A stretch of 64,000 nt of DNA from an uncultured Actinomycetota bacterium. GTDB taxonomy: Bacteria; Actinomycetota; Thermoleophilia; Solirubrobacterales; Solirubrobacteraceae. The position numbers and the translations under genes were made by a program. Under the pieces are notes generated by a model, which saw only the letters and a list, made by a program, of their open reading frames with translations, did not search any database and was not told the origin of the DNA. Numbering within the stretch: the stretch's first letter is position 1; every line of letters starts with the position of its first letter. The stretch lies in contig CAWDUK010000004.1 of assembly GCA_963805565.1 (NCBI GenBank), positions 401,938 to 465,937 of the forward strand. The letters are read 5' to 3'. Positions 1 to 64,000 of the stretch are shown piece by piece.

Positions 1-1075
1 GCAGCTCGAGCACCAGCTCGGCGGCAAGCCGGGGATCTCTGCGCTCGGCAACCCGGCGAATCGCTGGCGCAAGCCATGCCCGTGGCGGTGCCCGCTCGAT
101 CAGAGGCGGCGGCACATAGGGCGTGCTGGCTGGGACCGCTGGCTCGGGGGCGGGCTCTGCCGCGGGCTCCGCGGCAACGGGAGCAGCAGACGACTCCGCC
201 GCAGGCCGCCCCGGCTCGGCCTCGCTCTCCTGCAGCTCGCCGACAGCGACCACGCGCGCCCGCAGACGTTGGATCGCGGCGGCAAGAGCCTCGGCCATCT
301 GCTCGCTGCTCGCCTCCGCCTGAGCGGACGGGGCCACAGCAGCCGGCGGCGCAACGATGCCTGCCAGCTCCTCGGGAGAGGCAGGCTGCTCCGCCCAGGC
401 CAGGGGGCCCGGCGTCAAAGACGCGTCTGCCTCAGCAGTCGGCCCGCCAGCTTCGGCGAGCGCCCGCAGGCGCCCGGCGATCTGCCGCAGATCGCCGACC
501 AGCGGCTGCACCGCGGCCTGGGCCGCCTTGAGCGCCTCCAACTCGCTCTCGGCCGCCAGCCGGGCTGCGCGCTCGCGCGCCAGGTCCTCCTGGACCTCCT
601 CGACGCGACGCTCGAGCGCATCGACGCGCCCCCTGATCTCAAGCTCCGCGCGCGCCAACTGCTGCTCGCGCTGGGCCAAGCGCTCAGAGACAGCGCTGAG
701 GTCACGCTCGCGGTCGCTCAGACGCTCTGAGACGGTGTGCAGCTCGCGCTCCCGGTCGGCAAGCCGGGTTGAGATCGTTCGCAGCTGCAGCTCGCCCTCG
801 CTCAGGCGCTGCGATGCGCGAGTGAGCTCCTGCTCGCGCTCGGCAAGCCGCTGCGATGTCTCCCTGGATGCCTGCTCAGCTTCCTGCAGGCGCGCCTGGA
901 TGCCCGCGAGCCGCTCTTGCAGCGCATGGGCCGTCGCCTCGGCGGTCTCGGCGCGCCGGATCAGGATCGGATCGCCGACGGGCTCCCCGCGCCGCGCACG
1001 CCTTTCGGCCAGCACGTCGCGTTCTGGATCGTGAGGAGGCAGCCCGCTCGGGGTGTCGTCTTCCTGCGCGTTCAC
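1..1075 (-). CDS. Coiled-coil protein, N-terminal 358 codons (gene continues past the left window edge)
   Basis: It is absent from the ORF track because it runs off the edge. The reverse strand is stop-free from GTG 1075 (in-frame TGA at 1084-1082 just upstream) down to position 2. Third codon positions are G/C-rich. The product VNAQEDDTPSG...LQERLAGIQARLQEAEQASRETSQRLAEREQEL... is E/R/L/A-rich. The + strand ORFs listed here are S/R/C-rich and look like its antisense shadows. Confidence 0.55.
   Translation of the reverse strand, partial: MNAQEDDTPSGLPPHDPERDVLAERRARRGEPVGDPILIRRAETAEATAHALQERLAGIQARLQEAEQASRETSQRLAEREQELTRASQRLSEGELQLRTISTRLADRERELHTVSERLSDRERDLSAVSERLAQREQQLARAELEIRGRVDALERRVEEVQEDLARERAARLAAESELEALKAAQAAVQPLVGDLRQIAGRLRALAEAGGPTAEADASLTPGPLAWAEQPASPEELAGIVAPPAAVAPSAQAEASSEQMAEALAAAIQRLRARVVAVGELQESEAEPGRPAAESSAAPVAAEPAAEPAPEPAVPASTPYVPPPLIERAPPRAWLAPAIRRVAERRDPRLAAELVLEL
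647..856 (-). repeat. Five tandem 42-bp (14-aa) repeats inside the coiled-coil gene
   Basis: Residues 74-143 read SQRLAEREQELTRA / SQRLSEGELQLRTI / STRLADRERELHTV / SERLSDRERDLSAV / SERLAQREQQLARA, with an exact 14-residue period (S-x-R-L-x-x-x-E-x-x-L). The DNA units are degenerate but alignable. Confidence 0.6.
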
Positions 1076-1119
1076 GTCCGATCAGCCTACGAGGCCGCTC
1101 GGACGCGAGCCCAGAAGGT

Positions 1120-2385
1120 TTATGAGCGGTTGCGCAGCCGCCAAGCCATCCGCGACTGCAGCGAGAAGAGCTCGATGAAGCCCGGCGAGGCGGTCTGCGA
1201 GAACAGCCCGCCGGACTCCGAGAAGCTCGCCAGGCTCGCGTCATAGACGGCGTTGGGCGAGGAGCGCGTGACGACGCGAACGCTGCCCTTGTAGAGCTTC
1301 AGGCCAATCGTGCCGGTGACCTGCTCATTGACGGCGTTCATGTAGGCATCGAGGTCGCTGCGCAGCGGCTCCCACCACAGCCCAGCGTAGACGAGGTAGG
1401 CCCATTGCTCGTCGAGCGCCAGCTTGAAGCGGTTCTGGTGGATGGTGCCCACGAGCCGCTCGAGCTCTTTGTGCGCGGGCAGGATGATCGCGGCGGCCGG
1501 CACCTCGTAGATGTCGCGCACCTTCAGGCCCACGATCCGATCCTCGATGTGATCGACGATGCCTACACCGTGGCGCTGGCCGATCGCCGCTGCGGCTTCA
1601 AGCAGCTCCACGAGCCCCATGCGCTTTCCGTCCAGCGCCACCGGGACGCCGCGCTCGAACGCCACGCTGACGGTCTGCGACTCATCCGGCGCCTTCTCAG
1701 GCGGAGTCACGAGCTGGAAGACATCCTCCTCCGGCGCATGATCGAGATCCTCGATCCAGCGGCCCTCGGAGGAGCGCCCCCAGAGGTTGTCGTCGATCGA
1801 GTAGGGCGCGACCTCTGTCCCGCCCTTGACCGGGATGCCGTGCTCACGGGCGTATGCGATCTCCTCCTCGCGGCCCATCTGCCACGAGCGCACCGGCGCG
1901 ATCACCTTCAGCTCCGGCGCAAGCGTCGCGATCGTAGCCTCGATGCGGACCTGGTCGTTGCCCTTGCCGGTGCAGCCGTGGGCGATCGTGTCGCAGCCGC
2001 TGCGCCTGGCGCAGTCGACGGCGAGCTTGGCGATCAGCGGCCGGCCGAGCGCGGTGAAGAGCGGATAGCTGTCGCCGTAGAGCGCGTTGGCCTTGATCGC
2101 GGGCGTCAGGAAGTCGTTCGCGAACTCCTCGCGGGCATCGACGGTGTGGCATTGGAGTGCGCCCAGATCGCGTGCCTTGCCTTCGATCACCGCGTAGTCC
2201 TCGCCCGGCTGGCCGAGGTTGACCGTGAGCGTGACGACCTCGGCTCCGTAGCGTTCCTGAATCCACTTCAACATCACGCTCGTGTCCAGGCCGCCCGAGT
2301 AGAGCAGCAGCACGCGCCCGACCTGCTCGGGGTCGGCCTCATAGCTTGCGGTCGGGCGTGGCAGGGCGTCGGACTGGGGGCTCAT
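1120..2385 (-). CDS. argG: Argininosuccinate synthase
   Basis: ORF 1120-2562 trimmed to ATG 2385, which has AAGGA about 10 nt upstream. The product is MSPQSD...VLLLYSGGLDTSVMLKWIQ..., with the SGGLDTS ATP-pyrophosphatase motif and a typical full length (421 aa). Confidence 0.95.
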   Translation of the reverse strand: MSPQSDALPRPTASYEADPEQVGRVLLLYSGGLDTSVMLKWIQERYGAEVVTLTVNLGQPGEDYAVIEGKARDLGALQCHTVDAREEFANDFLTPAIKANALYGDSYPLFTALGRPLIAKLAVDCARRSGCDTIAHGCTGKGNDQVRIEATIATLAPELKVIAPVRSWQMGREEEIAYAREHGIPVKGGTEVAPYSIDDNLWGRSSEGRWIEDLDHAPEEDVFQLVTPPEKAPDESQTVSVAFERGVPVALDGKRMGLVELLEAAAAIGQRHGVGIVDHIEDRIVGLKVRDIYEVPAAAIILPAHKELERLVGTIHQNRFKLALDEQWAYLVYAGLWWEPLRSDLDAYMNAVNEQVTGTIGLKLYKGSVRVVTRSSPNAVYDASLASFSESGGLFSQTASPGFIELFSLQSRMAWRLRNRS

Positions 2386-2580
2386 ATGAATCGATCCTTG
2401 ATCGCAGGAGGAGTCTGCTTGGGCGCGGCAGCTGCCGGCACCTGGAGGCGAGGGAAGGCTAGCGCGAGATCTGTGCGCTCGCAGGCGCGGCGGGCGCAGG
2501 CGAGTCGTGCAACATCTCTTGATCGGGGTCCAACCTGTTGGGCCAGCCCCAGCTTGCGCCATTCAGTGGCGGGGAAAACA

Positions 2581-3453
2581 ATGTATGTTCCGCTTGGGAT
2601 GCTGGCTTTGACCATCGGCCTGACAGTAATTGCCGCCATCAGCGTCTTTCGGGTTGAGCATCTCATCGCATCCGACGTCTGGCTCTTTGTCGGCGGTGAA
2701 CGCTGGCAGACCGCTTTGACCGCTTTGCGTGGCGATGAGCTGCGGGATCCAGACCGCATGTGGGCCTGCTACCAGTGCGCGGGCGGCGGCAAACTCCCCT
2801 TCCTTTTCTTTGGCATCAGATCTCACCGACTGCTCGCCTGGTCTCGCCACGCTGCATCTCGGCCATGGCGATCAGCCGCCTTGAAGGCGTGTCGCTGGGC
2901 ATGGCGCTACTTCTATTTCGCGCCGGCCATGAGCACGCTCGTGATGGTTCTTTCGTTCGTGCCGAGCCGGATGTCGTCAGTCGGCAGGTATGATCTGCTT
3001 GTCATCGCGACGAGCACCGCAATTGGCTTGGTAGCCATCGCGGCTGAGGGCACACTGGCAGCCATCATGCTTGACTCCTGGGCGGTCAAGTATCATCGCT
3101 TTGCACCAGACGGCCCGCGGAAGAACCGGGTGAAGGAGCTGGCGGTTGTCCTCGGGTGCCTTGCATTCGCGCTGTATGCCGCATCGTCATTGGTAGCGCT
3201 TGTGGCGATGCGGTTTCACGGTTATACAAGCTTCCCTCACACGGATGCAGTGCTAACCAGGTTGCGGGCTGTGGTGCAGATCGCAATCCCTGGCATATTG
3301 TCGAACGCTTGGGGTGATGTGGCCAACCTGGCGGGGCTTCTTGCCAGCTCGCTCATCGGGTTTCTATATCTTTCTTATCTCGTCATCTTGATGATGATTG
3401 GCGGCCCGATGCTGTGGAATCCTCCTCTCTCCGCGGAAGACAAATCGGTCTAG
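2581..3453 (+). CDS. Polytopic membrane protein of unknown function
   Basis: ATG 2581 lies inside ORF 1405-3453; the upstream part of that ORF is antisense to argG. The product is about 290 aa with roughly six hydrophobic helices. G+C is visibly lower than in neighbouring genes. I recognised no family. An in-frame GTG at 2566 is an alternative start. Confidence 0.6.
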   Translation: MYVPLGMLALTIGLTVIAAISVFRVEHLIASDVWLFVGGERWQTALTALRGDELRDPDRMWACYQCAGGGKLPFLFFGIRSHRLLAWSRHAASRPWRSAALKACRWAWRYFYFAPAMSTLVMVLSFVPSRMSSVGRYDLLVIATSTAIGLVAIAAEGTLAAIMLDSWAVKYHRFAPDGPRKNRVKELAVVLGCLAFALYAASSLVALVAMRFHGYTSFPHTDAVLTRLRAVVQIAIPGILSNAWGDVANLAGLLASSLIGFLYLSYLVILMMIGGPMLWNPPLSAEDKSV

Positions 3454-3528
3454 CACTCATAACATCGCCTGCGCGGAAGAGCGCGACGCTTACCCAGTCG
3501 GTCTTCTCCATCGCCGCGGAGCCCCGCG

Positions 3529-4104
3529 CTAAGCGTCCTGCTCCTGAGAGCCCACGAGCAGGACGGCCAATCGTTCATGCTGCGCGCAGGTGGGGCCGAG
3601 CAGTCGCTCGATCCAGCCAAGCACCGTCTGGGCATCCACATTGGTTCCCCACCTGACGATCTCTTCGATGTCCACCCAGTCCTTGGGGCGGTCGAAGACA
3701 GCCTTGCAAACGATCAGGTGCTCTGGTGCGAGGATCGGTATCTCCGCTGGGCCGAACCTGACTCGCCGCGCCCGGCCGGCCATGTCCCGATGCAGCTCCA
3801 GCGTTGCGAAGAACAGATCCAGATAGGAGCCGTCGTAGGGGAGCCTCGCCTGTCCATCGCGGGCAATGGACAAACGGATCTCGTCTGAGACGATGACCCC
3901 CAGGTGTTCGAGGGCGCCGAGCAGTGGGGCGGCATCCTCCGGCGCAACTGTCACGTTCAGATCGATGTCCGTTGTGGCTCTCGGGCTGCGATACCAGGCA
4001 AGCGCGATCGCACCGCCGAACTGATGCGGCACACGCAGCGAGTCCAGCATCTCGTGCACCGCCAGGATCTTCGATACGAGGCCATCAAGCGGCCGATCAC
4101 TCAT
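3529..4104 (-). CDS. Small nucleotidyltransferase-fold protein (AbiEii/MenT-like or DUF2204-like)
   Basis: 191 aa. It carries the G[GS]-x(9-13)-DxD signature FGGAIALAWYRSPRATTDIDLNV (3961-4017) and a C-terminal LAPEHLIVCKAVFDRPKDWVDIEEI. Its ATG overlaps the stop of the upstream gene (ATGA, 4101-4104). Confidence 0.7.
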   Translation of the reverse strand: MSDRPLDGLVSKILAVHEMLDSLRVPHQFGGAIALAWYRSPRATTDIDLNVTVAPEDAAPLLGALEHLGVIVSDEIRLSIARDGQARLPYDGSYLDLFFATLELHRDMAGRARRVRFGPAEIPILAPEHLIVCKAVFDRPKDWVDIEEIVRWGTNVDAQTVLGWIERLLGPTCAQHERLAVLLVGSQEQDA

Positions 4105-4580
4105 CGATGCCGCTCTGCGACGGCAGACTCGCGACCAGACCGAGACGTCGTGCCGACCAGGTGGCTGAGCACGGGGAAGGCCAGCGGCTCCGCGGCTCTG
4201 GGCGGCTGGCTTGCAGCGATGGCGTCGGCAAAGTCAAGCAGCTGACTCAGCGCATCTCCCGGGTCCACCCGCATCTGCGTTTCCGCGGGCTTCGCAGTGA
4301 GCTTTGCCATCCGCCGCGACGCGGCGACGAACGCCGCGTCGGCCTGTGTGGGGCCAGTCGCACCAGACAATCGCGGGTCAATCTGAGCACCGGCGCGTCT
4401 GCCGGAATCGAGCACCGGGCCCGACCGGAAGGGCCGGGTCGCCCTTGTTGCTGCGGTAGCCAGCACAGCGGCATCGAGCACGTGGAAGCTCGCAAGCGTC
4501 CGCGCCCTTGGACCTTGCGCCGTTTGGTGTGACTCGCGGATCTCGAAGCGACCGTCTTTACGTGCGACGACGTATGCCAT
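4101..4580 (-). CDS. Hypothetical protein, upstream partner of the nucleotidyltransferase (antitoxin-like position)
   Basis: ATG 4580 gives MAYVVARKDGRFEIRESHQTAQGPRARTL... (159 aa); the ORF-track start at 4631 is less likely. It is translationally coupled to the NTase gene. I recognised no family. The N-terminal K/R-DG-R-F-E-I-R pattern is reminiscent of integrase arm-type (AP2-like) DNA-binding modules. Confidence 0.55.
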   Translation of the reverse strand: MAYVVARKDGRFEIRESHQTAQGPRARTLASFHVLDAAVLATAATRATRPFRSGPVLDSGRRAGAQIDPRLSGATGPTQADAAFVAASRRMAKLTAKPAETQMRVDPGDALSQLLDFADAIAASQPPRAAEPLAFPVLSHLVGTTSRSGRESAVAERHR

Positions 4581-4582
4581 GA

Positions 4583-4612
4583 CCACTACGTTACCACTAC
4601 CTTGCCCACTAC
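4583..4612 (-). promoter_or_regulatory. Three phased direct repeats GTAGTGG (CCACTAC on + strand) immediately upstream of the partner gene
   Basis: CCACTAC occurs at 4583-4589, 4594-4600 and 4606-4612, with 11- and 12-bp spacing (about one helical turn). The array ends 2 nt from ATG 4580. There is no Shine-Dalgarno sequence. A TAACGT -10-like hexamer lies between repeats 1 and 2. Confidence 0.35.
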
Positions 4613-4663
4613 AGCTCGTGTGCAGATCCACGAGTGGCCTTGCTACTTCCAGACCACCTCTGA

Positions 4664-7030
4664 CTACGCGTGCGCCGGAATCGGCGCGGCTGACAGCTCT
4701 GCGACCGCCTCTGCCGCCACCGCCTCGCCCAGGAAGGGCCCCTGGGCGACCGTGCAGCCCATCGCCTGCAGCTCGTCGAGCTGCTCCTCGCTCTGCACGC
4801 CCTTGGCCACGACCGCCAACGAGAGCTCTCGTCCGACCATCAGGATCGCCTCGAAGAGCCAGTTGCGGTACTCGGGGTCGTCGGAGGCCGCCAGCGCGCT
4901 GCGCTCGACGCGCAGACAGTCGATCGGCAGCTTGCGCAGGTCGGAGTGGTAGGCGTAGCCGCCGTCGCCGAAGTCGTCGATCGCCAGATGCACGCCCAGG
5001 CGCTTGATCTCCGCAAGCCGCTCGGCGGCCTCTGCGACATCTCTCATGACAGCGCTCTCTGCCACCTCCAGCGTGAGCAGGTCCGGCTGCACCCCTGATT
5101 GCTGAAGCGCACGGCGGACATCGGTGATCAGGCCCTCGCGGTGCAGCTGCTCAGCCCCCACCTTCACGCTCACTCCGACGCGCGTACCCTGCACTTCCCA
5201 GGCTGCAGCACGCCCGCACGCCTGCTCGAGCGTGAAGCGGTCGACCGGCACGATCAGCCCGCAGTCCTCTGCCAGCTGCAGCAGCTCCTCTGCTGCGATC
5301 AGACCTCGCTCGGGATGCTCCCAAGAGGGCTTTGCCTCAAAGCCGGTGACGCTGTGAGTCTCCAGATCGTAGATCGGCGCGTAGAGGAGCTTGAGAGCAC
5401 CCTCCTGCACCGCCGCGCTGAGGTCCGCTTCCAGGCCGCCGCGACCCTCCACCACCGAGCGGGCGCTCGAGTCGAAGACCTTGTATCGGCCCTTTCCATC
5501 AGCCTTCGCGCTCTGCAGCGCCGCGCCGGCGTCCCGCAGCAGATCCTCCGCGGACTCATAGCGGCCGAAGGCGACGCCAATGCTGGCCGTCATCGAGAAG
5601 GTCGGCCCGAAGCCCTCGATCTCAAGCGGCCCGTGCAACGCCTCCAGCACACGCTGTGCGAGCGCATCCAGCCGCAGGCTGCGGGCCGTGCATTCCACCA
5701 GCACAGCGAACTGGTCGTCGCCCAGGCGCCCAACGGTGTCCTCGGCGCGCATCACGCCCTCAAGGCGCTGCGCGACGATCTTCAGCAACTGGTCGCCTGC
5801 CTCGCGGCCGAGCTTGTCGTTGACGTCTTTGAACCAATCTATGTCGATCAGCAGCACGCCCGCCAGCAGGCCCGACTGCCTGCCGGCGCGCGCGAGCACA
5901 AGCGAGGCGCGGTCCAGCGTGAGCGCGCGGTTGGGCAGGCCGGTGAGCGCGTCGTAGAGCGGCTCCACGGCCTCGGTGGGTGGCTCTGGCGCAGGCAAGA
6001 CGGGCGCTGCGACGGGCTCCTGGCCTGGACTTCTGCCGACTAGCAGAGCCAGAAGGCCGAGCAGCAGGCCGATCAAGATCCCGGCAGCCAGCACCCAGAT
6101 GCGGCCGCTGGCCAGCAGAGGCGCCGTTGCCGGCGGCCCATAGCTTGTGAGGGTCCAGCCGCCAGCCAGGCTTGAGACCGTGCTCTGGGCGCCAGAGAGC
6201 GCGGCGCCGGCGGAGACGATGTCAGCCGGGCTTGGTCCGTAGCGCAGCGCCACGGCGTAGCCCGGGTGGCCGATCAGCGCCTGCTGTGCCAGCACGGTAG
6301 GGCTTACGACCTGCCTCACCCAGCCGACGAATTCAGCGTTGCGCACCTTCACGCTTGCGGGTATCGCAAGGCTGCGGTAGACAGGCGTCTGAGTTTCCAC
6401 GGTCGGGGCCGGGCCCCCGTGCGCTCTAACGATCGTTGCTCCACTGCCCCGAGAGCCCAACAGTCGCTTCTCGCGGGCGCAATAGTCCAGCCCGGCGGGC
6501 GCGGGCACGCCACGGCGCGCGACTTCCGCGGCTGTCAGGCAGTATTCGGGCCGCGCGCCTGCGGGCGTGAGCTGAAGCGTGGTTGCACGTCCTGCGCTTG
6601 AGCGCCCAGCAAATGAGCGGATCTGAGCACGTTTGACCACGGTCAACACGGCGATCCGCTGTAGCGCCGGATACCCAGGCATGACGCGAGCCCATTGGGC
6701 CCAGGCGATGAGCTGCGCCGGCGTGACCTTCGAGTTGCCGGCCAGGAATGTGCTGGCGGCGGTGGTGAGGTCTTCCTGGTGCTGGAGGGCGTTGCTCAGG
6801 CTCGATGCGATTGCCGCGGAGCCCTGACGGACGCTGCTGCGCTCATCGCTCGCCTGTCGAGTCGCGAGCGTGTGCGCAACCAGCAGCGAGCCCGCGACGC
6901 CTGCAAACAGGCAGAGCAGCGCCAGCAATGCACGCCCGACGGTGATGGGTCCCGGCTTCGACGCCACCACGGCGGCTGCCTCGGCGGGCGACTCGGAAGA
7001 TGCGTCGGGCGTGGGGGTCTCGGTTTCCAT
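4664..7030 (-). CDS. CHASE-like sensor / GGDEF / EAL membrane protein (both catalytic motifs degenerate)
   Basis: 788 aa with architecture TM, ~270-aa periplasmic region, TM, GGDEF domain (LTGLPNRAL...), EAL domain. The RAED I-site is followed by GDDQF instead of GG(D/E)EF (5708-5749). The EAL motifs read EAK (5330-5338), DDFGDG and AKGVQ (4793-4807). Confidence 0.9.
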   Translation of the reverse strand: METETPTPDASSESPAEAAAVVASKPGPITVGRALLALLCLFAGVAGSLLVAHTLATRQASDERSSVRQGSAAIASSLSNALQHQEDLTTAASTFLAGNSKVTPAQLIAWAQWARVMPGYPALQRIAVLTVVKRAQIRSFAGRSSAGRATTLQLTPAGARPEYCLTAAEVARRGVPAPAGLDYCAREKRLLGSRGSGATIVRAHGGPAPTVETQTPVYRSLAIPASVKVRNAEFVGWVRQVVSPTVLAQQALIGHPGYAVALRYGPSPADIVSAGAALSGAQSTVSSLAGGWTLTSYGPPATAPLLASGRIWVLAAGILIGLLLGLLALLVGRSPGQEPVAAPVLPAPEPPTEAVEPLYDALTGLPNRALTLDRASLVLARAGRQSGLLAGVLLIDIDWFKDVNDKLGREAGDQLLKIVAQRLEGVMRAEDTVGRLGDDQFAVLVECTARSLRLDALAQRVLEALHGPLEIEGFGPTFSMTASIGVAFGRYESAEDLLRDAGAALQSAKADGKGRYKVFDSSARSVVEGRGGLEADLSAAVQEGALKLLYAPIYDLETHSVTGFEAKPSWEHPERGLIAAEELLQLAEDCGLIVPVDRFTLEQACGRAAAWEVQGTRVGVSVKVGAEQLHREGLITDVRRALQQSGVQPDLLTLEVAESAVMRDVAEAAERLAEIKRLGVHLAIDDFGDGGYAYHSDLRKLPIDCLRVERSALAASDDPEYRNWLFEAILMVGRELSLAVVAKGVQSEEQLDELQAMGCTVAQGPFLGEAVAAEAVAELSAAPIPAHA

Positions 7031-7214
7031 CGCGATATCGCGTCCCTACAATCACTGCGTTGCGACGCCTGATCGGGTGCGAGCAAGGGCATCTGTGCTC
7101 CAGGACCCTCTGCCTGGACGAATTGACTGGATATGGGAAACGCTGCAACGCTTGCTGCAAGGCACCACAGTCCGGCGGCCAGCCGCAACCCACCACCCAC
7201 CAAGAGGAGCCCAG

Positions 7215-7688
7215 ATGAGCCAAGCAAGTCCGGTGAGGACCAGACATCACCTGGCGAAGGTGCTGCATCCCACGCCCGGCGCGCTGCGCGAGGCGATGGG
7301 CGAGGTAGAAGGCGTCAATGCCAAGATCGCCGTGCTGATTACGAGCCTCGTCGGCACCATGTGGTGTGCCTACCTGTTCACCGCCATCGCGCTCATCGGC
7401 CTGCCGACGGCGCTCAAACCGGGCGGTGAGGGAATCGTCTCCTGGATCGCGCAGACGTTCCTGCAGCTTGTGCTGCTGTCCGTGATCATGGTCGGGCAGA
7501 ACGTCCAGAGCGCCGCCGCGGATGCGCGCTCGGTGAAGACCTTCGATGACGCCGAGAAGATCCTCGACCGGCTCGACATCCACACGCAGGGCGGTCTGAA
7601 GGCAATACTTGACCGACTGGAGGAGATGGCGCCCAGCAGCGGGGGGTCTGGCGGATCGCCAGATCTACCCGCCGGCAGGGCGGATTGA
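7215..7688 (+). CDS. Two-TM membrane protein, DUF1003 / low-affinity iron permease-like
   Basis: ATG 7215 has GAGGAG 6-11 nt upstream; the ORF-track start at 6870 would overlap the divergent gene. 157 aa with two hydrophobic helices, a ...VIMVGQNVQ... motif and a coiled C-terminus. Confidence 0.55.
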   Translation: MSQASPVRTRHHLAKVLHPTPGALREAMGEVEGVNAKIAVLITSLVGTMWCAYLFTAIALIGLPTALKPGGEGIVSWIAQTFLQLVLLSVIMVGQNVQSAAADARSVKTFDDAEKILDRLDIHTQGGLKAILDRLEEMAPSSGGSGGSPDLPAGRAD

Positions 7689-8843
7689 GGAATTCAGCGC
7701 CGCCCGCAGCCGGCGCAACGCCTCAGCGACCTCCGCCTCCTGCACCATCAACGGCGGCAGCAGCCGAATCGTCGTCGGTCCGGTGGCGTTGACGACCAGC
7801 CGTTGCTCCAGGAGCGCCTGTCGCACGACATCCGGCGCGCTCACATTCACCTCACAGGCGAGCATCAGACCGCGGCCGCGAACTGACACCACGTGCGGCA
7901 ACTCGGCGAGCTCTGTGAGCATCCACGCTCCCATCTCCTGCACGTGCGCCAGCAGCTTCTCATCGCCGGTGATCTCAAGAGCAGCAAGCGCCGCCGCAGC
8001 GGTCACCGGCCCACCGGCGAAGGTCGAGCCGTGGTCACCTGGCTGGAAGACATCGGCCAGTCGCGGACCCGTGATCAGCGCGCCGATCGGCAGCCCGCCA
8101 CCAAGCGCCTTGGCGGACGTGATCGCGTCCGGCACCACTTCTGTCTGCTGATAAGCCCAAAGCGACCCCGTCCTGCCCATCCCGCACTGCACTTCGTCGA
8201 AGATCAGCGCCGCCCCGTACGTGTCACACGCCTGCCGGGCCGCGATCAGCACCTCGTCGGAGAGCACGTTCACTCCCGACTCGCCCTGGATCACCTCCAG
8301 CAGCACCGCCGCGGTGTGCTCGTTCACCGCTTCGCGCAGAGCGCCTGCCTCCGGCGTCACCACTCGAAAGCCGGGAACCAGGGGTGCGAACGGCGCCTGC
8401 TTTGACTCCTGTGGCGTGGCAGACAGCGCGCCGTAGGTGCGGCCGTGGAAGGCGTTATGCACTACGACGAGATCCCCACCGCTGCGGGCCTTGCGCGCGA
8501 GCTTGATCGCCGCCTCGTTGGCCTCCGCGCCGGAGTTGCAGAAAAAGACCTTGCCGCCGAGGCTGCTCTCCGAGAGCCTCTGCGCCAAGTGCATCGCGGG
8601 CTCCGTGTAAAACAGGTTGGAGACGTGAATCAGCGTGCCGACCTGCTCGCGTACCGCCGCAACAATCTGCGGGTGACAGTGACCGAGGTTTGTCACACCA
8701 ATCCCACACAGGAAGTCGAGGTACTCGTTGCCCTGCTCGTCGAAGAGCCGCGCGCCCTCCCCCCGCACGAACTGCACCGGAAAACGTGCGTAGGAGGCTA
8801 CGACGCTGTGGCGCTCGATTGCCTGCAGCTCCGCGAGACTCAT
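7665..8843 (-). CDS. argD: Acetylornithine aminotransferase
   Basis: 392-aa class III PLP aminotransferase (...FCNSGAEANEAAIKLARK..., ...DEVQCGMGRTG...). It sits last in the argCJBD block, and its ATG overlaps the argB stop (ATGA). Confidence 0.92.
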   Translation of the reverse strand: MSLAELQAIERHSVVASYARFPVQFVRGEGARLFDEQGNEYLDFLCGIGVTNLGHCHPQIVAAVREQVGTLIHVSNLFYTEPAMHLAQRLSESSLGGKVFFCNSGAEANEAAIKLARKARSGGDLVVVHNAFHGRTYGALSATPQESKQAPFAPLVPGFRVVTPEAGALREAVNEHTAAVLLEVIQGESGVNVLSDEVLIAARQACDTYGAALIFDEVQCGMGRTGSLWAYQQTEVVPDAITSAKALGGGLPIGALITGPRLADVFQPGDHGSTFAGGPVTAAAALAALEITGDEKLLAHVQEMGAWMLTELAELPHVVSVRGRGLMLACEVNVSAPDVVRQALLEQRLVVNATGPTTIRLLPPLMVQEAEVAEALRRLRAALNSSIRPAGG

Positions 8844-9715
8844 GCGCCGGCGACGATCTTGGTGCCGATGCCCGCGTCGGTAAAAAGCTCGAGCAGTAGC
8901 GAGTGAGGAATGCGCCCGTCAATGATGTGCGCGGAGGATACGCCGCCGTCGATCGCCTCCACGCAGGCGGCGAGCTTCGGTCGCATGCCTCCCTCCTGGC
9001 TGCCCAATGCGCTTCTCACCTCCTCGTCGGTGGCTGTGGCGATCAGGCTCTCGGGGTCACCTGCGTCGCGCAGCCAGCCGGTCACGTCGGTGAGAAACAT
9101 CACCTTGTAGGCACGCATCGCCCGTGCGACTGCGCCCGCGGCGTCGTCGGCGTTTACGTTGTAGGAGTTGCCCTCGCGGTCGGCGCCGACGGAGGCGATC
9201 ACTGGGATGTAGTCGCTTGCAACGTGGTTGAGCACGTCAACATTCACTCGATCTATCTGGCCGACGTAGCCGATGTCCTGGCCATCGGGGGCCGAGCGCC
9301 GGGATACCCGAAACAGCGAGCCGTCGTCGCCGCAGAGCCCGATCGCGGGCTGCCCGTGACGGTTGATTCGCAGCACTATCTCCTTGTTCACCTTTCCGAC
9401 CAGCACCATCTTTGCCACCTCGACGGTGCTCTGATCGGAGACCCGCAGCCCGCCGACGAACTCGACAGGCAGACCGAGGCGCTCCATGTATGAGGTGATC
9501 TCAGGGCCGCCGCCGTGCACGACGATCGGGTTCAGGCCAACGTACTTCAGCAGCACGACGTCGCGTGCGAACTCCTCGCGCAGCTGCTGGTCCTCCATCG
9601 CGGCGCCGCCGTACTTGATCACCACCGTCTTGCCGTGAAACTCTCTGATGTAGGGCAGCGCCTCAAGCAGCGTCGCGACATCTCTTACATCTGACTGCGG
9701 TTTGTGATCGCTCAT
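8840..9715 (-). CDS. argB: Acetylglutamate kinase
   Basis: 291 aa, ...FHGKTVVIKYGGAAM...VVHGGGPEI..., an amino-acid kinase fold. It has ATGA overlaps with both argJ and argD. Confidence 0.95.
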   Translation of the reverse strand: MSDHKPQSDVRDVATLLEALPYIREFHGKTVVIKYGGAAMEDQQLREEFARDVVLLKYVGLNPIVVHGGGPEITSYMERLGLPVEFVGGLRVSDQSTVEVAKMVLVGKVNKEIVLRINRHGQPAIGLCGDDGSLFRVSRRSAPDGQDIGYVGQIDRVNVDVLNHVASDYIPVIASVGADREGNSYNVNADDAAGAVARAMRAYKVMFLTDVTGWLRDAGDPESLIATATDEEVRSALGSQEGGMRPKLAACVEAIDGGVSSAHIIDGRIPHSLLLELFTDAGIGTKIVAGA

Positions 9716-11004
9716 GTCGTGTAGTCCGCGTTGATTGTCACATAATCATGTGAGAGGTCCGAGAAGAACACCTCGGTTTCGGCGCCCTCACCCGGCAGCG
9801 TCACCTCATACTCAACTTCCTGGCGCTGCACCGCCTCCCGCAGCGCATCCTCGTCACAGGGAATCGCGGCGCCCGCGGCGCATACCTGAGTGCCCTCGAT
9901 GTGCAGGTCGAGCGCCAGCGGCGCGGTGCCGATCAGCGCGCCGCCGATTGCCTGCACGATCCGACCCCAGTTCGGGTCACCACCGTTCAGGGCCGCCTTC
10001 ACCAGCGGCGAGTTGCCCACCGCCCTGGCGGCGCGCTCGACCGTCTCGGCGTGTCCGCCGCGAACGAGCACTCGCGCGATCCGCCCCGCGCCCTCGCCGT
10101 CGGCGACCATCAGGATCGCCAGCTGCCGCAGCAGGCTGTCAAGCGCTTCGCCGAAGAGCCGCTCATCCTCGCTTTCGGATGCCACCTGCACCCCGCTCTC
10201 CCCGGAGCAAATCAGGACCGCCATGTCGTTGGTGGAGAGCTGGCCATCGACGGTGCAGCGATCGAAGGAGCGCTTTACGCACACGCCCAGGAGCAGGTCG
10301 GCGGTCTCGGCGGAGAGTGCCGCGTCGGTCTCCACGTAGCAGAGCATCGTGGCGAAGTTCGGCGAGATCATGCCCGCCCCCTTGCACTGCGCGCTGACTT
10401 GCACGGCGCCCGCGGAAAGCTCCACTTCCAGGTTCGCCCGCTTCTCGAAGGCATCGGTGGTCTGAATCGCCTGCTGGAAGTCCGCGTCGCCCTCGCGACG
10501 CAGCTGCCTGCTCGCGTCCAGGATCCCCCGCAGCATCTTCTCCACGGGCAGGTCCTGGCTGATCCCACCGGTGGAGCCGAGCGCCACCAGGTCAGCGTCG
10601 ATCCCCAGCGCCGCCGCCGCGGCGCCCTGCGTCTTGGCGGCGTCTTCGAGGCCCCGCCTGCCTGTCGCGGCATTGGCGCAGCCGGAGTTGGCAAGGATTC
10701 CGCGCAGGTGGTGCAGATCGCAGCGCTCCATGGAGACGATCACCGGCGCGGCAGGTGTGCCGGTGGCGGTGAAGCGCGCGGCGCTGGTCGCATCGGGGGA
10801 GTCGCAAATCAAAAGGCCCACGTCCGGGTTGCCGCTCGGCTTGATCCCACACGCCGCCCCGGCAGCCCGAAAGCCCTGCGGCAGGCCGGAATCGCTCGGC
10901 AGCTCGTGGACATGCGCGGGCCGCGGCACCCAGCGCGAGGCAAAGAACGGCGACGGCGGGCCTGCTGCGCTCCGATCGCCCCTGAGGTCGAGCTCTTTGC
11001 TCAC
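9712..11004 (-). CDS. argJ: Bifunctional ornithine acetyltransferase / N-acetylglutamate synthase
   Basis: 430 aa, ...GFRAAGAACGIKPSG...KGAGMISPNFATMLCYVETDA... (the autoprocessing ATML site). The GTG start overlaps the argC stop (GTGA). Confidence 0.95.
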   Translation of the reverse strand: MSKELDLRGDRSAAGPPSPFFASRWVPRPAHVHELPSDSGLPQGFRAAGAACGIKPSGNPDVGLLICDSPDATSAARFTATGTPAAPVIVSMERCDLHHLRGILANSGCANAATGRRGLEDAAKTQGAAAAALGIDADLVALGSTGGISQDLPVEKMLRGILDASRQLRREGDADFQQAIQTTDAFEKRANLEVELSAGAVQVSAQCKGAGMISPNFATMLCYVETDAALSAETADLLLGVCVKRSFDRCTVDGQLSTNDMAVLICSGESGVQVASESEDERLFGEALDSLLRQLAILMVADGEGAGRIARVLVRGGHAETVERAARAVGNSPLVKAALNGGDPNWGRIVQAIGGALIGTAPLALDLHIEGTQVCAAGAAIPCDEDALREAVQRQEVEYEVTLPGEGAETEVFFSDLSHDYVTINADYTT

Positions 11005-12041
11005 AGCAGTCCCTCGGTCTCTGGCAGGCCGAACATCACGTTCAGGTTTTGAACAGCCTGAGATGAGGTTCCCTTCCAGAGGTTGTCCAGCGCGCCGAAG
11101 GCGATCACCTTGCCGGTGTGCTCATCGGCGGCGGCGAAGACCCTGCAGTAGTTGGTCTCACGCACCTCCCTGACCCCGGGCGGCCGCGTGACGACCTCGA
11201 TAAACGGCTCGGAGTCATATGCGGCTGCATAAAGCTCTGCCAGCTCCGAGGTCTCCACGCGCCGGGCCGTGGTCACGTAGCAGCTGGCCATCTCTCCCTG
11301 GTCCAGCGGCACCAGATGCGCCTGGAACTGCACTGGCAGGGTCGCGCCCAGCAGCGAAAGCTCCTGCTCGATCTCCGGAGTGTGCCGGTGCGCCGCGACC
11401 TTGTAGGGGGTGATGTTCTCCGCCGCGTAGGAGAGGTGGATCGTCTCAACCGGAGCCGTGCGCCCCGCGCCGGAGAGACCCTGCTTGGCGTCGATCACGA
11501 CATCGGCGATCAGTCCCGCTCTTGCGAGCGGTGCCAGCGCGAGCACGGAGGCGGTCGGGTAGCAGCCCGGATTGGCCACGATCTGCGCCTGCGCGATCGC
11601 CTCGCGATGCATCTCGGTGAGGCCGTAGACCGCGTCCGGGAGCAGGTCGGGACGCGGATGCGGCCCGTACCAGTGCTCGTAGAGGCTCAGGTCGGTCAGC
11701 CGGAAGTCGGCGCTCAGATCCACGACCCGCACCCCCCGCGCACGCAGGAGGCCGACGGTCGGCGCAGCCGCCGCGTGCGGGTATCCGACCACCGCCGCCT
11801 GCAACTCCCCAAGAGCGTCGAGCAACGCCTCGTCGAGCTCCTGGATCACCAGCGGCACGCGGTACTGCGGATAGAGCTCTTGCAACTGGCTGCCGACCTC
11901 GGAGCGACCGGTGACAGCAGTCAGCTCCAGGCGCGGGTGGCGCCAGATCAGATAGGCCGCAAGCGCGCCGGCAAAGCCCGTCGCGCCGGCCACCAGCACC
12001 CGCGGAGAGCCGGGTGCGAAGGTCTGTGTGCTCTCAGCCAC
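11001..12041 (-). CDS. argC: N-acetyl-gamma-glutamyl-phosphate reductase
   Basis: ORF 11001-12248 trimmed to GTG 12041, giving VAESTQTFAPGSPRVLVAGATGFAG.... The longer ORF would overlap pheT by 215 nt. It has the catalytic ...NPGCYPT... motif. 346 aa; 8-nt overlap with the pheT stop. Confidence 0.9.
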   Translation of the reverse strand: MAESTQTFAPGSPRVLVAGATGFAGALAAYLIWRHPRLELTAVTGRSEVGSQLQELYPQYRVPLVIQELDEALLDALGELQAAVVGYPHAAAAPTVGLLRARGVRVVDLSADFRLTDLSLYEHWYGPHPRPDLLPDAVYGLTEMHREAIAQAQIVANPGCYPTASVLALAPLARAGLIADVVIDAKQGLSGAGRTAPVETIHLSYAAENITPYKVAAHRHTPEIEQELSLLGATLPVQFQAHLVPLDQGEMASCYVTTARRVETSELAELYAAAYDSEPFIEVVTRPPGVREVRETNYCRVFAAADEHTGKVIAFGALDNLWKGTSSQAVQNLNVMFGLPETEGLL

Positions 12042-14568
12042 GCAGCTGCCCTCCGAGATGCTCCAGCGCAGCCACGATCCGCTGCTGCACCGGCGCCACC
12101 TCCTCGTCGGAGAGCGTGCGATCTCCGGCTCTGAAGCTGAGCGCGAGCGCAAGCGAGCGGCGGCCCTCGCCCACCTGCGGGCCGCTGTAGACATCGAATA
12201 CCTGCGCATCGACCAGCAGCGCGCCACCGGCCTTTCTGACCGCAGCAAGTACCTGCGCCGCCTGCACCTGCTCTGGCAGCACGACGGCCAGATCGCGCCG
12301 CAGCGTCGGGAAGGAGATCAGGTCCGCGTAGACGCGGCTTGCAGCCTGCGCCTCGGCAAGGTGCAAGAGCCGATTCAAATTCAGCTCCAGCGCGGCCGAT
12401 GCGGCGCTGTCGGTGCGCAGCTCGAATGCGTCTGCCGCGAGTGGATGGATCTCCCCCAGCCACCCGATCGGCTCGCCACCCGCGGTAAGCACCGCCCGGC
12501 GGCCGGGATGCAGAAACTCAAGCCTGCTCTCGCCCTCCGCGGTCACGCACTCCACGCTTACGCGCAGCGCGTCGCAGAGCGCCTCCAGCACGCCCTTGAG
12601 CGCGAAGAAGCCAGCGCTCGGCGCCTCGGCGACGCCCCATGTGCGCGGCAGCAGAGAGCCGTGCAGCAGCACCGCCAGCGCCTGTCGCTCCACCACGCCC
12701 GTTTCGGAAGCGATCCGCGCCACATCGACGCCCACAGCGTCCACCTCGTGGCCGCCCGCCCCATCTCGCATGAACACCGTGCCGACCTCGAAGAGGCGCA
12801 GATCGCCGGCGCCACGCGCTACGTTGCGGGCTGCGTTGTCGAGCAGGGAGCCGAGTAGCGTGGGACGCAGCAGCGACTGCTCCTCGGAGAGCGGGTTCTC
12901 AAGCGCGACGGTGTGCGTGCGCCAGGGGTGCTCGGCGCCCAGCCGCAGCCGGTCGGCGAGCGTCGGCGAGCAGAAGGTCCAGCCCACCGCCTCAAAGAGG
13001 CCGCGTCCGACCAGCGCGTCAACCGCGCGGCGTCGCAAATGTTGCGTTTGGCTGAGCGTTCCGTATGCGCCGCGGCGCGCGGGCAGGGTCACCGGCAGCC
13101 GCTCCAGGCCGTCGATGCGCGCGACCTCCTCGATCAGATCGGCCTCGCGCGTGACGTCGTTGCGCCGCAGCGGCGGCACGCTCACGAGCAGATCATCGCC
13201 CTGTACGGCGGTCTCGAAGTCGAGCGCCCGCAGGATCTCCTGCTCGCGCTCCAGCGAGATCACTACGCCGAGGATCGAGCGCACCTTCGCGGAGCGCAGG
13301 GCGATCTTCGCCGGAGCCGGCCCAGGACCACCCACGTCGATCGTGCCCGGCTTCAGCGTCGCGCCGCAGAGCTCGATCATCAGCTGCGCGGCGATCGCCT
13401 GCGCGTGCATGCACTGCTCGGGCGCGAGACCCTTTTCAAAGCGCGATGACGCCTCGCTGCGCAGGCCAAGGCCCCAGGATGCATGGTGGATGCTCGGCCC
13501 GTGCCAGTTGGCGACCTCCATCAGCACCCGCGTGGTGCCCTCGTGCACCTCCGAGCGGCTGCCGCCCATCAGACCCGCAATCGAGGTCGGTCCATCCTGG
13601 TCCTCGATCAGCACCATCTCGGAGTCCAGGGTGCGCGTTTGCCCATCGAGAGTGAGTACCTGCTCGCCGTCGTGCGCGCGCCGGACCGTCAGCTTGGCGC
13701 CGGCGACGCGGTCCAGGTCGAAGGAGTGCAGCGGCTGGCCGGTCAGCAGCATTGCGTAGTTGGTGATGTCAACCACGTTGTTGATCGGCCGTTGACCCGC
13801 CGCGGTCAGCCTTGCCTGCAGCCACGGAGGCGAGGGCGCGATCGTGACCTGCTCGAAGATCCGCGCGGTGAAGCGGGGGCAGAGCTCGGGGCAGAGCACC
13901 TCCACCTCGGCGCCGATCAGCGGGCCGGCGCTGCCGGGGTCATCCAGCCATGGCTCGGGAGCAAGCGGAGCGCCAGTCCCAGCGTGCAGCTCGCGCGCCA
14001 CGCCGTAGACGCCGAGGCAGTCTGGCCGGTTCGGCGTGACCTCCAGCTCGATCACCTCGGTGGCGATCGGCAGCACCCGCGCCAGCGGCGTGCCCGGCTC
14101 GATCTGGGGGTCGGGACCGAGCGCGCCCGACGCCGCAAGCGCGTCCAGCTCCATGATCCCTTTGTGCCCGGGACCTATCTGAATCTCATCCTCGGCCAGG
14201 ATCATCCCGGCGGAAGCCACGCCCCGCAGCTTGGCGGCCTTCAGCTTGGTGCCGTCGGGCATCACCGCGCCCGGCAGCGCAACCGCCACGCGCTGCCCTG
14301 CCGCGACGTTCGGCGCCCCGCAGACGATGCTCGCCGGCCCGTCCGGAGAGGCGGGGCCGAGATCGACCTGGCAGACGCGCAGCCGGTCAGCGTTCGGATG
14401 CGGCTCGACGCTCAACACCGCGCCCACGACGAACCCATCGGAGCTCATCACACCGTGGTGGTGGATCGCCTCGACCTTCGTGCCGGTCATCGTCAGCCGC
14501 TCCTCGATCGCGGCCACGTCGAGACCCGGGTCGCAGTACTGCGTGAGCCACTCCAGGGGCACTCTCAT
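12034..14568 (-). CDS. pheT: Phenylalanine--tRNA ligase beta subunit
   Basis: 844 aa, MRVPLEWL..., with typical tRNA-binding, B3/4, B5 and FDX-ACB domain order. ATGA overlap with pheS. Confidence 0.97.
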   Translation of the reverse strand: MRVPLEWLTQYCDPGLDVAAIEERLTMTGTKVEAIHHHGVMSSDGFVVGAVLSVEPHPNADRLRVCQVDLGPASPDGPASIVCGAPNVAAGQRVAVALPGAVMPDGTKLKAAKLRGVASAGMILAEDEIQIGPGHKGIMELDALAASGALGPDPQIEPGTPLARVLPIATEVIELEVTPNRPDCLGVYGVARELHAGTGAPLAPEPWLDDPGSAGPLIGAEVEVLCPELCPRFTARIFEQVTIAPSPPWLQARLTAAGQRPINNVVDITNYAMLLTGQPLHSFDLDRVAGAKLTVRRAHDGEQVLTLDGQTRTLDSEMVLIEDQDGPTSIAGLMGGSRSEVHEGTTRVLMEVANWHGPSIHHASWGLGLRSEASSRFEKGLAPEQCMHAQAIAAQLMIELCGATLKPGTIDVGGPGPAPAKIALRSAKVRSILGVVISLEREQEILRALDFETAVQGDDLLVSVPPLRRNDVTREADLIEEVARIDGLERLPVTLPARRGAYGTLSQTQHLRRRAVDALVGRGLFEAVGWTFCSPTLADRLRLGAEHPWRTHTVALENPLSEEQSLLRPTLLGSLLDNAARNVARGAGDLRLFEVGTVFMRDGAGGHEVDAVGVDVARIASETGVVERQALAVLLHGSLLPRTWGVAEAPSAGFFALKGVLEALCDALRVSVECVTAEGESRLEFLHPGRRAVLTAGGEPIGWLGEIHPLAADAFELRTDSAASAALELNLNRLLHLAEAQAASRVYADLISFPTLRRDLAVVLPEQVQAAQVLAAVRKAGGALLVDAQVFDVYSGPQVGEGRRSLALALSFRAGDRTLSDEEVAPVQQRIVAALEHLGGQLRG

Positions 14569-15632
14569 CCGAACTGCTCCAGAAATCTCAGGTCATTCTC
14601 GTAATAGAGGCGCAGGTCGGGAATGCCGTGCTTGAGCATCGCGATCCGCTCCACGCCCATCCCCCACGCAAATCCCTGCACTCGCTCGGGGTCATAGCCG
14701 GGCGCGTTGCTCTCGGTGGTGGGCACGTAGGCGTAGACGTTGGGGTCGACCTCGCCGGCGCCGAGCACCTCAAGCCAGCCCTCGCCCTTGCAGAGCGCGC
14801 AGCGCGCGCCGTCGCGCGTAAAGCCCTTTCCAGAGCAGTGAAAACAGGAGACGTCCACCTCGACGGAGGGCTCGGTGAAGGGGAAGAAGTGCGGCCGCAG
14901 ACGCACGTCGCGCTCGTCTCCGAAGACGGCCTTGGCAAACGCCAGCAGCGTGCCCTTCAGATCGGCCAGGGTGATGTCCTCGTCCACCGCCAGGCCCTCG
15001 ATCTGGTGGAACTGCGGCGTGTGTGTGGCGTCGCTGTCGGGACGGTACACGCGCCCGGGGATCACGACGTAGAGCGGCGGCGGGTGCGCTTCCATCGCCC
15101 GCACCTGCATCGGCGAGGTGTGGGTGCGCAGCACCACCTGATCTGAGACGTAGAAAGTGTCGGTCCTGGCCCGCGCCGGATGGGTGGGGCTGTGGTTCAG
15201 CGCATCGAAGTTGTAGTGGACCGTCTCGACCTCCGGGCCCTCCAGCACGGTGAAGCCGAGCCCGAGGAAGATGTCTTCGAGCTCGCGCTGCATCGCGGTC
15301 AGGACGTGCAGCCGTCCCACGGGCTGTGCGGGCGTGCCGGGAAGCGTCACATCGATTGTGTCGCGGGCAAGCTGCTGGTCGAGCTCTGACGAGCGCATTT
15401 GCGCCGAGCGCGTGTCGATCAGCGCCTCCAGCGCTTGGCGGGCGAGGTTCGCCTCGCGGCCCACCTGCGAGCGCTGCTCAGGGGGCAACGAGGCCACTTC
15501 GCGCAGCATCATCGGCAGCTCCGCCTTGCGGCCGAGGTAGCGCACCCGCAACTCCTCGAGCGCGTCGCTCGACCCGGCAGCCCCGATCGCGGCCTCTGCC
15601 TCGCACTGCAGCTCTTTGATGCGCTCGATCAC
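14565..15632 (-). CDS. pheS: Phenylalanine--tRNA ligase alpha subunit
   Basis: 355 aa with class II aaRS motifs (...RTHTSPMQVR..., ...FPFTEPS..., ...GMGVERIAM...). The GTG start overlaps the stop of the upstream methyltransferase gene (GTGA). Confidence 0.97.
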   Translation of the reverse strand: MIERIKELQCEAEAAIGAAGSSDALEELRVRYLGRKAELPMMLREVASLPPEQRSQVGREANLARQALEALIDTRSAQMRSSELDQQLARDTIDVTLPGTPAQPVGRLHVLTAMQRELEDIFLGLGFTVLEGPEVETVHYNFDALNHSPTHPARARTDTFYVSDQVVLRTHTSPMQVRAMEAHPPPLYVVIPGRVYRPDSDATHTPQFHQIEGLAVDEDITLADLKGTLLAFAKAVFGDERDVRLRPHFFPFTEPSVEVDVSCFHCSGKGFTRDGARCALCKGEGWLEVLGAGEVDPNVYAYVPTTESNAPGYDPERVQGFAWGMGVERIAMLKHGIPDLRLYYENDLRFLEQFG

Positions 15633-16381
15633 GACGAGCGCACCCTAGTGAAATGACGGTCGATCTCGTATAGAGCCACGCTCGCCGCCATCGCCACGTT
15701 CAACGACTCTCCGGCGATCGGGATGTGCGCCACCAAATCGCATGCCGAGATCAGCTCCTCTGGCAGCCCCTCGCGCTCTGCGCCCACCAGCACGCTGAGC
15801 GCGCCGTCATCGAGCTCGGCGACCGTCTGCTCCAGGGGCGCGCCGCGGCGCGCGGCCAGCGCGAGCGTGCGACCCGGCAGCTGCGAGATCGCGGATGCTC
15901 TGACCAGCGGGGTGGTGAAGATCGCACCCATGCTCGCCCTCACCGCCTTGGGCGAGTGGGGATCGGCGCAGCCTGGGCCAAGCGCCACGCAGGAGGCGCC
16001 AAACGCATGCCCGCTACGCAGACAGGTGCCGACGTTTCCCGGGTCGGAGAGCCCGTGCAGGTAGAGGCACAGAGGCCCGACCGGCTCCGGCGCGAAGCGT
16101 TGCTCGTAGACCGCCGCCACCCTGGCCCCCGATCCGAGTGCGCTGACCGCGGCAAGCGCCTGCGGTTCCACCTCTGTGAACGCGACCGCGCACGCCTGCT
16201 GGATCTCGCAATCGGGCGTGCGGTAGCCCTCGACCGGCGCTATCCCGGCCGCGTTTGCAGCATCGATCAGGTCCTCGCCCTCGACCAGGAAGCGGCCGCT
16301 GAGCTCACGCTCGCGCCGGCGCTGCAGGCGCCGTAGGGCTTGGAGCTTTGGATTCTGTGGGCTTGTGATCGTGGTCGTCAT
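15629..16381 (-). CDS. TrmH/SpoU-family RNA 2'-O-methyltransferase
   Basis: MTTTITSPQNPKLQALRRL..., with SpoU motifs ...GNVGTCLRS... and ...VGAEREGLPEE...IPIAGESLNVAMA.... I chose ATG 16381; ATG 16405 is an alternative. Confidence 0.85.
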   Translation of the reverse strand: MTTTITSPQNPKLQALRRLQRRRERELSGRFLVEGEDLIDAANAAGIAPVEGYRTPDCEIQQACAVAFTEVEPQALAAVSALGSGARVAAVYEQRFAPEPVGPLCLYLHGLSDPGNVGTCLRSGHAFGASCVALGPGCADPHSPKAVRASMGAIFTTPLVRASAISQLPGRTLALAARRGAPLEQTVAELDDGALSVLVGAEREGLPEELISACDLVAHIPIAGESLNVAMAASVALYEIDRHFTRVRSS

Positions 16382-16450
16382 ACGAAAAAGGGCGCCCTCC
16401 TGCATGGAGCGGCGCCCGGGAAGGGTTCGGCTGATGTCTGGTCTTGAGGA

Positions 16451-16810
16451 TCAGGCAGCCGACGCCTCGCGGGCGATCTCCGCGAAACGTCGAAACGCAT
16501 CGGCATCGCGCACGGCGATGTCGGCGAGCACCTTGCGGTCGAGCTCGATGCCGGCCTTGTCCAGGCCGTGCATGAACTGCGAGTAGCTCAGACCGTTGAT
16601 GCGGGCGGCTGCGTTGATGCGCGTGATCCACAATTTGCGGAAGTCGCGCTTGCGGTTGCGGCGGTCCCGGTAGGCGTAGGAGTCGGCCTTCATCAGCGCC
16701 TCCTTGGCGCGTCTGTAGCCCGAATTTGCCTCGCCGCGGAAGCCCTTGGTCAGCTCCAACGTCGCGCGCCGCTTCTTGCGCGCGTGCAGTGAACGCTTGA
16801 CCCTCGTCAT
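16451..16810 (-). CDS. rplT: 50S ribosomal protein L20
   Basis: 119 aa, [15 protein letters not shown]...[11 protein letters not shown]... Confidence 0.97.
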
Positions 16811-17004
16811 GAGACCCTCAGCAGCTTCTTCACGCGCGGCTGATCGTGATCGGAGAGGATCGCCGGTTTGCCGATTGCGCGCTTGCGCTTGGGAGACTTC
16901 TTCTCCAGGATGTGGCTGGAGAACGCGTGCCTGGCCCGCACCTTGCCGGAGCCGGTCACCTTGAAGCGCTTCTTCGCGCCCGAATGGGTCTTCATCTTTG
17001 GCAT
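16807..17004 (-). CDS. rpmI: 50S ribosomal protein L35
   Basis: 65 aa, [21 protein letters not shown].... ATGA overlap with rplT. Confidence 0.97.
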
Positions 17005-17016
17005 CGGAGCCGAAGA

Positions 17017-17778
17017 TTATGACACGGCGCCGCCGCCAGCGGCTGCCTGGGGCTGGGCGGCCTCTGCAGAGTCGGTCGCGGGCGCCTCGGTGGAGGTCTC
17101 GCCAGCCTGCGCGGAGGGCTGCTCCGAAGCGCCGTCAGGAGAGGGCGCGGCCTCGGTTGCGACTGCCTCGCTCGCCCCCTCCGCCTCGTCTGCCTCGTCG
17201 TGCGTGGCTCCGTCGGCGTGTCCGGCGAGCACCGACTTGGACGGCGCAAGCAGCATCGTCATGTTGCGCCCCTCCTGGAGCGGCCGCTGCTCGACCACGC
17301 CGAGCTCGGCGAGCTCCTCCGCCAACCGGTCGAGGATCGCCACGCCGCGCTCGGGGTGGGTGACCTCGCGGCCGCGGAACATGATCGTCACCTTGACCTT
17401 GTCCTTGTGGCGCAGGAAGCGTTCGACGTGGCCCTTCTTGGTGTCGTAATCGTGCTGGGCGATCTTCGGGCGGAACTTGATCTCGCGCACCGTGATCTGC
17501 TGCTGGTGCTTGCGCGCCTGCTTGAGCTTCTGGGCCTGCTCGTACTTGTACTTCGAGTAGTCGAGCACGCGGCAGACGGGAGGACGGGCGTCGGGGGCGA
17601 CCTCGACCAAGTCGAGGTCGCGCTCTTGGGCGAAAAGCAGCGCATCCGGGGTCTTCATCACGCCGACCTGCTGGCCCTGGTCGTCGATCAGACGTACCTC
17701 GGGCACGCGGATGCGCTCGTTTACCCTCGTCAGGTCCCGCTCAGGCGGGCGCCGGTCGAATCTGCGTGGGACCGGCAC
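17017..17778 (-). CDS. infC: Translation initiation factor IF-3 with an acidic low-complexity C-terminal tail
   Basis: ...[24 protein letters not shown]...[14 protein letters not shown].... GTG 17778 is the first in-frame start, so the true start is uncertain, as is usual for infC. The last ~65 residues are A/E/S/T/P-rich. Confidence 0.92.
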
Positions 17779-17852
17779 TAGCTGTGGAAGACGCGCTTCA
17801 AGCTGACGCTACGCGCGGCGCATTGATCGGGTGCGAGACCTCAAGGCGGCGG

Positions 17853-17880
17853 AGTATAGCGGGCCGCGATGAGCGCGCAA
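17853..17880 (-). promoter_or_regulatory. Candidate sigma-A-type promoter for infC-rpmI-rplT
   Basis: On the reverse strand, TTGCGC (17880-17875), a 16-nt spacer and TATACT (17858-17853) lie about 75 nt upstream of the infC start, in the 120-nt thrS-infC gap. Confidence 0.3.
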
Positions 17881-17898
17881 TCGGGCTTTTCCCGGCGT

Positions 17899-19845
17899 TC
17901 ACGATCTGGCCGCCACCTGATCGAGCAGCCGCTTTGAGATCTCGCTCAGCGGGGCGCTGCCCTCATCGCCATGCTGGCGCTCCCGGACGGAGACGGCGCG
18001 CTCCTGCGCCTCGCGCTCGCCGACGATCAGCATGTAGGGCACCTTGGAGATCTCGGCGTCTCTGACCTTGCGCCCGAGCGACTCGCCGCGATCGTCCAGA
18101 TGCACCCGCAATCCCTGTGAGCGCAGCAGATCGGCCACCTCGCGTGCATAGGCGGCGGCCGGCTGCGAGATGCTCAGCACGCTCGCCTGCACGGGCGAGA
18201 GCCACAACGGCAGCAGTCCGGCGTAGTGCTCGATCAGGATGCCGATGAAGCGCTCGAAGGAGCCGAGCAGCGCCCTGTGGATCATCACCGGACGGTGCTC
18301 CGCGTTGTCGGCGCCGGTGTATGCGAGATCGAAGCGCTCCGGCATCATGTAGTCGAGCTGAACCGTTCCCAACTGCCACGAGCGGCCGATCGAGTCGGTC
18401 ATGTGCAGGTCGATCTTGGGGCCGTAAAAGGCGCCGTCGCCGGGGTTGAGCTCGTAATCCAGGCCCTGGGATGCCAAAGCGTCGGCCAGCGCCTGCTCGG
18501 CCAGGTCCCACATCGAGTCGTCTCCGATTCGCTTCTCGGGACGGGTCGAGAGCTCAAGACGTGGTTGAAAGCCGAAGATCTCGTAGATCGCGAAACCGAA
18601 CCTCAGGCACTCCACCACCTCCTGCTCGACCTGCTCCTGGGTGCAGAAGATGTGCGCGTCGTCCTGGGTGATGTGGCGCACGCGCAGCAGGCCGTGCAGC
18701 ACGCCGCTGGGCTCATGACGATGGACCAGACCTGCCTCGGAGTAGCGGATAGGCAGGTCGCGGTAGGAGCGGCGCTCGTCCTTGTAGATCTGGATGTGGG
18801 CCGGGCAGTTCATGGGCTTCAGGCCCATGGGCCGATTCTCGACCTCGGTGAAATACATGTTCTCCTTGTACTTCTCCCAGTGCCCTGACTGCTTCCAGAG
18901 ATCGACGTCGTAGAGGATCGGCGTCTTGACCTCGCGGTAGCCGCGGCGGCGGTTCTCGGTGCGCCACAGGTCGGTCAGCTCGTTCCAGATCACCATGCCC
19001 GCGGGCTTCCAGAACGGGCTGCCCGGGGAGAGCTCGGAGAAGGAGAAGAGGCCGAGCTCGCGGCCGAGGCGACGGTGGTCTCGGGCGCGCGCCTGCTCCA
19101 AGCGCTCCAGGTGCTCCGCCAGCTGCGCCTTGGTGAAGAACGCGGTGCCGTAGATACGGGTGAGCATTTGGCGCGAGGAGTCCCCGCGCCAGTAGGCGCC
19201 GGCGACCGACTGCAACTTGAAAGCGCCGATGCTTGCGGTGCTGGGGGCATGCGGGCCCCGGCACAGGTCCGTGAAGGGGCCATTCTGGTAGAGCGAAACG
19301 GTCTCGGTGCCCGCGTTCCTGACGAGATCGTCGATCAGCTCCACCTTGTAATCCTGACCTTCGGAGAGGAACCGCTCCCGCGCGTCGGTCACCGACACAT
19401 CGCTGCGAAGAAACGGCTCTGCCGCCTTGACGTGCTCGCGCATCCGCTCTTCGATCGCCGGGAAGGCGTCCTCGGAGAGGCTCACGCCTTCGGGGAAGTC
19501 GAAGTCGTAGTAGAAGCCCCCTTCGATCGCGGGGCCGATCGAGATCTTGACGCCCGGGTAGAGCTCCATCACCGCAGCGGCCAGCACGTGCGCGGCGTCG
19601 TGGCGGATCAGCTCCAGCGCCGGCGGGCCGCTCTTGGCGGTCACGATCTCGATCCGCGCACCGTCGGGCAGGGGCAGCGCCATGTCGCGCGTCTGCGGCT
19701 GCTCCCCCACCTCGGGGTGGCTGACACGCACCGCGAGCGCCGCTTTGGCAAGCCCAGGCCCGATTGCGGCGGCCGCGTCGGCGCCGGTGGCGCCGTCTTG
19801 CAGGTCGAGCTCTTTCCCGTCGGGGAGTGTGGCCTTCAGCGACAT
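17899..19845 (-). CDS. thrS: Threonine--tRNA ligase
   Basis: 648 aa with TGS, editing, class II catalytic (...FRVRHITQDDAHIF...) and anticodon-binding domains. Confidence 0.97.
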   Translation of the reverse strand: MSLKATLPDGKELDLQDGATGADAAAAIGPGLAKAALAVRVSHPEVGEQPQTRDMALPLPDGARIEIVTAKSGPPALELIRHDAAHVLAAAVMELYPGVKISIGPAIEGGFYYDFDFPEGVSLSEDAFPAIEERMREHVKAAEPFLRSDVSVTDARERFLSEGQDYKVELIDDLVRNAGTETVSLYQNGPFTDLCRGPHAPSTASIGAFKLQSVAGAYWRGDSSRQMLTRIYGTAFFTKAQLAEHLERLEQARARDHRRLGRELGLFSFSELSPGSPFWKPAGMVIWNELTDLWRTENRRRGYREVKTPILYDVDLWKQSGHWEKYKENMYFTEVENRPMGLKPMNCPAHIQIYKDERRSYRDLPIRYSEAGLVHRHEPSGVLHGLLRVRHITQDDAHIFCTQEQVEQEVVECLRFGFAIYEIFGFQPRLELSTRPEKRIGDDSMWDLAEQALADALASQGLDYELNPGDGAFYGPKIDLHMTDSIGRSWQLGTVQLDYMMPERFDLAYTGADNAEHRPVMIHRALLGSFERFIGILIEHYAGLLPLWLSPVQASVLSISQPAAAYAREVADLLRSQGLRVHLDDRGESLGRKVRDAEISKVPYMLIVGEREAQERAVSVRERQHGDEGSAPLSEISKRLLDQVAARS

Positions 19846-19876
19846 CGACGCGCAGGCTACCTGTTGCGAGCTGCGC

Positions 19877-20755
19877 TCAGACGGCTACCCAAAGCGCGTC
19901 GTTGCCCAGGGGCACGCGCCGTGCGCTTCCTTCGCCGAGGAGCGCGATCAGCGCCGCCTCGGCAGCGGTCTTGTCGGGAGGCGTGTTGTTGGGCGCCATG
20001 ATCGCGGCGACCTCCTGGGTGACAAGGCCATCCGGGAAGCTCTGCAACGCGGCCAGCGGTGACTCTGGCGGCTCCCGCCGATCAAGCGAGGTGTCGAGGT
20101 TGGCGATCGCGAGGTCGTACGCCTCCACCGGCTGAAAGCCGCCCGCCTCGATCCGGCGCTCGCCGGAGGCGAATATCAGCGAGGGGGCCGAATAGCGCAC
20201 CGGGCCGTCGGTCTGGCGCGCCTTGCCCTGGAAGTGCGTGGGGCCGCCCTCAGCGGTGCGGGTCTCATCCTTGTCGGCCTCGTAGGCAGCGATCACCTCG
20301 GGATCGTCGATCGCCGCGACCACGGCGTCTGCGTCCAGGCCGGGGATATCCGCCAGCGCCTGGGCGATGTCTCCATCCTGATCGAGCAGCAGCGTCGAGG
20401 TGAACCAGGCGAACTGGAGCGCCCGCAGCACCGCAAGCTCGCGGTCGGGTGCGATCCGCCGCGCGGCGACGATCGCCCGGCAGGCGCGCGCAGTGGCCAG
20501 CACCCGTGCGCGCGGCGTGGCGCCGAAGGGCATGCCGTAGCGGTCGCGGAAGAGCAGGCTTCCCTGGGTGGCGCGGACCGGCGTGTACCCGCGCGCGACA
20601 TAGCCGGAGGGATCCTCCATCAGGCCGATCATCACGAGCCGCCAGTGCAGCTGGTCGCCGTAGCGCCAGCGCAGCACCGCCAAAGCCGGGTTCTCCGAGT
20701 AGGCCCATGGGCAGCCCGGGTCGGTGAAGCAGGTGACGTCGATGCTTGCGGCCAC
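19877..20755 (-). CDS. DsbA-family thioredoxin-fold protein (CPWA variant)
   Basis: 292 aa, GTG start, N-terminal ...VTCFTDPGCPWAYSENP... (motif at 20702-20713). Confidence 0.75.
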   Translation of the reverse strand: MAASIDVTCFTDPGCPWAYSENPALAVLRWRYGDQLHWRLVMIGLMEDPSGYVARGYTPVRATQGSLLFRDRYGMPFGATPRARVLATARACRAIVAARRIAPDRELAVLRALQFAWFTSTLLLDQDGDIAQALADIPGLDADAVVAAIDDPEVIAAYEADKDETRTAEGGPTHFQGKARQTDGPVRYSAPSLIFASGERRIEAGGFQPVEAYDLAIANLDTSLDRREPPESPLAALQSFPDGLVTQEVAAIMAPNNTPPDKTAAEAALIALLGEGSARRVPLGNDALWVAV

Positions 20756-20766
20756 GGCTGCTCATC

Positions 20767-21645
20767 CTAGAACGCTGCCGGCTGCGCAAGCCCGGTCTGC
20801 TGTTCGCTGAGGTCCCACAGCTTCGCCGCGGCCTCCATATCTTGGGCCGCTTTCGTTGGCCGCCCGAGCTTCTCGTCGACGAAGTAGCCGCCGTCGCCCT
20901 CGATCTCGGGTGTGTCGGCAAGCCAGACCAGCGTGCGGGCGCCGCGCTCGGTACTGCGCGAAAACGGCTTGATCGCGACCATCGCGAGACCCATCAGCGC
21001 GCCGTTGTTGCGGTTGAAGCCGCTGGCGACCAGGCCGGGGTGAAAGCAGTAGGCGCTCACGCCGGTCCCCTGCAGGCGCCTGGCCAGCTCGGCGGTGAAG
21101 AGAATGTTGGCGAGCTTGGTCTGCCCGTAGCGCTCGAAGCCGAGCTTGCCGTAGGAGCGCTCGGCGCCAAGGTCGTCGAACGGGATCCGGCTGCCCTTGT
21201 GCGCGTCGGAGGATGTTGTGATCACGCGCGCGGGCGCGCTCGCCTTCAACCGATCGATCAGCAGGTTGGTCAGCAGAAACGGGGCCAGATGGTTGAGTGC
21301 CCAGGTCTGCTCGAAGCCCTCCGCTGTCAGCTGGCGGTCGGTGAACATCGCGCCGGCGTTGTTGATCAGCACGTCGATGCGGGGGAGGCGTGAAAGCGCC
21401 TGCTCCGCCATCTCCCGCACCGAGCTCTGCAGTGCCAGATCCGCGTTCAGCACCTGCACCTCCGCAGACCCGCCGGCGGCCTGCGTTATCTCAGCCACCG
21501 CCGCCTGCGCGCGCTGCTCGCTGCGGGCGACGATCGCGAGCTTCGCGCCGCGTCGCGCAAGCTCCTTGGCCGCCGCCAGCCCGATCCCGTTCGTGGCGCC
21601 AGTCATCAGCACCTGCTTGCCTGCCACCCCGCTCCACTGCGTCAT
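20767..21645 (-). CDS. Short-chain dehydrogenase/reductase
   Basis: ...GKQVLMTGATNGIGLAAAKELARRGA...NNAG...SSDAHK.... I preferred ATG 21645, which has GGAGG 5 nt upstream, over the ORF-track start at 21699. Confidence 0.85.
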   Translation of the reverse strand: MTQWSGVAGKQVLMTGATNGIGLAAAKELARRGAKLAIVARSEQRAQAAVAEITQAAGGSAEVQVLNADLALQSSVREMAEQALSRLPRIDVLINNAGAMFTDRQLTAEGFEQTWALNHLAPFLLTNLLIDRLKASAPARVITTSSDAHKGSRIPFDDLGAERSYGKLGFERYGQTKLANILFTAELARRLQGTGVSAYCFHPGLVASGFNRNNGALMGLAMVAIKPFSRSTERGARTLVWLADTPEIEGDGGYFVDEKLGRPTKAAQDMEAAAKLWDLSEQQTGLAQPAAF

Positions 21646-21701
21646 CTCCGCCTCCGCTCCTCGCATGTTCGGACCTCGGCGAGGGTACAGTGGAGACACG
21701 C

Positions 21702-22625
21702 ATGAAGCTCGACGGCATACATCACATAACCGCGATCACCGGCGATGCGCCCGCCAACGTCGAGTTCTATGCCGGCGTGCTCGGCCTGCGCTTGGTCAAG
21801 AAGACCGTCAACCAGGACGACCCCACCGTTTACCACCTCTTCTACGCGGACGAGAAGGGCTCGCCGGGCGCCGACCTCACCTTCTTCGAGTATCCGCACG
21901 CCGCGCGCGGTGTGCCGGGCGCCGGGATGGTTCACCGCATCGTTTGGCGCGTGGCCTCGCCTACGGCGCTCGACTTCTGGGAGCAGCGGCTGGCAGCGCA
22001 CGGGACCGCAAGCCGGCGCGAGGGCGAGACCCTGCGCTTCAGCGATCCTGAGGGACTCGACCACGAGCTCGCGATCGACATCAGCGGCGATGCGCCGCTG
22101 ATCGCCGACACCCCCGGCGTCCCCGCCGAGCATGCGCTGCGCGGCTTTGCGGGCGTGCACGCCTACGCGCAGGACCCCGCCGTCAGCGAGGCGCTGCTGG
22201 CGCAAACCCTTGGCTTCGAGCACGATGGCGAGAGCCGCTGGCTGATAGAGGGAGAGAATCGCCACGGCTTCTACTGCTACGACCCGGCGCCCGCCGAGCA
22301 CCCTCGCCAGGGCGCCGGCAGCGTGCACCACATCGCCTTCGCCTCCTCGATGGACGACCACGAGGCATGGCGACAGCGCGTCGCGGCCGCCGGGCAGCGG
22401 CCCACACCCGTGATCGACCGTTTCTACTTCCGCTCGATCTACTTCCGGGAGCCGAGCGGCGTGCTTTTCGAGATCGCCACGATTGGGCCCGGCTTCAGCT
22501 CAGACGAGGATGCCGCGCACCTCGGCGAGCGGCTCTCGCTGCCGCCGCGCTTCGAGCCCCTGCGATCGCGCCTGGAGCAGACGCTGAGGCCGCTGCCCAA
22601 CCCGCGTGCTGCGACGGTCGGCTAG
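21702..22625 (+). CDS. Ring-cleaving dioxygenase, VOC/glyoxalase superfamily (MhqO-like)
   Basis: ATG 21702 lies inside ORF 21390-22625. MKLDGIHHITAITGDAPANVEFYAGVLGLRLVKKTVNQDDPTVYHLFYADEKGSPGADLTFFEYP... shows the two-VOC-module architecture; 307 aa. Confidence 0.85.
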   Translation: MKLDGIHHITAITGDAPANVEFYAGVLGLRLVKKTVNQDDPTVYHLFYADEKGSPGADLTFFEYPHAARGVPGAGMVHRIVWRVASPTALDFWEQRLAAHGTASRREGETLRFSDPEGLDHELAIDISGDAPLIADTPGVPAEHALRGFAGVHAYAQDPAVSEALLAQTLGFEHDGESRWLIEGENRHGFYCYDPAPAEHPRQGAGSVHHIAFASSMDDHEAWRQRVAAAGQRPTPVIDRFYFRSIYFREPSGVLFEIATIGPGFSSDEDAAHLGERLSLPPRFEPLRSRLEQTLRPLPNPRAATVG

Positions 22626-22655
22626 CGCCGAATTTCTTTAGCAGACCAGTCTCCC

Positions 22656-23957
22656 TCAGCGTCCTAGCAAGCCCCGCCACCGGGCGATGCCTCCACTGCG
22701 ACTAGCCGCAATGTATAGGTCGCCACGTCCGTCGACGCGAAATTCGGCTGGGCGTGGCCAGTCAATGCGGTCGCTTAGATAAGCGCGCAGTTCCAGCTCG
22801 ATCAGCTCGTCTGTCCAGCGTGGCGGTCGGCCACGGCCGACGGCCGCTCTCGTTGTGCGCACCGCGCCAGGGAATGCGTATCGGGTATTCGGTCCATGCC
22901 CGCGTATGAGCAGCATGCCGTGGCCGACGAGCTTCTGCAGGTCGGTGATTGCGGTGGTGCGCTTGACGTTCGCAGCTCGTTCGTATTCACTGCGGACAAA
23001 CTCGCGCCGGCCTTCGATGCGCAGGCGTGTGAGGGCGCGTTGTTGGGAGGGGCTGAGCTGCAGTGGCGTAGATCCGCCGGGGGTGAGCTCGCTGAGGTCT
23101 TCGATCGTCGTGGTGACCCGCTCGTACTCCTCGGCGAGACCGCGCAGGAAGTAGTGCAGCCAGTGCTCCATGTTCAGCGTTCGCTCGCGCACGGAGCGCA
23201 GGGCCGCGTAGTAGGCGCTGCGGTCCTCGGCGTAGTAGCGCTCGAAGGAGAACATCCGGCCGGGAAGAAGGCCGGCCTTCATCAGCAGCGCGACCTGGAA
23301 CAGGCGAGCGATGCGACCGTTGCCATCGGTGAAGGGGTGTATCTCGGTGATGCCGTAGTGCATGACGCCCGCAATCACGAACGGGGGATAGTCCTCGCGC
23401 GCCGACATCTGCCACAGCCACTCGAACATGCCTGTCATCCTCCGCTCGACCTCCTCCGCGGGAGGTCCCTCGTGCATCACGGTCTGGGTGATCCTGTCCA
23501 CCACGAACGCTTGGCCATCGCGCCACTGTCCCTCGTGGTAGGGCTTGAAGTGCGGGTCGTTCTCGCGGCCCAGGCCGCTGGTGGTCGCCGTGTGCAGTTC
23601 CTTCAGGAACGCGGGGGTCAGCTCGAGCGAGGTACTGGCCAGGCGCGAGTCGATCAGGTCGAGCGCGTTTACGTAGTTGACCAACTCGATCTTGGCGCGA
23701 GTGTCCTGAGCCAGCTGTCCGCGGGCGGCGCGTTCGGCCTCGATCAGCGGCAGCTCGTTGCCCTCGATCAGGTTCGAATAATGGACAGTTCCCACCCGCG
23801 CCGAGGCACGCAACTGATCGGCCACCGCAGGCAGCACGCGTGCGCCCCTGATTGTTCCCAGAGCGGTGTGGATGCGCGTCAGCAGCGTGAGTGCCTCTGG
23901 CGTCCAGCGCCGGAAGCGGGCCCTGAACTCGATCGCGGTGGATGAGCTCAAGATCAC
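22656..23957 (-). CDS. Fic-family AMPylase/adenylyltransferase, class II (intramolecular inhibitory helix)
   Basis: 433 aa, GTG start. The Fic motif is HPFTDGNGRIARL (23301-23339). The N-terminal inhibitory motif SNLIEG (23760-23777) fits (S/T)xxxE(G/N). There is a C-terminal wHTH-like region plus a ~60-aa extension. Confidence 0.9.
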   Translation of the reverse strand: MILSSSTAIEFRARFRRWTPEALTLLTRIHTALGTIRGARVLPAVADQLRASARVGTVHYSNLIEGNELPLIEAERAARGQLAQDTRAKIELVNYVNALDLIDSRLASTSLELTPAFLKELHTATTSGLGRENDPHFKPYHEGQWRDGQAFVVDRITQTVMHEGPPAEEVERRMTGMFEWLWQMSAREDYPPFVIAGVMHYGITEIHPFTDGNGRIARLFQVALLMKAGLLPGRMFSFERYYAEDRSAYYAALRSVRERTLNMEHWLHYFLRGLAEEYERVTTTIEDLSELTPGGSTPLQLSPSQQRALTRLRIEGRREFVRSEYERAANVKRTTAITDLQKLVGHGMLLIRGHGPNTRYAFPGAVRTTRAAVGRGRPPRWTDELIELELRAYLSDRIDWPRPAEFRVDGRGDLYIAASRSGGIARWRGLLGR

Positions 23958-24114
23958 AAAATCGCACGTTTTAGTTGCAAAAACAATGGCTCACACCCTA
24001 GCGTTATACAGATATCGAACGCTGAAGATCATAATATCGTGCCGGTCGGCGCAGCAGATGCCCGAACGCGCGTCGGCCTATGCGCCCTCGGGGCCAGGAC
24101 AGAAGCGCGGAGCG

Positions 24115-25211
24115 CTAGTGTCCTGAGTCTGAAATTCGTTCGCAATATGCTGCGAGTGTGTTGAGTATTTGCTCGGCGGTCTTGGTCCAGACGTAGGGGC
24201 GGGGGTTCTCGTTCCAGTGGTCCATCCAGTCGCGGATGTCGTGGTTGAGTTCGCGGACGGAGCGGTGTGTGCCGCGTCGGAGCTTGCGTGAGGTGAGCTC
24301 GCCGAACCAGCGCTCGACGAGGTTCAGCCACGATGAGCCGGTCGGGGTGAAGTGCAAATGGAACCGGGGGTGGGCCGCGAGCCAGCGCTTGATGGCGGGG
24401 TCTTGTGCGTTGAGTAGTTATCGAGGATGAGGTGCACGTCCAGGTCGGCGGGTACCTCGTCGTCGATCTTCTGAAGGAATTTCTTGAACTCGATCGCGCG
24501 GTGGCGCGAGTGCAGCGACCCGATCACCTTGCCCGAAGCCACATTCAACGCTGCGAATAGGCTGCTCGTGCCGTGACGCTTATAGTCGTGAGTGGCGCGC
24601 TCGGGGACACCGGGCATGATCGGGAGGATCGGCTGAGTGCGGTCCAGTGCTTGTATTTGACTCTTCTCGTCCACGCACAAGACCAGTGCTCGCTCAGGCG
24701 GATCCAGGTAGAGCCCGACGATGTCCCTGACCTTTTCGACGAACAACGGGTCCTTGGAGAGCTTCCAGTGCTCCACTCGGTGAGGCTGCAGCCCAAACGC
24801 CCGCCACACACGCGAGATCGTCGACTGCGAGAGCCCGGTCTTGGCGGCCATCTGGCGTGTGGACCAGTGCGTTCCTCCATCCGGCGGCGCGGTCTCCAAT
24901 GTTTTGACGATCACATCCTCGACGCGCTCATCAGCGACCGTCCTGGGACGCCCAGACCGCGGCTCGTCCACGAGCCCATCGAGCCTGTCGGCGAGAAACC
25001 GCCGCCGCCACTTCCCGACCGTCGCCGCGCTCACTGAAAGCCGGGCCGCGACCTCCTTGTTGGAGTGCCCATTCGCGCACGCAAGCACGATCTGCGAGCG
25101 CAACGCCAACCCCTGCGCGGTACGACGCCTACGAGTCCACCCCTGCAACTGCGCACACTCACCGTCAGTGAGCTCCAAAACCGCCTTCGGACGACCGAGA
25201 GTAGCAGCCAT
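24115..25211 (-). pseudogene. IS630-family DDE transposase interrupted by one frameshift
   Basis: ORFs 24324-25226 and 24115-24357 are two pieces of one protein. The sequence runs ...LILDNYSTHKTP | (frame change near 24394) | ...HLHFTPTGSSWLNLVERWF.... The break is inside the catalytic domain. The likely start is ATG 25211. Confidence 0.8.
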
Positions 25212-25257
25212 ACGGCATAATACCACACTTACTCCCCGAACTTAAGACTCAGGACAC
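24118..25257 (-). mobile_element. IS630-family insertion sequence (1140 bp) with TA target-site duplication
   Basis: The terminal inverted repeats GTGTCCTGAGTCT (24118-24130) and AGACTCAGGACAC (25245-25257) are a perfect 13-bp match, extended imperfectly to about 21 bp. TA flanks lie at 24116-24117 and 25258-25259. The element encodes a single DDE transposase. Confidence 0.85.
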
Positions 25258-26117
25258 TAGAGCAGCACCTTGCGGCGGAAGTTGCGCAGCCCCAGCGCCA
25301 GGAAACCTACGCAGAAGGCGATCAGCACCGGGTAGATCGCGTACAGCGGCATGTGCGAGGCGTCTGTCAGCGCCGCACGCATCCCCTCGGTCACGTAGAT
25401 CAGCGGGTTGATCAGCACGATGATCTGCAGCCAGTGGATGCCATCCACCTGCACGGGCGAAAGGCGGGTCCACTGGTAGTAGGTGCCGCCGAGGAAAGTG
25501 AGCGGCAGAACCACGAAGCCGAACATCAGGCCGATGTTGCGCGGCTCGAAGGTGGTGCCGAGCAGCAGCCCCAGCGAGGTCATCGCCACGCATGCCAGCG
25601 GGATCAACGTCAGCGTCACGAGCCAGTGCACGTCGAGGTTCGCTTCCACCCCGCCGGCATGGATCACCGCCGCAATCGGAAACACGATCACCGCCGCGAT
25701 CACGCCCTGCACCGCCCCGGAGAGCACCTTGGAGGCGGCAACCAGCCAGATCGGGCAAGGAGCCTGCACGCGGTCCTCGATCTCGCGGGTGTAGCCGAAC
25801 TCGGTGGAGAGCTGAAGCGCCACCGCCTGGATGCCCTGGAACATGATCGAGATCGCCACCACGCCCGGGACGAGCACCGTGGCGAAATGGGACTCGGCCA
25901 CCGCCCCGCCCCCGCCGCCGACGCCCTGGCCGATGCTGGGAAAGACGTAGAGGAAGACGAAGACCAGCAGGAAAGGCTGGATCACGGTGCGCACGACGAA
26001 CTCGCCGAAGTGCTTGCGCAGCACCACGAGGTCGCGCGCCACCAGCCCCTTCATCGCCGACCAGCTGGCGGCCGCGCTGGTGCGCTGCGGTGAGATCGAG
26101 ATCGTCGTGGAGGCCAT
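25257..26117 (-). CDS. ABC-2 type exporter permease
   Basis: 286 aa with six hydrophobic helices and the typical ABC-2 layout. Its ATG overlaps the ATPase stop by 1 nt (TGATG). Its TAG stop includes the TA of the IS630 target duplication. Confidence 0.85.
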   Translation of the reverse strand: MASTTISISPQRTSAAASWSAMKGLVARDLVVLRKHFGEFVVRTVIQPFLLVFVFLYVFPSIGQGVGGGGGAVAESHFATVLVPGVVAISIMFQGIQAVALQLSTEFGYTREIEDRVQAPCPIWLVAASKVLSGAVQGVIAAVIVFPIAAVIHAGGVEANLDVHWLVTLTLIPLACVAMTSLGLLLGTTFEPRNIGLMFGFVVLPLTFLGGTYYQWTRLSPVQVDGIHWLQIIVLINPLIYVTEGMRAALTDASHMPLYAIYPVLIAFCVGFLALGLRNFRRKVLL

Positions 26118-27109
26118 CAGTCGCGCAGCTCCTTGCCCGTGAGGTGGATGAACACGGTCTCCAGGCTCGGCTCGGAGACTGAGAGGTCGACCAGGTCAAC
26201 GCCGGCGGCCTCCGCTGCAGCCACCATCCGCGGCGCAAGCCGATCCACCCCGGTGACGTGAACCTCCACGCCGCCCTCGATCGTGCGCGTGCGGGTGACG
26301 CCATCGATCTCAGCGGCGATCCGCGTGCTCAGCGCCTCGGCGTCGCCGTTCACCTTCAGCGTCACGATCGTGTCGGCCCCCACCGACTGCTTGAGCGCCT
26401 CCGGCGTGTCGAGCGCGAGGATCTTGCCGTGGTCCATGATCGCAACGCGCTGGCAGAGCCGGTCGGCCTCCTCCATGTAATGGGTGGTGAGCAGGATCGT
26501 CTGCCCGTCTGCGTGCAGCTGCTCGAGGATCTCCCACAGCGCCAAGCGGCTCTGGGGATCGAGGCCGGCGGTCGGCTCGTCCATGAACAGCACCGCGGGG
26601 CGGTGGAATATCGCACGCGCGACCATCAGCCGCTGCGCCATCCCGCCGGAGAGCGCGTAGACCGACGCCTTGGCCCACTTGGAGAGGCGGAACTGCTCGA
26701 GCAGCCGATCGGCGATCGCGCGCGACTCCTGGACGGAGATGCCGAACAGGCGTCCGTGGAAGTAGAGGTTCTCCCACACCGTCAGCTGCCGGTCGAGCGT
26801 GTTCTGCTGGGAGACGACGCCGATCAGCTGCTTGGCCAGCGCGGGCTGGGCCACGACGTCCACTGTGCCCACCCAGGCATCCCCGGAGGTCGGGATCACG
26901 CGCGTGGTCAGCATCCCGGCGGTGGTGGTCTTGCCCGCGCCATTGGGCCCAAGCAGACCGAAGATCTCGCCGCGCGCGACGTTCAGCGTGAGCTGGTCGA
27001 CGGCCGCGAAGTCAGCGCCGTCGTAGACCTTGGTCAGCTCCCGGGTCCTGATCACCGCCTCGCCGGTGGCGGCCTCGGTGCTCGCGAGCGTCGACTCCGT
27101 TATCGCCAT
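26117..27109 (-). CDS. ABC transporter ATP-binding protein (DrrA-like)
   Basis: 330 aa with Walker A GPNGAGKTT, signature LSGGMAQR and Walker B LFMDEP. Confidence 0.93.
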   Translation of the reverse strand: MAITESTLASTEAATGEAVIRTRELTKVYDGADFAAVDQLTLNVARGEIFGLLGPNGAGKTTTAGMLTTRVIPTSGDAWVGTVDVVAQPALAKQLIGVVSQQNTLDRQLTVWENLYFHGRLFGISVQESRAIADRLLEQFRLSKWAKASVYALSGGMAQRLMVARAIFHRPAVLFMDEPTAGLDPQSRLALWEILEQLHADGQTILLTTHYMEEADRLCQRVAIMDHGKILALDTPEALKQSVGADTIVTLKVNGDAEALSTRIAAEIDGVTRTRTIEGGVEVHVTGVDRLAPRMVAAAEAAGVDLVDLSVSEPSLETVFIHLTGKELRD

Positions 27110-27157
27110 CGCGTCTCATGATCGCGCATTCGCGCGTGGCCGCGGGAAGCGGCCGTG

Positions 27158-27179
27158 GGTCCCGGCGCCCGGCGGGACC
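27158..27179 (-). terminator. Weak candidate hairpin between the propeller gene and the ABC ATPase gene
   Basis: GGTCCCG / CGGGACC forms a 7-bp stem with an 8-nt loop, 5 nt downstream of the stop at 27184. There is no U-tract. Confidence 0.2.
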
Positions 27180-27183
27180 GCGC

Positions 27184-29835
27184 TCAGCCGTGACGACGAG
27201 CCTTGAGCAACGGCGCCTTGGCCAGATAGTGGTGGCTGGTGCGGACCTCGACGTGCTTGTGATTCACGAAGTTGGTGACCGCCACCTTGTCGCGCGTGAC
27301 GCGGATCAGAGTCCCTTCGCAAAGATCCTCCGTCAGCCATTCGGTGCCCTGCACCGCGCCGGCGGCGTAATTGCCCTTGGTCGTGAATTTGCCGTGCGCG
27401 TTGGCCCACAGCTTGCGCACCACGTGCTTGCCTGAGGCGGAGCTGATGATCGCGGTGCCAGCCTGCGGCGGGATCTTGTAGCGGCGCGGGCAAACCGCGA
27501 AGTTGCCGCCCGTGAGCGTCGCGACCACCATCCCGTCGCTTTCCTGCGTGAGCACGAACTCGCCATCGAAGAATTCGCCGGTCTCAGTGCCGCCACCGGG
27601 CTGCGCGACGGTCACGCTCACGTGCCCGTTGGTGGCTTCGATCACGCTGCCGAGCGGGATCTGCGTGAGCGTTGTCAACGACACGAAGCCGTTGGCGCCA
27701 GGCAGCTTGACCAGCACCGTGCCGGAAACCGGGGCGACGTTGCCGGTTTTGGCGAGTGTCGGTGGCGGGACCGATGCGATTTTGGCTTTTTCGGTCGGTT
27801 CTTTCGGTCCCGAGCCGCCGCCTGAGCCTTTGCCGCTGGGCTGTTCTTCAAAGCATTTCCAGCTGAAAGCATCGTTTGGTTCTTCCGCGTAGGCGAAGGA
27901 CCCGGGGTGCTGCGTCGAGCAGGCGTTGTCCATGCTCGGAGCAGGCCCGGTCGCCGCGATCAGCACCTGATGGCCGCCTTCTTCCACGCAGGCCCAATTT
28001 TCGAAGGCGGCATCAGGCCCCACCACTTCACCCTTGTGCAGCGCGACCGAGGTGTAGCCAAGGCTCCTGCAGTAGCCGTTCAGGTCCAGTCCGCCGACTT
28101 CATGCGGTGGAACGAACACATACTTGAAGTGGTCGGCTTCACCGGCTTCGGAGGTGCCATTCGCAGTTGTGACCCTGACGTCGACCGTTCCCGTGCCGGG
28201 AGGCGTCTTGACGGTGATCGAACTGGCTGAGTTGACGGTGACTTCCGTGGCTGGCCTGCCGCCAAACTCGATCGACGCCCCGGCGACGAAGCCGCTGCCT
28301 TCGACGGTCACCTGGCTCCCGCCCGCTTCCGATCCGTAGAAGGGACTCACACCCGAGACGGCTGGTTTGAGCGCACGCGCAAGCTCCACGATCGAGTGGC
28401 CTTCCTGCGCCGCAACGTAGACGTTGGTGCCATCGGGAGAGACGACGAGCCGCCGCGCCCCTTCGAGCCCCGTCAGTGCGTTGGTGCCGCAACCACCGGG
28501 TTCTGTGGTGATGCATTCGTAGGGCGATGTGAAGGGTGCGAGCGCGCCGTTCGCCGAGGATTCGCGCTTGAAGGCGGCGACCGACGATTCGCCGGTGCTC
28601 GCCACATAGAGGTCTTCGCCATCGGGGCTGATCGCCAGGCCGCGAGTGCCGCCGATCGCCTTCACCTGCGTGCATTCGGCAATCACGGCTGTGCTCACGC
28701 AGGCATTCGGGCCGGCGAGCTGAGTCAGCGCGCCGGTGCCGGTGTTGCGTTCGAGCTCAACAACCGCGCTCTTGATGAACGAGGTCGCGTAGACGTTCTT
28801 GCCGTCGGGGCTGACCACCAGGCTCTCGGAGCCGTCGAGCGCGATGCCACTGGCGCATTTGGTGGCGATCTTTTCGCTGATGCAGCCTTCGGATCCGGAA
28901 AGCTGGGCGAGCGCGCCGTTCGCTTCGCGCTTGAATGAGGCGATCTCCCCTTCTTCTTCGGAGGCTCCGGCCGCGACGTAGACGTTTTCGTTGTCTGGGC
29001 TGACCGCGATGCCGATCGGTTCAGCCAGAGGTTGAGCCGTTTTGGCCGGGCAGCCGCTACCGGGACCGCCGATGCATTCCTGGCCCGAAAGCTTTTCCAG
29101 CAGACCGGTCGTCGTGTTGCGCTCGAACTCGGCAACCGATTCGCCCTTCACGCTTGCCACATAGACGCTTTCGCCGTTGGGGCTCACGGCAATCCCGTAG
29201 GGTTCTTTGAAGCCCTTCGCTTCGGTGATTTCGCATTCGCCGCCGGATTCGCCGGTCACACAGGCTTTGCCGGAGCTCATCAAGCTCAAGAGCCCGGTCC
29301 CCGCTTCGCGTTCGAGCTCGACCACCGCGTTGTGCGAGGCGACCGTCACATAGACGTCCTTGCCATCCTGGCTGATCGCAAGCGCAGTCGGTTTGGCCAT
29401 GATCGCCACATTCGTCTGTTCCTGAGCGCCGGAGCCCGATTCAGCGCATTCTTCGGTGCTTGCGGTGATGCAGCCGATCACGTTGAGCGCGCCCGTAGCC
29501 TGGTTGCGCGAGTACTCGATCAGGTCTCCGTTGATCGAAACCGAATAGACGTTGTCGCCTTCGGGACTGACCTGCGCTTCGTAGGCGAAGCTGAGGCCAA
29601 ACGGAACTGTGCTCCCGCACAGCGCTCTGGCTTCCTTGGCTTCGCCGATGCACCCAAGCCCTGACAGCGCGCCGCTCGGCGCTGCTGCCGCGCGTGCCGG
29701 CAGAGCGAGTGAGAGCACCGCGAGGATCGCCACCACCGCGATCCAGTTAACATCGCCGAAATATGAGGACTTCGCATCGTCAGAGCAGAAGGCGCATGGC
29801 GAGATGGGCAGCCTGAGACGGCGGCGTCGATTCAC
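27184..29835 (-). CDS. Secreted seven-bladed beta-propeller (lactonase/YncE-like repeats) - IPT/TIG - unknown C-terminal domains protein
   Basis: 883 aa from GTG 29835; the start is uncertain. It has a hydrophobic signal-like segment (IAVVAILAVLSLALPARAAAAP), seven (V/I)SPDG-x-NVYVA blades and an IPT/TIG domain (PAVSGVSPFYGSEAGGSQVTVEGSGF..., ~28126-28377). These are followed by a Cys-containing region, a G/S/P/K linker and a ~200-aa beta-rich C-terminus. Confidence 0.8.
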   Translation of the reverse strand: MNRRRRLRLPISPCAFCSDDAKSSYFGDVNWIAVVAILAVLSLALPARAAAAPSGALSGLGCIGEAKEARALCGSTVPFGLSFAYEAQVSPEGDNVYSVSINGDLIEYSRNQATGALNVIGCITASTEECAESGSGAQEQTNVAIMAKPTALAISQDGKDVYVTVASHNAVVELEREAGTGLLSLMSSGKACVTGESGGECEITEAKGFKEPYGIAVSPNGESVYVASVKGESVAEFERNTTTGLLEKLSGQECIGGPGSGCPAKTAQPLAEPIGIAVSPDNENVYVAAGASEEEGEIASFKREANGALAQLSGSEGCISEKIATKCASGIALDGSESLVVSPDGKNVYATSFIKSAVVELERNTGTGALTQLAGPNACVSTAVIAECTQVKAIGGTRGLAISPDGEDLYVASTGESSVAAFKRESSANGALAPFTSPYECITTEPGGCGTNALTGLEGARRLVVSPDGTNVYVAAQEGHSIVELARALKPAVSGVSPFYGSEAGGSQVTVEGSGFVAGASIEFGGRPATEVTVNSASSITVKTPPGTGTVDVRVTTANGTSEAGEADHFKYVFVPPHEVGGLDLNGYCRSLGYTSVALHKGEVVGPDAAFENWACVEEGGHQVLIAATGPAPSMDNACSTQHPGSFAYAEEPNDAFSWKCFEEQPSGKGSGGGSGPKEPTEKAKIASVPPPTLAKTGNVAPVSGTVLVKLPGANGFVSLTTLTQIPLGSVIEATNGHVSVTVAQPGGGTETGEFFDGEFVLTQESDGMVVATLTGGNFAVCPRRYKIPPQAGTAIISSASGKHVVRKLWANAHGKFTTKGNYAAGAVQGTEWLTEDLCEGTLIRVTRDKVAVTNFVNHKHVEVRTSHHYLAKAPLLKARRHG
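28381..29586 (-). repeat. Seven ~55-60-aa propeller-blade repeats, each connector carrying Cys-x7-8-Cys
   Basis: The blades are centred on VSPEGDNVYSV, ISQDGKDVYVT, VSPNGESVYVA, VSPDNENVYVA, VSPDGKNVYAT, ISPDGEDLYVA and VSPDGTNVYVA. The connectors read CITASTEEC, CVTGESGGEC, CIGGPGSGC, CISEKIATKC, CVSTAVIAEC and CITTEPGGC. Confidence 0.65.
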
Positions 29836-31625
29836 CGCGCAGATGGTAATGGCGATCCTCGCCGCGTCTATAGGCGTTTTTTCCTATACGGTGAACCTGC
29901 TGCGGCCGACCGAGTTGCAGTCGATCGACGCTCGGTTCTCGATCCGGGGCCGCCAGCACGTTGCCTCCGACATCGTGCTGGTGCGAATCGATCACCCTAC
30001 CCTTGAAGCATTCTCACACCGAAATCTGGCGACGAGAATCCCGCTTCCGCGCAGCTACGACGCCAAGGTGATCGAACGGTTGCGTCAGGCAGGCGCCAAG
30101 GCGATCGCGGTCGACATCGAATTCGGCCACCCATCCAGGGGCGAACACGAAACACAGGCAAGCGAAGAACGCTCAGAAGAAGAAAGCGATGAACTCTTCG
30201 AAGCCGTCGGCCGCGCACACGGCAAGGTCGTGCTCGCGGCAACCGAAATCGGTCCGCACGGCGAAAACGAAGTGCTAGGCGGCGCCGCGAACCTGCGCGA
30301 AGTGGGCGCGCGTGCCGGCGCGGCCATCCTCACCGTCGACTCAGACGGTGCCACCAGGCGTGTCGCCTACTCCTACAGCGGCCTGCCGACGCTCGGCGTC
30401 GCGACCGCCGAAGTCGCCAGCGGACACCGCTATCCAGCCTCGCTGTTCGAAGACGGCACCCTGCCGATCGACTTTCTCGGCCCCCCGCCGAGCTTCAAGG
30501 TCGCCTCGTTCTCCAGTGTGATGCTCGGCCAGTCGCCGGCAAGCCTCTTCAAGAACAAGATCGTGATCGTGGGAGCCTCCGACCCGCTCTTTCAGGACGT
30601 TCACCACACCGCCGTGGGCGGCAGCAAGGAGATGGCGGGCACGGAAATCTGGGCCAACGCGGTCTCCACGCTGCTGCGCGGCGTCCCGCTGCGCAACGCC
30701 CCCGGCTGGCTCGACATCACTCTGATCGTTCTGCTCGGCATGGCGGCCCCGCTCGCCAGCCTGCGCCTGGACGCTGGCGCTCGCTGCTCGATGCGGTCGC
30801 GCTCGGCGGCGTGTTCACGTCGCCGTGCAGATCGCCTTCAACAGCGGGCGGATCGTCACCTTCGTCTACCCGCTGCTCGCGCTGGCGATCGGCACGCTCG
30901 GCACGCTCGGCAGTGCTCTACGTCGGCGAGAGCGATCGAGCGCGAACACGTGCGCGACATCTTCGCCCGCTTCGTCCCCGCAGGTGTCGTCGAGCAGGTG
31001 CTCGCCACGCACCGACGAGAACCTTCGCCTCGGCGGCGTGGAACGCGATTGCACCGTCCTGTTCTCCGACCTGCGCGGCTTCACGAGCTTCTCCGAGACC
31101 CAGCCCGCGGCGCGCGTGATCGAGGTCGTCAACTACTACCTCAACGAGATGACCGAGGCGATCCTCGCCGCCGGCGGCACGCTGATCGCCTACATGGGCG
31201 ACGGCATCATGGCGGTCTTCGGCGCGCCGCTGGAGCAGGAGGACCACGCCGACCGCGCGCGTGCGTCGCGGCGCGCGAGATGATCGGTACGCGCCTTGAC
31301 CAGTTCAACGCCTGGCTGGCCGAGCAGGGCTTCGAGCGCGGCTTCGAAATGGGCGTGGGCCTCAACAGCGGCCCCGTGATGGCCGGCAACGTCGGCTCTG
31401 AGCAGCGCGTCGAATACACGGCGATCGGCGACACGACCAACACCGCCTCGCGCCTTGAGGGCATGACCAAGGACAGCGAGGCGATGCTGTTCATCGCCGA
31501 CGCCACGCGCGAGCGCATGCAGGCGGTGCCCGAGGATCTCGACTCTGTCGGCGAGGTGAGCATCCGCGGGCGAACGAGCGAAGCTCGGCGTGTGGACGAT
31601 CTGGCCATCGGGCAGCCGCTGCTGA
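29804..31625 (+). pseudogene. CHASE2 sensor - class III adenylate/guanylate cyclase, readable only with 6-7 frame switches
   Basis: ATG 29804 gives MGSLRRRRRFTAQMVMAILAASIGVF..., a CHASE2-like extracytoplasmic region. The TM segments and cyclase domain are scattered over three frames. Examples are VAVQIAFNSGRIVTFVYPLLALAIG and DENLRLGGVERDCTVLFSDLRGFTSFSE...AYMGDGIMAVFGAP in frame 0, and EMIGTRL...VGLNSGPVMAGNVGSEQRVEYTAIGDTTNTASRLEG in frame 2. The end at TGA 31623-31625 is inferred and uncertain. Confidence 0.75.
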
Positions 31626-31740
31626 CGACGCAGAACGACGAATCTGCGACCGCCGCTGGCAGATGCGCTGGTAAGCTGCCGCGCCAGACGCCGTCGGACG
31701 ACCCGGAGCGACCCGCCGAAGTTGAGAGCAGGCAAAGCCC

Positions 31741-32750
31741 ATGCGTCACCAGAGCTCAATCACCTCGCTGTCGTGGATACCCTCAGAGGCCGTCGAAGGA
31801 AGCATGCGCGTCGCGTTCGACACGGGCCTCGCCCACTACGACCCGCCTCCGCCCGACAAGCTCGAGGACATCGAGGCGCTGCGCGACGCCGATCGCTTCC
31901 GCTTCGCGAACGTGCTGAAGGCGTGGGTGGAGGTGGACAGGTCCGGCGAGCATCACCGACTTCGGCTACAGCGGCGGCGGGCTGATGGGCAGCACGACCG
32001 TGAAGGTCGGCCCGCTCGCGAGGACGTTCGAGGCGGTCGGGCTGCCCGATATCCAGCGCAAGCCCGCAGACGGGCAAGGACTTCGTGCGCTTCGTGCAGA
32101 CCGACGGCGGGCGCACGGGCGTGCCGGCGCCGCGCCGCGTGCGCCGCAAGCCGTTCGTGCAGTGGCAGGCGCCGCTCGTCTGGACGACGCTCTCGCTCAC
32201 GATTCACGCCGACGGTCGCGCCGAGGGCGAGATGGAGGGCGCAAGCCGTTTCCCGCGCCACTGGGTCTACGACGACGCCGGCCAGCACTCGCACAAGTCG
32301 GGGCTGGCGGACTTCAAGGACTGGTATCGCAAGTCCTTCGGCCGTCACACCCCGTGGGGCGACCAGGAGTCCAAGGCGCTCGTCACCGCGGTCGAGACTG
32401 CGCTGGAGCGCGCGCTCTCCGAGCAGGTGATGAGCGGGCGGAGACAAGCCGAAGATCAGGCGCGTGAAGGCGGGCAGCGAGCTCGTCAGGCAGGGCGAAG
32501 AGGGCTCGGAGGTCTTCCTGCTGCTCGACGGCGTGCTGCGGGTCGAGCACGACGGCGAGCGACTGGCCGAGTACGGGCCCGGCGCGCTGCTCGGCGAGCG
32601 CGCGCACCTGGAGGGCGGCAAGCGCACATCGACCCTCGTTGCTGTGACGACCTGCGGGTCGCTTCGGTGCGAGGCCGACCAGCTCGAACGCGCGAGCGCT
32701 GCGCGAGCTCTCCAAGGATCGTCGCCGCGAGAAGAGCGCCGCGGCGCTGA
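31741..32750 (+). pseudogene. Unknown ~230-aa N-terminal domain + C-terminal cyclic-nucleotide-binding domain, multiple frame switches
   Basis: The pieces are MRHQSSITSLSWIPSEAVEG... (frame 1), ITDFGYSGGGLMGSTTVKVGPLARTFEAVGLPDIQRKPADG (frame 2), KDFVRFVQTDGGRTG...FPRHWVYDDAG...ERALSEQVMSG (frame 0) and DKPKIRRVKAGSELVRQGEEGSEVFLLLDGVLRVEHDGERLAEYGPGALLGERAHLEGGKRTSTLVAV (frame 1, cNMP-binding). The 3' end is not determinable by eye. Confidence 0.6.
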
Positions 32751-32756
32751 GCAGCA

Positions 32757-33599
32757 GTGCGCGTTCACCTCTGCGGGGTGCGGGGCTCCACACCCGCGCC
32801 TGGCGCCGACTTCCTGCGCTACGGCGGGCACACCTCCTGCGTCGCGATCGCCCATGACGACGCGCAGGTCCCCAGCCTGATCCTCGACGCGGGCACCGGC
32901 GTGCGCAGCGTCAGCGCGCTGATCGGCGGGCGCACCGTTCGTCGGCACGATTCTGCTCACCCATCTGCACTGGGACCATGTCCAGGGCTTGCCGTTCTTC
33001 TCCGCCGGTGACCACGATGGCGCGCAGGTCTCGCTGTTGCTGCCGGAGCAGGAGGATGGTCGCAGGCGCTCGAGGTGCTCTCGCGCGCGATGTCACCGCC
33101 GCACTTCCCGATGGGGCCGGACGGGCTGCGCGGCACCTGGAGCTTTGGCAGCATCGCGCCGGGACGCTCGATTCATCAGGGTTTCAAGGTGTTCACGCGC
33201 GAGGTTCCACACAAGGGCGGGCGCACCTTCGGCTACAGGGTCAGCGACGGCAATTGCAGCATCACCTACATCCCCGACCACTGCCCCACCGCGCTGGGCC
33301 CCGGGCCCGACGGTTACGGCGAACTTCACCCCGCGGCGCTGGAGCTTGCGGCGGAGGTGGACCTGCTCGTGCACGACGCGCAGCTGCTCAGCGAGCAGGA
33401 GCTGGCTGCCGAAGGGCGCTTCGGACACGCCGCCGCCGATTACGCGGTGAAGCTAGGCGCCGAGGCCGGCGTGAAGACGGTCGCGCTCTTCCACCATCGG
33501 CCCGACCGCACAGATCAAACGCTCGACGAGCTCGCAACGCGATACCCCGCCCCCGCCAACGTGATCGTGGCCGCGCAGGACCCAGTGCTGCAATTGTGA
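32757..33599 (+). pseudogene. MBL-fold metallo-hydrolase (candidate Rv1339-type cyclic-nucleotide phosphodiesterase), two compensating frame switches
   Basis: GTG 32757 gives MRVHLCGVRGSTPAPGADFLRYGGHTSCVAI...ILDAGTGV (frame 0). APFVGTILLTHLHWDHVQGLPFFSAGDHDG (frame 1, HLHWDH at 32962-32979) follows. The sequence then returns to frame 0: ALEVLSRAMSPPHFP...LLVHDAQL...GHAAADYAV...ALFHHRPDRTD.... Confidence 0.7.
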
Positions 33600-33601
33600 G
33601 C

Positions 33602-35031
33602 ATGATGACGCGGCAGCGCCCACCCGGACGTGGTGGTCGTCGGCTCGGGCCCCAATGGGCTGGCAGCCGCGCTTACGCTCGCCCGCGCGGGCCTTGCGGT
33701 GGAGGTCTTCGAGGGCGCGCAAAGCCTCGGCGGCGGCTGCCGCACGCAGGAACTGACGCTGCCCGGATTCACCCACGACGTCTGCTCGACCGTCCACCCG
33801 CTGCTGGCCGCGTCGCCGTTCTTTCGAGACGCCAACCTGAAAGTGACGCTACGCACGCCGGAGGTTGCCTTCGCTCACCCACTCGACGGCGGCCATGCGG
33901 TTGCCGCCGTGGGATCGGTTACGCAGACAGCCGCCATGCTCGGCGCCGACGGGCCACGTTACCGGCGTCTACTTGGGCCGATGGCCGACTCGGTCGAGCG
34001 ATTCTGCCCTCAGTGCTTACCCCGATGTTGCGCCCGCCGGCCCATCCGTTCGCGATGGCGCGCTTCGGGCTGCGCGGCCTCTGGCCCGCCAGCGCCCTCG
34101 CGCGCGCTGTTCGAGACCCAGCCCGCGCAAGGCCCTGATCGCGGGCCTGGCCGCACACTCGATGCAGCCGCTGAGCGCACCGGGCACCGGCGCCTTCGCA
34201 TTGCTGCTGGGCATGCTTTCCCACACCGTCGGCTGGCCGGTCGTGGAAGGCGGCAGCGTGGGCGTGGTCGATGCGCTTGCCGCAGAGATCGAGGCGGCGG
34301 GCGGGCACCTTCACACCGGTCGCTGGATCGGCGACCTGCAAGAGCTGCCAAGCAGCAGGATCACGCTGCTCGACCTCACGCCCCGCCAGCTGCTCGAGAT
34401 CGCGGGAGATCGGATCCCGGCGCGCAGCCGGCGTGCCCTATCGCCGCTTTCGCTACGGCCCCGGCGTCTGCAAGGTCGACTGGGCCCTGAGTGGTCCTGT
34501 GCCCTGGCAGGCAGAGGTCTGCCGCAAGACCCCCACGCTGCATCTCGGAGGCACGCTTCGAGGAGATCGCCCTCAGCGAGTCGGAGATCGCCGCAGGACG
34601 CCACGCCGAGCGCCCCTATCTGCATCGCGGTTCAGCCCTGCGTGATCGACCCCTCACGCGCGCCGCAGGGTCAGCACACCTTCTACGCCTACTGCCACGT
34701 GCCCGCCGGCTCAAGCCGGGATGTCAGCGATCGGATCGAAGCTCAGATCGAGCGCTTCGCCCCCGGCTTCCGCGACCTGGTGCTGGCAAAGACCGTCACG
34801 ACGGCGACCGAGATCGAGTCCCACAACCCCAACTGCATCGGCGGAGACATCAACTCCGGCGCGGCCACCCTGGCACAGACGCTGTTTCGCCCCACCGTCA
34901 GCCTGCGCCCGTACAGCACGCCGCTGCCCGGCGTCTATCTCTGCTCCTCCTCAACCCCTCCCGGCGGCGGCGTGCACGGGATGTGCGGGGCAGGCGCCGC
35001 ACAGGCCGCGCTGCACGACCTGCGTCACTGA
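33602..35031 (+). pseudogene. CrtI/phytoene-desaturase-family FAD-dependent oxidoreductase, 6-7 frame switches
   Basis: The Rossmann motif is DVVVVGSGPNGLAAALTLARAGLAVEVFEG. Later pieces in other frames include ILPSVLTPMLRPPAHPFAMARFGL, ALIAGLAAHSMQPL...[45 protein letters not shown] and [14 protein letters not shown]...PGGGVHGMCG. The start is either ATG 33602 (needs a shift near 33625) or GTG 33630. Confidence 0.7.
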
Positions 35032-35906
35032 CGGCGCGCCAGCAGGCGCTGCACCTTCTCGACGGTCTTCTCGTCGCTCAGCGGCGTGTAGAGGACCAGC
35101 CGCTGCTCGGGGCTCTCCTCCAGCTTGAAGACCGCGTGCTCAAAGGCCATCTTCCCGGCGACCGGGTGCGCCAGCAGCTTGCGGCCGATGCCGCTGCGAA
35201 TCACCTCGTGGCGCTTCCACCAGCGACCGAAGTCGGTGCTGCCGCGCTTGAGCTCATCGATCAACTCATCGAAGTCCGGGTCGCCGACGTGCCGTGCACT
35301 GTCGGCGCGAAAGCGCCCGACGACCTGCTGCGCGCCCTCGGTCCAGTCGGTGAACAGCGTGCGACGAGCAGGTTCCATGAAGGTGGCCCAGATCATGTTG
35401 CGCCGCTCCGGCGGCAGCTCCGACGGATCGCTGAAGACGACGGCGTAGGCATCGTTCCAGCTCAGAAAGTCCCAACGGCGGCCGAGGATGCAGGCGGGAC
35501 TGGTGCCGAGATTCTCGATCAGGCGCACGAGCGTCTCTGAGGCCTGCTCGCGTGGAGCGCGCCCACCCATGATCTCCTCGCCACGGCCGAGCACGATCAG
35601 ATGGGAGCGCTCGGCGGGGGTCATCCGCAGCGCGTCGGCGATCGCCTCCAGCACCGAGCGCGAGGCCCGCACGTCGCGTCCCTGCTCAAGCCACGTGTAC
35701 CAGGTGGTGCCCACGCCGGCCAGCTGGGCGACCTCCTCGCGACGCAGCCCCGGCGTGCGCCTGCGTCCCCCGCCGGCAAGCCCGACCTCGTGCGGCTCGA
35801 TCGCTTCGCGGCGGATGCGCAGGAACTCGGACAGCTGCGCGCGCCGGCGCTCGCCGTCGCGGAGCACGGACGGCTTTGCGGTGGTCTCTGCAGTGGTGGT
35901 GCTCAT
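35025..35906 (-). CDS. MmyB-like XRE-family helix-turn-helix regulator
   Basis: 293 aa, ...LSEFLRIRREAIEPHEVGL...RRTPGLRREEVAQLAGVGTTWYTWLEQGR..., plus the MmyB-type C-terminal ligand domain. It is divergent from the MFS gene. Confidence 0.85.
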   Translation of the reverse strand: MSTTTAETTAKPSVLRDGERRRAQLSEFLRIRREAIEPHEVGLAGGGRRRTPGLRREEVAQLAGVGTTWYTWLEQGRDVRASRSVLEAIADALRMTPAERSHLIVLGRGEEIMGGRAPREQASETLVRLIENLGTSPACILGRRWDFLSWNDAYAVVFSDPSELPPERRNMIWATFMEPARRTLFTDWTEGAQQVVGRFRADSARHVGDPDFDELIDELKRGSTDFGRWWKRHEVIRSGIGRKLLAHPVAGKMAFEHAVFKLEESPEQRLVLYTPLSDEKTVEKVQRLLARRQ

Positions 35907-36017
35907 ACCAGGATAAGTCCCTCTCTTCTACCTGAATGAACATCGTTGCACACTGTCTGCGGGGTGTGGTGCGCAGGGTCAAGCGCAACAGACGGCACGC
36001 AGCAGGAAAGGCAACCG

Positions 36018-37625
36018 ATGAGCACCAACCCCTACATGGTCAGACTCCCGGGCAGCAGACGCAGGCTGCGGTATGACGCCCGGGCCAAGACCAGCGGGCG
36101 GCCGACCCGCAGCATGCGCGACCGGCTGCTGATGCCGGTGCTCTTCGCACCGGTGTTCATGGTCATCCTCGACGTCTTCATCGTCAACGTCGCGGCCCCC
36201 TCGCTGCGCACCGACCTGCATGCCACCGCCAGCGAGGTGCAGTGGGTGGTCGGCGCCTACGTGCTGACCTACGCGATCTCGCTTGTGACCGCCGGCCGGC
36301 TCGGCGACATCTTCGGTCGGCGCAGGATGTTCAGGATCGGAGTGGCCGGCTTCACGCTCGCATCTGCGCTGTGCGCAGCTGCGCCGAGCGCGAGCACGCT
36401 GATCGCCGGCCGCCTGCTGCAGGGCTTCGCGGGCGCGGCGATGTGGCCGCAGGTGCTCTCGATCATCCAGGTGCACTTCGCACCCTCGCAGCGCCGCAAA
36501 GTGCTCGCGATGCAGGGCGGCATCCAGGGCCTTGCCTCAGTCACCGGCCAGATCGTGGGCGGCGCACTGATCGCGCTCGACTTCCTGCATCTCGGCTGGC
36601 GGACGGTGTTCCTGATCAACGTCCCGGTCGGCCTGTTCGCGCTGGCGGCCGCAGGCAGGGTGGTGCCGGAGTCCCGCTCGCAGAGCGCCCGCAAGCTCGA
36701 CCTGCCCGGCGTCGCGCTGGCCACGACAACGCTCGCGCTGATAATGGTCCCCGCGATTGAGGGGCGCGAAGCGGGCTGGCCGCCGTGGGTGTTCATCGCG
36801 CTGGCGTGTGCTGTTCCAACCGCGATCGGATTCGTCGCGCTCGAGCGCCGGATTGCGGAGCGCGGCGGCTCGCCTCTCGCAGAACTGCGGCTCTTCCGCG
36901 CGCGCGCTTTTCGCACCGCGACCTCCTCGGTGTTCCTGCTCTACTGCATCCCTTCGTTCTTCCTGCTGCTCTCGCTGTACATGCAAAGCGGCCTCGGGCT
37001 CAACGCGATCGAATCCGGGCTCGCGTTCACGCCGCTGGCCATCGCCTACGCCGCCGCGTCGTTGTTTGGGCCGCGGGTGCGAGCGCCTTGGCGCGAACGC
37101 CTGCCCCAGATCGGCGCCTTCACGATCGCCGTCGGCCTGATCGCGACGATCCTCGCGATCGAAGTCTTCGATGTGCACACGATCGGCGTCACCCTGATCG
37201 TCACGATGGCCGTGATGAACAGCGGCATGGGCATTGCCGTCCCCACGCTGATCCACCTCGCGGTGCGCGATGTGCCCTCCTCCGACGCCGGCACGGCCGC
37301 GGGCATATTCAGCACCGCCCAGCAGGTGGGCAACGGCCTGGGGATCGCGATCCTCGGCACGGTGTTCTTCTCGGTGCTCGGCTCCCGCACCGGGCCGCTG
37401 GCCTACGGTCACGCCCTGTCTGTGGCGATGGGCGTGCAGGTCGTGATCGTGCTGGTGAGCGGGGCGATGCTGACGCGGGCGGCGCGCAGGCGGCGCCCGG
37501 CCAGCAGCGGCTCGGTGGCGCGCGAGGCACACGAGCTCGCGCCGGCAGGCCCGGTTCCGGGCGCCGTCCCGGCGCCACTGCTCGCCTGCGCAGCCACTCG
37601 AGTCGGCGATACGCTGCGCACATGA
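36018..37625 (+). CDS. MFS transporter, DHA2 (14-TM, EmrB/QacA-like)
   Basis: ATG 36018 has AGGAAAGG upstream. 535 aa; ...GRLGDIFGRRRMF... and many hydrophobic helices. Confidence 0.9.
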   Translation: MSTNPYMVRLPGSRRRLRYDARAKTSGRPTRSMRDRLLMPVLFAPVFMVILDVFIVNVAAPSLRTDLHATASEVQWVVGAYVLTYAISLVTAGRLGDIFGRRRMFRIGVAGFTLASALCAAAPSASTLIAGRLLQGFAGAAMWPQVLSIIQVHFAPSQRRKVLAMQGGIQGLASVTGQIVGGALIALDFLHLGWRTVFLINVPVGLFALAAAGRVVPESRSQSARKLDLPGVALATTTLALIMVPAIEGREAGWPPWVFIALACAVPTAIGFVALERRIAERGGSPLAELRLFRARAFRTATSSVFLLYCIPSFFLLLSLYMQSGLGLNAIESGLAFTPLAIAYAAASLFGPRVRAPWRERLPQIGAFTIAVGLIATILAIEVFDVHTIGVTLIVTMAVMNSGMGIAVPTLIHLAVRDVPSSDAGTAAGIFSTAQQVGNGLGIAILGTVFFSVLGSRTGPLAYGHALSVAMGVQVVIVLVSGAMLTRAARRRRPASSGSVAREAHELAPAGPVPGAVPAPLLACAATRVGDTLRT

Positions 37626-38017
37626 GCTACACGATCAAGAACCTCAGGCAGACCGAGGATCTCGCCCCCAAGTTCGGGCTCTCCGAGATGGGCGAGGCCC
37701 ACTTTCCCCGCGAGGACCTGCAGGCACAGACCATCGGTCTCGCCTTTCACGTTGTCAAGCCGGGAAAGCGCCAGAGCTTCGCTCATCGTCACGAGGAGGC
37801 CGAGGAGGTCTACGTCGTGCTGTCCGGCAGTGGTCGGGTGAAGCTCGACGCCGAAGTGGAGGACCTGCGCACGATGGACGCCCTCAGGATCTCCCCGAAG
37901 GTGGCGCGCGCCTTCGAGGCCGGCCCCGAGGGCATGGAGCTGCTGGTCTTCGGCCCCCGCCATGCCGGCGACGGCGAGATCCTGCAAGAGGACTTCTGGA
38001 GCGAGCCGGCGGCGTAG
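37622..38017 (+). CDS. Cupin-domain protein
   Basis: 131 aa, ...KPGKRQSFAHRHEEAEEVYVVLSGSGRV.... ATGA overlap with the MFS stop. Confidence 0.8.
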   Translation: MSYTIKNLRQTEDLAPKFGLSEMGEAHFPREDLQAQTIGLAFHVVKPGKRQSFAHRHEEAEEVYVVLSGSGRVKLDAEVEDLRTMDALRISPKVARAFEAGPEGMELLVFGPRHAGDGEILQEDFWSEPAA

Positions 38018-38047
38018 CGGTTCGCCTGGCCGAGACGCCGGCGGCCC

Positions 38048-40648
38048 CTACTCGCTGGCCAGCGCCTGCAGCACGTCGAGCTTTGCCGCACGCCGCGCCG
38101 GCAGCATCGCTGCGCCCAGCCCCGCGACCGCGGCGGCGATCAGCAGCAGGATCAGCGTGCCGACCGGGATGGAGAGCACGTATCCGGCGCCCGAGAGCGC
38201 GAACTCGGTCACCAGCACCGCTCCCACCACGCCGATGATCAGGCCGAGCACGCCGCCGATCAGGCCGGTGATCAGCGACTCGTAACGGATCATCTGGCGG
38301 ATCTGGCGGCGCGAGGTGCCGATCGCGCGCATCATGCCGAGCTCGCGGGTGCGCTCGTAGATCGAGAGGACCAGCGTGTTGACGATCCCAAACAGGGAGA
38401 CGAGCACCGAGAGCGCAAGCAGCACGTAGACCAGCAGCAGGAACTTGTTCACGTTGTTGCTGACTTCTTTGGTGTACTGCGCAGCGGTCTGGGCGTGCGT
38501 CTGCGGGAAGCTTCCTTTCAGCAGCGTCTGGACACTGCTACGCACCTGGGTCGCGTTCGCTCCCGGCACGTAGGAGATGAAGTCCACGCCGTCTTCGCGC
38601 TGTCCGAAGGCTGCGCTCGCCAGCGAGCGGGAGATTGTGAGGTTGGTCAGCAGGCCGAGGACTTCTTCCTTGAGGATCCCTCGCACGGTCAGTGTCACCC
38701 GCTGCGCGGAGGGAGTCAGCACGGAGAGCCGGTCGCCGACACGCAGCCCGTGCGCCGTGGCGAACTTCTTCGTGATCACCGTCCCGCCCTGATCGAGCGT
38801 TGAGAGCGTCGCCGCCGAGCCGTGTTCCCATTCGACCTTGTACATCTTCGTGAACGACTGCGGTTCGATCGCGGTCACCGTGCTCTTTTCGTCAATCACC
38901 GGAGTGCCAGGCTTTGAGAGGTCGCGCACCCTGCCCTTCGTGAAGGCGACCGCGGTCACCGAGCCGACGCCCGGCACGCTGCGTACCGCAGGCGCGACCT
39001 CGGGCGGGATGCCCTGCCCGCTCTGGGTGTTCTGGACGATCAGGCTGCCCGCGAAGGAGCGCCCCACGGCATTGTCGATCGTGCTCTTGGTGCCTGCGGC
39101 CAGCACGGAGATGAAGGCGACCAGGCCGAGGCCGACGGTCAGCGCGAGCGCTGTCACCAGCGTGCGGCCGGGTTGACGCACGGAGTTCTCGCGCGCCAGG
39201 CGGCCCATGATGCCGCGCCAGCTGACGATCAGGCCAAGGCCGCGCCCGAGCGCCGGGATGATGCGGTAGTGGCGGGGCTGACCGGCGCGCCGCACGCGCG
39301 AGATCAGCATTGCGCCGCGCACCGCCCAGACCACCAGCAGCACCGGCAGGACCACCTTGCTTTTGGTCGCGGCGGAGACCACCAGCACCGCGATCAGCGC
39401 AACCAGGCCGCGAATGATCAGCACTCGCCTGGATGGCAGCGTGCGCGGCGGAATGCTCACGCCCTCGCGCATCGCCGCGATCGGTGGCACCCGCGTGGCG
39501 CGCAGCGCCGGGAAGAAGCCTGCGATCACCGTCACCACGATGCCCACTGCCAGCGAGACGATCACGGTGCGTGTCTCAAGCACCGTCCCGTTGTCGGGCA
39601 GGTCGGCGCCGAATGCCTTGAAGAGCTGGTCGAGCGCGGGCGCGAGCGCAATCCCGATGAATAGGCCGGCCACGGCGCCGCCGAGCCCGAGCAGCAGCCC
39701 CTCGATCACGACCGAGCGCATCACCTGGGCGCGGGATGCGCCAAGCGTGCGCAGCAGCCCGAACTCGCGCGTGCGCTGCGCGACCGTGATCGAGAACGTG
39801 TTGAAGATGATGAAGGCGCCGACCACGAGCGCGACGTAGGCGAAGATCAGCAGGAACGTGCGCAGGAAGCCGAGCTGTTCTTCCAGTTCGGAGGTCTGGT
39901 TGGCAGCTTCCTGAGCGCCGGTGCGCACGACCAGGGTGCTCGGCAGCACCGCACGCACACGCGAGGCCAGCTGTTCGGGAGAGACAGCCGGGCTGGCAGC
40001 GACGTTGATGCCGTCGTAGATGCCCGGTTCGCCAGCCACGTACTGCGCCTGGCTGATCGTCACAAGCGCGACGGTGGCGCCGCCGAAGGATGCGCTGCCC
40101 GCGAACTTCGCGATGCCGGAGATCGTGTACGTCCTGGCCGGCGAGCGGCCCGCGATCACGATCTGCTCCCCGATCTTCAGGTGCTCACGCTGCGCGCTGG
40201 CCTGGTCGATGGCGACCTGGTTGGCGGCGCTCGGCAGATGCCCGCTGCTGGCTTTGAAAGACTCAAAGCGCGCCGGCTGAACACCGTCGACCAAGCCCGG
40301 CGCGCCCCCGCTCGTGAGCCGTTTGCCGTTCGTGTGAAGCAGCGCGGCGCCTGTGGAGACCGACCCCGACGCGGTCGCCACGCCGGGCACTGCACGCACC
40401 TTGGCAAGCGTCGATCCATTCAGGGTCGATATTTCAGAGCCTGATCCGCGACCCAGCGTTTCGCGTTCGGTGACCACGACCGCCTTGTTTTTGTAGGCGG
40501 TGCCGAAGACTTCGGCGAACGCGCTGTTGATCGTGTCCGTGAGGATGTAGGTGCCGGCCATCAGCGCCACGCCAAGCGCGATCGCGATGCCCGTCAGCAG
40601 CGCCCGCACCTTGCGCTGCGCAAAGCCCCGCAGCACCAGCTTGCCCAT
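38048..40648 (-). CDS. FtsX-family ABC permease with two FtsX modules (MacB-like)
   Basis: About 866 aa from ATG 40648, which lies 1 nt after the ATPase stop (TTG 40657 is an alternative). It has duplicated 4-TM FtsX domains with large extracytoplasmic loops. Confidence 0.88.
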   Translation of the reverse strand: MGKLVLRGFAQRKVRALLTGIAIALGVALMAGTYILTDTINSAFAEVFGTAYKNKAVVVTERETLGRGSGSEISTLNGSTLAKVRAVPGVATASGSVSTGAALLHTNGKRLTSGGAPGLVDGVQPARFESFKASSGHLPSAANQVAIDQASAQREHLKIGEQIVIAGRSPARTYTISGIAKFAGSASFGGATVALVTISQAQYVAGEPGIYDGINVAASPAVSPEQLASRVRAVLPSTLVVRTGAQEAANQTSELEEQLGFLRTFLLIFAYVALVVGAFIIFNTFSITVAQRTREFGLLRTLGASRAQVMRSVVIEGLLLGLGGAVAGLFIGIALAPALDQLFKAFGADLPDNGTVLETRTVIVSLAVGIVVTVIAGFFPALRATRVPPIAAMREGVSIPPRTLPSRRVLIIRGLVALIAVLVVSAATKSKVVLPVLLVVWAVRGAMLISRVRRAGQPRHYRIIPALGRGLGLIVSWRGIMGRLARENSVRQPGRTLVTALALTVGLGLVAFISVLAAGTKSTIDNAVGRSFAGSLIVQNTQSGQGIPPEVAPAVRSVPGVGSVTAVAFTKGRVRDLSKPGTPVIDEKSTVTAIEPQSFTKMYKVEWEHGSAATLSTLDQGGTVITKKFATAHGLRVGDRLSVLTPSAQRVTLTVRGILKEEVLGLLTNLTISRSLASAAFGQREDGVDFISYVPGANATQVRSSVQTLLKGSFPQTHAQTAAQYTKEVSNNVNKFLLLVYVLLALSVLVSLFGIVNTLVLSIYERTRELGMMRAIGTSRRQIRQMIRYESLITGLIGGVLGLIIGVVGAVLVTEFALSGAGYVLSIPVGTLILLLIAAAVAGLGAAMLPARRAAKLDVLQALASE

Positions 40649-40649
40649 C

Positions 40650-41450
40650 TCAGCCAACCGCCTTCATCAGGTCGAGCGCTTCCTCTGCGCTTGCCGACTG
40701 GCCATCGTGGACGATTTGGCCGTCGGCAAGCACCAGCAGACGATCGGCGAAGGACGCAGCGTGAGCGTCATGCGTGACCATCACGACGGTCTGACCGAAC
40801 TCGTCGACGGCCTGACGCAGCAGCCGCAGCACCTCGCCCGAGGACTTGGAGTCCAGGTTGCCGGAGGGCTCGTCAGCGAACACGACCGCCGGCCGAGAGA
40901 TCAGCGCCCGCGCGACCGCCACCCGCTGCTGCTGGCCGCCGGAAAGCTCGGCGGGACGGTGGTGCAGCCGGTTGCCGATCCCGACCGTCTCCACGAGCTG
41001 ATCAAACCATGCGCGGTCGACCTGCTTGCCGGCGATCGAGATCGGCAGCAGGATGTTCTCCTCGGCGCTCAGCACCGGCAGCAGGTTGAAGGTCTGGAAG
41101 ATGAACCCGACCCGGTCGCGGCGCAGCTGCGTGAGCGCGCGGTCGTCCAGCTTGGTCAGGTCCACGCCGGCGAGCATCACGCTCCCGGAGGTCGGGCGGT
41201 CAAGGCCGGCGAGCAGATGCATCAGCGTCGACTTGCCGGAGCCCGAGGGGCCCATGATCGCCGCGAAGCGACCCGTCGGGAAGCTGACGGTCACATCGAC
41301 AAGTGCGTCGACGGCCGCCTCGCCTTCGCCGAAGCGCCGAGACAAATCGATTGCCTGCACGATTGCCGCGGACTCTCCGTCCGCCGCCGTTTCATCGAAG
41401 GAGTTTGTGTGCATGGAGGACACGGTACGCGCTTGAGGGCGCTGCGTCAT
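40650..41450 (-). CDS. ABC transporter ATP-binding protein (MacB/LolD-type)
   Basis: Walker [10 protein letters not shown], signature [15 protein letters not shown], Walker [12 protein letters not shown]. The start is ATG 41450 or ATG 41414; the long ORF-track N-terminus (to 41723) is unlikely. Confidence 0.9.
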
Positions 41451-41733
41451 CGTCGCACAGGTCGAAAGGCTCTCTCCACCCGTAGGTGAAGGAGGGTCCG
41501 CACGCCGCTGGCGCGCGTCTGATCTCGCGCTGCCGCCTGACCGCAAAACGAAACCCCGCCGCGCACGATGCGAACCTACCCAGCCGCCAGATCCTCCTGC
41601 CAGCCCACGCTCGACGATCGACGCGATCCTCTGCACGGGCACGCACTCGACCGAAGGACGTGCTGGACTCTCTGCTCGTTGTGGCGAGAGGCACAACACT
41701 GGTAGCGTCTCTATCCGCCGCAAAGGCGCCGGA

Positions 41734-41807
41734 GGGCCCGTAGCTCAGCTGGTTAGAGCTGCCGACTCATAATCGGTAGGTCGCAGGTTCGAGTCCTGCC
41801 GGGCCCA
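41734..41807 (+). tRNA. tRNA-Met (anticodon CAT; could be lysidine-modified Ile2)
   Basis: A 74-nt cloverleaf. Acceptor GGGCCCG/CGGGCCC, D arm GCTC-AGCTGGTTA-GAGC, anticodon arm GCCGA-CTCATAA-TCGGT, variable AGGTC, T arm GCAGG-TTCGAGT-CCTGC, discriminator A. No CCA is encoded. Confidence 0.9.
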
Positions 41808-41855
41808 TAGCCGAAACACCCTGCACCTCTTACGCCTGGATCTGTCGACGACCTC

Positions 41856-41889
41856 GGGATCCTGGCGGCCTCTGCGCCGCCAGGATCCC
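41856..41889. terminator. Perfect 14-bp stem hairpin between convergent tRNA-Met and the SBP gene
   Basis: GGGATCCTGGCGGC - ctctgc - GCCGCCAGGATCCC. There is no U-tract on either strand. It ends 7 nt from the SBP stop codon. Confidence 0.45.
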
Positions 41890-41895
41890 AAGCAG

Positions 41896-43497
41896 CTAAT
41901 GGGCCGGACGTATGTTCATCGCCCACGGCGTGTAGAGATCGGAATAAAGCGACCAGCGAGAAGCAACGAATTTATTTGACAGGCTCAAGAAGAAGCTGTG
42001 TGTGAGCAGTTGCAGGTATGCAGCTTCCGTGTTGACGATCTTGAATATCTTCCCAAGCATCTGGAGGCGTCGAGCCTCACTCCCCGCTTCGCCTTGCTCT
42101 TCAACCAGTAGTTTGGCAATTTCAGGCGTACTAAACTCTGCAACGTTGATACCGTCGCCTGGCGGCCGTATGAAGGCGGCGCTTACCAAGGACGGCAGGG
42201 TTCCATCCGGATCGGCGAACCCAGGAGCTGTTTCAGTCAGAAGCACCTTGATCTTTTTGCCGTATAGGTCGGCGTATTCCGTGGGTGTGATCGGGCGGAC
42301 TTTTGCCGTGATGCCGATCTTTGCCAGATCCGCAGCTACGATCTGGGCACCCGTTACAAGCAGAGGTTCGCTGGTTGCCGCCATCACTTCGGTGCTGAAG
42401 CCATGCGGGTAAGCAGACTTTGCGAGTTCTCGCTTTGCGGCGGCCAGATCGTAGCTGTATTTCGGCAATGCAGCCTCCATCGCGCTCACCTGGCTGCTTG
42501 GGAAGTCGCTGAATCCGGCGGGTGAGATGATTGTCGGGCCACCCGGGGCTGCGCCCTTGCCCGAAAAGAGAGCTTTGGTGATGCCATGCGTATCGATAGC
42601 GTAGGCCACCGCTCGTCTGACATGTATGTCGTCGAATGGAGCGCTAGCCACGTTCACGGATAGGAAATCGTCCATGATTTCCGGCCCTGCTTCGAGGTGA
42701 GCGTTTGGAATAGCTCCAAATTCACGCTGCGACTCAAAACCATATGCTGCGTCGATTCCACCCGACCGCATTGCCAACTCCATCGCCGATTCAGATTTGA
42801 ACAGCGTGATGGTTACGTTGCGTGCCGACTGGGGCGGACCGTGCCAGTAGGGATTGCGTGAAAGCTGTACGCTGACTTCGGGTGCATAGCTGTCGAACTT
42901 CCATGGTCCTGTACCAATCGGCAGCGCATTTGGGGTTCCCAGCTTCTGCTCACCCACCTTTTCGACTTGCGCCTGTTCGACGATCTGATCGCTTGCGGCG
43001 AGGACAACTGGCCATATGGCATCGGGCTTCTTCAACCGGACGACAACGGCTGGTCCACGAGTCGAGATCGAAGCAACATCTTCATAGAACGGTTTCCATA
43101 GCGCCTCCGGCGCGCTTATGTTCTGCCGGAGCGAGAAGGCGACGTCTTCGGCCGTGAGTAGTTTTCCGTTGGAAAACCTCACACCAGAGCGAATGTTGTA
43201 GATGTACCTGGTCGGGTTGGGGTGTTCGATGGAGCTGGCCAGCAGAGGTCGGAGTTCATAGTTGGGTCCAACTTCAATCAGGCCCTGCACCGCCAGAGAC
43301 TCTATCGACACGGCCGTTCCCCATGCATTCACGGTGTAGTTGATCGCTCCTGGAAAATTGGTCGTCCCAACCCGGAGTTCGGGATATTGCGCAGAGGACG
43401 CCGCTTTGGAGCTGGTGCTTTGCCCGCTGCTGCCGCCGCATCCGGCGACGACGACCATGAGTGCTACCGCCAAGCCGGAGTTCAGATACTTCTTCAT
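41896..43497 (-). CDS. ABC transporter substrate-binding lipoprotein, family 5 (peptide/nickel/opine type), orphan
   Basis: ATG 43497 has GGGAGGAG 8 nt upstream. The lipobox is MKKYLNSGLAVALMVVVAGCGGS. About 533 aa. G+C is visibly lower than in the flanks. No permease or ATPase genes are adjacent. Confidence 0.88.
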   Translation of the reverse strand: MKKYLNSGLAVALMVVVAGCGGSSGQSTSSKAASSAQYPELRVGTTNFPGAINYTVNAWGTAVSIESLAVQGLIEVGPNYELRPLLASSIEHPNPTRYIYNIRSGVRFSNGKLLTAEDVAFSLRQNISAPEALWKPFYEDVASISTRGPAVVVRLKKPDAIWPVVLAASDQIVEQAQVEKVGEQKLGTPNALPIGTGPWKFDSYAPEVSVQLSRNPYWHGPPQSARNVTITLFKSESAMELAMRSGGIDAAYGFESQREFGAIPNAHLEAGPEIMDDFLSVNVASAPFDDIHVRRAVAYAIDTHGITKALFSGKGAAPGGPTIISPAGFSDFPSSQVSAMEAALPKYSYDLAAAKRELAKSAYPHGFSTEVMAATSEPLLVTGAQIVAADLAKIGITAKVRPITPTEYADLYGKKIKVLLTETAPGFADPDGTLPSLVSAAFIRPPGDGINVAEFSTPEIAKLLVEEQGEAGSEARRLQMLGKIFKIVNTEAAYLQLLTHSFFLSLSNKFVASRWSLYSDLYTPWAMNIRPAH

Positions 43498-43606
43498 CTT
43501 GCTGCTCCTCCCAGGATGCAGTGAGTCGGACGGCAGGTCCGCCCGTATTCGTTGACTGTCAGCCGCCCTTGGCAAGTCCTGCCCGCCGTGAACGAGGCCT
43601 CGGCCG

Positions 43607-43618
43607 CGGAACGTTCCG
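43607..43618. promoter_or_regulatory. Perfect 12-bp palindrome CGGAACGTTCCG upstream of the SBP gene (candidate LacI-family operator)
   Basis: It lies 110 nt upstream of ATG 43497 and 124 nt downstream of the LacI gene stop. It has the central CG typical of LacI/GalR operators. Confidence 0.3.
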
Positions 43619-43741
43619 TGATTAAAGCACTGAGCCCCGGCGCTGTCAAGCCTCTGCCGGTTTGCGGCGTCCATCAGAGACGTCCGCGCCGCACTGTTTC
43701 GCGTCGCGGCATGCGTGCGATGCTGCGACTGGGTGCTGCGA

Positions 43742-44830
43742 TTACGCGCGCAAGGAGCGCGGCTTGGCGGTGGAGCGACGAACGACGAGCGTCGGTTCGA
43801 GCGCAGCCATGGCCGGCGCGGGCGTGCCGTCGTCCAGCATCGTCTTGGCGATGTCGACTGCGCGATACGCGAGCTCCTCTATGGGCTGCGCGATCGTGGT
43901 CAATGCGACAGCGCTGTAGGCGGCGAAGGCTATGTTGTCGAAGCCCACGATCGAGATGTCCTTGGGGACATCGAATTGCAGCTCGCGCGCCAGCTGCATC
44001 AACTCGAGGGCCGTCTGATCAGTTGCGGCAAAGATCGCCGTCGGCCGCCTCCGGGAGGACAGCATCTGGACCAGCGCCTCACGTCGCTGGTCGGGAGGAA
44101 GAGAAGGCGCAAGTCTCACCACCTGCTCGGAGATCGATGCCTTCGATCGCTTCAGCGCTCGCCGATAGCCGGCCAGGCGAGCCCTGTAGTCCTGAGATGA
44201 GAGTGGCCCATAGCCCACGTTCAAGTACACGATCCGGCGGTGACCAAGCTCGATCAGATGTGAGGTCGCAAGCTCTCCGCCGCGCAGGTTATCGACGGTG
44301 ATCGAAGGGCCGAGCTTGCTGCGCTGGGTGACGAAGATGAATGGCACGCGCGGATCGGAGAGCTTCACGAGGCCGGCAGGCACGGCGGCGCCGACGAAGA
44401 GGACCGCGCCGACGGGGTGGCTCATGAGATCCCGCACCGCACCGAGGTGGGCGTGGTCCATGCCGCTCGTAGTGAGCAGTATCTTCAGGCCATGGTGTCC
44501 GGCCTGTCGCTCCATGTAGGCAGTGATTTCCGCATTGAACGGGTCGAGCAGATCGCCTACAGCCACTCCGATCACGTCGGTACGACGCAGCTTCAGATTG
44601 CGCGCGGAGATGTTCGGTCTGTAGGAGAGCTCCTCGATCGCAGCCAGCACGCGCTCTCGCAGCTCGGGAGCCACATGCGCGCGACCGTGCACCACGGCTG
44701 AGACGGTCGTCTTGCCGACGCCGGCGACGCGGGCCACGTCGATGACAGTGGGTGCGCGACCGTTTGCCGAGGAACCACGACCAGGTCGCGGCTGCGTGCC
44801 GCCGGCTTGCTGCTTGCCTGACTCAGACAC
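43742..44830 (-). CDS. LacI-family transcriptional regulator
   Basis: 362 aa, GTG start. HTH ...TVIDVARVAGVGKTTVSAVVHG... plus a periplasmic-binding-protein-like sugar-binding core. Confidence 0.9.
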   Translation of the reverse strand: MSESGKQQAGGTQPRPGRGSSANGRAPTVIDVARVAGVGKTTVSAVVHGRAHVAPELRERVLAAIEELSYRPNISARNLKLRRTDVIGVAVGDLLDPFNAEITAYMERQAGHHGLKILLTTSGMDHAHLGAVRDLMSHPVGAVLFVGAAVPAGLVKLSDPRVPFIFVTQRSKLGPSITVDNLRGGELATSHLIELGHRRIVYLNVGYGPLSSQDYRARLAGYRRALKRSKASISEQVVRLAPSLPPDQRREALVQMLSSRRRPTAIFAATDQTALELMQLARELQFDVPKDISIVGFDNIAFAAYSAVALTTIAQPIEELAYRAVDIAKTMLDDGTPAPAMAALEPTLVVRRSTAKPRSLRA

Positions 44831-44927
44831 GACCGCCAGTGTAAAGCCTCATCGGTTGCCTCCCTGTCTCAATAGGCAGGGCGCAGTGATCCAGTCGTCG
44901 GTCCGGAGGCGCCGTGGTCGCGTGGAC

Positions 44928-44945
44928 GATCAGCGATTGCTGATC
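44928..44945. promoter_or_regulatory. Near-palindrome GATCAGC-GATT-GCTGATC in the LacI/flavoprotein divergent region
   Basis: It has 7-bp perfect arms and sits 13 nt upstream of a TTGACA hexamer. Confidence 0.3.
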
Positions 44946-44957
44946 AAACTCCGAGCG

Positions 44958-44986
44958 TTGACATACACCAGAGCGTGTGATTAGAT
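44958..44986 (+). promoter_or_regulatory. Candidate promoter for the flavoprotein-cupin operon
   Basis: TTGACA (44958-44963), a 17-nt spacer, then TTAGAT (44981-44986) preceded by TG-a (extended -10-like). The -10 match is weak. Confidence 0.3.
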
Positions 44987-45008
44987 CACGAGATGTCAGT
45001 CTCGTTCG

Positions 45009-45020
45009 GCGTTGCAACGC
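45009..45020. promoter_or_regulatory. Perfect 12-bp palindrome GCGTTGCAACGC in the flavoprotein 5' leader
   Basis: It lies between the candidate promoter and ATG 45031. Confidence 0.3.
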
Positions 45021-45030
45021 AATCGTGACC

Positions 45031-47223
45031 ATGGGTCGGGACCCTCGCTACGACATCCTCTTCGAGCCTGTGCAGATCGGCCCGAAGGTCATGCGCAACC
45101 GCTTCTACCAGACGCCACACGATTCGGCTCTTGGAACCCAGGCGCCTGGAGCTGAGGCGTACTTCCGCAGCATGAAGGCAGAGGGTGGCTGGGCGGTAGT
45201 CAACACCGGCCACGTTCAGATCGCGCCCGACTATGACTACACCGGGTTTCACGCAGTCGCCCGCATCTGGGACGATGCGGACATACGTAACTGGAGCCTG
45301 ATGACCGAGCGCGTGCATGACGCCGGTGCGCTGGCGGGGATCGAGTTGGCTGCCAGCGGATCTGCGGTTTCCGGCTTTGAGAGTCGCATGCCCGCGCGCT
45401 CGATCACAGGCGTCGGCGACGCGCACCTCTGGATGGGCGCCTGCTACGCCATGGGCAAGGAGGACATCAGGAGCCTGCAGGCAGACTACGTGGCGGCAGC
45501 CAAGCGAGCATGCGCCGCCGGCTTTGACATCGTCAACGTCCACGGCGCAATGGAATGGAGCGTTTGCACCAGGTTCCTCATGCGTCGCTACAACACGCGC
45601 ACAGACGAGTATGGCGGATCGTTGGAGAATCGCGCACGATTCTGGCTGGAGACCCTCGAGCTGGTACGTGAGGCGGTCGGCGATGACTGTGCCATCACGG
45701 CTCGTCATTGCATCGACACTCTGTCCGGGGAGCGCGGCATAGATGTCGACGAGGAGGGAGTCGGCTTTGTTGCACTTGCCGATCATCTAGTTGACTTCTG
45801 GGACATTCAGACGGGAACGAGCTACCGGGATCAGGCGGCCTCTCGTTTCACCGTGGAGAACTTCCAGGCGGAGTGGATCGCCAAGGTGCGTCCGCACACG
45901 ACCAAGCCGATAGTGGGAGTCGGCCGCTTCACCAGCCCGGACACGATGGTGTCCGTCATCCGCAGTGGCCAGCAGGACATCATCGGCGCCGCGCGCGCGT
46001 CAATCTCCGATCCGTTCCTTCCGCGCAAGATCGACGAAGGGCGCGTCGATGAGATTCGCGAGTGCATCGGCTGCAATGTGTGCGTGTCTCGGGTGAACGT
46101 GCCTGCACGGATCATTTGCACCCAGAATCCAACTATCGGCGAGGAGTACCGCCGTGGATGGCACCCGGAACGGTTCGTGCCGGCTCGCAGCTCAGACCGG
46201 AGCGTGCTGGTCGTAGGCGGAGGGCCAGCAGGGCTGGAGTGCGCGATCGTGCTAGCTCGCCAGGGCGTCGAGCACGTGCACCTGGTTGAGGCCGCGCGGG
46301 AGGTCGGTGGCCATTTCCGATGGGTGCCGCGCCTGCCTGGCATGGCCGAGTGGATCCGGGTGCTCGACTATCGCAAGGCGATGGCAACGAAGCTGAAAAA
46401 TCTCGCTGTGGTGACAAATAAGAGACTCTCCCTTGAGGAGATTCTCGACTACGGCGCCGATCGAGTGATCCTCGCAACCGGCTCCCATTGGTCGCGCGAC
46501 GGCCTCAGCTGGGCCACCAACGCACCGATCCCCGGAGCCAACGCCGCAGAGGCACACGTGTGCACGCCCGAGCAGATCATGGCCGAGGGGAAGCCGATCG
46601 CCGCCGAGCGCGTGCTGGTCTATGACTGCGAGGGCTACTTCATGGGCGTGAGCCTCGCCGAGCGACTTGCGCGCGAAGGCAAAGCGGTGACTTTGATCAC
46701 CCCGTTTGCCACGCCGGCGCCCTATATGCAGTGGACCGAGGAGCATCAGATGATGATTCCGCGATTGCACACATTGGAGGTCGAGCTGGTCGTGGGTCAT
46801 GCAATCGACGAGGTCTCGCCCGAGGGAGCTCGCGGTCACCTGGTCGAGTATCCCGCGCAGGAGAAGACTTGGACGGCCGGCGCGATCGTGCTGGCAACCG
46901 GGCGCGTTCCAGACACACAGCTCTATCACGCGCTGCAGGAGGACTCTGACAGCCTCAACAGCGCGGGCATAGAGGCCCTCTACCGGATCGGCGATTGCGT
47001 GGCGCCGCGTCCACAGGTCGCAGACGCGATCTTCGACGGGCACCGTCTTGCACGGGAGATCGACTCCGCCGATCCGATGAAGCCGTTGCCGTGGATACGT
47101 GAGAATCGCGTTCTTGGAGCAGAAGACCGCGACTATGACCAGATCGTGGGCCACGGCACCCCCGTCCAACCATGCTCGGCAGTCCATAACCATGACGTGC
47201 ATACGACAGGGAGGTCACGATGA
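45031..47223 (+). CDS. Trimethylamine/histamine dehydrogenase-family Fe-S flavoprotein (OYE-like FMN domain + 4Fe-4S + ADP-binding domains)
   Basis: ATG 45031 gives MGRDPRYDILFEPVQIGPKVMRNRFYQTPHD..., with GGSLENRARFWLETLE and the cluster motif CIGCNVC-x11-C (46063-46119). It also has VLVVGGGPAGLECA; 730 aa. Confidence 0.88.
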   Translation: MGRDPRYDILFEPVQIGPKVMRNRFYQTPHDSALGTQAPGAEAYFRSMKAEGGWAVVNTGHVQIAPDYDYTGFHAVARIWDDADIRNWSLMTERVHDAGALAGIELAASGSAVSGFESRMPARSITGVGDAHLWMGACYAMGKEDIRSLQADYVAAAKRACAAGFDIVNVHGAMEWSVCTRFLMRRYNTRTDEYGGSLENRARFWLETLELVREAVGDDCAITARHCIDTLSGERGIDVDEEGVGFVALADHLVDFWDIQTGTSYRDQAASRFTVENFQAEWIAKVRPHTTKPIVGVGRFTSPDTMVSVIRSGQQDIIGAARASISDPFLPRKIDEGRVDEIRECIGCNVCVSRVNVPARIICTQNPTIGEEYRRGWHPERFVPARSSDRSVLVVGGGPAGLECAIVLARQGVEHVHLVEAAREVGGHFRWVPRLPGMAEWIRVLDYRKAMATKLKNLAVVTNKRLSLEEILDYGADRVILATGSHWSRDGLSWATNAPIPGANAAEAHVCTPEQIMAEGKPIAAERVLVYDCEGYFMGVSLAERLAREGKAVTLITPFATPAPYMQWTEEHQMMIPRLHTLEVELVVGHAIDEVSPEGARGHLVEYPAQEKTWTAGAIVLATGRVPDTQLYHALQEDSDSLNSAGIEALYRIGDCVAPRPQVADAIFDGHRLAREIDSADPMKPLPWIRENRVLGAEDRDYDQIVGHGTPVQPCSAVHNHDVHTTGRSR

Positions 47224-47594
47224 GCGACTTGCGACCAGCGACTCCGGGGCGTGTGCCGCCTGAGCAGATTCGCACGCGGTCGGAGACCGCGGACGACGGC
47301 TTCAGGGTCGGCGTCGCGATCGACGCGGCCAGCCACGGCTCGCCCTTGCTGCTCGGAGTGGCATGGATCCGGCCAGGGACAGAGCGCGTGAGCTGGCAGG
47401 CCGACGCGGATACTCACGAGACCTACTACATCCAGCAGGGCCGCATCTCGGTCGCCTGGGACGGAGAGAGCGAGGGCGAGACCGAGATCGGCCCCGGCGA
47501 CTCCTTCTACTTTCCGCCCGGCCGGTTGTACTCCGTCGAGAACGTGGGCGATGACGAGGTCTTTCTGATCTGGAACGTGATTCCCTCGCCGTGA
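47220..47594 (+). CDS. Cupin-domain protein
   Basis: 124 aa with GGGAGG upstream and an ATGA overlap with the flavoprotein stop. ...THETYYIQQGRISVAWDGESEGETEIGPGDSFYFPPG.... Confidence 0.75.
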   Translation: MSDLRPATPGRVPPEQIRTRSETADDGFRVGVAIDAASHGSPLLLGVAWIRPGTERVSWQADADTHETYYIQQGRISVAWDGESEGETEIGPGDSFYFPPGRLYSVENVGDDEVFLIWNVIPSP

Positions 47595-47780
47595 GCGGCG
47601 ATTGCGGCCGCACAAGGCCGACGCCCCGATCTGCTTTGCAGGCATACCCACATGAAGGCCAGTGGGGCCCCGCGACGGACGTCGGGCGACGTGCATCCCC
47701 ACCGGCGAGGAGCAGATGCTGACACTCGACGTAAGATCTAGGACCCTGGCAGCGGTCATCGTGGTCGAGAAGCCGCTGAC

Positions 47781-49145
47781 GTGACGAGGTTGGCAATGAC
47801 TAGGAGCCTCCAGCTGGCGCTCGGCGCCGATGTCGACCACCTGCGATTGGCAAGGTTGCTGCGACGCGCGCACGCAGTCGCGATCGACACAGGCGTCGCA
47901 CCCGCGATGGTGCGACAGATCGTCTCGGACTCGTGGCGCCGCTCGGCCGAGGCAGGTGTCGACCCTGCCCGCCCCGCGCCAAGGATGCTGGACGTGCGGC
48001 GCACCGCGCAGCGCCTGGTTGAGCATCCGCTCGCGAGCGTGTTGCCCCGCGTGCAAGAGCTGCTGCAGGAGACGATGGTGGAGTCAGGCTACTTCGCGGC
48101 GTTCAGCGATGCGACCGGAGTCCTGCTGTGGACCGAGGGTCCGGCGCGCGCCCTGCGCAGCGCGGTCGCACCGCGATTTCTGCCGGGATGCCTCTGCAGC
48201 GAGGAGCGGATCGGGACGAACGCGATCGGCACGGCGCTCGTGCTCGACCGCCCGGTGCAGATCTTCTCGGCCGAGCACTTCAACCACCTCCTGCACGGCT
48301 GGATCTGCGCGGCCGCGCCGGTCCACGATCCGCACAGCGGCGAGCTGATCGGCGCGATCGACATCTCGGGCGAGTTCCGCACCGCCCATGCGCACAGCCT
48401 TGCGCTTGTCGCCTCGGTGGCCAGGTGCGCCGAGGGCTGGCTTGCAGCCGAGCGCCAGGGCACCGACGAACGGATGCTGCGTCTATACCGCGAGCGGTGG
48501 GCCTCCCAACGGTGCTTCACCGCGGTGGTGACATCCTCGGGACGGGTGCTGGCCTGCGACCCGCCAGGCTGGCTGGGCGCACATGTCGATGCCGCGCCCG
48601 ATCAGGAACGCTGGCCTCAAGGCGACGGCAGCACGATCCACGCCCAGCCGCTCGGTGACGGATTCGTCGTCTGGCGCGCCGGCAGCGCGGCTCCGCAGCC
48701 ACGCCGGGCGCAGGTGAAGGTCGCGGTGCTGGGCCGGGATCGAGCGGAGGTCTCGATCGAGCGAAGGCGCTTCGAGCTGCGGTTGCGGCACAGCGAGATC
48801 GTCGCGCTGCTGGCCCTGCATCCGCAGGGCATGACGGTGCGCGATCTCGCTCTGCAGATGTACGGGACCGCCGAGCGCCAGGCGACGATCCGTGCCGAGG
48901 TCACGCGTCTGCGCGCCCTGCTGGGCCAAGCTCTGCGCAGCCGACCGTATCGACTCGACGACGGCGTGCAGGTCGATCTGGCGGCGGTTCAGCGAGAGCT
49001 TGCCGATGGCAACCCGTTGGCCGCTGCGCGCCGCTGCGCCGGTCCACTGCTGCCCTCTTCTGCCGCACCAGGGGTGGTGGCCGCCAGAGGCCACCTCGCA
49101 CGCGCTCTGCGCACCGCCGCGGCGCCGGCTTGCGGCACACCCTGA
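47781..49145 (+). CDS. AcoR-type GAF sensor fused to an OmpR/SARP-like winged-helix DNA-binding domain
   Basis: 454 aa (GTG 47781; ATG 47796 is an alternative). GAF core ...CSEERIGTNAIGTALVLDRPVQIFSAEHFNHLLHGWICAAAPVHDPHSGELIGAIDISG.... C-terminus ...LGRDRAEVSI...RHSEIVALLALHPQGMTVRDLALQMYG...IRAEVTRLRALLG...PYRL.... Confidence 0.8.
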   Translation: MTRLAMTRSLQLALGADVDHLRLARLLRRAHAVAIDTGVAPAMVRQIVSDSWRRSAEAGVDPARPAPRMLDVRRTAQRLVEHPLASVLPRVQELLQETMVESGYFAAFSDATGVLLWTEGPARALRSAVAPRFLPGCLCSEERIGTNAIGTALVLDRPVQIFSAEHFNHLLHGWICAAAPVHDPHSGELIGAIDISGEFRTAHAHSLALVASVARCAEGWLAAERQGTDERMLRLYRERWASQRCFTAVVTSSGRVLACDPPGWLGAHVDAAPDQERWPQGDGSTIHAQPLGDGFVVWRAGSAAPQPRRAQVKVAVLGRDRAEVSIERRRFELRLRHSEIVALLALHPQGMTVRDLALQMYGTAERQATIRAEVTRLRALLGQALRSRPYRLDDGVQVDLAAVQRELADGNPLAAARRCAGPLLPSSAAPGVVAARGHLARALRTAAAPACGTP

Positions 49146-49162
49146 CGCCAGGCCGCGACCGC

Positions 49163-49231
49163 ATGCAGCCTCGATGCAGCCTCCGGGCTCAGCTGGCCGG
49201 ATCGCCACCCTGAAGCTAACGTTGGCTGCAT
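49163..49231 (+). promoter_or_regulatory. Repeated ATGCAGCC motif (two direct, one inverted) between the GAF regulator and the formaldehyde operon
   Basis: ATGCAGCCTC occurs at 49163-49172 and 49174-49183, and the inverted copy GGCTGCAT at 49224-49231. The array lies 54-122 nt upstream of ATG 49285. Confidence 0.3.
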
Positions 49232-49284
49232 GAGCCCGCCGACGCGAAGGCGGATGACCGAGGCCGATCCGAGGGAGGATTGCG

Positions 49285-49674
49285 ATGACTGACACGCTCA
49301 AAGGCGCCTGTCTGTGTGGCGGTGTGGAGTACGAGGTGCGTGATCCCGAGGGCATGGGCGTCTGCCATTGCACTCGCTGCCAGCGGTGGACGGGCTCCAG
49401 CCTGGCCGGCGTGCTGGTCGATCGCGAGAACTTCAAGATCACCAAGGGCGCGGATCTTGTCAAGCGCTACGAGAGCGAGTTCGCACCGCGCCAGTTCTGC
49501 GGCAACTGCGGCTCAAGCCTCTACGACGATCTGGGCCAGAAGTACTTCGTCGCCGCGGGGCTCATGCGCGAGCTGGATCTGACGCCAGGCTTCCACCTGC
49601 AGGTCGCCTACAAGGCGGGCTGGGAGGCGATCGGCGACGACGCTCCGCAATTCGCGGAGAATCCGCCCGCCTAG
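49285..49674 (+). CDS. GFA/CENP-V family protein (glutathione-dependent formaldehyde-activating enzyme-like)
   Basis: 129 aa with GAGGGAGGA as RBS. The Cys-rich zinc motifs are ...GACLCGGVEYEV...GVCHCTRCQRWTGS...FCGNCGSSL.... Confidence 0.85.
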   Translation: MTDTLKGACLCGGVEYEVRDPEGMGVCHCTRCQRWTGSSLAGVLVDRENFKITKGADLVKRYESEFAPRQFCGNCGSSLYDDLGQKYFVAAGLMRELDLTPGFHLQVAYKAGWEAIGDDAPQFAENPPA

Positions 49675-49722
49675 CCGCTGGCTGGCGCGCAATACTGGCG
49701 AACACCAAGGCGAGGATCCACC

Positions 49723-50829
49723 ATGCGCATGCAGGCCGCAGTTCTGGAGGAGTTCGGCAAGCCGCTGGCTCTCAGCAGCGTCGATCTGGCGGAGCCGAAG
49801 GCCGGCGAGGCGCTCGTGCGCCTGGTGGCCTGCGGCGTCTGTCACACCGACCTCTACACCGCTTCGGGAGTTGACCCCTCCGGCTATGCCCCGACGGTGC
49901 TCGGACATGAGGGCGCAGGCGTCGTGGAGGCCGTCGGGCCAGACGTGCAGTCGCTCGCGCTCGGCGACCACGTGGTCACGCTCTTCTCCCCGCAATGCCG
50001 GGAGTGCGAGCACTGCCGCAGCGGCCTGACCAACATCTGCCTGGCGATCCGCGAGCAGCAGAACAAGGGCTATCTGCCCGACGGCACGACCCGCCTTTCC
50101 CGCGACGGCGAGCCGATCCGCCACTTCATGGGCACCTCGACGTTCGCCGAGTACACGGTGATGCCGGAGATCGCGCTGGCCAAGGTCAGCGAGGAGGCGC
50201 CGCTGGAGGCCGCATGCCTGTTCGCCTGCGGGCTCTCGACCGGGCTGGGCGCCGCGATGTACACCGCCGGCGTTCGAGCCGGCTCGACCTGCGTGGTGTT
50301 CGGCGCCGGCATGGTCGGCCTCGGCGCGGTCGCCGGCTGCCGGCTGCAGAACGCCGAGCGGATCATCTGCGTCGACCTCTCCGCCGAGCGCCTGGAGATG
50401 GCGCGCGCACAGGGCGCAACCGAGGTGTGGCGCGCGGGTCCGGACATCGTGGAGCGAATCCAGTCGGAGACACGCGGCTTCGGGGCCGACTACACCTTCG
50501 AGGCGACCGGACGGGTCGACGTCATGCGCCAGGCGGTCGAGTCGGCGCGAATGGGATGGGGCCTTTGCACCGTCGCCGGCGTCGCCGGCAAGGGCGAGAC
50601 GCTCGACGTGATCCCCCGCTGGCTGATCCAGGGCCGCCGCATCGCCGGCTCGTCGTTCGGCGGCGTCAAAGGGCGCGACCAGGTGCCGCAGCTGGTGGAG
50701 CGCTACATGGCAGGCGAGATCGACGTGGACTCCTTCATCTCCCATCGCATCACCCTGCCGGAAGTCAACCGCGCGTTCGAGCTGATGGAGGCTCAGGACG
50801 GCATCCGCAGCGTGATCAGCTTCGGATAG
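49723..50829 (+). CDS. Class III zinc alcohol dehydrogenase: S-(hydroxymethyl)mycothiol/glutathione (formaldehyde) dehydrogenase
   Basis: 368 aa, ...ACGVCHTDLY...GHEGAGVVEAVG...CRECEHCRSG...VFGAGMVGLG.... Confidence 0.92.
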   Translation: MRMQAAVLEEFGKPLALSSVDLAEPKAGEALVRLVACGVCHTDLYTASGVDPSGYAPTVLGHEGAGVVEAVGPDVQSLALGDHVVTLFSPQCRECEHCRSGLTNICLAIREQQNKGYLPDGTTRLSRDGEPIRHFMGTSTFAEYTVMPEIALAKVSEEAPLEAACLFACGLSTGLGAAMYTAGVRAGSTCVVFGAGMVGLGAVAGCRLQNAERIICVDLSAERLEMARAQGATEVWRAGPDIVERIQSETRGFGADYTFEATGRVDVMRQAVESARMGWGLCTVAGVAGKGETLDVIPRWLIQGRRIAGSSFGGVKGRDQVPQLVERYMAGEIDVDSFISHRITLPEVNRAFELMEAQDGIRSVISFG

Positions 50830-50833
50830 GACG

Positions 50834-51589
50834 ATGGCAAGCCTGGACATCCAACGCACCGAGCACCCCGACTGGCTCTCCAATGCGTATCTCGTGGTCA
50901 ACGGCGACACGAAAGAGGGCGTGCTGATAGACGGCAATGCCATCAGCGCCCCTCTGGTCGAGCGGATCGAGCGCGAGCAGATCGCGATCACAGCGATCCT
51001 GCTGACCCACCACCACGCAGACCATGTCGAGATCGAGGCCTACCGGCGATTTGACGCGCCGATCCTGGCGCACCCCGAGACAGCGCAGCTCGCCGGGCTG
51101 GAGCGCGTGGACCGCGGCTTGCTCGATGAAGAGATGGTGAGCACCGCTGGCCTGCAGATCAAGGCGCTGTACACGCCGGGACATGCGCGCGACCACATCG
51201 CATTTCTCATAGAGGATCACTGCTTCACCGCCGACGTGATCTTCCGCGGCACCGTCGGCGGCACCCGTGGCCCGGGAGGCAGCGATCTGCCAGAGCTGCG
51301 GCGATCGATCGATCGGCTGCTCGCACTGCCGCCGCACACCACGCTTCATCCCGGGCATCGCGGGCGGACCACTGTGGCGCAGGAGCTTGCCACCAACCCA
51401 TTCGTGCTCGCATGGCGCGACGGCGGCTCGGTGATCCACGAAGCCTGCACCGTGCGAGGCGAGCCCGCCGAGTTGCTGCTGTGGGGACCTGATTACGACG
51501 GCACCAACAAGGCATGGGTGCGCCTGGCCGACGGCAGCGAACACGTAGTCGGCGGCTCGCAAGTGGCGCGAGGCGCAACGCAAGACTGA
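50834..51589 (+). CDS. MBL-fold thioester hydrolase (glyoxalase II-like; candidate S-formylthiol hydrolase)
   Basis: 251 aa with the metal motif LLTHHHADH. It starts 4 nt after the dehydrogenase stop. Confidence 0.85.
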   Translation: MASLDIQRTEHPDWLSNAYLVVNGDTKEGVLIDGNAISAPLVERIEREQIAITAILLTHHHADHVEIEAYRRFDAPILAHPETAQLAGLERVDRGLLDEEMVSTAGLQIKALYTPGHARDHIAFLIEDHCFTADVIFRGTVGGTRGPGGSDLPELRRSIDRLLALPPHTTLHPGHRGRTTVAQELATNPFVLAWRDGGSVIHEACTVRGEPAELLLWGPDYDGTNKAWVRLADGSEHVVGGSQVARGATQD

Positions 51590-51668
51590 CACGACGCGGC
51601 GCGTCGGCCCCTCCCCTGGTTTGATTCCCGCTCGAGGTCCAAGCCAGCAACCGAGGAGGAATCACGAG

Positions 51669-52391
51669 ATGGCGCAGCGAGCAGCGATCGTCACCGGAGC
51701 ATCCAGCGGCATCGGGCTCGCCGTAGCCCAGATGCTCGGCGAGGAAGGCTACGGCGTGAGCATGAGCGCCCGACGCCCGGAGAAGCTGGACGCAGCCGTC
51801 GCCGAGCTGGAGGCCAAGGGCTTCGACGTCCACGGCGTCCCGGCCAACGTCGCAGACGAGGCCGAGATCCAGCGGGTCGTGGCCGCGCACAGCGAGCGCT
51901 ACGGCCGTCTCGACGTGCTGGTCAACAACGCCGGCGTGGGCGTCGGCGCCATGCTCGGCGAGATCCAGACCAAGCGGCTCGACATGCAGCTGGACATCAA
52001 CTTCCGTGCGGTCGTGCTCTTCTACCGCGAATGCCTGCCCCTGCTCCAGCAAGCCGCAAGCGAGCACCGCAACGCGCTGGTCGTCAACACAGCCTCGATC
52101 TCAGGCAAGCGCGCGGAGGGCTGGCTCTCGGTCTACTCAGCTACCAAGCACGCCGTGGTCGGCTGGACCGAAGCGATGAACAAGGAACTGGGCAGCCAGG
52201 GCATCAAGTCCACCGCGCTCTGCCCCGCCTTCGTCGACACCCCGATGACCGACTTCATCAAGGAGCACGTCAAAGCTGAGGAGATGATCCAGCCGCAGGA
52301 CATCGCGGAGTCCGTGCGCTTCCTGCTGCGAACTTCGCCCGCGTGCGTGGTGCCCGAGATCATGTTCGTGCGGCCGGGAGATTCTCTGTAG
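51669..52391 (+). CDS. Short-chain dehydrogenase/reductase
   Basis: ATG 51669 has GGAGGA upstream. MAQRAAIVTGASSGIGLAVA...NNAG...YSATKHAV.... Confidence 0.88.
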   Translation: MAQRAAIVTGASSGIGLAVAQMLGEEGYGVSMSARRPEKLDAAVAELEAKGFDVHGVPANVADEAEIQRVVAAHSERYGRLDVLVNNAGVGVGAMLGEIQTKRLDMQLDINFRAVVLFYRECLPLLQQAASEHRNALVVNTASISGKRAEGWLSVYSATKHAVVGWTEAMNKELGSQGIKSTALCPAFVDTPMTDFIKEHVKAEEMIQPQDIAESVRFLLRTSPACVVPEIMFVRPGDSL

Positions 52392-52424
52392 GGTCTTCGT
52401 GCAAGACGATCGGGGGACTCGCGA

Positions 52425-53459
52425 ATGAAGCTTGGCGTTCACATCGGCTATTGGGGCCTTGGACTGACCTCCGAGGACCAGCTGGCGATCGTGCAGGAGG
52501 CCGAGCGCCTCGGCTACGACTCGGTCTGGACCGCCGAGGCTTACGGCTCCGACGGCGCGACCGTGCTCGGGTGGCTTGCGGGCCAGACGAGCAAGATTCG
52601 GCTGGGATCGGGGATCTTCCAGATGCCCGGCCGCTCCGCCGCGATGACGGCGATGACCGCCGCCACGATCGACCAGCTCTCCGGCGGACGCATGATCCTC
52701 GGGATCGGCTCTTCTGGCCCCCAGGTCGCCGAGGGCTGGCACGGGCAGCGCTTCGCCCATCAATTGCAGCGCACGCGCGAGTACGTCGCGGTGGTGCGGA
52801 TGGCGCTGGCGCGCGAACGCGTGGAGTTCCACGGGGAGACGCTCACGCTGCCGCTGCCCGACGGCCCCGGCAAGGCGCTGAAGCTGACGATCGGCACCGT
52901 CCAGGAGAAAATCCCGATCTATCTGGCCGCGATCGGCCCGAAGAACACCGCGCTTGCGGGTGAGATCGCAGACGGCTGGATTCCGACGCTGTTTTCCCCC
53001 GAGCATGTTGCACAGCTGCGGCCTTTGCTTCAGGAAGGCGCGGATCGCTCCGGTCGCTCGCTGGACGGCTTCGACATCGCCCCCACCGTCAACGTCTTCA
53101 TCACCGACGATCTGCAGGCGGCGCGCGATGCGATGCGCCCGTTTATCGCGCTCTATGTCGGCGGCATGGGCTCGCGCAAGCAGAACTTCTACAACAACCT
53201 CGTCCAGCGCTACGGCTTCGAGCAGGCAGCCGCGCAGGTTCAGGACCTCTACCTGGAAGGCAAGCGCGAGGAGGCGATGGCGGCGATCCCCGACCAGCTG
53301 ATCGACATGGTCTCGCTGTGCGGGCCGAAGGACGTGGTGCGCGAGCGACTTTCGGTCTACAGCGACGCGGGCGTCGGCACACTCGGCGTCACGCCGCTTG
53401 CCTTCACCAAGGAGGACCGGCTCACGCAGCTTCGCCTTCTCGCAGAGCTCGCCGCCTGA
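52425..53459 (+). CDS. LLM-class (luciferase-like) F420-dependent oxidoreductase
   Basis: 344 aa, MKLGVHIGYWGLGLTSEDQLAIVQEAERLGYDSVWTAEAYGSDG...ILGIGSSGPQVAEGWHG.... Confidence 0.9.
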   Translation: MKLGVHIGYWGLGLTSEDQLAIVQEAERLGYDSVWTAEAYGSDGATVLGWLAGQTSKIRLGSGIFQMPGRSAAMTAMTAATIDQLSGGRMILGIGSSGPQVAEGWHGQRFAHQLQRTREYVAVVRMALARERVEFHGETLTLPLPDGPGKALKLTIGTVQEKIPIYLAAIGPKNTALAGEIADGWIPTLFSPEHVAQLRPLLQEGADRSGRSLDGFDIAPTVNVFITDDLQAARDAMRPFIALYVGGMGSRKQNFYNNLVQRYGFEQAAAQVQDLYLEGKREEAMAAIPDQLIDMVSLCGPKDVVRERLSVYSDAGVGTLGVTPLAFTKEDRLTQLRLLAELAA

Positions 53460-53467
53460 GCAGCGCG

Positions 53468-54727
53468 ATGCGTCCGCGGCGGATCCTGCTGGGCGCGTTC
53501 GGAGACCCGGGCCATGCCTTCCCGATGATCGCCCTCGGCGTGGCGCTTACGCGTCGCGGCCACGAGGTCACGCTGCAGACCTGGGAGCGCTGGCGTCCCC
53601 AGGTGGAGGCAGAGGGCCTCACCTTCGCGCCCGCCCCGGAGTACCACGTCTTCCCCAACGGCCCAGAGCCGCTGGACTTCTACGAGGCGGTCGTCTACGC
53701 CACGCGCGACACCGAGCCGCTGCTGCGGGAGCTTGCACCGGAGGTCGTCGTCTCAGACATCCTCACGCTGGCGCCGGCGCTGTGCGCCGAGCTGTACGGC
53801 GTGCCGCTTGCCACACTGATCCCCCATGTCTTCCCTGAGTCGGCGGACAGCTTTCCGATCTACTCCTTCGGCGCCCGCCTGCCCCGCACCGCCGCGGGCC
53901 GCGCGCTCTGGAGATACGCGCACTGGCCCGTGCGCAAAGGTCTGGAAAGCGGGCGCGCGGCACTGAACAGGACGCGGGCGCAGCTTGGCCTTCCGCCCCA
54001 ATCCCGCTTCCACGGTGGCACCAGCGAGCAGCTGGCACTGGTCGGCAGCTTCCCGCAGCTCGAGTACCCGCGGCGCTGGCCGGCACATGTGCACGTGGTG
54101 GGACCGCTGATGTGGGAGCCCCCGGGCGAGCAGGTGGTCCCGCCCACCCCGCCGCGATCGAGCCGCGACGGGAGCGACGCTGAGCGCCCTGTCGTGCTGA
54201 TCGCACCCTCGACCTCGCAGGACCCCGAGCACAGGCTGCTGCTGGCAGCGCTGAAGGGCCTCGCCGACGCCCCGGTGCGCGTGATCGCAACCTGGAACAA
54301 GCGTCTGCCGCCACGGCCGCTGCCCGTGCCGGAGAACGCAACCGTGGTGGACTGGGTCTCCTACTCCAAGACGATGCCGCTCTGCGATCTGGTCGTCTGC
54401 CACGCCGGCCACGGCACGCTGGCACGCGCGCTCTCCAGCGGATGCCCCGTGATCGCCTGCCCGGTCGCCGGCGACATGAACGAGAACGCGGCCCGCATCG
54501 CCTGGTCGGGCGCGGGCCTGCGGCTCCCACGGCGATTCATCGCGCCCCGCCCGCTGAGGCTGGCGGTAGAACGAGCCGCTGGCGATGTCGCAATGCGCAC
54601 AAGAGCCACGGAGATCGCCGAGTGGGCGGCGCGGCACGATCCCGCAGACACTGCGGCCATGCTGGTAGAAGGGCTCGCCGCGGACGCACCGCCGAGCTCA
54701 GTGCCGATCGCAGCTGCGGCTCATTGA
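53468..54727 (+). CDS. GT1-family (MGT/UDP-glycosyltransferase-like) glycosyltransferase
   Basis: ATG 53468 gives MRPRRILLGAFGDPGHAFPMIALGVAL.... The C-terminal donor motif is ...VCHAGHGTLARALSSGCPVIACPVAGDMNENAARI.... Confidence 0.85.
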   Translation: MRPRRILLGAFGDPGHAFPMIALGVALTRRGHEVTLQTWERWRPQVEAEGLTFAPAPEYHVFPNGPEPLDFYEAVVYATRDTEPLLRELAPEVVVSDILTLAPALCAELYGVPLATLIPHVFPESADSFPIYSFGARLPRTAAGRALWRYAHWPVRKGLESGRAALNRTRAQLGLPPQSRFHGGTSEQLALVGSFPQLEYPRRWPAHVHVVGPLMWEPPGEQVVPPTPPRSSRDGSDAERPVVLIAPSTSQDPEHRLLLAALKGLADAPVRVIATWNKRLPPRPLPVPENATVVDWVSYSKTMPLCDLVVCHAGHGTLARALSSGCPVIACPVAGDMNENAARIAWSGAGLRLPRRFIAPRPLRLAVERAAGDVAMRTRATEIAEWAARHDPADTAAMLVEGLAADAPPSSVPIAAAAH

Positions 54728-54763
54728 GAGCCGCGCATCGCTCTGGGTCACCCCTTCAAAAAG

Positions 54764-54838
54764 CTCCGGGGGTGGGACTCGAACCCACAACCTCTCGCTT
54801 AACAGGCGAGCGCATTCTGCCAATTGAGCTACCCCGGA
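54764..54838 (-). tRNA. tRNA-Asn (anticodon GTT) with an atypical, 2-nt-longer D arm
   Basis: The reverse strand reads TCCGGGG-TA-GCTC-AATTGGCA-GAATGCG-CTCGC-CTGTTAA-GCGAG-AGGTT-GTGGG-TTCGAGT-CCCAC-CCCCGGA-G (75 nt). The acceptor, anticodon and T arms are perfect. The 3' half of the D stem reads GAATGC where GAGC is expected. Confidence 0.75.
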
Positions 54839-54876
54839 CCGTGCTACCACGAAAACGATAGCGCGAGCAGTGGATT

Positions 54877-55545
54877 CTACAAGCCGAGGTCGATGATGCC
54901 CTCCTCCACCTCGGCATGGCAGTTGCTGCACAGCAGGATGCACTTCTGCGCCTCGGCGCGCGCCTGCTCCAAGGAACGCGTCACCCCACGCAAGCTCAGG
55001 TTGAAGAGCTTGTGCGCGGGGTCTATGTGATGGAAGTGCAACGCCCTCGCACAGCGGTCATAGCCACAGACCCGGCATGCGCCACCAGCCTCCTGGACGA
55101 GCAACTGCTTGACCAGCCGCCGTCTACGTGACACCGCTTCGGATCTGCACTTCAGACACCTGTATCCGCCTGACTCGCGACGCTGAAACTCCGTGAGACC
55201 ATGCCGTACGCACTTGCGCAGGATTTGCTTCTCCCGCTTGTCATGGGGGATGCGCCGGGCCTGCTGTGTCTGCAACCCGAACTCGCGCAGCCAATGCCGC
55301 ACTGTCGACTTGCTGCGATCCACCGCTTGCGCGATCTGCTCGATCGTTGCGCCCGCCTCCACCAACGCCTCCAGCTCCTCGCGCGTCAGCCCTCCCCGCG
55401 CAGCATGCTTCTCCTGCTGCGCCGCTTTCAGGCCGTGCTTCTTGGCCCAGTAGCCGACCGTCGATTCGTGCAGGCCGTGGCGGCGGCCTATCTCCGCCAG
55501 AGAAAGACCCTCGGCCAGAAGCGCTTGCAGCTCGGCGCGATCCAT
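54877..55545 (-). CDS. HNH endonuclease with two N-terminal helix-turn-helix modules
   Basis: 222 aa with GGAGG as RBS. The duplicated HTHs are LSLAEIGRRHGLHESTVGYWAKKHGL and ATIEQIAQAVDRSKSTVRHWLREFGL. The HNH core is CRVCGYDR...LHFHHIDP...LLCSNCH. Confidence 0.8.
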   Translation of the reverse strand: MDRAELQALLAEGLSLAEIGRRHGLHESTVGYWAKKHGLKAAQQEKHAARGGLTREELEALVEAGATIEQIAQAVDRSKSTVRHWLREFGLQTQQARRIPHDKREKQILRKCVRHGLTEFQRRESGGYRCLKCRSEAVSRRRRLVKQLLVQEAGGACRVCGYDRCARALHFHHIDPAHKLFNLSLRGVTRSLEQARAEAQKCILLCSNCHAEVEEGIIDLGL

Positions 55546-55635
55546 ACGCCGAAGCCTCCACGATAAGACCGTAACATCCGTCCTGCAATGTGCCCTGCGT
55601 GTGACAGCTTTGTGCCAGGAGTGTGACTTCTCCCC

Positions 55636-57462
55636 CTATTCCCCGCTCTGCTCCATCGCCCGCTCCAGCGCCACGTCCAAGTCGCGCTTCATCTCCACCC
55701 GCCGGTGCGCGAGCTCGCTCACCTCACCCTCGGCCTGGGCCCGGGCAGCCTGGATTTCACGTTCGAGCCGCGAGAGCTCGAGCTGCAGGCAGGAGACCTC
55801 GAGCATCGCCTCGCCGGCCGGCTCCCTGCCGGCCTCCACGACGAGCTCGGCCAGCAGCCGCTGCAGCTCCCGATCGCGCTCGTCGACACCGGCGAGCGGG
55901 GCGTTGAGGTCGCCGGCGCTCAGATGCTGCGCGGCTCTGCGCAAGGCGCCGTCCGTGAAATGCTCCTCGGGGCGCAGACGCGAGAGCGCCCTGCCCCCCG
56001 CCTCCGGCGAGCCGATGCACAGCGCCAGGAAGGCGCGCTCGACCTGAGCGGCGCCGGCGCTCACGCCGGTGCGCGCCGGCGCCGTGCCCTGTCCTGCGCT
56101 GCCACGACCACCGGTCCCGCCGCCGGAGCCGCGCGCAGCCCCAGCGGAGCCGGAGAGCAGCCCTTCAAGCAGGCTCTGCGGCAGCGCAAGGCGTCCCGCG
56201 ACCATCTGCGCCAAGTCGAGCCGCAGCGCGCTTTGGGGCATGCTCGCAAAGATCGGCCGCAGCGCCTCGATGATCTTGTCGCGGCCCTCAGGGCTGCGCT
56301 CGTCGCCCCCCTCCAGCTCCCGCAGGACCCGAAAGCGCACGAACGGGACCGAAGCTTGCACGGCCGCCTGCATCGCCTCGGCGCCCTCGCGCTGGATCAG
56401 CTCCGCAGGATCCATTCCGCCGGGCATCTGCACCACCCGCAGCTCGAGTTTCCGTGCCGCGGCAAGCCGCGCCGCCTTGAGCATCGCCTCCTGCCCGGCG
56501 GTGTCGGCATCCAGCGCAAGCAGCACGACCTGCGCCATCCGCGAGAGCTCGGCGACCTGGCTCTCGGTCAGCGCCGTGCCCATCAGCCCCACGCTCGCGG
56601 GCATTCCCGCCTGGTGCAGGGCGATCACGTCGGTGTAGCCCTCGCAGAGGATCACGCTTCCCGCCTTGGCGGCATGGGCGCGCGCCAGATGGGAGCCGTA
56701 GAGGTGCATCCCCTTGTGGTAGATCTCGTTGTCGGAGGTGTTCAGGTACTTCGGGCCGCGTCTGCCGCTCTGCGAAGCGTCCGCGATCTCCCGCGCGCCG
56801 AACCCGAGCACGCGCCCGCGCATGTCGGCAAGCGGAAACATGATCCGTCGCCTGAAGCGGTCATATGCGCTGCGGCCGGCCTCGCGCGAGCGCTGGGCAA
56901 GGCCGGTCTGGAGCAGCTCCTGCTCGCTGAAGCCGGCGCGGCGGGATGCGAGCAGCACCTTGTCCCAGGCGCTCGGCGAGTAGCCGACGCCGAAATCCTT
57001 CAGCGCCTGCTCGGAGAGACCCCTGCCGAGCAGGTACCCGCGCGCGCCCTTCGCCTCGCCGGCGTCCCAAAGCACGCGCTCGTAATAGACGGCGGTCCTT
57101 GCCAGCAACGAGAGCAGCCGCTCGCGGCGCTGGCGGCGCTGCGCCTCCTGCGGGTCCTCCTGCTCGCGCTCGAGCTCGATGCCGCTGCGTTCTGCAAGCA
57201 GCTCCAGCGCGCCCTTGAAGTCCACGCCCTCCGTCTCTTCCACGAAGGTGAATAGGTCGCCGGAGGCCTGGCAACCGAAGCAGTAGTAGACCTTCTGCAC
57301 CGGGTCGATCCCGAAGGAGGGCGAGCGCTCGTCGTGGAAGGGGCAAAGTCCCTCATAGCGGGTCGGCCCTGCCCGCCGCAGCTCGGTGCGCGCGGAGACG
57401 AGCTCCACGAAGTCCACGGCGTCGCGCACGCGGTCCCGGCTCTGGGGTGTATAGAGGGCCAT
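55636..57462 (-). CDS. dnaG: DNA primase
   Basis: 608 aa with the zinc ribbon CPFHDERSPSFGIDPVQKVYYCFGC, a TOPRIM region (...ILCEGYTDVIAL...LALDADTAGQEA...) and a C-terminal helicase-interaction domain. Confidence 0.95.
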   Translation of the reverse strand: MALYTPQSRDRVRDAVDFVELVSARTELRRAGPTRYEGLCPFHDERSPSFGIDPVQKVYYCFGCQASGDLFTFVEETEGVDFKGALELLAERSGIELEREQEDPQEAQRRQRRERLLSLLARTAVYYERVLWDAGEAKGARGYLLGRGLSEQALKDFGVGYSPSAWDKVLLASRRAGFSEQELLQTGLAQRSREAGRSAYDRFRRRIMFPLADMRGRVLGFGAREIADASQSGRRGPKYLNTSDNEIYHKGMHLYGSHLARAHAAKAGSVILCEGYTDVIALHQAGMPASVGLMGTALTESQVAELSRMAQVVLLALDADTAGQEAMLKAARLAAARKLELRVVQMPGGMDPAELIQREGAEAMQAAVQASVPFVRFRVLRELEGGDERSPEGRDKIIEALRPIFASMPQSALRLDLAQMVAGRLALPQSLLEGLLSGSAGAARGSGGGTGGRGSAGQGTAPARTGVSAGAAQVERAFLALCIGSPEAGGRALSRLRPEEHFTDGALRRAAQHLSAGDLNAPLAGVDERDRELQRLLAELVVEAGREPAGEAMLEVSCLQLELSRLEREIQAARAQAEGEVSELAHRRVEMKRDLDVALERAMEQSGE

Positions 57463-57504
57463 CGTGGCAACGCTAGTGGTTCGGGACGGGCCACGGGAGC
57501 ACGC

Positions 57505-58539
57505 TCAGCGCGCGAAGGCCTGCGGGACCTTCAGGTCCGTGTAGGCCCTGATGCAGTAGCGGTCGGTCATCCCGGCCAGATAGTCGGTCACGCGCTGGGC
57601 AAGCGAAGTGCCTGCCGGCGCGGGCGGCAGCTCGTCGGGGCTCTCGACGTAGTGGATGAAGAGCGCCCTGATCACCGCGTCGATCCGCTCACGCTCGGCG
57701 CGCACCGCCGGACCGAGGTAGACCCGCTCGAACATGAAGCTGCGCAGCTGCGCCATCGCCTGCCCCGCCTGCGCCCCCTGCACGATGTCACCCTCGGCCT
57801 GTGAGCTCTCGACCATGTCGTGCACGAGCGCGTCGATGCGCTGGGAGCCGGTAGCGCCGAGGATCGCGATCGGCTCGGCAGGCAGGTCGCACTCGGCCAG
57901 CAGGCCGGCCCGCACCGCGTCGTCGATGTCGTGGTTGATGTAGGCGACTCGGTCGATGACCCGCACGATCCGACCCTCGAGCGTCTTTGGCTGCGGCGCG
58001 CCGCCGGAGTGGTTTGCGATCCCGTCGCGAACCTGCTCGGTGAGGTTCAAGCCGACTCCGTCGCGCTCCAGCGCGTCCACGACCCGCAGCGAGTGCTCGA
58101 AGTGGCGAAAGCCGCTGCCGAAGCGCTCCTGCAGACAGGCGTCCAGCGCCTCCTCGCCGATGTGCCCGAAGGGCGTGTGCCCGAGGTCGTGACCGAGCCC
58201 GATCGCCTCGGTGAGATCCTCGTTGAGCTGCAGCGCCCTTGCAACGGTGCGCGAGATGCCCGTCACCTCCAGGGTGTGAGTCAGGCGCGTGCGGTAGTGA
58301 TCCCCGGCGGGGGCGACGAACACCTGCGTCTTGTGTGTGAGCCTGCGAAACGCCTTGCAGTGCACGATCCGGTCGCGGTCGCGCTGAAACGGCGTGCGCA
58401 GCCCGCAGTCATCCTCCGGCCGCTGCCGCAGCGCCGGGTAGGAGCGTGCCGCAAGCGGCGATAGCGACTCCTGCTCGAACGCCTGCCGCCGCGCCGCGAA
58501 GCGCGCGGCCACCTGATCTGGGCTGGTTGCAAGGCTCAT
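57505..58539 (-). CDS. dgt: dGTP triphosphohydrolase-like HD-domain protein
   Basis: 344 aa, ...FQRDRDRIVHCKAFRRLTHKTQVF...RTRLTHTLEV...GHDLGHTPFGH.... It sits in the classic position upstream of dnaG. Confidence 0.92.
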   Translation of the reverse strand: MSLATSPDQVAARFAARRQAFEQESLSPLAARSYPALRQRPEDDCGLRTPFQRDRDRIVHCKAFRRLTHKTQVFVAPAGDHYRTRLTHTLEVTGISRTVARALQLNEDLTEAIGLGHDLGHTPFGHIGEEALDACLQERFGSGFRHFEHSLRVVDALERDGVGLNLTEQVRDGIANHSGGAPQPKTLEGRIVRVIDRVAYINHDIDDAVRAGLLAECDLPAEPIAILGATGSQRIDALVHDMVESSQAEGDIVQGAQAGQAMAQLRSFMFERVYLGPAVRAERERIDAVIRALFIHYVESPDELPPAPAGTSLAQRVTDYLAGMTDRYCIRAYTDLKVPQAFAR

Positions 58540-58566
58540 ATGCTCGATTGTGGCAGCGGCGGCGGA

Positions 58567-59283
58567 TCAGCCCACTGGCGCAAGCCGCAGATGCGCGTGG
58601 TGCTCGAGCATCTGCGAGATCGCCCGCTCGACCTGGGAGAGCGCCGGCTCGGGCGCGTCAGGCGCCTGCGCCAGAGGGCTGCCGAGCGAGCCCGTCATGA
58701 AGCTGTGTGCGTGCTCGCCGATCGCAAAGGAGCCTGCCTCGCAGGCTCCGCAAACCACGCCACCGGCGGCGCCCGAGAAGCCGGTCAGATGCTCGCCCTC
58801 GCCGCAGCTGGCGCAGGCGCCGAGCTGCGGGGCAAGGCCCGCGGCGTGCAGCAGCTTCAGGCGGAAGGCAAGTGAGCCGGCGCGCCTTGCGGCCAGCGGC
58901 TGCTCATCCAGCAGCTTCAGCTGGCGGCAGAGCAGGTTGAAGACGTGCGGATGGGGCTCGGCCGTCTCGAATATCCGCGCGACGGCGTCGCAGGCGCGCG
59001 CGGCGGCGTGCAGCGCGGGGCCGTCGCCACGCAGGCGCGGATGAGCATCGACTGTCTGCGCGCCCGTGACGGTCATCAGCTCGCCGCGGCCTTCGTGCAT
59101 CTCGATGCCGATCCGAAAGAATGGCTCAAGGCGCCCGCCGAAGCGGCTGTGCGTACGGCGCACCCCCTTCGCGATCGCGGCCAGGCGGCCGCGGGCGGGG
59201 GTGTAGAGATGCAGGATCCTGTCTGCCTCCCCATAGCGAATCGAGCGCAGCACGACGGCTTCTGTCTTGATCAGACCTGGCAT
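58567..59283 (-). CDS. recO: DNA repair protein RecO
   Basis: ORF 58567-59385 trimmed to ATG 59283, giving MPGLIKTEAVVLRSIRYGEADRILHLYTP.... The zinc motif is CASCGE...CGAC. Confidence 0.9.
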   Translation of the reverse strand: MPGLIKTEAVVLRSIRYGEADRILHLYTPARGRLAAIAKGVRRTHSRFGGRLEPFFRIGIEMHEGRGELMTVTGAQTVDAHPRLRGDGPALHAAARACDAVARIFETAEPHPHVFNLLCRQLKLLDEQPLAARRAGSLAFRLKLLHAAGLAPQLGACASCGEGEHLTGFSGAAGGVVCGACEAGSFAIGEHAHSFMTGSLGSPLAQAPDAPEPALSQVERAISQMLEHHAHLRLAPVG

Positions 59284-59365
59284 CAAGCCGAGTCTAGGGT
59301 TCGCTGCGGCGGTGCCGGCAGCGCTCTGCGAGCCGTCAACCGACGTCGCTATACTTTGTAAAGCG

Positions 59366-59626
59366 ATGTCCGGCAGCCAGATCACCGTCTACACGACCAA
59401 TCGCTGCCCCTACTGTGTGCAGGTCAAGCGGCTGCTCGATTCCAAGGGGCTCGCCTACGAAGAGATCAATCTCGACCGGGACCCCGAAGGCCGCATGGAG
59501 CTGGTCAAGCTCACCGGCATGATGACCTTCCCCCAGGTGCTCGTCGACGGGCAGCTCGTCGGCGGCTTCAACGAGACGCAGGCCGCCGCCCGGAGCGGCC
59601 GGCTCGACGAGCTTCTCGCCGCCTGA
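59366..59626 (+). CDS. Glutaredoxin
   Basis: ATG 59366 gives MSGSQITVYTTNRCPYCVQVKRLLDSKG...TFPQVLVDGQLVGGF... (CPYC active site); 86 aa. Confidence 0.88.
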   Translation: MSGSQITVYTTNRCPYCVQVKRLLDSKGLAYEEINLDRDPEGRMELVKLTGMMTFPQVLVDGQLVGGFNETQAAARSGRLDELLAA

Positions 59627-60503
59627 GCGCGGCAAGGCCACCCGCAGCGCCGCCCACCCTGGCCCCTCGCGGCGGCTTCTGGCAGTGCTCGCAAACGTAG
59701 GTCCCTCTGCCCGCCACCACCAGCTTGACGATTGGTGTGCCGCAGCGCGGGCAGGGCTCATCGGCACGCAGGTGGACCATGAAGCGGTCCTGAAAGCTGC
59801 CGCTGACCCCGTCGATGTGCCTGAAGTCATCGATCGAGGCGCCCTTGGCGTCGATCCCCGCCCGTAGCGCGTCGATCACGCCCTCCCGCAGCGCCGCCGC
59901 CTGTGCCTTGGTCAGCGTGCCAGCCGCCCGCGCGGGGTGGACACGCGCCGCGAACAGCGCCTCGTCTGCGTAGATGTTGCCGACGCCGGCGATCCGCTTC
60001 TGGTCCAGCAGCAGCGCCTTGATCGGCGTCCTTCTCCCCCGTGTCTGGCGCCACAGGTGCTCGATGGTGAAGCCGGGGTCAAACGGCTCAAGACCCAGCC
60101 GCGAGGCGAAGAAGTCCTCCAGCGCCTGGGCACCGAACACCAGTTGCGCGGTGCCAAAGCGGCGCTGGTCGACGATCGCAAGCCGCGTGAGCTTGCGGCC
60201 TGGGCCGCGCAGCTGGATCCGCACCCGCACATGCTGGGTCTCAGGGTCGGGCTCCAGCAGGATCGCTCCGCTCATCCGCAGGTGCTGGATCAGGAACAGC
60301 TCGCCCTCAAGCACCCAGATCAGGTACTTGCCCCGGCGGCCAAGCCGCTCGATGTGCCGGCCCTGCACGACCTCGGAGAGCTCCTCCGGAGCCAGCGGCG
60401 CACTCCAGCGCGGATCGAGCACCTGCATCGCGACGATCCGCCTGCCCTCCACGACCGGCGCAAGCTGCCCGCGGATCGTCTCGACCTCGGGCAGCTCAGG
60501 CAT
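59568..60503 (-). CDS. mutM: Formamidopyrimidine-DNA glycosylase (Fpg/Nei family)
   Basis: ATG 60503 gives MPELPEVETIRGQL..., with an H2TH region and the zinc finger CPRCGTPIVKLVVAGRGTYVCEHCQ. A ~40-aa basic tail follows and overlaps the 3' end of the glutaredoxin gene. Confidence 0.88.
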   Translation of the reverse strand: MPELPEVETIRGQLAPVVEGRRIVAMQVLDPRWSAPLAPEELSEVVQGRHIERLGRRGKYLIWVLEGELFLIQHLRMSGAILLEPDPETQHVRVRIQLRGPGRKLTRLAIVDQRRFGTAQLVFGAQALEDFFASRLGLEPFDPGFTIEHLWRQTRGRRTPIKALLLDQKRIAGVGNIYADEALFAARVHPARAAGTLTKAQAAALREGVIDALRAGIDAKGASIDDFRHIDGVSGSFQDRFMVHLRADEPCPRCGTPIVKLVVAGRGTYVCEHCQKPPRGARVGGAAGGLAALRRREARRAGRSGRRPASR

Positions 60504-61683
60504 CCCCGTCCCCCAGGAATGAGCGACCCGGCATCGCTGCCACACGATCCCCCGTCAGCCACAACAGCGCGCTTGCGCCCACATCGGCCAGCGGCCCGTC
60601 ATGGCGTGCGCCGGCGAGGCCATCGCGCAGCATCGCGCCCGTGAGCGCAAGCAGCGGCGCGTGCTCGCGAGTGTGGTCGCCCGATGGATGGCGCGGGTCG
60701 ACGCCGTGGTCGGCTGTTATGACCAGCAGGTCCTGTGGGCGCAGCTGGGCAAGCCACCCCGCCAGCTGCACGTCGATCTGCTGCAACGCAGCATGAAAGC
60801 CCTGCAAGTCCTTGCGGTGCCCATAGACCTGGTCTGTCTCGATCAGGTTTACGAAGATCATTCCTTCCTGCATACCTTGCAACAGCGCAGAGGTGCTCTC
60901 CAGCGCAGCCCCGTTCGTGGCCCCGGGGTGCGACTCGTCGATCCCCGTACCGCCGAACAGATCGCTCACCTTGCCCACGCCGTGCACCGGCACTCCGCGC
61001 TGCTGCATCTCCTGCAGATAGGTGCGGTGCGGCGGTGCAAGCGTGTAGTCGCGCCGGCCCTCGGTGCGTGCGAAGGCGCCCTCCGGCCCCGTGAACGGCC
61101 GGGCGATCACACGTCCGACGGCGTGCTGCCCGCTGAGCACGCCGCGCGCCGCAACGCAGGCTGCATAAAGATCCTGCTCGCCGACACGCTCCACATGGGC
61201 CGCTATCTGCACGACCGAGTCGGTGGAGGTGTAGAGGATCAGCGCGCCGGTTTGCAGATGCTCTGCGCCGAACTGCTCGATTGCCTTGATGCCGTTGCTC
61301 GGCCGATTGCAGATGACGCGCGCTCCGATCGCCTGCCTCAGCTGGTCCAGCAACGGCTGCGGCAGCCCCTCCGGATAGGTGGGCAGCGGATGATCGAGCA
61401 CGACGCCCATCAGCTCCCAGTGGCCGCTGGTGGAGTCCTTGCCGGGCCCGAGCGCGTGCAGGCGTCCGTGAATCACGGGGCGCTCGCTGGGCGGCACGCC
61501 CGCAAGCTGCAGGATGCTGCCGAGACCCAGCTGCTGCAGGCAGGGCAGCGAGAGCCCGCCGAGGTCATCGGCCAGATGCGCAAGCGTGTTGGTCCCCGCG
61601 TCGCCGTAGTCGGCGGCGTCAGGCAGAGCGCCCACTCCGCATGCGTCGATCACAAGCACGATTGCCCGTCGGCCCGCTCTCAT
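60496..61683 (-). CDS. deoB: Phosphopentomutase
   Basis: ATG 61683 (the ORF-track TTG at 61701 is an alternative) gives MRAGRRAIVLVIDACGVGALPDAADYGDAGTNTL...ITADHGVDP.... The stop overlaps the mutM start by 8 nt. Confidence 0.9.
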   Translation of the reverse strand: MRAGRRAIVLVIDACGVGALPDAADYGDAGTNTLAHLADDLGGLSLPCLQQLGLGSILQLAGVPPSERPVIHGRLHALGPGKDSTSGHWELMGVVLDHPLPTYPEGLPQPLLDQLRQAIGARVICNRPSNGIKAIEQFGAEHLQTGALILYTSTDSVVQIAAHVERVGEQDLYAACVAARGVLSGQHAVGRVIARPFTGPEGAFARTEGRRDYTLAPPHRTYLQEMQQRGVPVHGVGKVSDLFGGTGIDESHPGATNGAALESTSALLQGMQEGMIFVNLIETDQVYGHRKDLQGFHAALQQIDVQLAGWLAQLRPQDLLVITADHGVDPRHPSGDHTREHAPLLALTGAMLRDGLAGARHDGPLADVGASALLWLTGDRVAAMPGRSFLGDGDA

Positions 61684-61703
61684 CTCCCTCACGGCGCGCA
61701 AGC

Positions 61704-62690
61704 CTAGCCATCCGCGGAACGGGAGCGCCGCGCGCGGGGATGAGCGGAGAAGTAGGCGTCCTTCAGCCGGTCGGTGGTGAGGTGGGTGTACAGCTGGGTG
61801 GTGGCAAGATCGGCATGCCCAAGCATCTCCTGCAGCGCGCGCAGATCGCAGCCGCCCGCCAACAGGTGCGTGGCGAAGCTGTGACGCAGCGTGTGCGGGC
61901 TCATGCGCTGCGCCAGGCCGGCGCTGCCGGCGTGAGACATGATCACCTTGTAGAGGCCCTGCCTGCTGATCGCACCGCCGCGCGAGTTGACGAGGAGCCT
62001 GCTCTGCACGGCGTTGCCGACAAGCACCGGGCGACCCCGCGACACATAGACGCGCAGCGCAGCGACCGCGAGCCTCCCGACCGGCACGATCCGCTCCTTG
62101 GAGCCCTTGCCGCGCGCCCGCAAAAGCCCCTCCTCCAGGTCGACGTCGCCGACCTCCAGCACGACCGCCTCGGAGATCCGCAGCCCGCAGGCGTACATCA
62201 GCTCCAGCAGCGCCCGGTCGCGCAACGCAAGCGGATCGGTCCCGCGCGGCTGGGCGAGCAGCTGCGCCACCTGCTCGCGCGAGAGCACCCCAGGCAGACG
62301 GCGCGCGCGCCGCTGCCAGCGCAGATCGGCCGTCGGATCGTGGTCGATCAGCTCCTCGCGCCGCAGGTGCTTGTAGAAGGAGCGGATGCTCGCGGCCTTG
62401 CGCTGCAACGTGCTGGGCGCAAGCGCCGCCCGGGCGGGCCGGCCGTTGCGTGGATCCTCCTCCACAGGCTGCGCGAGCATCGCCAGGAAGGCGGCGAGAT
62501 CGCCGTGGCGGGCCTGCAGCAGGTCCACGCCTCGCGCATCCAGAAACTCGCTCAGCGCCAGCAGATCAGCGCGGTAGGCGGCCAGCGTGTGCCTTGAGGC
62601 GCCGCGCTCAAGCTCCAGGTGGGCCAGGAAGTCGAGGATCAGCGACTGTGCCCGTGGCGGAGCTGTGGCGGCGCCCTGCCTCACTGCCAC
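61704..62690 (-). CDS. xerD: Site-specific tyrosine recombinase XerD
   Basis: 328 aa, GTG start. ...LDFLAHLELERGASRHTLAAYRADL..., with the catalytic ...HTLRHSFATHLL...GHADLATTQLYTH... motif. Confidence 0.92.
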   Translation of the reverse strand: MAVRQGAATAPPRAQSLILDFLAHLELERGASRHTLAAYRADLLALSEFLDARGVDLLQARHGDLAAFLAMLAQPVEEDPRNGRPARAALAPSTLQRKAASIRSFYKHLRREELIDHDPTADLRWQRRARRLPGVLSREQVAQLLAQPRGTDPLALRDRALLELMYACGLRISEAVVLEVGDVDLEEGLLRARGKGSKERIVPVGRLAVAALRVYVSRGRPVLVGNAVQSRLLVNSRGGAISRQGLYKVIMSHAGSAGLAQRMSPHTLRHSFATHLLAGGCDLRALQEMLGHADLATTQLYTHLTTDRLKDAYFSAHPRARRSRSADG

Positions 62691-63433
62691 TCCTCCTCGT
62701 GCAGCAGCTCCGCCAGCACGCTGCCGGCGGCCAGTGCAGATGCGTAGAGCAGCGGCTGCGCCAGCAGCGGCGCGGCGCCATCTGGAGCTGGAACGCGCGC
62801 GCCCGCGAAGCCGACGAGGTCCACCGGCGCGCGGCGCCAGTCGTGCCTTGCGATCCGCGCCGGCCTGTCGACGCCAAGGGCAAGCTGCGACTGACGGGCT
62901 GAGGGGTCGAAGACCGATCGCAGTCCCTCGCGCAGCTCGCGTCCTACCGGCGAGCGGATCCCTGCCGGCAGCGCGACGGTGACCGGCTCGGCCAGCTCGT
63001 CAAGCAACGCCAGCGTGCGCTCGGAGAGCATCTGGTGCTGGTCTGCCAGCGTGCTGTGCATCTGCGCCACGAGCACCGTGTCGCATTCGCGCGCGCTGGC
63101 CGCGCCGGCGCACTCTAAGGCTGGATCGCTCTCACCATCCAAGGAGATCTCCGCGAGAAAGACCGCCGCGTCGAAGCTGAGATCACCGAACCCCAGATCC
63201 AGCGCCTCAGCCGCGCTGAGCGCCTCGCCCGAGCCGCCGGGTGCGCCCGCCACGAGCTCGCCGGCGATCAGTTCCCTGCCGCGCAGCGCCGCCAACATAC
63301 TCGCGCGCTCAGGCGTGCCCGCCCCATCTACGCAGATCACGCCCAGCCGGGCTCCAGGCGCGGCCTGCGCAAAGGACCATGCAAGCGCACCCAGCTGCCC
63401 ATCGAGGAGGAGCACCGAGACGGCGTCGCTCAT
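62681..63433 (-). CDS. Hypothetical protein (acidic, Ala/Leu-rich), translationally coupled to xerD
   Basis: About 250 aa from ATG 63433 (GTG 63436 is an alternative), with GGAGG just upstream. The stop overlaps the xerD start by 10 nt. I recognised no family. Coding status rests on ORF length, coupling and G/C-rich third positions. Confidence 0.5.
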   Translation of the reverse strand: MSDAVSVLLLDGQLGALAWSFAQAAPGARLGVICVDGAGTPERASMLAALRGRELIAGELVAGAPGGSGEALSAAEALDLGFGDLSFDAAVFLAEISLDGESDPALECAGAASARECDTVLVAQMHSTLADQHQMLSERTLALLDELAEPVTVALPAGIRSPVGRELREGLRSVFDPSARQSQLALGVDRPARIARHDWRRAPVDLVGFAGARVPAPDGAAPLLAQPLLYASALAAGSVLAELLHEEEWQ

Positions 63434-63448
63434 CACGCCTCCGCGAGA

Positions 63449-63721
63449 TCAGCGGGAGTCCGGCGGCGGACTGGCTGGCGGCGGCGCGCCTGCCCCTCCG
63501 GGGGCGAGCGCCTTCGCCGCGGGCCACTGCACGTCGACGTCAAGCTCGTAGGCGCAATCCGGCAGGCTCGCCATCTCCTGCAGGCGGCGAATCAGCTCGG
63601 CCGTGGCCTCCGCGACGTCCTGCTCGCGATCGGCGTGCAACGTGAAGCTGGCCGTGAGGCTCGCGCGAGCGCCCGGGAGGGCGGGCGCCGAGCCATCGCC
63701 GGTGTGCGAGGTCCCACTCAC
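63449..63721 (-). CDS. Hypothetical small protein
   Basis: 90 aa. Its start overlaps the pyrG stop by 4 nt. I recognised no family, and the C-terminus is low complexity. Confidence 0.35.
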
Positions 63722-64000
63722 GTCTGCGAGGCGAGCGAGCGGCCCTCGCCGGAGGCCGCCCCCTCCACGGCGTCGGCCTGCCCCGCGCCCGCGGTTGCCT
63801 TGATCCCTGTGCGGGCCCGCTCGAGTGCGGCGGTGATGAAGCCGCGGAACATCGGTGCGGGTCGCTCGGGGCGGGACTTGAACTCCGGATGGAACTGGGA
63901 GGCCAGGAAGAAGGGATGATCGTCGAGCTCTATCCCCTCGACCAGCCGTTCGCCGGGCGAGGTGCCGGAGATCCTCAAGCCGGCGCTCTGCAGGCGGCTG
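63718..64000 (-). CDS. pyrG: CTP synthase, C-terminal end only (gene continues past the right window edge)
   Basis: ...[40 protein letters not shown]... is the glutamine amidotransferase domain tail. The reading frame is open to position 64000. Confidence 0.9.

Follow-up and report, generated by a model that had tools for sequence, protein, structure and literature searches.

Single-base indels in a 3.9 kb patch of an actinobacterial contig are very probably assembly consensus errors and not mutations in the organism

Consensus sequences built from long reads are known to carry indel errors that leave ±1 indels without other damage and that, once corrected, give proteins that look perfect; among the related loci compared here, they are found in long-read-only assemblies alone. 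Collapsing diverged alleles can produce indel errors and apparent frameshifts in a long-read consensus (PMC8445201). Genuine pseudogene clusters, described in host-restricted bacteria as decay after loss of constraint, also bring together several adjacent frameshifted genes. As to spontaneous mutation in a high-GC actinobacterium, 79% of the indels of M. smegmatis fall in simple repeats, indels and substitutions arise at a ratio of about 1:4, and insertions naturally exceed deletions by about 2:1 in this species, which is without MutSL (PMC4938668). The locus described here lies in a window of 64,000 nucleotides (the whole stretch of DNA that was analysed) from an uncultured member of the Solirubrobacteraceae. 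It shares with long-read errors the ±1 indels without other damage, and with pseudogene clusters the several adjacent frameshifted genes. Once corrected, the genes match CHASE2 class III cyclase modules with a cNMP-binding partner, an MBL-fold gene and a flavin oxidoreductase gene adjoining, and this arrangement is syntenic across Solirubrobacterales MAGs.

Frameshift-aware protein-to-DNA alignment, with intact orthologues from the related loci L001, L057, L065 and L132 as references, was combined with a second, independent method, DNA alignment against the same four loci and L133. Between 30771 and 34619, these alignments placed about 23 single-base indels, 18 insertions and 5 deletions, spread over four consecutive genes:

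29804..31720, + strand: CHASE2-sensor class III adenylate/guanylate cyclase gene (~635 aa corrected; 3' end approximate)
31741..32750, + strand: cNMP-binding gene (~334 aa corrected; C-terminal cNMP-binding domain)
32757..33599, + strand: metallo-beta-lactamase-fold (MBL) gene, Lactamase_B_2 (280 aa corrected)
33602..35031, + strand: FAD/NAD(P)-binding oxidoreductase gene, phytoene-desaturase-like (~470 aa corrected; start approximate)

The first-pass annotation of this DNA had traced frame switches in these genes from the sequence alone and had proposed protein-to-genome alignment with intact orthologues as a check. Every coordinate that it had listed was recovered within ~12 nt by both methods, and the sites that it had called only possible (31580, 32653, 32670, 32698 and 33625) proved mostly real. 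A homology-free GC3 frame plot gave frame switches matching those derived from the alignments. As deposited, the Pfam domains are divided among frames; they become contiguous once the indels are corrected. The corrected reading path, aligned to the orthologues, contains 0 stop codons, in line with the earlier reading of stop-free pieces. The frame breaks are truly present in the deposited sequence.

Their confinement to four genes was also borne out. When 38 other orthologous genes of the window were compared with a JGI contig, 0 frameshifts were found, the sole ambiguous 1-bp difference outside the block being at 59286 and probably intergenic. Indel density is ~6 per kb in the block versus <0.03 per kb of coding sequence elsewhere, and the remainder of the contig is clean over at least 50 kb. 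Unlike familiar long-read errors, the indels of the window are gathered in a single 3.9 kb patch, with clean contig sequence around it.

In the cyclase gene, the N-terminal part remains in a single frame to ~30765, after which the following were placed:

30771, + strand: 1-bp deletion, lone T of relatives missing
30819, + strand: 1-bp deletion, lone A or G missing
30913, + strand: 1-bp insertion, ggca[G]tgc, non-templated
30930, + strand: 1-bp insertion, cga[G]agc, XYX type (the added base separates a pair of identical bases)
31007, + strand: 1-bp insertion, gcc[A]cgc, XYX type
31261..31266, + strand: two extra bases (two 1-bp insertions or one 2-bp), restoring the original cyclase frame
31579, + strand: possible 1-bp insertion, uncertain, in the C-terminal cyclase tail, where conservation is poor

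The 769-aa ORF at 29609-31918 is open for the sole reason that the first six or seven of these indels add up to zero mod 3. After correction, the Pfam scores were 132.5 bits for CHASE2 and 75.7 bits for Guanylate_cyc (profile positions 8-176 of 183); CHASE2 is followed by the cyclase catalytic domain above the Pfam gathering score, giving class III identity. Alignment of the corrected protein to the 637-aa orthologue of L132 spans residues 1-635. The cNMP-binding protein has an uncharacterised N-terminal part of ~235 aa and Pfam cNMP_binding at the C-terminus, and its alignment to the 334-aa L132 orthologue spans residues 1-334. Its indels are as follows:

31951, + strand: 1-bp insertion, gag[C]atc, non-templated
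32063, + strand: 1-bp insertion, aag[C]ccg, the sole insertion copying a neighbouring base
32435, + strand: 1-bp insertion, gag[C]ggg, XYX type
32655, + strand: 1-bp deletion, lone A lost, compensated 16 nt downstream
32671, + strand: 1-bp insertion, tgc[G]agg
32693, + strand: 1-bp insertion, gcg[C]gag, XYX type
32734, + strand: 1-bp insertion, gaa[G]agc, XYX type, a few codons ahead of the cNMP-binding gene stop

The corrected MBL protein covers positions 29-200 of 200 of its Pfam profile and aligns to a 280-aa orthologue in L132. The FAD oxidoreductase carries Pfam NAD_binding_8 and Amino_oxidase, and once corrected is 91-92% identical in amino acids to the intact proteins P0001, P0002 and that of L065. 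The events in these two genes are:

32936, + strand: 1-bp insertion, exact base ambiguous within 32934-32937
33059, + strand: 1-bp deletion, lone A or C lost
33610..33612, + strand: net 8-bp deficit at the FAD gene start, readable as an in-frame loss of 9 bp with one base gained
33999, + strand: 1-bp deletion, lone A lost
34106, + strand: 1-bp insertion within a GCGCGCGC stretch
34127, + strand: 1-bp insertion, cgc[G]caa, XYX type
34443, + strand: 1-bp insertion, exact base ambiguous within 34440-34445
34555, + strand: 1-bp insertion, cac[G]ctt, XYX type
34619, + strand: 1-bp insertion, cta[T]ctg, non-templated, the block's last indel

Conserved, stop-free pieces in the correct frames are what recoding would leave, that is, programmed ribosomal frameshifting or transcriptional slippage at the junctions. 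The orthologues of dozens of genomes are however single uninterrupted frames, which effectively refutes it. The junctions are also without slippery heptamers, homopolymers or a common motif, and a gene with 6-8 shifts running both ways would yield a negligible product; we give recoding virtually no credence.

We then considered the indels themselves. The earlier remark that the junctions lie outside homopolymers was correct: the block has only three runs of at least 5 bases, of which 0 are affected. Familiar long-read errors are of the homopolymer type, whereas in the window most indels either insert a non-templated G/C or drop a lone A/T. Among the 13 unambiguous insertions, 12 differ from both flanking bases (non-templated), seven split a dinucleotide (XX read as XYX) and 10 add a G or C. 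In the tally, 5/5 deletions lose a lone A or T, with the site calls reading A or G at 30819 and A or C at 33059. All events count as 1 bp in the same tally, the pair at 31261/31266 being possibly one 2-bp event. Shifts do occur in both directions, as the first-pass annotation had it, but the balance that it described did not hold, since there are 18 insertions to 5 deletions and frame is regained in just two genes of the four. This signature is unlike that of natural indels.

There is no question that the deposited sequence holds the indels, and a real, very recent inactivation would make of them ~23 true frameshifts in a fresh pseudogene cluster, the block perhaps having been imported by recombination. 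An insertion bias of ~2:1 would be natural in a MutSL-less actinobacterium such as M. smegmatis (PMC4938668), so that direction bias alone does not discriminate. Natural indels lie mostly in simple repeats, however, and none of the insertions seen here is in a repeat; all events, moreover, are exactly 1 bp. From the M. smegmatis ratio of ~1:4, 22 indels would predict ~90 random substitutions, with 2-3 stops. The spectrum of natural indels, with its repeats, variable sizes and several-fold more substitutions, was looked for in the window and not found.

The corrected proteins are free of signs of decay. Window-specific changes numbered 67 synonymous to 75 non-synonymous, where 26:72 would be expected at random, and had a mean BLOSUM62 score of +0.35 (random expectation -0.59). 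About 2.6% of random substitutions create a stop; 0 stops were seen. The dN/dS of the block was 0.21-0.24, somewhat higher than the 0.12-0.14 of other lineages over the same block. The window differs at 6 of the 457 codons that are invariant across 25-102 orthologues (the intact-orthologue baseline is 2.2), two of the 6 lying inside a compensating indel pair and one being the start codon, which bounds random substitutions at ~1% or less. Transversions were enriched, the Ts:Tv ratio being 83:100 inside the block versus 46:21 outside, and a small random-error or relaxed-selection component may be present. The earlier statement that no substitution decay accompanies the indels is upheld, with a refinement given below.

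These data bear on the recent inactivation in both directions. The slightly raised dN/dS would fit it, as would real structural losses in close relatives: 27392-33468 is missing from the Illumina MAG L065 and the cyclase from L056, so the module is dispensable in the clade, as in pseudogene clusters, and a real inactivation is not absurd. Nevertheless, 22-23 independent indels stand against at most ~1% random substitutions, and one frameshift suffices to inactivate a gene: the build-up of 6-8 in each gene ahead of any other decay cannot be put down to selection. In contrast to pseudogene clusters, the window is without stops or a relaxed dN/dS and keeps its conserved residues; it has no indels of >1 bp inside genes and no repeat context, and none of its indels is shared with any relative. 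A dN/dS near 1, conserved-site replacements and nonsense codons were each sought in the window, and such decay was not seen. We consider a recent inactivation unlikely.

A sliding identity profile against L057, the nearest relative, placed all of the indels in a segment of different ancestry:

30690..34620, no strand: different-ancestry block holding all indels

Identity to L057 is 83-90% inside the block and 92-100% on both sides; dS between the two is 0.33 in the block versus 0.137 and 0.112 in the flanks, and singleton substitutions of the window amount to 3.3-5.5% inside and 1.8% outside. Such an ancestry block is a further difference from familiar long-read errors. The indel tract and the block have common boundaries, as expected if the patch derives from other reads than its flanks. 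The sequence comparisons refine the earlier claim, in that the extra substitutions of the block are selection-filtered allelic differences of different ancestry and not decay.

Dozens of Solirubrobacterales assemblies carry all four genes intact and in synteny. The closest intact relatives are L132 and L133 (JGI), at 88-89% nucleotide identity, and for the FAD gene L065, at 93%. The inspection of sister loci that had been proposed showed none of the indels in any intact relative: every one is lacking in L065, L132, L133 and L001, and none is shared with L057 either (DNA alignment). Over 7.2 kb compared with L065, the gaps were the FAD frameshifts of the window and one intergenic 8-mer, with no others, and no lineage-specific indels of L132 or L133 were found within the block. 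No identical intact copy of the window allele was found among 5.8 billion proteins, the best matches being 85-92%, and no relative closer than ~93% in nucleotides was present in any collection searched.

One contiguous tract whose sharp borders coincide with the ancestry switch, and whose excess substitutions are transversion-rich, could also point to localised hypermutation, in which ~4 kb were copied by a ±1-error polymerase during repair, recombination or reverse transcription and then fixed. The extra substitutions are however conservative and selection-filtered, with dS raised as much as dN, as is expected of old allelic differences and not of fresh polymerase errors. The known mycobacterial translesion polymerases make frameshifts in homopolymer runs (cf. 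PMC10159617), a context absent at the window indels. Hypermutation is in our judgement highly improbable. A real burst of ~23 non-templated ±1 indels with almost no substitutions, in a recombination-imported tract of ~3.9 kb, is very unlikely. If true, a local mutagenic process specific to indels, of a kind not described in bacteria, would have silenced a complete cyclic-nucleotide signalling module that relatives are losing by deletion.

The same kind of patch occurs in other assemblies. L057, a MAG of the Nanopore-only Microflora Danica set, has a like signature at ~25 different positions, 0 in common with the window. Among the related loci, kb-scale ±1 indel patches were detected in L004, L022, L028, L051, L055, L057, L058, L060 and L061, all of them Nanopore-only, versus 0 patches in the Illumina/JGI controls, which show ~4 isolated events per 15 kb. 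The patches in other MAGs affect different genes, flanking ones included, and their direction bias is patch-specific: L004 and L058 have mostly deletions, and L051 has 36 insertions in 3.7 kb. Two contig ends from a single MAG, L056 and L058, overlap by 1.3 kb, and 23 indels and 41 mismatches separate them there. The related MAGs were produced with metaFlye and one round of Medaka, without short-read polishing (PMC12313526). The recurrence of the signature in other genes and at many unrelated places, in Nanopore assemblies and in 0 short-read ones, argues against both the inactivation and the hypermutation.

Taken with the non-templated ±1 signature and the lack of decay, this class of Nanopore-only patches favours the locally poor consensus (for instance a single low-quality read) put forward in the first-pass annotation; its other suggestion, GC compression, is a Sanger artefact and inapplicable to a metagenomic contig of 1.08 Mb. 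Proteins of the window map exactly to an NCBI/ENA contig of 1,075,295 bp; this size and the sources of its closest relatives suggest a long-read assembly, probably Nanopore-only like them. We conclude that the indels are very probably errors of the assembly consensus and not mutations in the organism, which most likely has four intact genes. Under the consensus-error reading, 30690-34620 (~3.9 kb) would not derive from good coverage of the main population; its support would come from a single read or a handful of reads of a co-occurring, related minor strain, or from a mixed two-allele pile-up. The patch would carry the real, selection-filtered substitutions of a different allele (~6-7% extra divergence) and would keep ±1 errors of the raw-read type (~0.6% of bases), the depth being too low for polishing to clear them.

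The biological import is small, since the cyclase, cNMP-binding, MBL and oxidoreductase module of the organism is almost certainly intact. The warning is that Nanopore-only MAGs hold kb-scale ±1 indel patches in otherwise clean contigs, which can be mistaken for pseudogenisation and pollute protein catalogues. Since the errors fall outside homopolymers, homopolymer-aware checks miss them; since wrong frames are often open in high-GC DNA (the 769-aa ORF spans six indels), gene callers emit full-length, partly nonsense proteins. The coincidence of the patch with an ancestry switch suggests local strain chimerism, for which whole-genome contamination checks are presumably not designed. Several of the affected related loci come from a genome collection with one genome per GTDB species.

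The indels fall within a module of four plus-strand genes (29804-35031), identified by their Pfam matches in a window of about 68% G+C:

~29804-31720, + strand, CHASE2-sensor class III adenylate/guanylate cyclase
31741-32750, + strand, protein with a C-terminal cNMP-binding domain
32757-33599, + strand, metallo-beta-lactamase (MBL)-fold protein
~33602-35031, + strand, phytoene-desaturase-like FAD/NAD(P) oxidoreductase

The order of the module is kept, with unbroken frames, in dozens of Solirubrobacterales assemblies. We found it in the related loci L001, L132 and L133 and in about 50 others, with synteny across Solirubrobacterales MAGs; in the nearest intact relatives, the JGI metagenome loci L132 and L133, its products measure 622-637, 334, 280 and 476 aa. 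Its neighbours there are a TIG/lactonase-like gene (~950 aa) and an HTH_31/MLTR_LBD regulator. The cNMP-binding protein carries an uncharacterised N-terminal region of ~235 aa, and one may speculate that the MBL-fold protein is a phosphodiesterase.

A GC3 frame plot, which does not depend on homology, displayed repeated frame changes at 30.7-34.7 kb. The indels were placed by a frameshift-aware protein-to-DNA alignment, written for the purpose, with orthologues from L001, L057, L065 and L132, and by a DNA alignment of the window against L001, L057, L065, L132 and L133. Both methods gave a total of about 23 events in a block at about 30690-34620.

One-base indels in the block
30771, 30819, 32655, 33059, 33999: deletions, plus-strand genes
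30913, 30930, 31007, 31261 and 31266: insertions, cyclase gene
31951, 32063, 32435, 32671, 32693, 32734: insertions, cNMP-binding gene
32936: insertion, MBL gene
33610, 34106, 34127, 34443, 34555, 34619: insertions, FAD gene
31579: doubtful event, cyclase tail

The frame switches reported in the first-pass annotation were thus recovered to within ~12 nt, including most of those it had listed as possible, and protein-to-genome alignment placed some 23 indels instead of restoring single frames. Its observation that shifts go in both directions holds, but they do so unevenly (18 insertions against 5 deletions). No stop codon lies along the corrected path, as it had described for the correct-frame pieces. 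In all relatives the cyclase C-terminal tail and the stretch between it and the cNMP-binding gene (31560-31741) vary in length through several indels of 1-44 bp, and the frameshift calls assigned to this region, at 31508, 31579 and 31620, cannot be interpreted. Programmed recoding of the four genes is excluded, since their orthologues are read in single frames and the junctions carry no slippery sites.

As a control, we aligned 38 further orthologous genes from the window to one JGI contig (L136, L132, L137), and none contained a frameshift, which bears out the earlier claim that the breaks are confined to the four module genes. The sole ambiguous 1-bp difference in this control was one extra A at 59286 (catca[A]gcc). 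The JGI gene call that contains it, of 344 aa, is probably too long: the short glutaredoxin-like gene there likely starts at the ATG at ~59366, which would place the extra A upstream of it, probably in intergenic sequence.

Correction of the frames turned two cyclase-domain fragments of ~33 bits each into a single contiguous Pfam match of 75.7 bits. A 769-aa ORF (29609-31918) stays open across the six or seven indels of the cyclase region, because these sum to zero modulo 3 and the wrong frames are stop-free in GC-rich DNA. A gene caller would yield a full-length protein in which two arginine-rich stretches are out of frame, and the damage would escape checks of ORF length.

We examined the signature of the indels in a five-way alignment of the window and its relatives. 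In 12 of 13 unambiguous window insertions the added base was unlike both neighbours, seven of the 13 split a dinucleotide (XX read as XYX), and 10 of the 13 inserted bases were G or C; each of the five deletions removed a lone A or T. Only three homopolymers of at least 5 bases occur in the block and none was struck, in line with the earlier remark that the junctions lie outside long homopolymers. Substitutions did not cluster around the indels, and no second copy of the block was found within the window. L057 had the same signature (19 of 21 insertions non-templated), while no lineage-specific indel was seen in L132 or L133 in this alignment. In mutation accumulation lines of M. smegmatis, a high-GC actinobacterium, 856 substitutions were recorded with 207 small indels (about 4:1), there were 2.1 insertions for every deletion, and 79% of indels lay within simple repeats (PMC4938668). 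Since insertions naturally exceed deletions, the insertion excess in the block is undiagnostic; the diagnostic features are the sequence context and the ratio of indels to substitutions. As to context, the natural indels sit mostly in simple repeats, whereas those of the window are mostly non-templated. As to the ratio, 22 natural indels would be accompanied by about 90 random substitutions and 2-3 stop codons, neither of which was observed.

Lineage-specific substitutions were roughly two-fold enriched in the block relative to its flanks, both in the window and in L057, with a flatter codon-position distribution and more transversions. We first read this excess as random error or neutral decay but dropped that reading, since the substitutions are conservative, spare the invariant sites, introduce no stop codons and raise dS as much as dN. 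The window-specific codon changes in the block comprise 67 synonymous and 75 non-synonymous changes with a mean BLOSUM62 score of +0.35 and 0 stops; single substitutions placed at random in those codons gave 26% synonymous changes, 72% non-synonymous changes and 2.6% stops, with a mean score of -0.59. The dN/dS ratio in the block was 0.21 (window versus L132) and 0.24 (window versus L057), compared with ~0.2 for the unaffected CHASE2 part. Among 457 block codons with an invariance of at least 97% across 25-102 intact orthologues, the corrected window proteins differed at six, against a leave-one-out baseline of 2.2 for intact orthologues; two of the six fall between the compensating indels 32655 and 32671, and another is the start codon. 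These data bound random substitutions in the block at roughly 1% or less. The first-pass annotation had described indels without matching substitution decay, and decay is indeed absent; extra substitutions do exist, but they are conservative and selection-filtered. A local hypermutation event is very improbable for this reason: the extra substitutions are old and have passed through selection.

The origin of these substitutions was apparent from comparison with L057, a circular MAG of the Microflora Danica set and the nearest relative (91% identical over 11.8 kb). Sliding-window identity was 92-99% up to ~30650, 83-90% at ~30690-34550 and 93-100% after ~34590, and dS was 0.33 in the block but 0.137 and 0.112 on either side. 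An increase in dS cannot come from relaxed selection. The indel tract matches exactly a stretch of different and older ancestry on which purifying selection still acts, which accounts for its extra substitutions. Of the 69 alignment gaps between the window and L057, all but about three lie within 30772-34821; besides the indels of the window they include a second, non-overlapping set, namely ~25 one-base insertions in L057 itself.

The locus is also altered in other close relatives. L056 and L058, two contig ends of one MAG, both stop inside module genes and are both frameshifted; L056 lacks window 27557-31632, 31806-32437 and 33800-33913, leaving no cyclase and a partial cNMP-binding gene. 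In the Illumina MAG L065 the whole of 27392-33468 is missing: the cyclase and cNMP-binding genes are gone, as are the 3' part of the TIG gene and most of the MBL gene, and the FAD gene is intact. These structural losses are real, and the module is dispensable and polymorphic in the clade. Together with the frameshifts in L057, these alterations at first suggested that the module was decaying throughout the clade or that the locus posed a particular sequencing problem. That the module is a damage hotspot, being hit in the window, L057 and L056/L058, was discarded as ascertainment bias, because all loci fetched were centred on the module and flanking genes of other Nanopore loci were equally dense in indels.

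All 131 related loci were compared with the four proteins of L132 by alignment; several of the affected Nanopore-only contigs belong to a collection of one genome per GTDB species. At the DNA level, gaps of non-3n length were called only if present against two references at once; this replaced a generic blastx-based frameshift caller that was too noisy and biased towards the module. Membership of the Microflora Danica set was read from record titles and contig naming. Dense ±1 patches occurred in the Microflora Danica loci L004, L022, L028, L051, L055, L057, L058, L060 and L061, and in L125, an ENA assembly of unknown type. They fell in different genes, flanking ones included, each with its own bias towards insertion or deletion: L004 had patches at 1796-5958 and 16523-20418, mainly deletions, and a clean module; L051 had 36 insertions at 15589-19246 and a second patch at 9677-11610; others lay at 9402-11773 in L057, 6747-12425 in L022, 9924-12398 in L055 and 1-1700 in L058. 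Over their 1.3-kb overlap the ends of L056 and L058 shared 95% identity and differed by 23 indels and 41 mismatches. Illumina-versus-Illumina controls (L010, L030) gave four isolated events in ~15 kb, and no kb-scale ±1 patch was found in short-read assemblies of the relatives. Among the loci examined such patches are thus limited to Microflora Danica (Nanopore-only) assemblies, bar L125. Exact copies of window proteins lie in an NCBI/ENA contig of 1,075,295 bp, a size that would fit this kind of assembly.

The locally poor consensus preferred in the first-pass annotation is favoured by the indel signature, the missing decay, the ancestry block and the link to technology, and the indels are very probably an assembly artefact and not biology of the organism. 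A real, very recent inactivation of the module would agree with the true deletions in relatives and the slightly raised dN/dS, but it is improbable: the signature and the association with technology contradict it, and the substitutions and stops to be expected are missing. As to how an artefact would arise, diverged alleles collapsed in a long-read consensus produce indel errors and apparent frameshifts (PMC8445201). Over ~3.9 kb the contig may follow a single read, or a few, from a related strain that co-occurs, or else a pile-up in which two alleles are mixed; it would then carry that strain's real substitutions and retain ±1 errors of the raw-read type at ~0.6%. The block has about the length expected of one long read, and the direction bias of each patch would suit a single read or strand.

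A sister strain was sought with an MBL fragment scanned against genome and metagenome collections, which gave nothing above 85% aa identity. Against 5.8 billion proteins, the best match was 92% for the corrected FAD protein and 85% for 204 aa of the corrected cyclase, a segment across six indels. Logan contigs L134 (SRR27942843) and L135 (SRR28061500) each encode a protein identical to the window aminotransferase (7668-8843), so the same or a near-identical strain has been sequenced elsewhere; no contig covering the block was found by the protein searches, which gave no near-identical match to it.

Nanopore-only MAGs may thus hold kb-scale, non-homopolymer patches of ±1 indels coincident with what is probably local strain chimerism. 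Wrong frames often stay open where GC is high, and gene callers then emit full-length, partly nonsense proteins; such patches in public Nanopore-only MAG contigs are a data-quality issue for protein catalogues.

Ancestry is also mosaic among the relatives themselves (L057, L132, L133 and the window), at window ~30390 and ~30650. Identity between L057 and L132 jumps from ~82% to ~93% at ~30390, and the window and L057 are sisters (94%) only upstream of the block. This suggests that homologous recombination is frequent in the clade, independently of the artefact.

The one other frame break noted earlier, in an IS630 transposase, sits in a 2.65-kb segment (22614-25260) absent from L001, L056, L057, L065, L132 and L133:

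22656-23957, - strand, Fic/DOC-family gene
24324-25226, - strand, IS630-like transposase with HTH domains and a DDE_3 domain truncated at profile position 93 of 146

This segment is probably a strain-specific mobile insertion.
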